The notes beneath the pieces are model-generated. The model was not told the DNA's origin. It worked only from the letters and a program-made list of their open reading frames with translations, and did not search any database. Made by a program: the position numbers and the translations under genes. From positions 204,104,001-204,168,000 of the forward strand of contig OZ024742.1 of assembly GCA_964016885.1 (NCBI GenBank): a DNA stretch of 64,000 bases. Reading direction: 5' to 3'. Source of the stretch: Eledone cirrhosa. Its lineage: Eukaryota. This document shows, piece after piece, positions 1 through 64,000 of this stretch; position 1 is the first letter of the stretch, and every line of letters begins with the position of its first letter.

Positions 1-3000
1 GTGTAATATACTATATGTAGACAATATCTATGTTACAACTGCTATAACGAGGTGATAGATACTACATGTAGACTATAGCTGTGTTACAACTGTTATAACG
101 GGGTAATGTATACTATATGTAGAATATAGTTTTGTTACAACAGTTATAACGAGCTGATATATACTATATGTAGACTCTAGCTGTGTTACAACTGGTATAA
201 CGAGTTGAAATATACAATATTTCGACTATAGCTGTGTTACGACAGTTATGACGAGTTGTAATATATTATATGTAGACTATAGCTATGTTACAACTGCTAT
301 AACGATGTGATAGATACTATATGTAGACTATAGCTGTGTTACAACAATTATAACGAGGTGATATATACTATATCTATACTATAGCTGTGTTACAACAGTT
401 ATAACGAGGTGATATATACTCTATCTAGACTATAGCTGTGTTACAACAGTTATAATGAGGTGATATATACTATATGTAGGCTATAGGTGTGTTACAATTG
501 TTATAACGAGGTGATATATACTATATGTAGACGATAGCTGTGTTACAACAGTTTCAACGAGGTGATATATACTATATGTAGACTATAGCTGTCTTACAAT
601 AGCTATAACGAGGTGATATATATTATATGCAGAATATAGCTGTGTTACAACAGTTATAACGAGGTGATATATACTATATCTATAATATAGCTATGTTACA
701 ACAGTTATAAGAAGGTGATGTATACTATATGTAGAATATAGCTGTGTTACAACAGTTATAACGAGGTATAATATTCTATATGTAGACTATAGCTGTGTTA
801 CAATAGTTATAACGAGCTGATATATAATATGTAGACTATAGCTGTGTTACAACAGTTATAACGAGGTGTAATATACTATATCTATACAATAGCTGTGTTA
901 CAACTGTTATACCGAGGTGATATATACTATATGTAGACTATAGCTGTGTTACAACAGTTATAATGAGGTGATATATACTATATATATACAATAGCTGTGT
1001 TACAACTGTTATAACGAGGTGTAATATACTATATGTGGACTATAGCTGTGTTACAACAGTTATAAAGAGGGGATATATGCTATATGTAGACTATAGCTAT
1101 GTTACAACAGTTATAACAAGGTGATATATGCTATATGTAGACTATAGCTGTGTTACAATAGTTATAACGAGGTGTAATATACTATATGTAGACTATAGCT
1201 ATGTTTAAACTGCTATAACGATGTGATATATACTATATGTACACTATTTGCTATGTTACAACAGTTATAAAGAGGTGTAATATACTATATGTAGACTATA
1301 GCTGTGTTACAACTGTTATAACGAGGTGATATATACTATATGTAGACTATAGCTATGTTGCAACAGTCATAACGAGGTGATATATACTATATCTATACTA
1401 TAGCTATGTTACAACTGTTATAACGAGGTGACATATACTATATGTAGACTATAGCTATGTTACAACAGTTATAACGAGGTGATATATAATATGTAGACTA
1501 TAGCTATGTTACAACAGTTATAACGAGGTGTAATATACTATATCTATACTATAGCTGTGTTACAACTGTTATAACGAGGTGTAATATACTATATGTAGAC
1601 TATAGCTATGTTACAACTGTTATAACGAGGTGATATATACTATATGTAGACAATAGCTATGTTACAACAGTTATAACGAGGTGTTATATACTATATGTAG
1701 ACTAAAGTTGTGTTACAATAGTTATAACGAGGTTATATATATAATATGTAGACTATAGCTATGTTACAATAGTTATAACGAGGTAATATATACTATATGT
1801 AGACACTAGCTGTGTTACAACAGTTACAACGAGGTGATATATACTATATGTAGACTATAGCTGTGTTACAACAGTTATAATGAGGTATAATATACTATAT
1901 GTAGACTATAGCTGTGTTACAACAATTATAACGAGGTGTAATATACTATATGTAGACTATAGCTATGTTACAACTGATATAACGAGGTTATATATACTAT
2001 ATGTAGAATATAGCTGTGTTACAACAGTTATAACGAGGTGTAATATACTATATGTAGAATTTAGCTGTGTTACAATAGTTATAACGAGGTGATACATAAT
2101 ATGTAGACTATAGCTGTGTTACAACTGTCATAACGAGGTGATATATACTATATGTAGACTATAGCTGTGTTACAACAGTTACAACGAGGTGATATATAAT
2201 ATGTAAATTATAGCTGTGTTACAACCGTTATGACGAGGTGTAATATACTATATGTAGACTATAGCTATATTACAACAGTTATGAAGAGGTGATATATGCT
2301 ATATGTAGACTATAGCTATGTTACAACAGTTATAACAAGGTGAAATAATGCTATATGTAGATTATAGTTGCGTTACAATAGTTATAATGAGGTATAATAT
2401 TCTATATGTAGAATATAGCTATGTTACAACAGTTATAACGAGGTGTAATATAATATATGTAAACTATAGCTATGTTACAATAGTTATAACGAGGTGATAT
2501 ATACTATATGTAGACTATAGCTATGTTACAACAGTTATAACGAGGTGTAATCTACTATATGTAGATTATAGCTGTGTTACAATAGGTATAACGAGTTGAT
2601 ATAAAATATGTAGACTATAGCTGTGTTACAACTGTCATAACGAGGAGATATATACTATATGTAGAATATAGCTATGTTACAACAGTTATAACGAGGTGAT
2701 ATATGCTATATGTAGACTATAGCTGTGTTACAATAGTTATAATGAGGTGATATATACTATATGTAGATTATAGCTGTGTTACAACAGTTATAATGTGGTA
2801 TAATATACTATATGTAGACTATAGTTGTGTTACAATAGTTATAACGAGGTGATATATAATATGTAGTCTATAGCTGTTTTACAACTGTTATAACGAGGTG
2901 ATATATACTATATGTAGACTATAGCTGTGTTACAACAGTTATATGGAGGTTTAATATACTGTATGTAGACTATAGTTGTGTTACAATAGTTATGACGAGG

Positions 3001-6000
3001 TGTAATATACTATATGTAGACAATATCTATGTTACAACTGCTATAACGAGGTGATAGATACTACATGTAGACTATAGCTGTGTTACAACAGTTATAACGG
3101 GGTAATGTATACTATATGTAGAATATAGCTTTGTTACAACAGTTATAACGAGCTGATATATACTATATGTAGACTCTAGCATTGTTACAACTGGTATAAC
3201 GAGTTGAAATATACAATATTTCGACTATAGCTGTGTTACGACAGTTATGACGAGTTGTAATATATTATATGTAGACTATAGCTATGTTACAACTGCTATA
3301 ACGAGGTGATAGATACTATATGTAGACTATAGCTGTGTTACAACAATTATAACGAGGTGATATATACTATATCTATACTATAGCTGTGTTACAACAGTTA
3401 TAATGAGGTGATATATACTATATGTAGGCTATAGGTGTGTTACAATTGTTATAACGAGGTGATATATACTATATGTAGACGATAGCTGTGTTACAACAGT
3501 TTCAACGAGGTGATATATACTATATGTAGACTATAGCTGTCTTACAATAGCTATAACGAGGTGATATATATTATATGTAGAATATAGCTGTGTTACAACA
3601 GTTATAACGAGGTGATATATACTATATCTATAATATAGCTATGTTACAACAGTTATAAGAAGGTGATGTATACTATATGTAGAATATAGCTGTGTTACAA
3701 CAGTTATAACGAGGTATAATATTCTATATGTAGACTATAGCTGTGTTACAATAGTTATAACGAGCTGATATATAATGTGTAGACTATAGCTGTGTTACAA
3801 CAGTTATAACGAGGTGTAATATACTATATCTATACAATAGCTGTGTTACAACTGTTATAACGAGGTGTAATATACTATATGTAGATTATATCTATGTTAC
3901 AACTGTTATAACGAGGTGATATATACTATATGTAGTCTATAGCTGTGTTACAACAATTATAACGAGGTGATATATACTATATCTATACTATAGCTGTGTT
4001 ACAACAGTTATAACGAGGTGATATATACTCTATGTAGACTATAGCTGTGTTACAACAGTTATAATGAGGTGATATATACTATATGTAGGCTATAGGTGTG
4101 TTACAACTGATATAACGAGGTGTAATATACTATATGTAGACTATAGCTATGTTACAACAGTTATAAAGAGGGGATATATGCTATATGTAGACTATAGCTA
4201 TGTTACAACAGTTATAACAAGGTGATATATGCTATATGTAGACTATAGCTGTGTTACAATAGTTATAACGAGGGGTAATATACTATATGTAGACTATAGC
4301 TATGTTTAAACTGCTATAACGATGTGATATATACTATATGTACACTATTTGCTATGTTACAACAGTTATAAAGAGGTGTAATATACTATATGTAGACTAT
4401 AGCTGTGTTACAACTGTTATAACGAGGTGATATATACTATATGTAGACTATAGCTGTGTTACAACTGTCATAACGAGGTTATATATACTATATCTATACT
4501 ATAGCTATGTTACAACTGTTATAACGAGGTGACATATACTATATGTAGACTATAGCTATGTTACAATAGCTATAACGAGGTGATATATAATATGTAGACT
4601 ATAGCTGTGTTACAATAGTTATAACGAGATTATATATACTATATGTAGACTATAGCTCTGTTACAACTGCTATAACGAGGTGATATATACTATATATAGA
4701 CTATAGCTATGTTACAACAGTTATAATGAGGTGATATATAATATGTAGACTATAGCTATGTTACAACAGTTATAACGAGGGGTAATATACTATATCTATA
4801 CTATAGCTGTGTTACAACTGTTATAACGAGGTGTAATATACTATATGTAGACTATAGCTATGTTACAACTGTTATAACGAGGTGATATATACTATATGTA
4901 GACATTAGCTATGTTACAACAGTTATAACGAGGTGTTTTATACTATATGTAGACTAAAGTTGTGTTACAATAGTTATAACGAGGTGATATATATAATATG
5001 TAGACTATAGCTATGTTACAATAGTTATAACGAGGTAATATATACTATATGTAGACTCTAGCTGTGTTACAACAGTTACAACGAGGTGAAATATACTATA
5101 TGTAGACTATAGCTGTGTTACAACAGTTATAATGAGGTATAATATACTATATGTAGATTATAGCTGTGTTACAACAATTATAACGAGGTGTAATATACTA
5201 TATGTAGACTATAGCTATGTTACAACTGATATAACGAGGTGATATATACTATATGTAGAATATAGCTGTGTTACAACAGTTATAACGAGGTGTAATATAC
5301 TATATGTAGAATTTAGCTGTGTTACAATAGTTATAACGAGGTGATACATAATATGTAGACTATAGCTGTGTTACAACTGTCATAACGAGGTGATATATAC
5401 TATATGTAGACTATAGCTGTGTTACAATAGTTATAATGAAGTGATATATACTATATGTAGACTATAGCTATGTTACAACAGTTATAACGAGGTGTAATAT
5501 ACTATATCTATACAATAGCTGTGTTACAACTGTTATAACGAGGTGTAATATACTATATGTAGATTATATCTATGTTACAACTGTTATAACGAGGTGATAT
5601 ATACTATATGTAGTCTATAGCTGTGTTACAACAATTATAACGAGGTGATATATACTATATCTATACTATAGCTGTGTTACAACAGTTATAACGGGGTGAT
5701 ATATACTCTATGTAGACTATAGCTGTGTTACAACAGTTATAATGAGGTGATATATACTATATGTAGACTATAGCTGTCTTATAATAGCTATAACGAGGTG
5801 ATATATACTATATGTAGGCTATAGGTGTGTTACAACTGTTATAATGAGGTGATATATACTATATCTATACAATAGCTGTGTTACAACTGTTATAACGAGG
5901 TGTAATATACTATATGTAGACTATAGCTATGTTACAACAGTTATAAAGAGGGGATATATGCTATATGTAGACTATAGCTATGTTACAACAGTTATAACAA

Positions 6001-9000
6001 GGTGATATATGCTATATGTAGACTATAGATGTGTTACAATAGTTATAACGAGGTGTAATATACTATATGTAGACTATAGCTATGTTTAAACTGCTATAAC
6101 GATGTGATATATACTATATGTACACTATTTGCTATGTTACAACAGTTATAAAGAGGTGTAATATACTATATGTAGACTATAGCTGTGTTACAACTGTTAT
6201 AAGGAGGTGATATATACTATATGTAGACTATAGCTATGTTGCAACAGTCATAACGAGGTGATATATAATATGTAGACTATAGCTGTGTTACAACTGTTAT
6301 AACGAGGTGATATATACTATATGTAGACTATAGCTGTGTTACAACTGTCATAACGAGGTGATATATACTATATCTATACTATAGCTATGTTACAACTGTT
6401 ATAACGAGCTGACATATGCTATATGTAGACTATAGCTATGTTACAATAGCTATAACGAGGTGATATATAATATGTAGACTATAGCTGTGTTACAATAGTT
6501 ATAACGAGATTATATATACTATATGTAGACTATAGCTCTGTTACAACTGCTATAACGAGGTGATATATACTATATATAGACTATAGCTATGTTACAACAG
6601 TTATAACGAGGTGATATATAATATGTAGACTATAGCTATGTTACAACAGTTATAACGAGGTGTAATATACTATATCTATACTATAGCTGTGTTACAACTG
6701 TTATAACGAGGTGTAATATACTATATGTAGACTATAGCTATGTTACAACTGTTATAACGAGGTGATATATACTATATGTAGACTATAGCTATGTTACAAC
6801 AGTTATAACGAGGTGTTATATACTATATGTAGACTAAAGTTGTGTTACAATAGTTATAACGAGGTGATATATACAATATGTAGACTATAGCTATGTTACA
6901 ATAGTTATAACGAGGTAATATATACTATATGTAGACTCTAGCTGTGTTACAACAGTTACAACGAGGTGATATATACTATATGTAGACTATAGCTGTGTTA
7001 CAACAGTTATAATGAGGTATAATATACTATATGTAGACTATAGCTGTGTTACAACAATTATAACGAGGTGTAATATACTTTATGTAGACTATAGCTATGT
7101 TACAACTGATATAACGAGGTGATATATACTATATGTAGAATATAGCTGTGTTACAACAGTTATAACGAGGTGTAATATACTATATGTAGAATTTAGCTGT
7201 GTTACAATAGTTATAACGAGGTGATACATAATATGTAGACTATAGCTGTGTTACAACTGTCATAACGAGGTGATATATACTATATGTAGACTATAGCTAT
7301 ATTACAACAGTTATGAAGAGGTGATATATGCTATATGTAGACTATAGCTATGTTACAACAGTTATAACAAGGTGAAATAATGCTATATGTAGATTATAGT
7401 TGCGTTACAATAGTTATAATGAGGTATAATATTCTATATGTAGAATATAGCTATGTTACAACAGTTATAACGAGGTGTAATATAATATATGTAAACTATA
7501 GCTATGTTACAATAGTTATAACGAGGTGATATATACTATATGTAGACTATAGCTATGTTACAACAGTTATAACGAGGTGTAATCTACTATATGTAGATTA
7601 TAGCTGTGTTACAATAGGTATAACGAGTTGATATAAAATATGTAGACTATAGCTGTGTTACAACTGTCATAACGAGGAGATATATACTATATGTAGAATA
7701 TAGCTATGTTACAACAGTTATAACGAGGTGATATATGCTATAGGTAGACTATAGCTGTGTTACAATAGTTATAATGAGGTGATATATACTATATGTAGAC
7801 TATAGCTGTGTTACAACAGTTATAATGTGGTATAATATACTATATGTAGACTATAGTTGTGTTACAATAGTTATAACTAGGTGATATATAATATGTAGTC
7901 TATAGCTGTTTTACAACTGTTATAACGAGGTGATATATACTATATGTAGACTATAGCTGTGTTACAACAGTTATATGGAGGTTTAATATACTGTATGTAG
8001 ACTATAGTTGTGTTACAATAGTTATGACTAGGTGTAATATACTATATGTAGACAATATCTATGTTACAACTGCTATAACGAGGTGATAGATACTACATGT
8101 AGACTATAGCTGTGTTACAACAGTTATAACGGGGTAATGTATACTATATGTAGAATATAGCTTTGTTACAACAGTTATAACGAGCTGATATATACTATAT
8201 GTAGACTCTAGCTGTGTTACAACTGGTATAACGAGTTGAAATATACAATATTTCGACTATAGCTGTGTTACGACAGTTATGACGAGTTGTAATATATTAT
8301 ATGTAGACTATAGCTATGTTACAACTGCTATAACGAGGTGATAGATACTATATGTAGACTATAGCTGTGCTACAACAATTATAACGAGGTGATATATACT
8401 ATATCTATACTATAGCTGTGTTACAACAGTTATAACGAGGTGTTATATACTCTATCTAGACTATAGCTGTGTTACAACAGTTATAATGAGGTGATATATA
8501 CTATATGTAGGCTATAGGTGTGTTACAATTGTTATAACGAGGTGATATATACTATATGTAGACGATAGCTGTGTTACAACAGTTTCAACGAGGTGATATA
8601 TACTATATGTAGACTATAGCTGTCTTACAATAGCTATAACGAGGTGATATATATTATATGTAGAATATAGCTGTGTTACAACAGTTATAACGAGGTGATA
8701 TATACTATATCTATAATATAGCTATGTTACAACAGTTATAAGAAGGTGATGTATACTATATGCAGAATATAGCTGTGTTACAACAGTTATAACGAGGTAT
8801 AATATTCTATATGTAGACTATAGCTGTGTTACAATAGTTATAACGAGCTGATATATAATATGTAGACTATAGCTGTGTTACAACAGTTATAACGAGGTGT
8901 AATATACTATATCTATACAATAGCTGTGTTACAACTGTTATAACGAGGTGTAATATACTATATGTAGATTATATCTATGTTACAACTGTTATAACGAGGT

Positions 9001-12000
9001 GATATATACTATATGTAGTCTATAGCTGTGTTACAACAATTATAACGAGGTGATATATACTATATCTATACTATAGCTGTGTTACAACAGTTATAACGAG
9101 GTGATATATACTCTATGTAGACTATAGCTGTGTTACAACAGTTATAATGAGGTGATATATACTATATGTAGGCTATAGGTGTGTTACAATTGTTATAACG
9201 AGGTGATATATACTATATGTAGACGATAGCTGTGTTACAACAGTTTCAACGAGGTGATATATACTATATGTAGACTATAGCTGTCTTACAATAGCTATAA
9301 CGAGGTGATATATACTATATGTAGGCTATAGGTGTGTTACAACTGTTATAACGAGGTGTAATATACTATATGTAGACTATAGCTATGTTACAACAGTTAT
9401 AAAGAGGGGATATATGCTATATGTAGACTATAGCTATGTTACAACAGTTATAACAAGGTGATATATGCTATATGTAGACTATAGCTGTGTTACAATAGTT
9501 ATAACGAGGTGTAATATACTATATGTAGACTATAGCTATGTTTAAACTGCTATAACGATGTGATATATACTATATGTACACTATTTGCTATGTTACAACA
9601 GTTATAAAGAGGTGTAATATACTATATGTAGACTATAGCTGTGTTACAACTGTTATAACGAGGTGATATATACTATATGTAGACTATAGCTATGTTTCAA
9701 CAGTCATAACGAGGTGATATATAATATATAGACTATAGCTGTGTTACAACAGTTATAACGAGGTGTAATATACTATATGTAGACTATAGCTATGTTACAA
9801 CTATTATAACGAGGTGATATATACTATATGTAGACTATAGCTGTGTTACAACTGTCATAACGAGGTGATATATACTATATCTATACTATAGCTATGTTAC
9901 AACTGTTATAACGAGGTGACATATACTATATGTAGACTATAGCTATGCTACAATAGCTATAACGAGGTGATATATAATATGTAGACTATAGCTGTGTTAC
10001 AATAGTTATAACGAGATTATATATACTATATGTAGACTATAGCTCTGTTACAACAGTTATAATGAGGTGATATATAATATGTAGACTATAGCTATGTTAC
10101 AACAGTTATAACGAGGTGTAATATACTATATCTATACTATAGCTGTGTTACAACTGTTATACCGAGGTGTAATATACTATATGTAGACTATAGCTATGTT
10201 ACAACTGTTATAACGAGGTGATATATACTATATGTAGACAATAGCTATGTTACAACAGTTATAACGAGGTGTTTTATACTGTATGTAGACTAAAGTTGTG
10301 TTACAATAGTTATAACGAGGTGATATATATAATATGTAGACTATAGCTATGTTACAATAGTTATAACGAGGTAATATATACTATATGTAGACTCTAGCTG
10401 TGTTACAACAGTTACAACGAGGTGATATATACTATATGTAGACTATAGCTGTGTTAAAACAGTTATAATGAGGTATAATATACTATATGTAGACTATAGC
10501 TGTGTTACAACAATTATAACGAGGTGTAATATACTATATGTAGACTATAGCTATGTTACAACTGATATAACGAGGTGATATATACTATATGTAGAATATA
10601 GCTGTGTTACAACAGTTATAACGAGGTGTAATATACTATATGTAGAATTTAGCTGTGTTACAATAGTTATAACGAGGTGATACATAATATGTAGACTATA
10701 GCTGTGTTACAACTGTCATAACGAGGTGATATATACTATATGTAGACTATAGCTGTGTTACAATAGTTATAATGAAGTGATATATACTATATGTAGACTA
10801 TAGCTATGTTACAACAGTTATAACGAGGTGATATATACTATATGTAGACTATAGCTATGTTACAACTGTTCTAACGAGGTGTAATATACTATATGTAGAA
10901 TATAGCTGTGTTACAACTGTCATAACGAGGTGATATATACTATATGTAGACTATAGCTATGTTACAATTGTTATAACGAGGTGTAATATACTATATGTAG
11001 AATATAGCTATGTTACAATAGTTATAACGAGATTATATATACTATATGTAGACTATAGCTGTGTTACAATATTTATAACGAGGTGATATATACTATATGT
11101 AGACAATAGCTATGTTACAACAGTTATAACGAGGTGATATATACTATATGTAGACTATAGCTATGTTACAATAGTCATAACGAGGTGATATATACTATAT
11201 GTAGACTATAGCTGTGTTACAACAGTTATAACGAGGTGATATATACTATATGTAGACTATAGCTATGTTACAACTGTTATAACGAGGTGTAATATACTAT
11301 ATGTAGACTATAGCTGTGTTACAACAGTTATAACGAGGTGATATATACTATATGTAGACAATAGCTATGTTACAACAGTTATTACGAGGTAATATATACT
11401 ATATGTAGACTATAGCTGTGTTACAACAGTTATAATGAGGTGATATATACTATATGTAGACTATAGCTATGTTACAACAGTTATAACGAGGTGATATATA
11501 CTATATGTAGACTATAGCTATGTTACAACTGTTATAACGAGGTGTAATATACTATATGTAGAATATAGCTGTGTTACAACTGTCATAACGAGGTGATATA
11601 TACTATATATAGACTATAGCTATGTTACAACAGTTATAATGAGGTGATATATAATATGTAGACTATAGCTATGTTACAACAGTTATAACGAGGGGTAATA
11701 TACTATATCTATACTATAGCTGTGTTACAACTGTTATAACGAGGTGTAATATACTATATGTAGACTATAGCTATGTTACAACTGTTATAACGAGGTGATA
11801 TATACTATATGTAGACATTAGCTATGTTACAACAGTTATAACGAGGTGTTTTATACTATATGTAGACTAAAGTTGTGTTACAATAGTTATAACGAGGTGA
11901 TATATATAATATGTAGACTATAGCTATGTTACAATAGTTATAACGAGGTAATATATACTATATGTAGACTCTAGCTGTGTTACAACAGTTACAACGAGGT

Positions 12001-15000
12001 GAAATATACTATATGTAGACTATAGCTGTGTTACAACAGTTATAATGAGGTATAATATACTATATGTAGATTATAGCTGTGTTACAACAATTATAACGAG
12101 GTGTAATATACTATATGTAGACTATAGCTATGTTACAACTGATATAACGAGGTGATATATACTATATGTAGAATATAGCTGTGTTACAACAGTTATAACG
12201 AGGTGTAATATACTATATGTAGAATTTAGCTGTGTTACAATAGTTATAACGAGGTGATACATAATATGTAGACTATAGCTGTGTTACAACTGTCATAACG
12301 AGGTGATATATACTATATGTAGACTATAGCTGTGTTACAATAGTTATAATGAAGTGATATATACTATATGTAGACTATAGCTATGTTACAACAGTTATAA
12401 CGAGGTGTAATATACTATATCTATACAATAGCTGTGTTACAACTGTTATAACGAGGTGTAATATACTATATGTAGATTATATCTATGTTACAACTGTTAT
12501 AACGAGGTGATATATACTATATGTAGTCTATAGCTGTGTTACAACAATTATAACGAGGTGATATATACTATATCTATACTATAGCTGTGTTACAACAGTT
12601 ATAACGGGGTGATATATACTCTATGTAGACTATAGCTGTGTTACAACAGTTATAATGAGGTGATATATACTATATGTAGACTATAGCTGTCTTATAATAG
12701 CTATAACGAGGTGATATATACTATATGTAGGCTATAGGTGTGTTACAACTGTTATAATGAGGTGATATATACTATATCTATACAATAGCTGTGTTACAAC
12801 TGTTATAACGAGGTGTAATATACTATATGTAGACTATAGCTATGTTACAACAGTTATAAAGAGGGGATATATGCTATATGTAGACTATAGCTATGTTACA
12901 ACAGTTATAACAAGGTGATATATGCTATATGTAGACTATAGATGTGTTACAATAGTTATAACGAGGTGTAATATACTATATGTAGACTATAGCTATGTTT
13001 AAACTGCTATAACGATGTGATATATACTATATGTACACTATTTGCTATGTTACAACAGTTATAAAGAGGTGTAATATACTATATGTAGACTATAGCTGTG
13101 TTACAACTGTTATAAGGAGGTGATATATACTATATGTAGACTATAGCTATGTTGCAACAGTCATAACGAGGTGATATATAATATGTAGACTATAGCTGTG
13201 TTACAACTGTTATAACGAGGTGATATATACTATATGTAGACTATAGCTGTGTTACAACTGTCATAACGAGGTGATATATACTATATCTATACTATAGCTA
13301 TGTTACAACTGTTATAACGAGCTGACATATGCTATATGTAGACTATAGCTATGTTACAATAGCTATAACGAGGTGATATATAATATGTAGACTATAGCTG
13401 TGTTACAATAGTTATAACGAGATTATATATACTATATGTAGACTATAGCTCTGTTACAACTGCTATAACGAGGTGATATATACTATATATAGACTATAGC
13501 TATGTTACAACAGTTATAACGAGGTGATATATAATATGTAGACTATAGCTATGTTACAACAGTTATAACGAGGTGTAATATACTATATCTATACTATAGC
13601 TGTGTTACAACTGTTATAACGAGGTGTAATATACTATATGTAGACTATAGCTATGTTACAACTGTTATAACGAGGTGATATATACTATATGTAGACTATA
13701 GCTATGTTACAACAGTTATAACGAGGTGTTATATACTATATGTAGACTAAAGTTGTGTTACAATAGTTATAACGAGGTGATATATACAATATGTAGACTA
13801 TAGCTATGTTACAATAGTTATAACGAGGTAATATATACTATATGTAGACTCTAGCTGTGTTACAACAGTTACAACGAGGTGATATATACTATATGTAGAC
13901 TATAGCTGTGTTACAACAGTTATAATGAGGTATAATATACTATATGTAGACTATAGCTGTGTTACAACAATTATAACGAGGTGTAATATACTTTATGTAG
14001 ACTATAGCTATGTTACAACTGATATAACGAGGTGATATATACTATATGTAGAATATAGCTGTGTTACAACAGTTATAACGAGGTGTAATATACTATATGT
14101 AGAATTTAGCTGTGTTACAATAGTTATAACGAGGTGATACATAATATGTAGACTATAGCTGTGTTACAACTGTCATAACGAGGTGATATATACTATATGT
14201 AGACTATAGCTATATTACAACAGTTATGAAGAGGTGATATATGCTATATGTAGACTATAGCTATGTTACAACAGTTATAACAAGGTGAAATAATGCTATA
14301 TGTAGATTATAGTTGCGTTACAATAGTTATAATGAGGTATAATATTCTATATGTAGAATATAGCTATGTTACAACAGTTATAACGAGGTGTAATATAATA
14401 TATGTAAACTATAGCTATGTTACAATAGTTATAACGAGGTGATATATACTATATGTAGACTATAGCTATGTTACAACAGTTATAACGAGGTGTAATCTAC
14501 TATATGTAGATTATAGCTGTGTTACAATAGGTATAACGAGTTGATATAAAATATGTAGACTATAGCTGTGTTACAACTGTCATAACGAGGAGATATATAC
14601 TATATGTAGAATATAGCTATGTTACAACAGTTATAACGAGGTGATATATGCTATAGGTAGACTATAGCTGTGTTACAATAGTTATAATGAGGTGATATAT
14701 ACTATATGTAGACTATAGCTGTGTTACAACAGTTATAATGTGGTATAATATACTATATGTAGACTATAGTTGTGTTACAATAGTTATAACTAGGTGATAT
14801 ATAATATGTAGTCTATAGCTGTTTTACAACTGTTATAACGAGGTGATATATACTATATGTAGACTATAGCTGTGTTACAACAGTTATATGGAGGTTTAAT
14901 ATACTGTATGTAGACTATAGTTGTGTTACAATAGTTATGACTAGGTGTAATATACTATATGTAGACAATATCTATGTTACAACTGCTATAACGAGGTGAT

Positions 15001-18000
15001 AGATACTACATGTAGACTATAGCTGTGTTACAACAGTTATAACGGGGTAATGTATACTATATGTAGAATATAGCTTTGTTACAACAGTTATAACGAGCTG
15101 ATATATACTATATGTAGACTCTAGCTGTGTTACAACTGGTATAACGAGTTGAAATATACAATATTTCGACTATAGCTGTGTTACGACAGTTATGACGAGT
15201 TGTAATATATTATATGTAGACTATAGCTATGTTACAACTGCTATAACGAGGTGATAGATACTATATGTAGACTATAGCTGTGCTACAACAATTATAACGA
15301 GGTGATATATACTATATCTATACTATAGCTGTGTTACAACAGTTATAACGAGGTGTTATATACTCTATCTAGACTATAGCTGTGTTACAACAGTTATAAT
15401 GAGGTGATATATACTATATGTAGGCTATAGGTGTGTTACAATTGTTATAACGAGGTGATATATACTATATGTAGACGATAGCTGTGTTACAACAGTTTCA
15501 ACGAGGTGATATATACTATATGTAGACTATAGCTGTCTTACAATAGCTATAACGAGGTGATATATATTATATGTAGAATATAGCTGTGTTACAACAGTTA
15601 TAACGAGGTGATATATACTATATCTATAATATAGCTATGTTACAACAGTTATAAGAAGGTGATGTATACTATATGCAGAATATAGCTGTGTTACAACAGT
15701 TATAACGAGGTATAATATTCTATATGTAGACTATAGCTGTGTTACAATAGTTATAACGAGCTGATATATAATATGTAGACTATAGCTGTGTTACAACAGT
15801 TATAACGAGGTGTAATATACTATATCTATACAATAGCTGTGTTACAACTGTTATAACGAGGTGTAATATACTATATGTAGATTATATCTATGTTACAACT
15901 GTTATAACGAGGTGATATATACTATATGTAGTCTATAGCTGTGTTACAACAATTATAACGAGGTGATATATACTATATCTATACTATAGCTGTGTTACAA
16001 CAGTTATAACGAGGTGATATATACTCTATGTAGACTATAGCTGTGTTACAACAGTTATAATGAGGTGATATATACTATATGTAGGCTATAGGTGTGTTAC
16101 AATTGTTATAACGAGGTGATATATACTATATGTAGACGATAGCTGTGTTACAACAGTTTCAACGAGGTGATATATACTATATGTAGACTATAGCTGTCTT
16201 ACAATAGCTATAACGAGGTGATATATACTATATGTAGGCTATAGGTGTGTTACAACTGTTATAACGAGGTGTAATATACTATATGTAGACTATAGCTATG
16301 TTACAACAGTTATAAAGAGGGGATATATGCTATATGTAGACTATAGCTATGTTACAACAGTTATAACAAGGTGATATATGCTATATGTAGACTATAGCTG
16401 TGTTACAATAGTTATAACGAGGTGTAATATACTATATGTAGACTATAGCTATGTTTAAACTGCTATAACGATGTGATATATACTATATGTACACTATTTG
16501 CTATGTTACAACAGTTATAAAGAGGTGTAATATACTATATGTAGACTATAGCTGTGTTACAACTGTTATAACGAGGTGATATATACTATATGTAGACTAT
16601 AGCTATGTTTCAACAGTCATAACGAGGTGATATATAATATATAGACTATAGCTGTGTTACAACAGTTATAACGAGGTGTAATATACTATATGTAGACTAT
16701 AGCTATGTTACAACTATTATAACGAGGTGATATATACTATATGTAGACTATAGCTGTGTTACAACTGTCATAACGAGGTGATATATACTATATCTATACT
16801 ATAGCTATGTTACAACTGTTATAACGAGGTGACATATACTATATGTAGACTATAGCTATGCTACAATAGCTATAACGAGGTGATATATAATATGTAGACT
16901 ATAGCTGTGTTACAATAGTTATAACGAGATTATATATACTATATGTAGACTATAGCTCTGTTACAACAGTTATAATGAGGTGATATATAATATGTAGACT
17001 ATAGCTATGTTACAACAGTTATAACGAGGTGTAATATACTATATCTATACTATAGCTGTGTTACAACTGTTATAACGAGGTGTAATATACTATATGTAGA
17101 CTATAGCTATGTTACAACTGTTATAACGAGGTGATATATACTATATGTAGACAATAGCTATGTTACAACAGTTATAACGAGGTGTTTTATACTGTATGTA
17201 GACTAAAGTTGTGTTACAATAGTTATAACGAGGTGATATATATAATATGTAGACTATAGCTATGTTACAATAGTTATAACGAGGTAATATATACTATATG
17301 TAGACTCTAGCTGTGTTACAACAGTTACAACGAGGTGATATATACTATATGTAGACTATAGCTGTGTTAAAACAGTTATAATGAGGTATAATATACTATA
17401 TGTAGACTATAGCTGTGTTACAACAATTATAACGAGGTGTAATATACTATATGTAGACTATAGCTATGTTACAACTGATATAACGAGGTGATATATACTA
17501 TATGTAGAATATAGCTGTGTTACAACAGTTATAACGAGGTGTAATATACTATATGTAGAATTTAGCTGTGTTACAATAGTTATAACGAGGTGATACATAA
17601 TATGTAGACTATAGCTGTGTTACAACTGTCATAACGAGGTGATATATACTATATGTAGACTATAGCTGTGTTACAATAGTTATAATGAAGTGATATATAC
17701 TATATGTAGACTATAGCTATGTTACAACAGTTATAACGAGGTGATATATACTATATGTAGACTATAGCTATGTTACAACTGTTCTAACGAGGTGTAATAT
17801 ACTATATGTAGAATATAGCTGTGTTACAACTGTCATAACGAGGTGATATATACTATATGTAGACTATAGCTATGTTACAATTGTTATAACGAGGTGTAAT
17901 ATACTATATGTAGAATATAGCTATGTTACAATAGTTATAACGAGATTATATATACTATATGTAGACTATAGCTGTGTTACAATATTTATAACGAGGTGAT

Positions 18001-18852
18001 ATATACTATATGTAGACAATAGCTATGTTACAACAGTTATAACGAGGTGATATATACTATATGTAGACTATAGCTATGTTACAATAGTCATAACGAGGTG
18101 ATATATACTATATGTAGACTATAGCTGTGTTACAACAGTTATAACGAGGTGATATATACTATATGTAGACTATAGCTATGTTACAACTGTTATAACGAGG
18201 TGTAATATACTATATGTAGACTATAGCTGTGTTACAACAGTTATAACGAGGTGATATATACTATATGTAGACAATAGCTATGTTACAACAGTTATTACGA
18301 GGTAATATATACTATATGTAGACTATAGCTGTGTTACAACAGTTATAATGAGGTGATATATACTATATGTAGACTATAGCTATGTTACAACAGTTATAAC
18401 GAGGTGATATATACTATATGTAGACTATAGCTATGTTACAACTGTTATAACGAGGTGTAATATACTATATGTAGAATATAGCTGTGTTACAACTGTCATA
18501 ACGAGGTGATATATACTATATGTAGACTATAGCTGTGTTACAATAGTTATAATGAGGTGATATATACTATATGTAGACTATAGCTATGTTACAACAGTTA
18601 TAACGAGGTGATATATATACTATATGTAGACTATAGCTATGTTACAATAGTCATAACGAGGTGATATATACTATATGTAGACTATAGCTGTGTTACAACA
18701 GTTATAACGCGGTGATATATACTATATGTAGACTATAGCTATGTTACAACAGTTATAACGAGGTAATATATACTATATGTAGACTATAGCTGTGTTACAA
18801 CAGTTCTAACGAGGTGATATATACTATATGTAGACTATAGCTGTGTTACAAT
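1..18852. repeat. Satellite array, ~51-bp monomer (49-52 bp variants) with higher-order repeats; runs off the window start
   Basis: Consensus GACTATAGCT(G/A)TGTTACAACAGTTATAACGAGGTGATATATACTATATGTA repeated head-to-tail without spacers, ending abruptly near 18852. Confidence 0.98.
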
Positions 18853-18950
18853 ATATCAATTCAATATTAGCAATGGTGAAGAAAGAAAATAAAGTGCAAC
18901 GTATAAAGCAATAAAATACAAAGAAATACTGAATAGAAGAAACAATTAAG

Positions 18951-19463
<513 letters not shown>

Positions 19464-19928
19464 AAACATATTTATATCTGTTTTAATAAACCCAGTTCAT
19501 GTTAGAATTGTTTGAGTGGTAATTTAAGAATGTTTGTGTTGTGATGTCTTATTCCCTGTCTCTATCTTTCATACACAGTGTTGACAACACATATCCACCC
19601 TCTCGTTAGTAATATAGTAACAATATCTATAGCTATCTCCCTAAATATGTGTGTCAATGTGTATATGTTTCTGTGTGTATGTGTATGTGTGTACATGCAC
19701 ACATAGAGAGAGATGTAGTGGCCAACGGCTATGTCCCTATCGAGCTTCGGAAAATAAAACATTATCCATCTATCTATCTATCTATTTATTTATTTATTTA
19801 TTTATCTACCTGTCTGTCTATTTCTCTACCTATCTACCTATCTATTTATTTGTTTATCTATCTGCGTTTCTCTCTATCTCTCCATCTACTAGTCTATCTA
19901 TATTTTTGTCTATCTGTCTATCTATCTC

Positions 19929-20876
19929 GCTGACGGAGCTGCAGTCCTGGGTCAAGAAAAGACCGAAAACGATGGGCGCCTGGCACATTGAATGCGCTCA
20001 GGCGCTCACAGTCATCTGGCAAGCGGGCGCAGCAATCAGTGGAGACTCCACTTTGACATTCTATAGAGGGATTGTACGTTACAAGGGTGACGACGAGCTC
20101 GGAGAGACTCTGGCCGTCGAAGACGATGAGCTTACCAGTCTGTTTGGTAGGACTTCCAGAGATCCCTGGCCTGTCGAGCTCTACAGGTTCGTGACAAGAT
20201 CTACAGGCACGGACGCCCCGGCAAGGATCCTTCCAAGAGGATGTGTCCAAGATGCGCGCAGGACATTGAAACAGTCCTGCACGTAACCGACTTGTGGAAC
20301 TATGCAGAACAACTGCTGTCGCGTATGGGACAAATCCAGTTGACTGCCGAGTCTATAGTAAGGATCAAACCTCCAGCCTCTTTCAAAAACGAAAGAGAGG
20401 CAGTTTTCCTCTGTCCGGTGGCTATGGTGAAAGAAGTTATATGGTGGACGAGATTGAGAGGAATGAGGACAAATGCCTTTCTCTCTGGACAACAATTGAT
20501 TCCCTTCTTTAAGTATCACTTTAGAAGGAGAATCAGAGTGGAGAGAGAGGCACTGCACCCCAGTAAATTTACTGAAAGGTGGGTGAATGAAGCGAAAATG
20601 GCCCGAGTGATTGGGCCTTCTCTGTTTATAAGCCTGTAGGTTGAAGAAGAGAGCAAAAGGAAGAAAGGGGCACTTGCACAACACGCTCCTGAAGTTGAGG
20701 GTTGTTCTATCGACAGGGTGTTAAACAACCCATTTGTGGCGTCTCCCTCCTATTGGGGATTTCGATTGTTGTAGTTGTTTGTTTTTATATTTTTTACACG
20801 ACGACTGTATGTAAAATCCCCGGCATGTCTTTGTATTGTCCCCTTTTCTTGTGCGCCCTTGTGACAAATAAAGAAA
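19929..20876 (+). mobile_element. 5'-truncated 3' end of an L1/Tx1-like non-LTR retrotransposon (decayed ORF2 C-terminus and 3' UTR)
   Basis: CPRCAQDIETVLH...LW resembles the zf-RVT CxxC...E...H motif; GC-richer coding-like stretch; ends in AATAAAGAAA; flanked by (TATC)-like repeats. Confidence 0.62.
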
Positions 20877-20982
20877 TATATCTATCAATGAACCTTCCTA
20901 CTTACCTAGATATGTGTATATGCGTGTTTGTTTGTATATAAGTGTGTTTGCGTGCGTGTTTACGTGTGTGGGTGTTTGTGTG

Positions 20983-22122
20983 TCAGGTTGTAACGAAAGT
21001 TCTGACTGTTTTTTTTTTAAACGTATCTAACTTCTCAATTATATTTGGAATATGCCGAAATCACTAATGTTTTATTTTCTTTCAGATTTTGTCAAATATA
21101 TTTTTATTGAAGCTGTTTCGTTGGCGCCAAGTTCAATCCAAGTGAATTTCTAAAACGTAATAGTGCAAACATCACTCCAAAACATTAATGAAGATGATTT
21201 AGTGACTGAAACAGGGACTACAGCCTTTGGATAAATCAAGAAAAGAGAGCTCAAGAGGGCTGGATTTTGACACATTGGAAGCCGCTGTTGATGCTAACCC
21301 GATCATTACAGTTCGGGAACTAAACATGGACTTTAATGTGAGTTATACCACCAGTCATCCTGAAATGAAAAGGTTTGGTAAATTGTCAAAGGATGGAAAA
21401 TGGGTTCCGCGTGATATCTCTGCAGACGATCGCACACAAACTGTTGACTGCTGTGCATCATTGCATTCTCGTGAGCTGCAAATGCCTTTTTTAACAGAGT
21501 CATTACTGGAGATGGGAAATTGATACTTTACTATAATGTTAAGCGAAGACTCTGTGGCTTAGTTGAGATGAAGAGCCAGTTCACCAACCCAAAAGGAAGA
21601 TACTTCTAAGTATGTGGTGGGGATATGCGGGGAATAGATCACCACGTGCTTCTAGGTGATAATCAAACAATAACAGCTGAGTTCTGTTGTCAACAGCTAA
21701 GACATTTGACAGCAGCTTTACACAAAAATACCCATCATTAAAAAACAGAAAAGGAGTCATCCTTCATCATGATAACGCTAGACCTCACACTGCATAAAAG
21801 ACCAAAGATCTCATAGAAAAATAAGCCTGGAAAATGATTTCCCAAACCTAGCACCAACAGATTACCATCTCTTTAGAAGTTTGCAAAATCATTTAAGTGG
21901 ATTTCGGCTTACTTCAAGAGAAGAGGTAAAAAATTAGTTATTTGCCTTTTTTAGTTCTAAACTTAAAGAATTTTATGAACGTGACATTAAAACACTTATA
22001 GACAGATGGAGAGAGGTCATAGACAAACAGGACGACTACATTAACGATTAAATAAATCTAATATTGTGTTTTTTATTGTTTTTTTTTCTTTGAGACTTAA
22101 AAGAACTTTCGTTACAACCTGA
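20983..22122 (+). mobile_element. Mariner DNA transposon, defective
   Basis: Perfect 21-bp TIRs TCAGGTTGTAACGAAAGTTCT (20983-21003 and 22102-22122); TA on the right flank, TG on the left. Confidence 0.93.
21227..22050 (+). pseudogene. Mariner transposase pseudogene (frameshifts and stops)
   Basis: Motifs WVPRDI (cf. WVPHEL), TGDGK (cf. TGDEKW), HHDNARPH and PNLAPTDYHLFRSL (cf. YSPDLAPSDYHLF). Confidence 0.9.
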
Positions 22123-22129
22123 TATATAA

Positions 22130-22161
<32 letters not shown>

Positions 22162-22323
22162 TTATATGCCAACACAAGAGCAAGAATGCGGGGTCATTCT
22201 ACTGACATGGCTTAAAGAAGCTGTTTGCATAATTGCAAACGAATCGAATATTATTATTAATATTTAAAAAAAAAACAGATTACATTTATTGTATTCAGCC
22301 ATGTAGGGCGATAAAACTATTTG

Positions 22324-22363
<40 letters not shown>

Positions 22364-22370
<7 letters not shown>

Positions 22371-22548
22371 TAAAAAGGAAAAAGAAAAGGCTGAAAAATT
22401 TTTCCCAGTGAAAAATAGTTTAATTAGGAATAAGTATAACTTAGTAATAAGTATTAGTTAGTATTCAGACTATTTTTCACTGGGAAAAATTTGTCAGCAT
22501 TTTCTTTTCCTTTTTACTAATATATCACAACTCGTGTGTCACACCTCG

Positions 22549-22552
<4 letters not shown>
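22364..22552. repeat. Fold-back element in (TA)n, ~55-bp inverted arms; same family as 30078-30348; probable PLE 3'-end remnant
   Basis: 22364-22419 is the reverse complement of 22469-22523 with a few mismatches; shares arms and the CACAACTCGTGTGTCACACCTC tail with the 30.1-kb copy. Confidence 0.8.
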
Positions 22553-22587
<35 letters not shown>

Positions 22588-22738
22588 GTGTTGCCCAGGT
22601 TTATAGAATCGATTAAAAAAGTCCTTCTCCATTAAATGACATACCACTATGCAGTTGCAGCCTTACCTACTACTTGAAAGATTCATACATTTACTTTTAT
22701 ATATTACAACATGTACACACACACGCACACACACACAC

Positions 22739-22788
<50 letters not shown>

Positions 22789-22828
22789 TGTACACTCAGA
22801 CATACATACATAATATATGTATTTGTGA

Positions 22829-24065
22829 AACCGAGGCTACAGTAAAAGATATATGCCCACAATGATGCGCCGTGCCGTGTGACCGAACCCGAAACTTTGT
22901 CTTGTGACACTAAACTCCGCCAGTTGCAGACTGCGCACCAACATGCTCGATCACCAATAGCAGAGTTTAAAGAGCAAAGATCAAGTCCGGTCCATAAGTT
23001 AACATTGTCAAGCCATCGTTTTGGCTGCCGGCCTCTGCTTCCTTAATGGCCAACCTTCCTTCCAGGCATAACCTATTCACACCACGAGTTGATCTTTTTA
23101 TATGGCCTTATAGTTTGAGTATTCTTGACTTGACAATTGATGTAATTGGTCTAAGAGTTTGGTAATGTCGTGCAGCTCACTGATACAGATAGCGTCGCTG
23201 AGCCGCTTGCCAGTCATAAGTCTCATGATGTGGTTCTGGAATGTAGAGAGCTTCTGAAGTGACTTTGTCGCACAATTAACACAGTCAAGACCATATAACA
23301 CAACTGGTAGGATGTAAGTATCAAATATCTTAGCCTTCAAATGATAGGAAACTCGTTTTGATGTCAGGACTTCCTTGTTCTTGTTGAAAGCTGCCCAACC
23401 TAGAGCGATTTGATATTGCGCAGCAACCATTCCAATGTTGTTTGATGATAGTTTGTGACCCAGATATACAAACTCTGTGACTTGAGCAATTTGCTGGTTG
23501 TAGATTGTGAGTTGGAGATTGGAATTGTTTTTATCAGTTGTGATACATTTTGTTTTGGACATGTTTATGTGTAAGCCAGCCTCCAGCGAATGTTTGACCA
23601 GTCTTGCAGATCAGTTCTAGAGTAACTCATGATGGCCAGATCGTCTGCATAGCTAAGATTTGATAGGATTTTACCGCCTATTTGATAGCCAAAGGAGCAT
23701 TCTTCTTCAGTTTGGTAGATAAGTGTAGCTAAAACTTACCAGAAAAGAAGTGCTGATAGTACTTCATCAACTCAGAAGAAACAACCATTCATGATTCGAC
23801 ATCAGATGCCATTCCAGCTACCTTAGCTAGTGAGATATTTCATGCCATCAAAAATTTGAAGCGTGTAAAAAGCCCTGGACTGGACAACATATACTCAGAA
23901 TTCATCAAAGCTAGAGGTGAACCAATCATCAAAGCACTTCAATATCTCTTTAACTGTATTATCACTACAGGAAAAAGCCCATACATGTTCAAGAAAGCAT
24001 TGATAGTTGTACTCTACCCGAAACTACGTGGTTTCTAAACGAGCCTATTAACCACACAGCTGCGT
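22829..24065 (-). mobile_element. Degenerate tRNA-type SINE split by a LINE insertion (pieces ~22829-22896 and ~24016-24065)
   Basis: Minus strand joins as ...GCTGTGTGGTTAATAGG...GTAGTTTCGGGTTCGGTCAC..., resembling A-box and B-box, across the duplicated ACCCGAAACT. Confidence 0.5.
22897..24015 (-). mobile_element. RTE-like LINE fragment with 5' inversion and 10-bp target-site duplication
   Basis: Minus strand gives GYQIGGKILSNLSYADDLA, FVYLGH and ILPVVLYG; plus strand ~23735-24015 gives KSPGLDNIYSEFIK (upstream RT region); TSD ACCCGAAACT at 22887-22896 and 24016-24025. Confidence 0.85.
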
Positions 24066-24682
24066 CAATGATTGTGCCATTCAATTTATTTACAGAGAAT
24101 ATTTTCAAAAAGGTTAATATCTTTATTTCTTTGTTCCATTCCCAACAACACTCATTAAATTCTGTATCAATTATTCAATTTTCTCAGTTAAAACTACAAC
24201 TATATTTATCTCCCTTGTTCTTAACCTCTTTAAATATTCTTCATGTATTCACATAACATGCAAACTGTTATCAAACACACAAGAAATAATAGAAAATTTG
24301 CTGTTCATGACAGCTTCGTGATGAATGTCGATTTTTAATCTTATTTCGAACAAAGGTGAATATTCTTCCCCTAATTAATTTTCAAAACTCATTATTATCA
24401 ATATAAAATCATTAATTTTTTATAAGCATTGTTTTTTTTTTCATCCTTTTCAGATTTTCTTCTCATTTATTTATTTATTTTCTTATTATTTTCTGTTAGT
24501 GGTTTCATACATGGGCCTGGGATATAGCCTTAAAAGAAATTAGTAGATCTGGTATTTATTTCATCGATCTCCTTTTCTTGAACCGCTACATCACGGGACA
24601 TAACAGAGTTGCCGAAACAAACCTAAACACAATCAGAAAGACACGCGTATATATACATTCACACCTACACATCCACATGTAT

Positions 24683-24754
<72 letters not shown>

Positions 24755-24757
<3 letters not shown>

Positions 24758-25717
24758 AATATCTTAAAGTCGTTTGGAAGCCTCGACAATGCAAATGGGT
24801 AAATCTCCGGGTAACAAGATCCGGTGGTGGAGAGAGAGATGTAAGTGGGTGTACGTTGAGATGCGTGGTGTGTATAAGATGTATAAGATGTGTAGAATGA
24901 AGGGGAGAGTAAAAGAATAAAAATAATAATAACAACACAAGAGAGAGTTACCTTGGGAGAGATTTAATAGTCCCTATATATTTCGGATTCACATCCATCA
25001 ACTGGGGGTTTTTTCCGGGGTGGGGGAAAAAGGTTGTCTGTCGGACAGGTGCGAAACGCGTCCTCCGCTGTTTGTTGTTTTGAATATCTGAGGTATTCGG
25101 AAGAGCGCACGTGCGGTTGAAATGGGGTCGGTCGGGCAGAGGTCAGCGGCCGAATGAGGGACTGGGATGGCGCTAGCTGTCAGTCCATTCTCTGCCTGTT
25201 TGTTAAAATGTTACTGTGTGCGTGCGTGTGTTGTTGTCTCGCTTGAGTGTGTGTGTTGTTGCCTTGTTCCTCTGTATTGGCAGTGTAGTATGTTCGTATG
25301 GTGGAATGCTACTGTGTGTGTGTGCGTGTGTGTGTGTAGTTGTCTCGTTTGTGTGTGTGTGTGTGCGCGTGTGTTGTGTGTTGCTGCATCGTTTGTTAAC
25401 TTAAACCAGCCATCTCATTTCGCTTCTCTCTGATCGGTTGTTTATTTGCGGTTGCAGGCGTTTGATAAAAAGCGCTTCCTTGATACGTAACGTGCCGATG
25501 TTTCTTTCAGTCGCTAGAATTGTGACAATGGGCCTTCCGTCTTTGTTTCCGCATTTGTCTATGTGTTTCCGGAAAGACGAGGCCCTGGTTTTAGTGTGTT
25601 CCTTGATCCGGATGTGCAAAGGTCGGAGATTTACCCATTTGCATTGTCGAGGCTTCCAAACGACTTTAAGATATTTACTTATTATTCCACAATGCTTCAA
25701 GCAAACTTCAATACTCT

Positions 25718-25720
<3 letters not shown>
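24755..25720 (-). mobile_element. 5'-truncated Penelope-like element (GIY-YIG C-terminus and 3' UTR) with an inverted copy of its 3' end
   Basis: RPLHIRIKEH...LRIKEALFIKRLQPQIN (25401-25623, minus); 55-bp inverted repeat 24755-24809 / 25624-25678; (TA)n on both sides. Confidence 0.85.
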
Positions 25721-25786
<66 letters not shown>

Positions 25787-25858
25787 CGGGTAAAATTCCC
25801 GAGATCCATGGACGAGTTCTCTCCAGCGGTCTCTCTCCCTCATTATCGCTGCCATGTC

Positions 25859-25896
<38 letters not shown>

Positions 25897-27288
25897 GATG
25901 GGTCTCTGGAGTTTCCAGGAACTCAAAACCACGTGGTTCCGCCTGTACCTTTATTTATTTTGTCCCTTTCACATAAATATTCCAATTTCGATTTTGCTAA
26001 TCATTGATAGTCAACAGCTTTTATTTTATTCTCTACTTGGAAAAATCGATTAAATTCGTTAATGCTAAAACAATTCCTAGAAATGTCAATGATTTAATCT
26101 TTCCACTATGTCAATATAATTGATAGTTTTTGAAAGGTTTAGTTAGTCAAATCGATTAAAGTTGCCAGATGCTGATTTCTAATCTACAGTCAAAACTGCG
26201 CAGTAACCCTAACGAATATACCCTCAACTCAATAATAATTCAATTTAAACTTGATTGCAAATAAAAACAGAAAATGAGAAATAGCATTGTCTTTTCTCAC
26301 TTCCTGAAATGTAGTTTCACTTCTTGAAATGTGGTCCCAGCAATCAGAGTGTCGAATGCGTTACTCTGGGGAATAGTGAGGGAGTTGCGCTGAAAGTACC
26401 AGTCCAACCTGTTAGGCTGATACCTGCCGTTAGTCAAGTCTATGACAATAGCAGCAAGTAGGAAAGTGGCTCAGGGACTCCGGTCGCCAAATCATTCCAC
26501 CGCTATATATTCGATGGTAAACCGATATTTCAATCATTTGCGATCATCAGATTTGGCACGCAACATAGCTTTGTCTGAGGCTGAATTCACCAGGTTGCTG
26601 TTGGAGAAAGTATCGCTGCATCACAGATGCGGAGCTTACCCCTCAGTAAGGGAAGATTATAGTCAGATCACAGATGCGAAGCCATATAACCATAGCAGGT
26701 ATACAAAAGATGTGGGTTCATCCTTTTTTTCCATTCAGAGGATTTTTTTAAATCCCAAACAACAGACTAATTCTATTTAGTCAAATACGGTGTAAGCACA
26801 TGTTACTACCTAATTTACATATATATATTTATAGTTATGTAATAAACAACATAAGGCAATTATTTCATTTACAAGTGATTTCTTAAAAGCAAAAAATCAT
26901 CAGAATGAAAAAATCCTGGCGTATTTTGGCGTACATTGGATTTTAAAAACAAAAATGCAATCTATATGAAAGTGAGGCTGGAGAAGGAAGAAGGAAAGGA
27001 AAAATAAAATAAAAACAAACATGCAAACACACACACACAATTATATACATACACACATATATATAAATATATATACATACACAATACATACACACACACA
27101 CACACATATATATATGTGTATATATATATATACACATACATATACACATACATACACACATAAATATCAACATATCCATACATACACATACATATATACA
27201 ACCACACACATATATATACATATATATATAAAAATATAAATATATATATATGCATACATATAGCCATACACACATACATAAACATTCT

Positions 27289-27900
27289 TACATGGTGGCT
27301 GCCAACTCGTTCTCGAGTACGGCCACTACTTTATATCCATGTAGGAGAACCCCTATCGATGCGCTGAACGCGTGTGACTTCTTAGTCCAGCCAGCGACTT
27401 GAAAACTCTGGTACAAACACTACACTTGTGACAATTATTGACACATAGTGCTGGGCCCATGGTACCATGTGATGACAAGTGCAGAGAGATCTCCAGATAT
27501 AAATCAATGCCTGTGCCGTGAAGCTTTTATAGTGAGCAAAGGCACTGCACAAAGCCAGTCCCACTCTCTTAACCAAGATGATATTTACCAAAAAGAAGAA
27601 CAAGTCAACATCATTGGATACCATCAGGGTTGCAGGTGTTATATCAGAGTTTTCCTTCTCCTAGAATTCTGCCTTGACAAAGGCTAAGGGGTCATCTCTC
27701 CCGGGGATTTTGGATGGCCATTGACTCTTAAGAGCTACTTTGCCCTTTGACAGGTTTTGTTTTTAGTCCTGCAGGATGTCCAAAGTCACCCTCCTCACCA
27801 AGAAACCTTGGTGGGGTTGCCAGTTTAGTCGCCAACGACCCGACCATGAGACAGGTTGTACTGGGATACATGTTACCAGTAGCACCAACTGGTGACCTGA
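27289..27900 (-). mobile_element. Non-autonomous bipartite RTE derivative (5'-UTR-like part joined to RTE 3' tail), ~610 bp
   Basis: Shares CTAGGAGAAGG...CGATGATGTTGA...GAGAGTGGGA-like blocks with the RTE 5' UTR at ~34390-34560; ends in TGGCCGTACTCGAGAACGAGTTGGCAGCCACCATG, like the RTE 3' end at ~38600-38632. Confidence 0.72.
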
Positions 27901-28066
27901 CATACATACATACATACATACATACATACATACATACATACATACATACATACATACATACATGATGGCTGCCCCCTCGTTATCGAGTATGGCCATTGCA
28001 CAAGAAAAAAAAATAAATAAATAAATAAAATAATAATAAATTTAAAAAAAAAAAAAAAAGGGAAAA

Positions 28067-28111
<45 letters not shown>

Positions 28112-28199
28112 CACACACATACATATACATACATACATATATACACACACACATACATACACATACACTCACACATATATACACACATACATTAATAAC

Positions 28200-28240
<41 letters not shown>

Positions 28241-29684
28241 TAATAATAATAACGACAACAACAATAATAATATACATATTCATATATATATACACACACA
28301 CGCACGCACATAAGCATATCTACACACACACACACACACACACGATAGCAACTAACAGTGCTGCGATCGAATGTGGCTTTTTAGCCCAGCCAATGATCTA
28401 AAATGTCTTGCACAGAGTCGGCAACCAAAACACTTACTGGGAATAGTCGGCTGTGGTTGGAGTTCATGTACTTTTGCATGTCGCTTGAGTCCTCCTGCTG
28501 ATTTACATTCTCTACCACATCTTTGGCAAGCATGATGAGTAGCATCTCCAACAGCAGCCTGGTAGTCAACCACTGGTCTTACTTTATAACTGCGAAGATG
28601 ACTTTCGAGTCCAGCTTTGCTTAGGCAGAGTCTCGCACAGACGCTGCATGTGAGAACCATAGGAGGACCCTCGCCGTCTGGAAGTGCAACAGCAATGCCC
28701 TTCCTCACGTCCCGCTTTACTTTCTCGTGTGCGATTCGAGATGCCTCAAAGGCAACTTTTCCCTCATATACAGTCTTTCTCCATTTATTACGATCAGCAG
28801 CAATATTTTCCCATGTATCAGCAGAGATGTTAGCGTCTTTCAGAGAGGCCTTCAAGGAATCCTTATACCTCTTTTTTGGTTTATGTGGCGGTCGTTTTCC
28901 TTTAACCAACTCTCCATAGAAGAGTTGTTTTGGTATTCTAGAATCCTTCATCCTGGCAAGGTGACCACTCCAACGGAGTCGCTGCTTAAGCACAAGAGCT
29001 TCCATACTGTCACACATAGAGCTTTCCAAAATCTCGACATCATTGATGTGGTCCCTCCAGTGAACGCCATGGATCCGTCTGAGACACATCTGATGGAAAC
29101 GCTCCAATTGCTTAAGGTGGCGTCGATATGTGACCCAGGTCTCGCAGGCATAAAGAAGACAAGAGAGCACACATGCCCTGTACACCTTTACCTTTGTCCT
29201 CCTGCATATGCCTCGCCGACCCCAGAGTCGCCTTTCTAGCTTTCCGAAAGCATCACTTGCTTTCCTAATCCTATGTGAGATTTCACTGTCAAGGTTGCCG
29301 TATCGATTGACAGTGCTTCCCAGGTAGACAAACTGATCAACCACTCCAAGTCGTTTGCCATACACATAGATGTTTGTTCAGTGTACTGCTTACCAGGGGC
29401 AGGTTGGTACATGACGGTTTTCTTGATACTGACAGTCAAACCCAGGGCAGTGCCATCGTCAGAAAATACATTCAAAATGTGCTGCATATCACTCTCTGTG
29501 TGCGCTACAAGATCGCAATCATCTGCATACAAGAGGTCTCTTATGACTGATGTAAATACTTTTGTCTTCGCAGCAAAGTGCCTGATGTTAAATATGCTGC
29601 CTGAGGTTCGATATCGGATGTAAACACCATGCTCGCAATTCCTGAATGCAATACAGAAAACCATTGCAAAGTATATGGCAAACA
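27901..29684 (-). mobile_element. 5'-truncated RTE LINE, same family as 34321-38637, with (ATGT)n tail
   Basis: ORFs 28352-29365 and 29236-29684 are near-identical to the RT C-terminus (LLYADD, FVYLGS, RLRWSGH) and zinc fingers of the full copy. Confidence 0.95.
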
Positions 29685-30077
29685 TATACACACGTACATA
29701 CATACACATACATACACACATATATACATATATACATGCATACATACGCATGCACAAATATAGAAAAATATACACACACCTCTACCTTCTCACACACGCA
29801 AATAAATATAAGAAAAAATATATATAATAATAAAAGACATAAAAAAGAAAATAAAGACTATTATAAAGTTGACAGCGATACAGGCAACACATAAATGAAC
29901 AAACACACGTGGTAAGCAATACACACAAATGCACGTACACATACATACGTAAAAATAAATACATACACACACACACTCTTACACATAAATATACATATAC
30001 AAATACATAGACCCATACATACGCATACACAAATACATAACACACACACACATATACATACATATATATATATATAT

Positions 30078-30339
30078 TTAAAAGAATAGAGGTGTAACAC
30101 ACAAGTTATGATATATTGGTAAACGGAAAAGAAAATGCTGACAAATTGTTCACAGTGAAAAATAGTTTAATTAAGAATAAGTGAGAATTAGTAATATTGA
30201 AAAGCATTAGAAATGCGCAACCGGTAAAACTTAAAACCAAAACTGAATACTAACCAATACTATTACTAATTCTCACTTATTCCTAATTAAACTATTTTTC
30301 ATGTGAACAATTTGTCAGCATTTTTTTCTTTTCCGTTTA

Positions 30340-30348
<9 letters not shown>
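30078..30348. repeat. Fold-back element in (TA)n, ~86-bp arms, loop holding a degenerate U3:A8 hammerhead
   Basis: 30111-30196 is inverted at 30261-30348; loop reads TTGAAAA GCAT TAGAA ATGC GCAA CCGGTA. Confidence 0.8.
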
Positions 30349-30399
<51 letters not shown>

Positions 30400-30534
30400 T
30401 ACATACATAGCCATACAATTATACACATACATATACATACATATCACAAACACGCACAACCAAATACAAACACACACATGTATATGTGTGTAAAACTCAT
30501 TCTTAGATAATTCATATGAACCTTATTTAACTCT

Positions 30535-30585
<51 letters not shown>

Positions 30586-30590
<5 letters not shown>

Positions 30591-32168
30591 AAAATTGAAC
30601 AGGGACAGAACAGAGAGACAGTACAATAAATGTTTATTAAATTCACGCTCAGGAGAGTGGGGGGTAGGTGGGGGACGACGTTTAGGGCATAAGCCCTTCT
30701 TCAGGTGAGAAGTGTGTGGGAACAGAGTTCAAAAGGTGTGTAGGGGAGTGGTGGAGAGACATATAGCGAAAGGAAACGGTGCGAATGAAAAATTAACAAA
30801 TAAAGACAAAAAATATAAATATAATAAATAAAAATAAAGCATGATCAAAATACAAGGAAGGAGAACATTTGAAAATAAAGGCATGATCAAAATAAACTGA
30901 AATTAAAAGGGGGGTAAACAGGTGGTGGAAGGGTGTGGGGTGAGTAGGGGGGTGGCGGGTGGAGTGGGGAGAGGGAGACGGGGTGTCCGAGTGGGGAGGG
31001 CTGAAGGTGGTGTGTGTGGTTAGCTGTGCGTGTGTGTGTGTGTGTGTGTGTGTATGTGAAAGTGAGGGTTGGGGGAAGAACGGGGTTGCATGTTCAGGAA
31101 GGTGTGTGTAGGGGGGTTTGTGGGTCGGAGTGTCTGTGCGTGTGTGGATAGGGGGGTGGGGGGAGAGGAATCAGGAGGCTGAGGGTGTAAATATGTGGTG
31201 GGAAGCACGTGTGTGTGGTTTAAGCGTGTTGTGGGTGTGGGTGGCGTGTGGATAAAAAAAAATTTTTGGAGGGTGTGTGTGTGGGTGAGTTATGTAGGTG
31301 TAAGAGGATGGTTGAAAAGTTGGTAATTTCCACGGATGTTTGGAGATTTGGTTAGAAGTCAATTTCGCGTGTGGGTAATCCAAGAAGCGGTGGTCGGAAG
31401 AGGAGAGATGTGGGGTGCGCGCGCAACAGGAAGTGGTCAGCAGTGGGAGTGCTGTGGTCAGTTGGTGCTGAGAGGTGGTCGGAAGGGCATAGCAGCAGTC
31501 GGTGGAATGGTAGGGAGGCGAGGATGGGTAGGTGTGAGAGTTGGAGTGAGGAGGGTGTGGGTGTGTGTGTGTGTATTAGTAGGGGTGTTAGTGGGATGAG
31601 TGAGTGTGGAGCGGGGAGAGAAGGGTGTGTGTGGTTCCATGGAGGGAGTGTGGTGTACTGGTGTGTGTGTAGTTTGGTGAAGAGGTGTTAGTGGGTGTTA
31701 ATATACGGGAGGTGGGGAGGGGTGGAATGCAGGTGTGAGTGGGGGTTAGTGGTGGTAGGGTGTGTAGAGTTGGTGGTGTACGAGGGTGTGTGGGTACGTG
31801 TGCGTGGGGTTGGGGGGTGTTACTGATGTTAGTTGCGTGTGGGGTGGGTGGTGTAAGTGGGTGCGTGTGTGCGTGTGATAAGGAGGGGGGAGTAGGAGAA
31901 GAGGGAAAGGAAGGGATGTTAGTATGTTAGTTGGGGAAGGGTGGTCAGATGAGGGGTGGAGTGGAGGTGTTAGTATTGTTAGTGTGGGGTGGGCGGTGAA
32001 AAGGAGGGGTGTGTTAGTGGTGTTAGTGGGGGATAAGTGTGGGGGAAGGGGGGCGTCGAACGCTAAAGGAATAAGGGTGGGGAGTTCAGGCAGGGGGGAA
32101 TGTGGGTCTGTAAGATGAAGCTAGTGCGTTGTTCGACCGTAAGGCGATGGGCGGGTGTTCCGTGGCAC
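30586..32168 (-). mobile_element. 5'-truncated Penelope-like element: last codons of the endonuclease and a C/A-rich 3' UTR
   Basis: Minus-strand HRLTVEQRTSFILQTHIPPCLN resembles the PLE terminus R..EQ..IF.L.T..P.GLN; hammerhead remnant CTGAAGA AGGGC TTAT GCCC TAAACGTCGTC at ~30674-30704; AATAAA downstream. Confidence 0.65.
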
Positions 32169-32274
32169 TGACACATACATACATACTCACATACACATAT
32201 ATACCTACACACACATATATACATACACATACGTATGCATACGTACACACACACACACATATACATATATAACT

Positions 32275-32314
<40 letters not shown>

Positions 32315-32369
32315 GTGAGGTTTTTTTTACAAAATGAAAAATAACGGAGGTGTCCTACACGAGTGAAAG

Positions 32370-32659
32370 TATAAAGAAAAAGAGATGAAATCGAAAATGC
32401 AACTGAAGTCTTATTTTTTTTTTAAATATATATATTTATTTGGTTCCTTTACCGGTTTCGCAGTTCTTCTGCTTTTCAAAAGGTGAGTTGAGATGGAGGG
32501 TCTGTGGTTTTTCTGTGAGAAAAACCACAGACCCTCCATCTCAACTCACCTTTTGAAAAGCAGAAGAACTGCGAAACCGGTAAAGGAACCAAATAAATAT
32601 ATATATTTTTTAAAAAAATAAGACTTCAGTTGCATTTTCGATTTCATCTCTTTTTCTTT

Positions 32660-32662
<3 letters not shown>
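32370..32662. repeat. Near-perfect ~290-bp palindrome (3-nt spacer centred at 32516), each arm carrying a hammerhead motif
   Basis: Arms are reverse complements around TTTTTCT-GTG-AGAAAAA. Confidence 0.93.
32549..32586 (+). ncRNA. Minimal type I hammerhead ribozyme, U3:A8 variant (mirror copy 32446-32483 on minus)
   Basis: CCTT-TTGAAAA-GCAG aagaa CTGC-GAAA-CCGG-TA-AAGG: stem I CCTT/AAGG, stem II GCAG/CTGC, palindromic stem III ACCGGT, GUA triplet. Confidence 0.72.
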
Positions 32663-32695
<33 letters not shown>

Positions 32696-32877
32696 GAGAA
32701 AGAACATAAATATTATAAAATAAATACTGTATATATAAAAATAAAAATAAAAATAAAAATAAAAATAAAAATAAAAATAAAAATAAAAATAAAAATAAAA
32801 ATGAAAATAAAAAGTTGGGAATACGATGCACATATCTAATGATGCACATACATACACCCTTATACATATATACATAT

Positions 32878-32908
<31 letters not shown>

Positions 32909-32970
32909 CATACACACACACACATACAAAAAAACACAACCACAGAAATACACACATACATACAATTACG

Positions 32971-33074
<104 letters not shown>

Positions 33075-33173
33075 TAGGAAAAAGTCTGACTACGGCAGAG
33101 CACAAGCCTTTTCTGAGGCTATTATATAAAAACAATGGCTATTATATAAACAATGGCTATTATATAAAAACAA

Positions 33174-33566
33174 TGGCGGTGAATTGGCAGTATCGGTAGA
33201 GGGTCGGACGCCATGCTTTGACGCATAGAGTTACGGCCCTTGCCATTCTGAGTTCAAATCCCGCCGAGGTTAACTTTGCCTTTCATCCTTACGGGGTCGA
33301 TAAAATAAAGTACCAGTAATACACTGGGAAATTGCTGGCCTTGTGCCAAAAGTAGAAACAATTATATAAAAACACACATGGTGGATTGGCAGTATCGGTA
33401 GAGAGTCGGACGCTATGTTTTCCAGCATAGTTACGTCCCTTTACGGTCTGAGTTCAAATCCCGCCGAGGTTCACTTTGCCTTTCATCCTTACGGGGTCGA
33501 TAAAATAAAGTACCAGTAATGTACTGGGTTATAGATGGCCTTGTGCCAAAAGTAGAAACAATTATA
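33174..33566 (+). mobile_element. Two tandem tRNA-derived SINEs with a Nin/Deu-like core (~33174-33365 and ~33378-33566)
   Basis: A-box-like TGGCAGTATCGG, B-box GAGTTCAAATCC, and core GCCTTTCATCCTTACGGGGTCGATAAAATAAAGTACCAG in both copies. Confidence 0.85.
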
Positions 33567-33904
33567 TTTATATCTATGTATGTATGTGTGTATATATGTG
33601 TGTATATATATATATATTTTATATATATATATACATATGTATGTATATATGTATGTGTGTATATATAACAACAGCTTCAGAATGAACTGAAATGAACATT
33701 TACAACAACAACAACAACAACAACAGCGGCATCAAAAGATAAAAAAAAAGAAAGGGAGGGAAAAAAAAGAAAAAAAAACTCAAAATAACAAAACACACAC
33801 ACACACACACGCACACAACACAACAACAACATCAACTGCCACCACCACCACTACCGCCGCCGCCATCATCATCACCAGCGACCGGGCCTTAAGAAAACAA
33901 CTTT

Positions 33905-34062
33905 AATAATAATTTTTTCTGCTTTTGGCACGGATCCAGCGATTGGACCAGCGCATCACTGGTACTCTCTTTTGTTGACCCCATGGGGATGAAAGGCAAG
34001 GTTGACCTCGGCGGGATTTGAGCTCAGAGCGTGGAGGGCCGTGACTCTATGCTGTAAAGCAA
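33905..34062 (-). mobile_element. Diverged SINE of the same family, opposite strand
   Basis: Reverse complement reads CTGAGCTCAAATCCCGCCGAGGTCAACCTTGCCTTTCATCCCCATGGGGTCAACAAAA...GTACCAGTG. Confidence 0.8.
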
Positions 34063-34320
34063 TTATAATAATACTGGACTGTAGTACGATCGGCTTCAAC
34101 TATACAAACTCTTGAAAGTCAACAGTTGACATAATCTTGTAATCTTGTATCAGTAATGACGGTAATATATATATATATGTGTGTGCGTGTGTGTATAAGT
34201 GAGTAGAGTAGCGTGTGTGTGTTTGTTTGTATGTATGAGTGTTGCTGTGTGCGCGCATATGTATGCGCATGTGTGTGTCGTACGTATAAGTGTCAATAAG
34301 TGATTTTTTTTTTTTTTTTT

Positions 34321-37300
34321 ATTGCGCGGGGACATAGAAATAATCGGGCTGGATGCCCGATCGCGCAGTTAAACCACTGGGAGTGAAGAACCCCTAGCCC
34401 TTGTCAGGGCATTCTTCTAGGAGAAGGCATCTCAGGAAACTGGGTTAACTCCGACATAAAACCTGCGGGTCAGTAGTTACCGATGATGTTGATCTTTTCT
34501 TCTTTTCGGGTTATAGCTACTGTCGCTCAGAGAGTGGGATTGGCTCAGTGCACAGTCTTTCCTCACTTTAAAAATATTCGTCACGCACAGGCATTGCACG
34601 AGTGCATTAATAATTATTAATAGTGTACTATTATTATTATTATTATTACTATTATTATTACTTTTTTTTTTTTTTTTTTTTTCCAATTCAATGATGTTCC
34701 AGAACAATATAAAAGAGATAATTGGCAATTTAGGTTCTGGAACAAAAAAGATCATTGGCAATAAGGGCAGGGACCCCAGGTTATCACAGCCTGGGCCCGC
34801 TCGTCATCGTGCCATTGTAATAGAGCCAAACAAGGCATTTAGTCTTGGCTGCTGGAACGTACGGATGCTGCTTGACAGGGATTCATTGGGGCGTCCTGAA
34901 CGAAGGACCGCTCTTGTTGCAAAGGAGATTCAACGTTACGATCTTGACATCGTGGCTTTATCTGAGACGAGGCTAGCTGGAGATGGTCATCTTACGGAAT
35001 TTTGTGGAGAATATACATTCTTCTGGAAAGGAAGAGATGAAGGAACCAGAAGAGAGGCTGGGGTAGGATTTGCTGTTAAGACTGTGCTTGTGAACAAATT
35101 AAAAGAATTCCCAGTAGGGATTAGTGAGCGTCTTATGTCCATGAGAGTTCCGCTGGACAAGGGAAGATATGCTACCCTGGTGAGTGTGTATGCTCCAGCT
35201 ATGAGTTCTGTCGATGAGGAAAAGGTGTCCTTTTACCATGACTTGAAAGGTGTTTTAAGAAATATCCCTCAGGCAGACAAAGTCATCGTGCTTGGTGACT
35301 TTAATGCTAGAGTGGGTAGGGATTTTAACACATGGAATGTAATCGGAAGGCATGGGGTGGGAAAGTGTAACAGCAATGGTATGCTCCTGCTGCAGATGTG
35401 TGAGGAGCTGGATCTGTGTGTTACCAACACCATGTTCCAACAAAAGAACAAATTCAAGACCACATGGATGCATCCTGCATCTAAGGAATGGCATCTTTTG
35501 GACTACGTCCTAGTCAGGATGCGTGACAGACAGGATGTGCAGTGTGTTCGTGTTCTTCGTGGAGCTGAGTGCTGGACGGACCACCGCCTGGTACGCGCAA
35601 AAGTGAAACTAATCACTAAACGTGAAATCCGGGCTCCTGGTGTTGCCCTGCCCAAAAGATTGAATGCTGCTCGTCTTAAGGATAAAAATGTGAAGAGGAC
35701 ATTGGAAGAAGAGATGCAGGCTGCAGATCTTGGTGAGGATTGGCCGACCCTTAAAAAGTCGGTTTATGATGTAGGCAGGCGTGTTTTGGGATTGGCGCAG
35801 AGGAAACATCAGGACTGGTTTGATGAGAATGATGTATATATAGAAGACTTGTTGGCTGACAAGAGGCGTGCTCTGTCACGCTACTTGACGGCAAAACCAC
35901 AGGAGAGGAATACGTTGCATGAGGAACTCAGGGATGTAAAATCACGTGTTAGGCAGAGTCTTTCTCAGATGAAGGATCAGTGGTGGAGTGAGAAGGCTGG
36001 TGAGATACAAACTGCGTCTGATTCCAATAACACAAAGCTGTTGTACAGTCTCTTGCGTGAGGTTTATGGACCGTCTTCTTCTCTGGTGACACCGCTTCGC
36101 AGCAAGGATGGCAAAGAACTTCTTCGTGACTCACAAGGAATTCTACGAAGGTGGCGAGAGCACTTTGACGATCTTTTGAATCAGCCGTCTGTCGTCAGTG
36201 AAGATTTGCTCAATCTCATTCCAGAAAGTCCTGTGAAAGTAGCTCTCGCAGAACCTCCGACGCTTGTGGAGGTTGCAGTGGCTATTTCGAAGCTGAACAG
36301 TGGAAGATCTCCAGTTATGGATAGCATACATGCTGAGCTCCTACAATATGGTGGTGAGAGACTCCTGCAACATCTTCACTCTTTGTTTGGCAGGATATGG
36401 GCTAATGAATCCGTACCTGAGGACTGGAGAGATGCAGTAATGGTGGTATTGTACAAGGGAAAGGGTAACAGGAACGATTGTGGGAACTACAGAGGTATAT
36501 CATTGCTTTCTGTCGTAGGGAAAGTTTTATGTAGGGTGCTTCTGGACCGTCTGCTGACACACATTGCAGATTGTGTTCTTCCTGAAAGTCAATCTGGTTT
36601 TCGTGCTGGACGCGGCACTACTAATATGATCTTCTCAGCTAGACAGCTCCAGGAGAAGTGCATGGAACAAGGCTTGGATCTGTATCAGGTTTTTGTCGAT
36701 CTTACAAAAGCTTTCGATACTGTTAACAGAGATGCATTATGGAAGGTTCTCCAGAAACTTGGTTGCCCTCATAAGTTCCTTGCTTTAGTTAGGTCTTTCC
36801 ATGACGACATGAAGGCTTGGGTTAATGTCGGGGGTAACATGTCGGAGCATATCTCAGTAAAAAATGGAGTGAAACAGGGGGATATTCCAGCACCGACCCT
36901 GTTTGCCATATACTTTGCAATGGTTTTCTGTATTGCATTCAGGAATTGCGAGCATGGTGTTTACATCCGATATCGAACCTCAGGCAGCATATTTAACATC
37001 AGGCGCTTTGCTGCGAAGACAAAAGTATTTACATCAATCATAAGAGACCTCTTGTATGCAGATGATTGCGATCTTGTAGCGCACACAGAGAGTGATATGC
37101 AGCACATTTTGAATACATTTTCTGACGCTTGCACTGCCCTAGGTCTGACTGTCAGTCTCAAGAAAACCGTCGTCATGTACCAACCTGCCCCTGGTAAGCA
37201 GTACACTGAACCAAACATCTATGTGTATGGCAAACGACTTGGAGTGGTTGATCAGTTTGTCTACCTGGGAAGCACTGTCAATCGATACAGCAACCTTGAC

Positions 37301-38261
37301 AGTGAAATCTCACTTAGGATTAGGAAAGCAAGTGATGCTTTCGGAAAGCTAGAAAGGCGACTCTGGGGTCGGCGAGATATATGCAGGAGGACAAAGGTAA
37401 AGGTGTACAGGGCATGTGTGCTCTCTTGTCTTCTTTGTGCCTGCGAGACCTGGGTCACATATCGACACCACCTTAAGCAATTGGAGCGTTTCCATCAGAT
37501 GTGTCTCAGACGGATCCATGGCGTTCACTGGAGGGACCACATCAGTGATGTCGAGATTTTGGAAAGCTCTATGTGTGACAGTATAGAAGCTCTTGTGCTT
37601 AAGCAACGATTCCGTTGGAGTGGTCACCTTGCCAGGATGAAGGATTCTAGAATACCAAAACAACTCTTTTATGGAGAGTTGGTTAAAGGAAAACGACCGC
37701 CACATAAACCAAAAAAGAGGTATAAGGATTCCTTGAAAGTCTCTCTGAAAGACGCTAACATCTCTGCTGATACATGAGAGAATATTGCTGCTGATCGTAA
37801 TAAATGGAGAAAGACTGTATATGAGGGAAAAGTTGCCTTTGAGGCATCTCGAATCGCATACGAGAAAGTAAAGCGGGATGTGAGGAAGGGCATTGCTGTT
37901 GCACTTCCAGACGGCGAGGGTCCTCCAATGGTGCTGACATGCAGCGTATGTGCAAGACTCTGCCTAAGCAAAGCTGGACTCGAAAGTCATCTTTGCAGTC
38001 ATAAAGTAAGACCAGTGGTTGACTACCAGGCTGCTGTTGGAGATGCTATTCATCATGCTTGCCAAACATGTGGTAGAGAATGTAAATCAGCAGGAGGGCT
38101 CAAGCAACATGCAAACGTACACGAACTCCAACCACAGCCGACTATTCCCAGTGAATGTTTTGGTTGCCGACTCTGTGCAAGACATTTTAGATCATTGGCT
38201 GGGCTAAAAAGCCACATTCGATCGCAGCGCTGTTAGTTGCTATCGTGTGTGTGTGTGTGTA

Positions 38262-38308
<47 letters not shown>

Positions 38309-38459
38309 GCTTATGTGTGTGCGTATATATATATGTATATGTATATTATTATTGTTGTTGACGTTATTATTATTGTTGTTATGATTATTATTATTATTAT
38401 TGTTATTAATGTATGTGTGTGTGTATATGTGTGTGAGTGTGTGTGTCTGTGTATATGTG

Positions 38460-38526
<67 letters not shown>

Positions 38527-38637
38527 TTCTTTTTTTTATTTTTATTTTTTATTTATTTATTATTATTATTATTTTTTTTTTTTCTTTCTCCTCGTGCAAT
38601 GGCCATACTCGATAACGAGGGGGCAGCCATCATCATA
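34321..38637 (+). mobile_element. Near full-length RTE-clade LINE
   Basis: 5' UTR with CTAGGAGAAGG motif, single EN-RT ORF, microsatellite-rich 3' UTR ending in a CTCG-ATAA-CGAG hairpin and (CAT)n; no clear TSD found. Confidence 0.92.
34691..38236 (+). pseudogene. RTE ORF: APE endonuclease, reverse transcriptase and three C-terminal C2H2-like fingers; one in-frame TGA at 37775-37777
   Basis: EN motifs WNVR, LSETR, YAP, GDFNARVG, DYVL, TDHRLV; RT motifs YRGISLL, QSGFR, FVDLTKAFD, GVKQG, YADD; the sister copy has TGG at the stop position. Confidence 0.93.
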
Positions 38638-38787
38638 TATAACTTTAATGTGTGTATATGGGCGTGTGTATATTTGTGCGTGTATGTGTATTTTGTTATA
38701 TAATGGTTTTGTGTGTTTTTATATAATAGCCTCAGAAAAGGCTTGAGCTCTGCCGTAGAGTCAGACTTTTTCCTATGTGTGTGTGTG

Positions 38788-38882
<95 letters not shown>

Positions 38883-39208
38883 GTAATTGTATGTGTGTGT
38901 GTATTTCTGTGGTTGTGTTTTTTGTGTGTGTGTGTGTATGTATATATATGTGTGTCTGTGTGTGTGTATATATGTATATATGTATAAGGGTGTATGTTTG
39001 TGCATCATTACATATAGTGATTTGATGATTATTTTCATTGATCTTTTGCTCCCGGAACTTGTTGAGTGCTCTAGGTCTGTTATGGGCATTTATACCCTTT
39101 TCTAAATATATATTTTTTAATTTATTATTTGTCAAATTCCCAACTTTTTATTTTCAGTTTTATTTTTATATATACAATATTTATTTTATAATATTTATGT
39201 TCTTTCTC

Positions 39209-39240
<32 letters not shown>

Positions 39241-39436
39241 TTATATATGTATATGTGTGTGTGTGTATGTGTGTACGTATGCATACGTATGTGTATGTAT
39301 ATATGAGTGTGTAGGTATATATGTGTATGTGAGTATGTATGTATGTGTATGTATGTGTGTATGTATATATATATAAATGAAAGGTATAGAAATTGTTTTA
39401 GCGAGAAGCTAATAGTATTCTATATATATATATATA

Positions 39437-41031
39437 TAACAAATAATAGTTAAATGCAGTCCACTTAGGTGTAGTCAAGTTATGGTATGCCGGGTAGTGG
39501 ATGATATCAACGCTTGGCTTGGTTTGACTCAACAAGGCGTTTTCATAGTGATGCTGCGGGTATGCTGTAATTCCTATGTTGTAAACGCTTGGAGTAATAA
39601 TAAATCAGGAAAGAAGATTGACATGGTTTGCTATACAAAAAAGGTTTTTAATCTCATTGCTGACAATTGTTTCTCTGAACTGGTAGGTCTAGAGAGGCGA
39701 ACAGATGTCTCGATTCGAGCCTAGTATACATGTGCACGGTCATCTCGGATAACTCCACATGGAATTACATAGGATCCACCGCGGGTTCTTTTAAAAAAAG
39801 ATGGTATGTGCACAGGCACTCAATGAAAAACCGTGCACTTATGGCTTCCACAACCTTCGCCCCAAAAATATGGGAACTGAAGAACAGCAGCACTAACTAC
39901 AGTATTAACTGGTCGAAGTTGTCGGCTGCTAAAACCTATAGTACAGGTATGTCCCACTGCGGGCTATGTGATCTAGAACTAATGTATATCCTCAAAAATG
40001 TAAAAAGGCTACTTAACAATAAGTTAGAAAGATCTATCTTCTGCAGACATAGAATTGCCACTAAATTCATAAGATTCAAACCTCCGTGAATCGAACCAAC
40101 ACAACATAGCTTTAAATTAGGATACCCACTACCCTGCATAAATCACCACAGAAATATACTCATTAAGTACACTCTAGCCTTCACAAGTCTATACCACACA
40201 AATGTCTGTAAGTACCTCATCAACCCACAAACTTATTCCTTCTCAGCTGCTGCCATCATTTGATCCTAAATCCAAGTATTTCTCAAATCACTACTACAAT
40301 GTAACTTTACCCTCCTGTTGCCATAATTACAATCAGCACGCTTATCTCTTTGCATGTATGTATATTTTTGTACGAGTGTATATTGATGTGTATGTATGTG
40401 TCTATGTACACATGCATGTGTATATATATATATATATATATGTGTGTGTATATGTGTGTGTGTGTGTATAAATATATGTGTATATTACCTCCTTAACCTC
40501 TGTATTAACTCAACCACTATTTAGCTTTGACAGTGTTGTCCCATTCGTGTATGTTATTGAAGATGAAAAGAAAGACTGTAAACACCGGCTTATCTTTAAA
40601 ATTTAAAATTGATACAATACACCCTACGATACTCTGTACATGCCAAACTTTTACTTCTGCTTCATGTCAGCTAGTTTTACACGCCGAAATCTTAGATACA
40701 CTATACCCCTCACCTAAGTAATGTCAGAGTCTCCTCAAATAATTTATTAATAGCATTGTTGTAATTGTTGTTATTGTTCTAACTGAATGCCATTACTACT
40801 TAATATAGTAGCCTGTATATTCCTTTCATGCCTGTATAGTAGCCTGTATATTCCTTTCATTCTCGCATGCTCCGAAGAACTGATTGGTTATAATTTTGTA
40901 TTGGCGATCGAGTAACGTGAAAACAAGCGAATAGCGATCCCTAGACCTACCAGTTCAGAGAAACAATTGTCAGCAATGAGATTAAAAACCTTTTTTGTAT
41001 AGCAAACCATGTCAATCTTCTTTCCTGATTT
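39437..41031 (+). mobile_element. 5'-truncated Penelope-like element (GIY-YIG domain ~39722-40089) with an inverted 3'-end copy
   Basis: VYMCTV...YIGSTAGSFKKRWYVHRHS...CGLCDLE...CRHR; ~90-bp inverted repeat 39601-39690 / 40941-41031; flanked by (TA)n. Confidence 0.88.
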
Positions 41032-41982
41032 ATATATATATATATTTATCTAAGAATGAGTTTTACACACATATATATGTGTGTGTTTGTATTTGGTTGT
41101 GTGTTTTTGTGATATGTATGTATATGTATCTGTATAATTGTATGGCTATGTATGTATGTGTATATATATATATATATATGTATGTATGTGTATGTGTGTG
41201 TGTGTTATGTATTTGTGTATGCGTATTTATGGGTCTATGTATTTGTATATGTATATTTATGTGTAAGAGTGTGTGTGTGTATGTATTTATTTTTACGTAT
41301 GTATGTGTATTTGCATTTGTGTGTATTGCTTACCACGTGTGTTTGTTCATTTATTTGTTGCCTGTATCGCTGTCAACTTTATAATAGTCTTTATTTTCTT
41401 TTTTATGTCTTTTATTATTATATATATTTTTTCTTATATTTATTTGCGTGTGTGAGAAGGTAGAGGTGTGTGTATATTTTTCTATATTTGAGCATGCGTA
41501 TGTATGCATGTATATATGTATATATATGTGTGTATGTATGTGTATGTATGTACGTGTGTATATGCGTATGATTGTGTGTATGTATGTTTGTATGTATATG
41601 TATGTGTGTATGGCTATGTATGTGTATGTGTATGCATATATATATATATATATATATATTTATATTTTATATATATATGTATATATATGTGTGTGTATGT
41701 ATGGATATGTTGATATTTATGTGTGTATGTATGTATGTGTATATGTATGTGTATATATATATATACACATATATATGTGTGTGTGTGTGTATATGGGTGT
41801 GTGTATGTATGTGTGTATGTAAATATATTTATATATATGCGTGTATGTATATAATTGTGTGTGTGTGTGTTTGCATGTGTGTTTTTATTTTATTTTTCCT
41901 TTCTTTCTTCCTTCTCCAGCCTCACTTTCATATAGATTACATTTTTGTTTTTAAAATCCAATGTCAATAAATACGCCAGGAT

Positions 41983-42046
41983 TTTTTCATTCTGATGATT
42001 GAAAGCAAATTTTTTTGCTTTTAAGAAACCACTGGTAAATGAAAAA
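41983..42046 (+). ncRNA. Canonical type I hammerhead ribozyme
   Basis: Stem I TTTTTCATT/AATGAAAAA, CTGATGA (41992-41998), 11-bp stem II TTGAAAGCAAA/TTTGCTTTTAA, GAAA (42025-42028), stem III ACCA-C-TGGT, GUA triplet ending at 42037. Confidence 0.85.
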
Positions 42047-44649
42047 TTGCCTTATGTTGTTTATTACATAACTATTAAGCTCTGTAACCTACATAGAGCA
42101 CTCTTTTTTCCTGGACTTTTCCGACGGAATTACTTCACATATATATATTTATATATATATATTTATTTCGTTTCTGAATTTGTTTAGAAAGATTCTTTAT
42201 CTGAAAACGTGTGTTGAAACCGATATTGTTATACTTTGGGAGGGTCATGTTGTCAATAAGAAACACACGCACCAGTTGCTTTCACTCCAATTTATTATAA
42301 ATTAAATTTATAAATTTCCGGTTGGTTGGTTGGTTCCATAACCGGACGGTTGTTCATATATTGTCAATGTTCTTTCGTCACATATTCTGTGACCTCTTCA
42401 GTGACTGGGGATTCTTTTCTTTGTTTTGTGCCTCTCCTTTGTTCTGTCCTACGCCATCTTGTTTTTGTTGTGTGTTGTGTGCTTAGTTTGCGCATGTGTT
42501 ACATCCGGGTGTCTGTGTGTGTTTTTATTTGTTTATTTATTTGTTTATATACATGTTACTGGTTGATTGTTTGTTCTATGTGTGTGTGTGTTTTCATTTT
42601 GTCCTTAATTGTAAGTTGTGGTGTTGCTATTCCATTCATGTTTTCTATTTAATTTTGGTTTGAATTCATTTATGTTTATTGCCTCTGTGATTTGCCTAAA
42701 CATTGCATCTTTTCTGTGTGTAGATTCTATTTTTATTTCTATGTTCTCTAATTTGCCCTTATGTTCTATTTTAGCATGTTGGTAGAGGACAGATGATTCT
42801 TTTTTATCTTGAAGTTCTCACCTGTGGTCATTTAACCGTTCTCCTAAACTGTCTGACATATGTACACTATAATCTTATCGTTACACAGTATTCTTATCCT
42901 TCAGAACATCTTATGCTATATACTACATTTCTAGTTTTACAGTTAATATGGAGGGCTTAGTTTACAGCTACTCTATATACTGTGATTTATCTCTCTTGTT
43001 GTAACCAGAGAACTGCATACGGTGGATGAAGTGTTGTATGTGTCTCTCTAGTTCTTTGGGATTGCACATGCGGGTCACGTTTCTCATCACCCGTACCAAA
43101 TCCGCAATCAGTATTTTGATTTTGGTGTGATCCGAAACAGCTGAGTTTCGGTGGATCAGATATTTGGAAGCATGGGTTTGGCATAATGGGAATGGAGGAT
43201 TTGTTTTTTGTTATTAATGGTTTCTAACCAGAGCTCTGTGTCTAGTGCAGGTAATCGATGGCTGGGGCGTTTGCTTGGGTAGTCTATAGTAACTCTAATA
43301 CTCTGGTGGATAGAGTTAGCTATTTGCTGGATGCTTTCCATGGTGTTTTTCTCCAATTCCTGACTGTTGTCTACTGGGGGTGTTTTACTACGATGTTTAT
43401 ATCATCAACGTAGCGGGAGTACATTATCAGGGTTAAGGGGTCTTCTAATTGTTCTTTAAGTTTAAGTTTAAGTCTACTGTCCCACCATACCATGAATAAG
43501 TTAGCTATGTCACCTGCAATGCTAACACCAATGGCTGCTCCCTCCTCTTGGGCAAATGTTTTTCCATTAAATTTGAACATATGTTCCTTAAGGGTTAATT
43601 TTATATTGGCCCCCACCGCATGTGCAATCATTTTCTTTAGTTCATCATGGTTTTCGGGGTCCGTATGTCTCTGGTCCATCCGTTCCATCTTTCTGTGTGG
43701 GTTTTCTTGGCCATTGAGTTTTCTGGTTACAATCAGAGAGGTAAAATCAGAGTATATAGACGAGCCAGAACCAAATGGGAAAAAATGGTAAATAATGATA
43801 CAAATGGGACCTGCCCCTTGTATATGAGCAAATTTTGGAATAGAATAGAAATAACTAGGAATAAGGTTAATAGAATAAACTCATGGTATCATAGCAATAA
43901 ATACCAGAGTGTAATGTTCATCAATACAAACCCTAGAGGTGAATTAGCTTACAAATTTAGAAGGGCCCTAGGTAAACTGAAACTTAATATTAAGATAGTA
44001 GAAAGACCAGGTACCTCCATAAAAACACTTATTAGCAATACATACCCTTTTCAAAGACCTACCTGTATAGATAAAAAATGCATAATCTGTAAACTAAGCC
44101 CCCATATTAACTGTAAAACTAGAAATGTAGTATATAGCATAAGATGTACTGAAGGACAATGTAAAGATAAGAATATATTGTATATAGGTGAGACAGCTCG
44201 TAGTATAGGAGAACGGTTAAATGAACACTGGCAAGAACTTCAAGATAAAAAAAGAATCATCAATACTCCACCAACATGCTAAAATAGAACATAAGGGCAA
44301 ATTAGAGAACATAGAAATAAAAATAGAATCTACACACAGAAAAGACGCAATGTTTAGACAAATCACAGAGACAATAAACATAAATGAACTCCAACCAAAA
44401 TTAAATAGAAAACATGAATGGAATAGCAACATCACAATTACAATTAAGGACAAAATGAAAACACACACGCACACACATAGAACAAACAAGCAACCAGTAA
44501 CATGTAAATAAACAAATAAATAAACAAATAATAACACACACAGACACCCGGATGTAACACATGCGCAAACTAAGCACACAACACACACAAAAACAAGATG
44601 GCGTAGGACAGAACAAAGGAGAGGCACAAAACAAAGAAAAGAATCCCCA

Positions 44650-44692
44650 GTCACTGAAGAGGTCACAGAATGTGTGACGAAATAACTTTGAC
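44650..44692 (+). ncRNA. Hammerhead motif in the PLE pLTR (other copies 48661-48703 plus, 42363-42405 minus); stem III degenerate
   Basis: GTCA-CTGAAGA-G-GTCACA gaatg TGTGAC-GAAA-TAACTT-TGAC. Confidence 0.68.
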
Positions 44693-44935
44693 AATATATG
44701 AACAACCGTCCGGTTATGGAACCAACCAACTAACCGGATATTTATTAATTTAATTTATAATAAATTGGAGTGAAAGCAACTGGTGCGTGTGTTTCTTATT
44801 GGCAACATAACCCTCCCAAAATATAACAATATCGTTTTCAACACACGTTTTCAGATAAAGAATCTTGCTGCTAAACAAATTCAGAAACGAAATATCGTAA
44901 GCCTTAGCCAAGCTAACAAGATAGTGAAAACCACC

Positions 44936-47900
44936 ATGTTCTGTTGTCTACGAAAAACAATAACATCTCGACAACTACATTTCATAAAAGAATGTGCCTC
45001 ATCCCGAGTTTACATCAACACCATCAACCCCGATGTAAGAAGATTACAACTTACCAAAAAGCAAGCAGATAGGCTAAAACGAACACTAATTCTAAACATA
45101 GAAAAGATCTACAGAGAATTAAGTCATCAAGAAAAACATAAGCGTAACCTAATACAAGAAATAATTAAGATCACCACACCAAGAGAAAAATTAATATATA
45201 TAAACCTTATATGTCACGAAGAAAAGTACATCGTTCAGGAGTGCGAAAAACACTTTAATAAGAAATTAAAGTGGCTCAAACAGATGAAACTAAACTAAAA
45301 AACTTCAGAGAATAGAGATAAATATCCAGACAAGATTGATGGTATAAATATGGCCGACATCTCATTAACGGATGAATTCAACAACAACAACACAAATATA
45401 TACGGCAACACTACAGTCGGCTCTGATGAATTATCGATATTACAGCTACCACCTAAATATGCCACATATAATAAGGTAAATATGATAAAATGCTTGTCAG
45501 AAATAGAAAAATAATTTACAAAATTACGTTGGAGCCTCAAAAACAAAAACAAAAACAAAAGTAACAACATACGCACACACACACACACATACAACACACA
45601 TCCCAACAACAACAGACACACAGACACAAACAACGATAACAACAACACACACAACAATAACATACACGGAGACAGCAACAACAACAACAACACACATCAA
45701 CAACAACACACATCAACAACACACATCAACAGCACACATCAACAACAACAACAACACACACACATTCTATGCCTCTCACCACCACCACGATCTTAACAAA
45801 CACACAGACACAGAAAACAGGTAATGACAGTAACACAGAAGTAAGGGAAGGTAATGGGATTGAAAGGAGAAGGGAGACTATCGATACTGACAGAGAAAAT
45901 AACCAGGACGAACAAATTTAGAAAATAGAGTAGATAATAACAATGAGCTAGAGGAAAGAGACAGGAGTAATAATGAGAGACATAGAAACAACCATGAGGC
46001 TGTTGGTGGAATTAGAAATAGAAACAACACAACTAACAATAACAATAGCAATAGTACACATAAAGGAGCAGCCTGGAATTCTACTTTTTATAATCCTTCC
46101 GATATGTCCTTCTACCCACGACGAGTCCATGCCACGACTTTAGCTTTTAACAAACGCACGCAATTGCCGTCGCAGGTCGATGAACAAACAGAAGCACAAT
46201 TTAGTATAGCTAGATCTAGATTTAGAAATATTATAGAACAGTATAGCAAGAAGAAAAATAGAATGGAGGCCCAGCAACTGGGAGAAAAATCTGCAAATGG
46301 CTTGCGTAAGCTCATGCAGCGCTCGCGTAATGGAGAGATTGCATGCTTTCCAACAGACAAGTCTGGCAAAATGTCGGTTCACAGTCTGTCAAGCTACATC
46401 CAGGCAATGCAACCCCACATCACTAACACAAGAGATGTAACACCACAAGAGCATGATGATAGGGAGAAAACCCACAATGCCCATAAGATGATGTGGACAA
46501 ACATAATGCAGCCCAATAAAAGGACTGCCAACAACTTCCAGGCCTGGAACAATGACGTGCTAGCGTTGTATGGGCTTCGAAAAGACCATAAGACAAGCAG
46601 GGACCCTGTCACAGGACCACCAACACGGCCAGTCTATGGAGCTAACATTGCTAGTAACTACAGACTTTCCTACTTCCTCTCCCTGATCATACGCCCCATC
46701 ATTGAAATGTCCCCAGATATATGTGACAGCACGGAGGGCCTCCTCAGCGGAATCAACGAAAATAACCAATCTAGGGACCTAACAGACTGCATAATAGGTA
46801 GTATGGATGTTGTGTCCCTATATCCATCCATTGACGTGGATTTTGCTGTGGAGAAATGCGTAGAAATGATCAGTGAGAGCAATGTTGAATTCCGTGGGAT
46901 TGATACCAGTGAGCTGGGACTCCTACTTAAACTTACCTATAGTAAAGATTATCTAGATACATATGACCTTAGCAACCTGTGCCCTACAAGGCCAGCAAGA
47001 AGCTGACCACCCACCATTACCTCAATGGCCAAGAAAACCACACAGAAAGATGGAACGGGTGGACCAGAGCCATACGGACCCCCGAAAACCACGATGAACT
47101 AAAGAAAATTATTGCACATGCGGTGGGGGCCAGTATAAAACTAACCCTTAAGGAACATATGTTCAAATTTAATGGAAAAACATATGCCCAAGAGGAGGGA
47201 GCAGCCATTGGTGTTAGCATTGCAGGTGACATAGCTAACCTATTCATGGTATGGTGGGACAGTAAACTTAAACTTAAACTTAAAGAACAATTAGAAGACA
47301 GCAACCTCTTAACCCTGATAATGTACTCCCGCTACGTTGATGATATAAACATCGTAGTAAAACACCCCCACTAGAGAACAGTCAGGAATTACAGAAAAAC
47401 ACCATGGAAAGCATCCAGCAAATAGCTAACTCCATCCACCAGAGTATTAGAGTTACTATAGACTACCCAAGCAAACACCCCAGCCATTGATTACCTGCAC
47501 TAGATACAGAGCTCTGGTTAGAAACCATTAATAACAAATAACAAATCCTCCATGCCAATTATGCCAAACCCATGACTTCCAAATATCTGATCCACAGAAA
47601 CTCAGCTGTTTCGGATCACACCAAAATCAACATATTGATTGCGGATTTGGTACGGGTGATGAGAAACGTGTCCTGCATGTGCAACCCCAAAGAACTAGAG
47701 AGACATATACAACACTTCATCCACCGTATGCAGTTCTCTGGTTACAATCAGAGACATAAAATCAGAGTATATAGAGGAGCCAGAACCAAATGGGAAAAAA
47801 TGGTAAATAATGATACAAATGGGACCTTCCCCAAGTATAGGATCAAATTTTGGAATAGAATAGAAATAACTAGGAATAAGGTGAATAGAATAAACTCATG

Positions 47901-48440
47901 GTATGATAGCAATAAATATCAGAGTGTAATATTCATTAATACAACCCCTAGAGGTGAATTAGCTTACAAATTTAGAAGGGCCCTCGATAAACTTAAACTT
48001 AATATTAAGAGAGTAGAAAGACCAGGTACCTCCATAAAAACACTTATTAGCAATACATACCCTTTTCAAAGACCTCCCTGTATAGATAAGAAATGCATAA
48101 TCTGTAAACTAAGCCCCAATATTAACTGTAAAACTAGAAATGTAGTATATAGCATAAGAAGTACTGAAGGACAATGTAGAGATAAGAATATAGTGTACAT
48201 AGGTGAGACAGCTCGTAGTATAGGAACGGTTAAATGAACACTGGCGAGAACTTCAAGATAAAAAAGAATCATCAATACTCCACCAACATGCTAAAATAGA
48301 ACATAAGGGCAAATTAGAGAACATAAAAATAAAAATAGAATCTGCACACAGAAAAGACGCAATGTTTAGACAAATCAGAGGCAATAAACATAAATGAACT
48401 CCAACCAAAATTAAATAGAAAACATGAATGGAATAGCAAC
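44936..48440 (+). pseudogene. PLE polyprotein (N-terminal domain, RT, GIY-YIG), frameshifted
   Basis: PTDKSGK, GSMDVVSLYPSI, QEEGAAIGVSIAGDIANLFM, YSRYVDDI, NVVYSI...YIGETARSI across ORFs 46104-47006, 46979-47374 and 47572-48237. Confidence 0.88.
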
Positions 48441-48850
48441 ATCACAACTTACAATTAAGGACAAAATGAAAACACACACACACACATAGAACAAACAACC
48501 AACCAACCAGTAACATGTAAATAAACAAATAAATAAACAAATAAAAACACACACAGACACCCGGATGTAACACATGCGCAAACTAAGCACACAACACACA
48601 AAAACAAGATGGCGTAGGACAGAACAAAGGAGAGGCACAAAACAAAGAAAAGAATCCCCAGTCACTGAAGAGGTCACAGAATGTATGACGAAATAACTTT
48701 GACAATATATGAACAACCGTCCGGTTATGGAACCAACCAACTAACCGTAAATTTATAAATTCTTAAAATTATAAATTTAGTTTATAATAAATTGGAGTGA
48801 AAGCAATGGTGCGTGTGTTTCTTATTGGCAACATGACCCTCCCAAAGTAT

Positions 48851-49000
<150 letters not shown>

Positions 49001-49204
49001 GTATACCCCACACGGGTTGAGCGCTTCAAACAGTAGCGGACCTAAGACACTATGGAATCATTTGACTTTTTATTTAAATTTAATCTACACTACTCCGGAG
49101 TAACGAAACCAACCTGCGCACTTCGTCGAGTGCTCCAGCCTGCATATTGAGGTGTTGGTATACAATCAACATAAACTCAAAATCTATCTAGCTCCCACAC
49201 GGGG

Positions 49205-49845
49205 AATGTTTGATTCTTATAGAATTCTAGTAATAACCAGGAACTGATTATACAGAGCGGTTGCCGGTCAAGCAGAAATTTAAAATTAGAATTGGTGCTC
49301 TGAAATAGCGATATATATGAATGTATATATAGTGTATTTTGCAATACACTGTATGCTTAATTAAAAGTATTTCGAAGACCTTACGCTATTGTTTTAGAGT
49401 AGTGACAGTCTCACTTACTTTAAATTTTCAGCGAACAGGGGAGATAAAACTGACATAGCTCTGTTTCGTACTTTTTGGTACTTATTAAAGCTAAGTACTC
49501 CACCTGTTTGCTGAAAAAATACACTATATATACATTCATATATATATATATCGGTATTTCAGAGCACCAATTCTAATTTTCAATTTCTGCTTGAGCGGCA
49601 ACCGGTCTGTATAATCAGTTCCTGATTATTATTAGAATTCTATAAGAATCAAACATTCATGATTTTCAGCAAACAGGTGGAGTACTTAGCTTTGATAAGT
49701 ACCAAAAAGTACGAAACAGAGCTCTGTCAGATTTATCTCCCCTGTTTGCTGAAAATTTAAAGTAAGTGAGACTGTCACTACTCTAAAACAATAGCGTAAG
49801 GTCTTCGAAATACTTTTAATTAAGCATACAGTGTATTCCAAAATA

Positions 49846-49893
<48 letters not shown>

Positions 49894-49961
49894 TATTTTG
49901 GAATACACTGTATGCTTAATTAAAAGTATTTCGAAGACCTTACGCTATTGTTTTAGAGTAG
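49205..49961. repeat. Nested inverted duplication X-Y-X'-Y' plus partial Y copies abutting (TA)n
   Basis: 49205-49340 inverted at ~49519-49658; 49330-49517 inverted at ~49662-49852; Y end recurs at 49889-49961 and ~50184-50214. Confidence 0.85.
49688..49732 (+). ncRNA. Type I hammerhead ribozyme, U3:A8 variant with GUC site (mutated mirror copy 49448-49492 on minus)
   Basis: AGCT-TTGATAA-GTAC caaaaa GTAC-GAA-ACAGAGCTCTGT-C-AGAT; stem III is a 12-nt palindrome; the mirror copy has AGTT, giving a 4-bp stem I. Confidence 0.75.
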
Positions 49962-49973
49962 TATATATATATA

Positions 49974-50185
<212 letters not shown>

Positions 50186-50214
50186 ATTTTGGAATACACT
50201 GTATGCTTAATTAA

Positions 50215-50552
50215 GCATGGCTTAGTGATTAGAGCATTGGGCTTGCAATCGAAAGATTGTGAGTTCAATTCTCGGACCGGGTGATGTGTTGTTTCCTTGA
50301 GCAAGACACTTTATTTCACGTTGCTGCACTTTACTCAGCTGTAGAAATGAGTTGCGACGTCACTGGTGCCAAGCTATATCGGCCATTGCCTTTCCCTTGG
50401 ACCACATCGGTGGCGTGGAGACGGGAGACTGGTATGCATGGGCGACTATTGGTCTTCCACAAACAACTTTGCCCGGACTTGTGCCTCGGATGAAAACTTT
50501 CTAGGAGCAAATCCTATGGTCATTCGTGACCGAAGGGGGTCTTTCCCTTTAC
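50215..50552 (+). mobile_element. tRNA-derived SINE of a second family (Meta/V-domain-like core)
   Basis: A-box TGGCTTAGTGATT, B-box GAGTTCAATTC, then TCCTTGAGCAAGACACTT core. Confidence 0.75.
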
Positions 50553-50588
50553 CCTATACACATATATATATATATACACATACATACA

Positions 50589-50645
<57 letters not shown>

Positions 50646-50974
50646 GTATGTATATATATATATATATATATATATGCATATATACAACCTGCACTTTATG
50701 AAAGTTGATGCTTAAGAATGTCGTTAATACCTCAGAATGAAATAAACTCATATTCCATTATTCCACACCAACACACAACTAGGAGGGCTGTTTGTTCTTG
50801 TAAGAATGCAGGTGTAACATTCCACTTGATACATACCTGCGTCTGTGTGTGAGTGTTTGTTTAAGAGACTATGTGTGGTTATGTGCATAAGTAGATGGAT
50901 ATGTGTGTGTATTAGAGAGATTGTATGTGGCCATGTGTGTGCAAGAGTGTGTGTGTGTATATAGGCGTCTGATT

Positions 50975-51035
<61 letters not shown>

Positions 51036-51347
51036 ACTACATATATATGTAGTGGTGGGTTAGTGATAATAGAAGTAAGTAGAAATGTCTATACTGATAT
51101 TAAAAATAAATAAAACAGAATCGATTTTAATACTCAGAATAGTCGATAATGCATTTTGGTCAGTGCAGTATATATGCAGGGCATACACGGACAATTGCTG
51201 GTGTATATACATATATTTAATTTGGTGAGTCTGTATATATATACACACATATATATATATATACACATATGTATATATATATATATACATATATATGCAA
51301 CATACATATATATATATATACATACATATACACATACATATATATAT

Positions 51348-51430
<83 letters not shown>

Positions 51431-51581
51431 CATATATATATACATACATATATATACATATATATAGATATACATATATATATACATATATATAGATATA
51501 CATATATATATATATATATTTTTTTTTTAAATATTTATATATATATTTTTTTTATATTTATATATATATTTTTATAGTATA

Positions 51582-54500
51582 TATATACTACTAAAACTCT
51601 GATCTTGCGTGCTTGCTTGTCTGTTATGTAATACACCCAAAAGGGCGCATAATGGGTAAATACTTTGAAAGCAAGTTGCCTCTGAAATGGAAATACAAAT
51701 TGAATAAAAGAAGTTTCGCGAAAATCTGACCCCGGGTTCCCGAGATTCGCGGGTTTTGGGGGTACCTTCGAAAAATAGCCACAACTGTGCATACTGGGAA
51801 AATACCTCGAAATTAACATAACCCGCAAACTTCGTAAATAGCCAAAATATTGCATAATGAGAAAATACTCTGAATAAAACAAGTTTGGTGTAAATCGCAC
51901 ATGGACAATATTTTCAATTTTCCAAAAATAGCAAGGAATTCATTTAAATTCAATTTATCTTATTTTATAATGAATATCGAAAGAAATAATCCGTTTGTTT
52001 TTTGGTTGTCCATTGTGTAGGTAAGAGAGACAGAGAGGGGGTGAGAGAGAGAAGGAAAGAGAGAGGGGTGATAGAGAGAAAGAGAGGGAGTGAGGGGATG
52101 AGAGAGAGAGAGAGGGTGTGACAGATAGGGAAAGAGACAGCGTCCTTAACTTTTATTTATTTTAACTCTCCGCCTATCCATAACGTTATTTCTTTCTCTC
52201 TCTTTCACTGTTATACTGCCACCGTGTGTATCTGTATGTGTATGTGTGCCATTTCATGTATTTATGTACTTAGAGACATGTGTGTGTGTGTGTGTATGTG
52301 CGTGTAACAGTACTTAAGTTAGAGACATATATATTTATATATATTTGTGTGTGTGTATGTAGAATACCTTCGTAAATAGCCAAAACGGTGCATAATGTAA
52401 AAATAGCCATGTAAGTGATATAACCCTGAAATGGGGATAAAACAGGTTTTACGTAAATCGACATAAAAATATTTCTCGATTGATGAAAATAGTTAAATAA
52501 TTATTAAAAAAAATTTTTTCAGTGATTTCTCAGGGAATATGATTTCAAAACTAAAAGTTGTTTGTACTTCAAGTATCTATATTCGAGCTTTCTCTAAACA
52601 GACGATATTTTAATTATCAGAAAAGCATTAAGTGAATATCACTGAAAAATACCAGTAGTGTTAAACAGTAGGTGTTTATATTTTTGCTTTTGTTAAAAAG
52701 AATATTTCAATTATTTAGAAATATTTTAAAGTGAATTTGATTTCACAAATAGCTTTATTCATGTTTTTAAAATTATTTTCAGGTGAATACGATGGAAAAA
52801 ATATTTCTTGGCATATTTAAAAAATATTCTTAAGTGAAAATGACTTTAAAAAATACAAATTATTTGTACACTAAGTATATATATTTCAGCTTTCTTTAAA
52901 CAGAATATTTTAATTATTAATAAGTATTTTTTAAGTGAATATGATTTGAAAAATACGAGTTGTTTAAACAGACAATATTTTCATTATTTAGAAATATTTC
53001 TAAATGATGATTTAAAAGAATATTTGTTGAGGTAATAGAAATTTTTTCTAAGGTGAATACGATTTTCTATTCTTAAATAATGTCTCGACGAGGAAGAAAG
53101 AAAACATCTGGTTGGTCTATCGATAGTGGAAAGAAAGCACGGAGAGCTAAGAAAGAACGCTAAGGAGAGCCGAAGAAGGTGAGCAAGATAGTAGTCAACG
53201 CCAACAAGATCGGGACAGGCATGCGAATAGAAGGATCGATGAGACTGATAAAGCAAGGGCTGCGAGTCTGGCGGAAGAGAGGGAAAGAGACAGAAGCAGG
53301 AGAGATCATGAATCGGATGGTCGGAGAGTTGAGCGTCAGGCGGAACAGAGGGAAAGAGACAGAAGAAGGAGAGATCATGAATCGGACGCTCGGAGAACTG
53401 AACGTCTTTGCCAACAAACAATTAGGGATAGAGCAAGGACAGTTCAAAGACGTGCTGATCTTGGACAGATGAATAAGATCTGTGTCTGTTATCATGCAAT
53501 GCTTTTTCATGGGGAAACTGCTTATTTTTGCTGTATGAATGGAAAAGTCAGGTTTGGGAATCTGCAGCCTTTACCCCAGGAACTTCACAGTTTATTTAGT
53601 ACTGATCAACCTAGGGCAAACGAGTTCATGAAGAACCTCAGACAATACAACTGCCTGTTCCAAATGACATCTTTTGGGGCCGAAGAAGTTCGTTTCTCAA
53701 GGAGTGGATGGAATCCTTCTATCGTTATTCAAAGGTCAAATTCACCATTACATCGGTTCCTTAACCCCTAATCCCAGCGAACAACCCCAATTTCTTCAAA
53801 TTTACTTCTTGGATCCTCAGGATACTGATGATTTGAGGATCAGGATACTCCATAACGATGGTATTCAGCGCGACATAGTTGAATTATTGGAAATAATACT
53901 CAGACAATATAACCCTTACGTTGCTTCATTTCGAATGGCAGAAGAACAAATTAAAAATATTCACGAAGCTTCGATTATTATTCCAGCAATGGAACATGAG
54001 AGAAGATTCAATGCACAAACTGCAAACGAAGTTGCCGTTACTATACAAAACAGCACCGAACTTCAAGCAAAAGCACGGCACGTTGTGATGAAAGAAAAAG
54101 GCGGACAATTGCAAATAATCTCAGAGTCCCATCGGTCCTATGACAGTTTGCAGTATGTTCTATTTTTTCCTTTTGGCGATGACGGATGGCATCATGAGCT
54201 GTTAATGAGCAACAACAAGAAGTTGACGCCAATGCGCTACTATGCCTATCGAATAATGAACCATGAGAATGAATTCAACCAACTTCTCAGAGGCGGTCGT
54301 TTATTTCAGCAATATTTGGTTGACATGGCTGCGAAGATTGAAGGAGATAGACTGCAATACATCCGAATGAATCAAACATCATTGCGATCTACAACATACA
54401 AGGGCATTACTGATGCATTGATGATGATGACGTTTGAATGATGATGACGATTTTCGCAATATTGGTAGGCGAATCATACTCTCTTCCACATTTGTCGGTG

Positions 54501-57500
54501 GACCGAGATATATGATGGAGCGATGCCAGGATGCCATGATGTACATACGGAAGTACGGCAATCCTTCGTTCTTCATCACAATGACATGCAATCCAAACTG
54601 GCCTGAAATCCGGCAAAACCTATTCCTGAATCAGAAGCCACACGACAGGCCAGATTTAATTGCCAGAGTATTTGACCTGAAGCGGAAACTGTTAAGAAAG
54701 TATTTTACTGGAGTAGATGGCCTATTTGGCTAGTGCATTGCTTACATGCTGACAGTCGAATATCAAAAGCGAGGTCTTCCTCATGTGCACTGTTTGCTAT
54801 GGCTCAATGAAGCCTCCAAGCCCAGACCGCAGGAATATGATAAATTTGTTCAAGCCGAAATACCAGATCCAAACAAAGGTCCAGAGGGTCATGAATTGGT
54901 GCTGAAGCACATGATCCACGGTCCGAATAGCTCTAACAATTCGCCGTGTTGCAAAGATGGAACGTGCAGTAAGCGGTCTCCTAAGCCTTTCAAAGAATAT
55001 ACATTGTGTGGAGAGGACGCTTATCCTGTGTACAGAAGACGGTCTCCAGGAATGGGAGGATTTGAGGGCCACCAAGAAGGAAGGGGAAGCTGAAATATAA
55101 CTTCGAAATGGGTGGTTCCCTACAATATGAAACTATTAAAACTGTTCAACTGCCACCTAAACGTAGAGATGTGCTCTTCCGTGAAATCGATCAAATACGT
55201 TATCAAATATACCATGAAGGGCAATGATCAGGCAATGTTTGGAGTGAACAGGGAAGATGAGATAATACAGTATTTAACAGGAAGATATATCGGTCCTTCA
55301 GAAGCTGTTGCCTTGGTACTTGGATTTCCAATTCATGAGTGAGAGCCGGCCGTATTTCGCCTTCAAGTTCATCTACCTGAGGAAAATCAAATCTTCTTTC
55401 GGGTCAATGCTGCTGCTAAAGTAAACAATAACATGGCTAAGACGACTCTGACTGAGTTCATGTATCTTTGCGATTGCGATCCGTTTGCAAAAACATTGTA
55501 TTATGCCGATGTCCCAAAGTTTTACACTTGGAGTAATAAGAGATGGGAAAGGAGAAAGGTGGGGGAAAACAGTTGAGCAGTATCCAAGGATTTTTGAGGC
55601 GAACGTTTTCGGACGAGTATACACTGTTTCTCCACGAAGTGGTGACCTGTATTATTTAAGACTCCTTCTGCATCACGTCAAAGGGCCAGTATCCTTCAAC
55701 TCTTTGAAAATGTGTGATGGAGAACTCCTGCCATTATTCAAAGACGTCTGCAGAGAGAAAGGTTTGCTTCAATCGGATGATCATTGGCAGCAGACTCTGG
55801 AAGATGCTGAGCGAACAAGGCTTCCCAAAGCCACGAGAGATCTATTCATCGTGCTCCTCACAAATACGGAAATTGACAATTCCAGTGCTTTATGGGTTCG
55901 ATTTAAGCATTCGCTGTCTGAGGATTACCTTCAAATATAAAAAAAGGGCTTCCAGAAACTCTAACCTTTTGATTAGCGAGAGACATTATGATCAATGTCT
56001 TCTGTATTTTGAAGACAAACTTAACGACCTGGGCAAAAGTCTTAGTGACTTTAACTTGCCAAGGCCAAATAATATTGTTGCTAATCAGGATATTGGCAAT
56101 TTGGAGTTATTGCATGAATTGCAATACAGCAGAGAAGAGCAGCGACGATTTGTAGAAGAGACGGAGTCTCTATTGAATAGTGAACAAAAACACGTGTATG
56201 ACTTCGTTTGTAACAGTTTAGAGACGAACACATCTGCATTGATTTTCATTGACGCTCCAGGTGGAACAGGAAAGACATTCCTGATTAACTTAATTCTTTC
56301 AAAAGTCAGGGAAAACGGTGACGTGGCTATTGCTGTTGCATCATCTGGCATTGCCGCGGCACTTATGCCCGGTGGAAGAACAGCGCATTCTAGGTTCAAA
56401 ATACCGATAGTAGTGAAAGAAAATGGCCTGTGCAACATTGATAAAAACTCAAAGACGGCAAACGTCTTCTAGCATACAAGGCTGATTGTTTGGGATGAGT
56501 GTCCTATGATTCGGAGGGAAAGCTTCGAAGCAGTTGACCTCACTCTGCGTGACATATGCGACAACAATGAGGCATTCGGTGGAATTTTGACAATTTGCTG
56601 TGGCAATTTTCGTCAGCTTCTTCCCGGTAGTGAAAAGGAGAAATGAAGCGGACGTGGAAAACGCCTGCATTAAAAAATCCTACTTATGGTGAAGCTTCAA
56701 AAGATTTCAGTTGAAGACAAACATGCGATCGGGTGGGGGAACAGGAGACTATTCACAGTTCCTATTGGATATTGGAGAAGATAAAAAAAAAACTGAAAAT
56801 GAGGAAATTATTTTGTCAAAAGAAATGGTTCTCCAAGCAACAACTATGGAAGAATGTATTGATTTCATCTACCTCTCATTCGACAATCCAGCTGAAGTGT
56901 TTTCGAACAATTGCATCTTAGTACTTCTCAATGAAATGATGAGAAGCATCAATTCCACCTCTATCAGATGCTTCCCTGGAACCATAAAAGGGTATTGATC
57001 CTATAATTCTGTGAGTGATGTGCCAATTCCACTCATTTCCCGACTGAATTCCTTGATTCGATTGAACTATCAGGACTGCCACCACATAACCTGGAATTGA
57101 AAAAAGGATCGCCAATAATTCTTATGAGAAACTTGAATCCTCCAAGGCTTTGTAATGGAACGCGCATGATCGTGGGAGAACTGCACGACAATCTTATAGT
57201 AGCAAGAATCAACACTGCTGCTTTCAGAAATGAGATAGTTATGATACCTAGAATAAGAATTAATCTATCCGAAGGTGAGGATATCACTTTGCAGCGAAGC
57301 CAATTCCCAGTTCAATCGTGCTTCGCTATGACTATTCATAAAGCACAAGGACAAACTATGGAAAACGTCTTGGTTTATCTGGAACGACCTGTATTCCAAC
57401 ACGGTCAACTATATGTAGCCTTTAGCCGCGGAAAACGAAAAGAAAATGTCAGAGTGTTTCTGAAGGATACCCAGTCAACTAAGAATGTTGTCATCAAAAG

Positions 57501-58310
57501 CATTCTTTAAACAAACTGTAACAGCGTAAATCTGAGAAAATGTTGATTTCGACGTCAGAAAATGAAAGGAAAAGGAAAAACTAAGACAAGTAAAATTAAT
57601 TTCTTTCAAATTTTTGTAAATAAAACCAGCTTTTCATTAACATTGCAACTTTTTAAGCAGAAAAATCTTTCAGAACAAACAGTCAAGCATCCATAAAGAT
57701 ATAGAAAAAAGAATTTTGAAGTGGAGTGATTGGATAGCTATTAGTGAAAAATGATTTTATATTTTCTTTGTGCAAATACTTGTGAATAATACAGTGAAAA
57801 GACAAGTTTCGCGTAAATCGGACCACGGTTTCCCGAGTTACGCGGGTTTTTTCGGGTACCTTTATAAATAACCAAATCAGCGCATAATGGGAAAATTCTT
57901 TCAAAGTAAGGTACCATTGAAATGTGAATACAAACGCAGATATTGGTTGTGAGAGAGAGAGAGAGAGAGGGGGAGAGAGCTGATGGTGTTGTTGAATGAA
58001 ATTATGACAGGTGACTTCAAAGAATTGAATACAGCATTACTGTATCTACCTTGAATTTGGTGACTGAATATTAAGTTATATGTATCTTATAACTTGTGTA
58101 TGTGTAACCAGTGTATATAGGCCACAGACACCCACACACACAAACATATATATATATATATATACACGTACATATACACACCCACATACACGTATATATA
58201 TATATATTGGCTTTCCAATGTCATTTTACATTATATACATTTTGTGTATATTTTAATTATTTAAAAATTATTTTTAAGTGAACATGACCCAACGGGTCAT
58301 GGGTGGTCTA

Positions 58311-58311
<1 letters not shown>
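51582..58311 (+). mobile_element. Helitron, full-length but decayed (~6.7 kb)
   Basis: 3' hairpin CATGACCC-AAC-GGGTCATG (58283-58301) followed by CTAG (58308-58311) then T; 5' end TATATACTACTAAAAC lacks the canonical TC, so the left boundary is approximate; RepHel remnants inside. Confidence 0.88.
53080..57510 (+). pseudogene. Helitron RepHel (HUH Rep and PIF1-family helicase), many stops and frameshifts
   Basis: CCMNGKV, YDSLQYVLFFP, RLFQQYLVD, FITMTCNPNWPEI, VEYQKRGLPHVH, YVIKY; helicase DAPGGTGKTF, GRTAHSRFKIP, FAMTIHKAQGQT, HGQLYVAFSR. Confidence 0.95.
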
Positions 58312-58366
<55 letters not shown>

Positions 58367-58405
58367 TATATTTATATAAATATGTATATATAAATATATA
58401 CATAC

Positions 58406-58508
<103 letters not shown>

Positions 58509-58559
58509 GAAAGGTATAGAAAGTATTGTAGCAAGAAGCCAACAGTATTCCATAATATA

Positions 58560-58641
<82 letters not shown>

Positions 58642-58799
58642 CGATTTTTTATCGTATGGTTGATTTTAGACTTGTTCTATGTGTGACGGTATTTTAACGA
58701 TAGTTATAGCTCTGATTCATCTGAATTATTGAGCCCTCTGCCGCTCATTTCGAATATTGTTTATCGTGAACTCGTGCGCCGATTTTTCGATACTCGATC

Positions 58800-58893
<94 letters not shown>

Positions 58894-58932
58894 ATATGTA
58901 TATATGTATATGTATATGTATATATGTATATG

Positions 58933-58963
<31 letters not shown>

Positions 58964-59164
58964 GTATATATATGTATATGTATATATATATATATGTATA
59001 TATATACATATATATATATATATATACATACATATATATATATACATATATATATATAGTAATAATAATAAATTTCAAGACTAAAATCCAAAGAGGGCTC
59101 GATAAGGATAAATATATATCAAATATATAAGAACCGTAGAGCACTCTACTGTCTTATATTCATC

Positions 59165-61270
59165 ATGCAGAAACAACATCTGAATATTTCTACAAAGAAC
59201 ATACCCGTACCAAGCAGGAAAACATACCTAAAACTCCTGATACAGAAAACAGACGCGTTCATTAAATGGTTGCGTTGGCGTGCCTTTTATTTCGATAACC
59301 CGCGAAAAGCAGATAACAAACAGGATAAATTTGGAATTAAAACCTATAATAAACCCCCGTGTAACCCAGCATTGCTACCCTTCGAAAATGATGTCTTGGA
59401 ACTCATTCGGAGTATCAAATTTCGGAATAGGAGCAATTCCTTCCAGCAAGACCTGAATAATAGAATTCGTTCTATTAAGGATTCTAATGCCGTGCACGTC
59501 CATTCCGACAAAACTGGCAACCTATATCAAGTGGAGCGCAGTAGTTACCATCAACTACTACATAATGCTGTAACTAAGGATTACCGTAAAACTAATCGGT
59601 GCGTCATCAATGAAATCAACGATGCTGGGTTTAAAATCACATCTGATCTCAACATCCTGGACCGGACCGAACCTCTGGACAGGACCGAACCTCTGGACCC
59701 TATTTCTCCCCACTTTACCCTGAAGGATCACAAATCCAATTTTCAGAACAACCCCTCTATTCGGTTTATTAACCCTACGAAGTCCGATTTAGGTAGACTT
59801 AGTAAAACGATTCTTGATAGAATTATACCTGAAATTAGAAGTTTGGCCCATCTTGCCCTGTGGAACAATTCTTTCGCGGTGATTGATTGGTTCAACGGCA
59901 TATGTAACAAGGAACATTGCCGTTTTATCCAATTCGACATCAACAATTACTACTCCTCCATCACTTTACTACTTTTCCTTAGAGCTATCAATTTCGCTAA
60001 AACACTCACAGTGGTTAAGGATTTCGAAGTTGATGTCATCCTCAATGCCCGAAAGACGGTGATTAATTTCGACGACTCTATTTGGATTAAAAAATCCAAT
60101 AGTACCCCATTCGACGTGAGTATGGGCGCCAGCGATTCTGCGGAGGTTACTGATCTTATCGGCCTTTTCCTTCTTTTCTCTATCAAGGACGAATTCCCCA
60201 ACGCGGGCGGTGGTTTGTACCGTGACGATTGTCTTTTGACCATGACTAAGTGCGGACCTCGTGCTTGCGACAGGTTCAGAAAAGAACTCACAGCCTTCTT
60301 TAAAGGCTTCAACCTCTCTATACAGGTTGAGGCCAATCTCTCGGTCGTTAATTACCTTGACGTTACCCTCAATTTATTGAATGGGTTGTATTACCCGTAT
60401 AGAAAGCCGAATGATACGCTTAATTACATAAGTAAGCATTCCAACCATCCTGCCAGCATAACCAAGAACCTGGTCAGAAACGTTTCGTTGAGGCTTTCCC
60501 GTCTTTCTACCAACGAGCGTATTTTTAACGACCATTCCACTTATTACAATGAAGCTCTTGCTCGAAGTGGATTTATCGATAAGGTAGCATATACTGAGTA
60601 CGAAAATAGACCTAGAAGAAATAGATCCCGTCGCATTATATGGTATAACCCACCAGATAATATGGAGGTGGCCACACCATTAGCTAAGATCTTTCTTTCC
60701 CTTATTACGAAGCATTTTCCCCCTACACATAAATATAGTAACATTTTTAATAGAAATACTATTAAAATTTCTTACTCTACGACTCCTAACCTTGCACATA
60801 ACATCACAGCTTCAAATTTAGCTAAACTACCTAGCCGTAGGAACACGTGCAACCCTGTAGTTAGTACTAACTGTAATTGTAGGAATCGGGTTGATTGCCC
60901 CCTATCCGGGAAATGCCTCTCTAGTAACATTGTCTACAAATGTAAGGTTGTAACACCCACGTCCCGTAGGGCCTACATAGGGTTAACCGCCAATAGATTC
61001 AAGCAGCGTCTTTACACGCATACCCATTCTTTTCGTTACCCTCTAAGAAGGAATATAACGTCACTTTCAGCTTATATCTGGAGTCTAAAAGACAACCACA
61101 CCCAATATAAGTTACACTGGGAGATCCTAACTAGCGCTAGATCGTATAACGGAAATAAAAGACCATTTGACCTCTGCGCCGCTGAGGCCCTGGAAATACT
61201 CTACGCCACAGACCACATCTTAAACAAAAAATCTGAGGCAATTTCGGCTTGTAAACATAAATTGCACTAA
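59165..61270 (+). CDS. Penelope-like element polyprotein: RT, Cys-rich linker and C-terminal GIY-YIG endonuclease (701 aa, no internal stop)
   Basis: SDKTGNLY, QFDINNYYSSI, FDVSMGASD, LYRDD, NYLDVTLNL, CNCRNRVDCPLSGKC, IVYKC...YIGLT...FKQR, CKH. Confidence 0.92.
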   Translation: MQKQHLNISTKNIPVPSRKTYLKLLIQKTDAFIKWLRWRAFYFDNPRKADNKQDKFGIKTYNKPPCNPALLPFENDVLELIRSIKFRNRSNSFQQDLNNRIRSIKDSNAVHVHSDKTGNLYQVERSSYHQLLHNAVTKDYRKTNRCVINEINDAGFKITSDLNILDRTEPLDRTEPLDPISPHFTLKDHKSNFQNNPSIRFINPTKSDLGRLSKTILDRIIPEIRSLAHLALWNNSFAVIDWFNGICNKEHCRFIQFDINNYYSSITLLLFLRAINFAKTLTVVKDFEVDVILNARKTVINFDDSIWIKKSNSTPFDVSMGASDSAEVTDLIGLFLLFSIKDEFPNAGGGLYRDDCLLTMTKCGPRACDRFRKELTAFFKGFNLSIQVEANLSVVNYLDVTLNLLNGLYYPYRKPNDTLNYISKHSNHPASITKNLVRNVSLRLSRLSTNERIFNDHSTYYNEALARSGFIDKVAYTEYENRPRRNRSRRIIWYNPPDNMEVATPLAKIFLSLITKHFPPTHKYSNIFNRNTIKISYSTTPNLAHNITASNLAKLPSRRNTCNPVVSTNCNCRNRVDCPLSGKCLSSNIVYKCKVVTPTSRRAYIGLTANRFKQRLYTHTHSFRYPLRRNITSLSAYIWSLKDNHTQYKLHWEILTSARSYNGNKRPFDLCAAEALEILYATDHILNKKSEAISACKHKLH

Positions 61271-63124
61271 ACTTTCCTGTATTACAGCCCCACGTTATAC
61301 CCTAACGGATAGTACGATCTATACGTGGATATTTTACGTCTTGATGTGGGAGCTAAGTATATGTTTTGTTTATACCATTACTTATTTGCATAGGTAAGTA
61401 TATATTACCCGTATGTTTCGTGAAGGTACGTATACCTTCTCGTACGTATATTTGTTTGTATATGTTATGGCGTATAATTTATTTTTTTTTTATTTTTTTT
61501 TTTTTATTCTGGTACATATGGTTTGGCTATGTGTATACGGGAGTTTTGCGTCTGTGTGATTATGCAGGTTCGTATGTATGTAGGGTGTGTGTATATGTGT
61601 ACTTCATGTTTTGGTTGACTTAAGTCTCCGAACATTCGTGCATTTACATGTAGGTATGTGTGTGCACTTGTTATATACGTATTTATTTATTTATATACGT
61701 TTATATAATTATTTATTTATTTGTATACACGCATACACACACACACACATATTTATATGTGCGTGGTTTTGTATACCTATAGTAATTGTTTTGCTTATGC
61801 TTGTGTATGTACGTATTTGTTTGCGTGTATGTATTTATTTATTTCTATTACTTCTGTATTGTATTTATTTACTTTGTTCTTAACTCTGTAGCGGAGATTC
61901 ATTCGGTCTCCTAGTTAGAATTTTAGTCTACGACTTCTGCTATACCATTTACGTGGTTTTGTCTTTGCGTGCTATTGTTCTCTACGCTCCACATATGACG
62001 TATTATCTTCGTTTTTTTCGTTCATTGCCAGAGAACGTCTCTATGAACCACGTAAGAGAACATTAGTCTACGACCTCTTTTATACCATAAACGTGGTTTT
62101 GTCTTTGCGCGTAATTGTTTTTCACCGCTCCTATCTGTTAGAACACGAAAAGTGTGAAACACAGAATGTTCACTTTTCGTGTTCTAACATATATGCCTAG
62201 CTTCTTAAAAAATTTTTCGGGGATAGCCGTGGTGGTGGTGATCGTATGTCATTGGCTAATTTTCAACCAATCAGAGTACCTCTCTCTATATCTCTTCCAC
62301 TGTTACTTACGCCTGTTTCTCTCTATCTGTTCCGTCTCTATATATATCTCTTACTCTTTCGCTTTGCACTCCTCCCCTTCAATACCATCTCTCCCCCTCT
62401 CTATATATTTGTTACTCTATCGCTGCACGCTCCTCTCCTTCAATATATCAATTACACACGCTTTACACTCCTTTATCCCCAGCGCCCCTATATATACACC
62501 CCCCTCTCCCGCATCTATATTTTAATGTACCGTTGCACCGTGAATATATGTGTCTATATATATATACATATATATTGTATATACACATTCATGTATGTGT
62601 ATACACATTCATGTATGTATATACACTGGTTTTATGTGTGTATTGTAAATTTGTACTGTTAAAACACGAAACTAACATTCGATTGACACTTTGATTACCT
62701 GTACAGGCAATAGTTATTAGAATGCTGTTGAAGTGTGTATATATTTTTGGGGGACATCCTGTATATACACACATTATATATAATACAATAAACAGATAAA
62801 TACACACATATATATATGAGCTTATTTAATTATAAATATTGTGAATTTTTAACTCAGTTCAATTATATATATAAATGGCTTCTACAGGACTAGAACTGTT
62901 TCATTCGAAAGAAATCATCATAATATTGAGAGGGGGGACTAGATAAAATATTTCAAATCAAATGTGTATAAGTTATAAGTTAAAATGTATAAATAGAGAC
63001 GATAGTGGAGGTATATCTGTTTAGTGGAACAGTAGACGATAGAATTAAATACAGACGGTAATCTCCCTTTAATGAAACAGCAGACGATAGAATTAAGGCA
63101 ATTTAAATTTTAAGCATTTGCATT

Positions 63125-63176
63125 TTTGCCTTTCATCGTTACGGGGTCGATAAAATAAAGTACCAGTAATACACTG
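63125..63176 (+). mobile_element. SINE core fragment (family of 33174-33566)
   Basis: TTTGCCTTTCATCGTTACGGGGTCGATAAAATAAAGTACCAGTAATACACTG. Confidence 0.8.
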
Positions 63177-63532
63177 TCACTAGACGACTTTCAAATTGAA
63201 TTGTTGGTTCCATTTCTTTAGTATTTTCAATTGTAGTTATCTACTTAAAAAGCGTTACACGGTTAGAGACATAATTCGTAAGTTATATCTTCCCTATTAA
63301 ACCATTGCATTATTTCGCCTACAATAGAACAAAAATGAAATGTTCTTTAAAGAAACAGGAATATAACTTTATAAAAAAAAAAGTTGCATCCGCTTCTTTT
63401 ATCATTGATAATTTTTTCGTTTTAATATTAATTGTTTTTTGTAGTTGTTTATATTAAAAATCTTATTGTAATATTTACTTAAACGAAGGCAAACATCTAA
63501 ACTTATAGATTAATCTTGAGCGAAGGACTAGA

Positions 63533-63609
<77 letters not shown>

Positions 63610-64000
63610 GAAGAATGATAAAATTTCAAGCAAAGAGTTTAATTAGGTATATTTTGTAATATTATTAACTAATTATTATAATTAACGCGCATATTTTGCT
63701 ATCCTCAAACACGTTTACACATGGCATGAAATATAACTAATCCGAGATGGCTAGGTTTCATCTTCTAACTGGATAAACGAAATCCATTATGTCTTGACAA
63801 CAACATGAGGTAACATTATGTTATTCACAGACACACTTTGTACACTGTTCCATATCAGAATGTATTTCCTTCGTCACATTCACAAACAGTATTGAAAATA
63901 TGTTCTTCGGCAAATAAAAATGTTTTGTTCATAATATTTCAACTAGCGATTGCTCTACTTCACGCACGACCACCATAAATTAATGACCAGCTCAACACAA

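Follow-up and report, generated by a model that had tools for sequence, protein, structure and literature searches.

Natural hammerheads in which the 3:8 pair is U:A have been in print since 2011 (Perreault et al. 2011, PMC3088659), and that account includes ribozymes with a covarying 3:8 pair that were active in vitro. About 1,300 U3-A8 motifs were subsequently described in Penelope elements, those of Schistosoma Cercyon (Cervera and De la Pena 2014, PMC4209133), where the minimal hammerheads are portrayed as cleaving poorly, even as dimers. In a deep mutational scan of one hammerhead, the G:C swap alone rescued the 3:8 pair and other double mutants had low activity (PMC9901934). Two further systems are close. 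Animal non-LTR retrozymes, as introduced in PMC7229834 and by Li et al. 2026 (10.64898/2026.07.22.740005), are tandem 150-450-bp units with one type I hammerhead and a GC content under 50%, thought to derive from Penelope-like elements. The Neptune/Nematis EN+ elements combine a reverse transcriptase (RT), a CX2-5CxxC linker and, at the C-terminus, a GIY-YIG domain, and occur as partial tandems and inverted 5'-truncated copies with a microsatellite bias (Craig et al. 2021, PMC8557442).

Here we describe three U3:A8 hammerhead-type motifs from Eledone cirrhosa, named F1 (site 49692), F2 (32553) and F3 (30197) together with their families; positions are those of the window, the whole 64,000-nt stretch of DNA that was analysed. 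The compensatory 3:8 swap is the same as in the Perreault et al. variants; the text of PMC3088659 gives C6, U15.1-A16.1 and insertions and no C13 (its Figure 5 and supplementary Figures S6-S7 lay outside the comparison). F2 and F3 share with Cercyon, as the latter is described in PMC4209133, the type I topology in pseudo-LTRs, the short palindromic stem III, U3-A8, the prevalence of single truncated copies and the opposite-strand pairs. In contrast, there are about 26,000 matches here, stem II has 4 bp and no extra base after A9 (7-8 bp and one extra base in Cercyon), and one family carries C13. F1 resembles the animal retrozymes as characterized in the two accounts above, but U3:A8 predominates in it beside a sister subfamily with C3:G8; its stem III is a palindrome of 12 nt, its distal stem I spans 15 bp, and its insertions, at (TA)n, are of fold-back form. 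F2 and F3 are likened to Neptune/Nematis by architecture and share the insertion features listed for these elements; they differ from that description in that their protein is split between two frames that overlap, with U UUU UUA common to both families. More generally, the fold-back structure, the (TA)n targets and the end variation match Penelope-like insertions as published. The U3:A8 swap, which the earlier note had implied to be new, is thus already known, and what is unusual is a fixed U3/A8/C13 core in a young family that numbers about 11,000 copies. Our literature search for cephalopods turned up no account of motifs of this kind.

Three motifs in one window and their abundance

The host genome has 3.0 Gb. 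Within the window there are many (TA)n runs and LINE pieces, together with a Helitron and several Penelope-like fragments. All three motifs that the earlier note had placed at 49692, 32553 and 30197 are present, on the plus strand. The first reads TTGATAA, with stem II GTAC/GTAC, GAAA, the palindrome ACAGAGCTCTGT and GTC at 49726-49728; the second has stem I CCTT/AAGG, TTGAAAA, stem II GCAG/CTGC, GAAA, ACCGGT and A17 at 32582; the third has TTGAAAA, stem II GCAT/ATGC, GCAA and ACCGGT. A strict hammerhead descriptor found three matches between 19001 and 64000, all U3:A8 (49692+, 32553+ and 32479-), and none in 100 local dinucleotide shuffles. Each motif lies inside a fold-back insertion adjoining (TA)n (Table 1), and the insertions at 32553 and 49692 hold inverted copies that the earlier note had missed, at 32479(-) and at 49488(-), the latter with G5 changed to A.

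Table 1. Hammerhead-type motifs and their insertions in the window
Feature	Positions	Strand	Remarks
F1 type I hammerhead motif	49688..49732	+	U3:A8 core 49692-49698; cleavage predicted after C49728; mismatch in stem I (49731)
Long distal stem I around F1 hammerhead	49663..49755	+	fold z-score -7.7; both-sided change in 10/15 pairs across subfamilies
F1 retrozyme-like fold-back insertion	49204..49962	.	inverted ~315-nt unit, forward ~320-nt unit, (TA)n run, inverted tail fragment
Second, inverted F1 hammerhead copy	49423..49517	-	core start 49488; G5 to A; stem III mismatch
F2 minimal hammerhead motif	32549..32586	+	U3:A8 core 32553-32559; stem III from the palindrome ACCGGU; cleavage predicted after A32582
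Identical inverted F2 hammerhead copy	32446..32483	-	core start 32479
F2 fold-back stub	32309..32660	.	flanked by (TA)n runs; two 3' ends of a Penelope-like pseudo-LTR, joined tail to tail
F3 minimal hammerhead motif, U3:A8 and C13	30197..30226	+	inversion junction in place of 5' stem I arm
F3 fold-back stub, Penelope-like pseudo-LTR	30078..30342	.	between (TA)n runs

Rfam gave a sub-threshold HH9 match at 49693-49728 (E 0.0068, 19.9 of 52 bits) and no hammerhead at the F2 site 32553; over the whole window, hammerheads were absent among the 150 of 195 matches listed. All three window copies are probably inert, given the stem I faults at 49692 and 30197 and the expected burial of the motifs by their inverted twins at 32553 and 49692. 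At 49692 the window copy departs from the family at 49731 (A instead of C), and two contig sets likewise showed variation within the family, with C at this position. Under constraints, the window copy was not predicted to form the three-way junction that an intact family copy forms; at 30197 the 5' arm of stem I was lost at the inversion junction. A read-through transcript at 32553 or 49692 would fold onto the inverted twin. The questions raised here therefore concern the families rather than these copies.

Both F1 and F2 have the core C3-A9, G12-A14, A15.1-U16.1 and H17 with a Watson-Crick 3:8 pair, which is U3:A8. Genome-wide, the earlier note's expectation of high abundance was borne out by 1,475 matches to an F1 pattern open at positions 3 and 8, 11,746 to the exact F2 motif open only at 3, 7 and 8, and 11,349 to an F3 pattern with GCAA (C13), with no match in the reversed control of each. 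A looser pattern spanning F2 and F3 had 26,281 matches, with U3:A8 in every one of the first 100 on the list. The descriptor, applied to 52 stretches at round coordinates (520 kb), returned 14 matches and none in the reversed control: eight C3:G8 from several families, five U3:A8 that were all of F2 type, and one A:A. On this sample, U3:A8 is abundant by copy and the canonical families are more numerous. A count of canonical C3:G8 motifs with ACCGGT was set aside as not clean, having fewer matches (107) than its reversed control (158).

The window holds further elements. A canonical CUGAUGA hammerhead, absent from the earlier note, lies at 41983-42046 (+), with its core at 41992, a 9-bp stem I and an 11-bp stem II. 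Minimal C3:G8 hammerhead-like motifs stand at 44654 (+) and 48665 (+), each 3' of a GIY-YIG frame (43641-44282 and 47542-48237); a copy in inverted orientation lies at 42401 (-). By eye, motifs resembling those of GIY-YIG and of a Penelope-like RT can be made out in a 732-aa frame at 59072-61270 (+), for which Pfam gave no match; a loose core search of 61200-62600 detected no hammerhead. Another F3 fold-back stub, truncated 3' of the hammerhead, occupies 22361-22571. We also noted a satellite of 51-bp units (about 370 copies, 6-18851), a broken Helitron with Rep and PIF1 helicase (53000-57510), and a near-intact LINE with a 1,086-aa APE-RT frame (34517-38236) and an inverted partial copy at 28282-29684. 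Elsewhere in the genome, a possible fourth U3:A8 motif, UUGACAA with a palindromic AUAUAU stem III, was seen in one copy within unrelated sequence (locus L018, position 1847, +).

F1, a tandem repeat resembling retrozymes

A DNA search with F1 yielded 2,384 candidates; identity was 97-100% across the 30 best full-length matches, a list headed by the copy in the window itself. Head-to-tail arrays have periods of 318 and 320 nt and contain 17.3 and 14.2 units. With a unit of 319 nt, a GC content of 0.34 and one hammerhead each, F1 falls within the range of the retrozymes. Its circular monomer is predicted to be stable and self-paired (-77.9 kcal/mol, z -6.0 against 100 mononucleotide shuffles). 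We found no autonomous partner element for F1.

Positions 3 and 8 shift jointly between F1 subfamilies, in line with the earlier note's idea of a paired change. Counted by eye, the first 100 of the 1,475 matches comprised 90 U3:A8, nine C3:G8, one U3:G8 and no C3:A8; the C3:G8 copies carry the same flanks as the U3:A8 copies and are thus sister subfamilies. In an alignment of 29 of the 75 distinct copies, hand-picked to span the subfamilies and leaving out most truncated and core-mutated copies, the 3:8 pair is UA in 18 rows and CG in 11. Both sides were altered in 16 of 28 pairs, a number reached by none of 500 shuffles, and these include all four stem II pairs as well as the distal stem I pairs of Table 1. 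The 3:8 covariation counts copies and is inflated by kinship; it may reflect one or two events per lineage, possibly a single switch.

The earlier note cited the view that Penelope hammerheads with a palindromic stem III act as dimers, a model that fits 32553 and 30197 (see below). At 49692, stem III can close on itself in a single molecule, with 4 bp and a loop of 4 nt, so that a dimer is not required, and no double-hammerhead dimer was predicted for F1. The fold of lowest predicted energy for F1 is not the hammerhead but an inactive alternative that is 2.9 kcal/mol more stable.

F2 and F3, sister families of Penelope-like elements

The earlier note regarded the three elements as unrelated. 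Instead, the 3' regions of F2 and F3 are 75% identical over 119 nt, making 32553 and 30197 members of homologous sister families. The suspected link of these two motifs to Penelope-like elements was upheld: PF00078 and PF01541 matched above their cut-offs in F2 and F3 elements, identifying RT and GIY-YIG, and the hammerhead motifs lie 3' of the GIY-YIG frame in the same orientation. RT and GIY-YIG accompany a motif in pseudo-LTR position at loci L213, L260 and L262 for F3 and L142, L185 and L225 for F2. At L213 the order is hammerhead-ORF-hammerhead, L260 and L262 are tandem copies, and L225 holds F2 coding frames. The proteins contain the linkers CDRPNCGIC and CGRSNCGTC, of the CX2-5CxxC type, and their C-terminal endonuclease ruled out an identity with Naiad. 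Distant pairs of F2 motifs at L091-L093 have no F2 frame between them, and a GIY-YIG piece at L092, with a TA run between it and the motif, was set aside.

Copies of both families have constant 3' ends, variable 5' ends and often an inverted copy at the 5' end, and both families show partial tandems, inverted 5'-truncated copies and (TA)n targets. A TA run lies within 400 nt downstream in 64 of 69 F2, 25 of 26 F3a and 47 of 48 F3b copies, counts that come from a TA-rich genome and have no background control. The protein is split over two overlapping frames (in F3, 455 and 784 aa from one stop to the next, the second at -1; L260, 6299-9948; L262; L225 for F2), rather than the single ORF that is canonical for EN+ elements. 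Where the frames overlap, both families have U UUU UUA (in seven of the eight F3 copies seen) despite a protein identity of about 50%, and this common heptamer suggests a programmed -1 frameshift. No strong structure was predicted 3' of it. Our literature search on Penelope and slippery frameshifts returned nothing relevant; the legend of Fig. 1 in PMC8557442 mentions a frameshifted ORF1 in some clade.

F2 carries a different base at position 3 in 101 copies and at position 8 in 47, as expected from point mutation after insertion. Two C3:G8 relatives with F2-like flanks were found (L171, L172). F2 stems I to III have 4, 4 and 3 bp, and the count of compensatory changes comes from F1 alone. Stem III is the palindrome ACCGGU in F2 and F3. 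The predicted F2 dimer is a double-hammerhead fold of -22.5 kcal/mol versus -15.0 kcal/mol for two monomers (7.5 lower); in it, U3 pairs with the cleavage-site A17, in competition with U3:A8.

F3 lacks A13 of the GAAA strand, and the earlier note took its GCAA for a sign of decay. C13 is, however, the fixed norm of the family. A tighter F3 pattern with a base other than C at 13 gave 118 matches, a mix of T, A and G, although this pattern and the GCAA pattern are unequal in tightness. In a flank tree covering 49 of 57 eligible rows, the C13 copies group as a single clade (support 100/100). Selection by protein instead of motif gave 29 loci, of which 27 held 34 copies in total; every copy is U3:A8 and C13, and 31 of the 34 share an unchanged 30-nt motif. 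An F3 search produced 18,937 candidates, and the 150 scored were all 99-100% identical, many of them in 784-aa open frames. F3 is therefore a young family with open reading frames and some 11,000 copies. Stem I of F3 has only three A-U pairs; a shifted register using the GAAA of loop II leaves no stem II and was ruled out by inspection. C13 also creates a second palindrome, UGCGCA, beside ACCGGU (for example at window 30214-30219), which could alter the pairing of two copies.

Function of the motifs and its implications

We consider it likely that the pseudo-LTRs of F2 and F3 and the F1 repeat of about 320 nt carry hammerhead-type U3:A8 motifs whose intact sources cut RNA slowly to unit length, the window stubs being probably inert. 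By analogy with PMC4209133 and PMC7229834, this cutting would be performed by paired hammerheads in F2 and F3 and by a single one in F1. A partial-tandem transcript of F2 or F3 might join two hammerheads via their ACCGGU palindromes and be cut after GUA; the RT and endonuclease of the element could then reinsert the cut RNA at (TA)n, and 5' truncation and inversion would give rise to fold-back stubs. In the F1 repeat, cleavage after GUC would release monomers, which would probably be circularised and then mobilised with borrowed Penelope proteins.

How well the sources cleave is expected to differ among the families. We think it probable that an F1 source copy would cleave detectably in vitro, consider the prospects of an F2 copy evenly balanced, and hold cleavage by an F3 copy with C13 to be unlikely. 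Pairing of C3 with G17 is the cause of the inhibition by G17, and the predicted U3-A17 pair of F2 resembles this inhibitory pair. G17 impairs minimal hammerheads according to a published abstract. High activity of F2 and F3 is disfavoured by this U3-A17 pairing, by the rescue with G:C alone in the mutational scan, by the weak cleavage reported for Penelope hammerheads and, in F3, by C13 together with the stem I of three A-U pairs.

The alternative with the best standing is that F2 and F3 motifs no longer cut and persist as relics for dimerisation, for binding of the element protein or through overlap with a promoter, or simply as passengers, leaving F1 as the sole working ribozyme. We regard this as possible, if not the expected outcome. 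The core change to C13, which is likely crippling, is fixed in 11,349 copies of a family in which many endonuclease domains are identical and frames of 784 aa are open. The weak stem I and the ability of U3 to pair with A17 point in the same direction. Moreover, Naiad elements are described as thriving without canonical hammerheads, and the authors propose that hammerheads may parasitise such elements. Against a relic stands the conservation of the core, stem II and palindrome relative to the flanks: F2 and F3 differ in 4 of 30 motif columns and 137 of 331 flank columns, and F3a and F3b in 0 of 30 (a one-base loop indel aside) and 56 of 394 (14%), contrasts that are suggestive only, with optimistic P values, as the copies were selected by the motif pattern. 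The unchanged motif in nearly all protein-selected F3 copies also argues against it, but a binding role might account for it too.

Alternatively, C13 might be tolerated or compensated in the U3:A8 background, making F3 a working hammerhead with three non-consensus core bases. This we find doubtful. C13 has survived at least two subfamily expansions, between which the flanks moved 14% apart and no other core or stem change occurred, and the T, A and G of the non-C13 copies are the mix that point mutation predicts. Yet substitutions of A13 cripple hammerhead cleavage. A13 also belongs to the published core consensus of the hammerhead, and our search for A13C with hammerhead, or for A13 mutagenesis, returned nothing relevant. 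Nor did we find a natural C13 hammerhead in the literature searched, a search that did not extend to the supplementary material of PMC3088659 and PMC4209133 or to the main variant survey (Lunse et al. 2017), in which C13 may figure. Less probable still is the more specific version in which F3, with U3, A8 and C13, works in a currently expanding family and the U3:A8 pair itself would make C13 tolerable. If true, the hammerhead core would have left its consensus by a natural epistatic path, here amplified 11,000-fold and missed by every CUGANGA-GAAA search.

Finally, a chance resemblance, with AT-rich self-complementary repeats imitating a hammerhead, is hardly credible: Rfam matches do stay below the gathering score and the F2 and F3 monomers fold no better than shuffles (z -0.5 and -0.6), but the empty shuffles and reversed controls and the compensatory changes of F1 effectively refute it; the pseudo-LTR position, which is as described in PMC4209133, and the C3:G8 sister copies with homologous flanks also speak against it.

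Searches limited to the consensus would overlook at least 27,000 motifs in the Eledone cirrhosa genome. This genome also offers natural matched pairs, namely C3:G8 and U3:A8 retrozyme subfamilies and A13 and C13 sister Penelope families. Given that the C13 family is young and very successful, it bears on a question raised in PMC8557442, whether Penelope-like elements need the hammerhead. Should C13 permit cleavage, the core consensus has been drawn too narrowly; should it not, an active family spreads with a dead yet conserved ribozyme.
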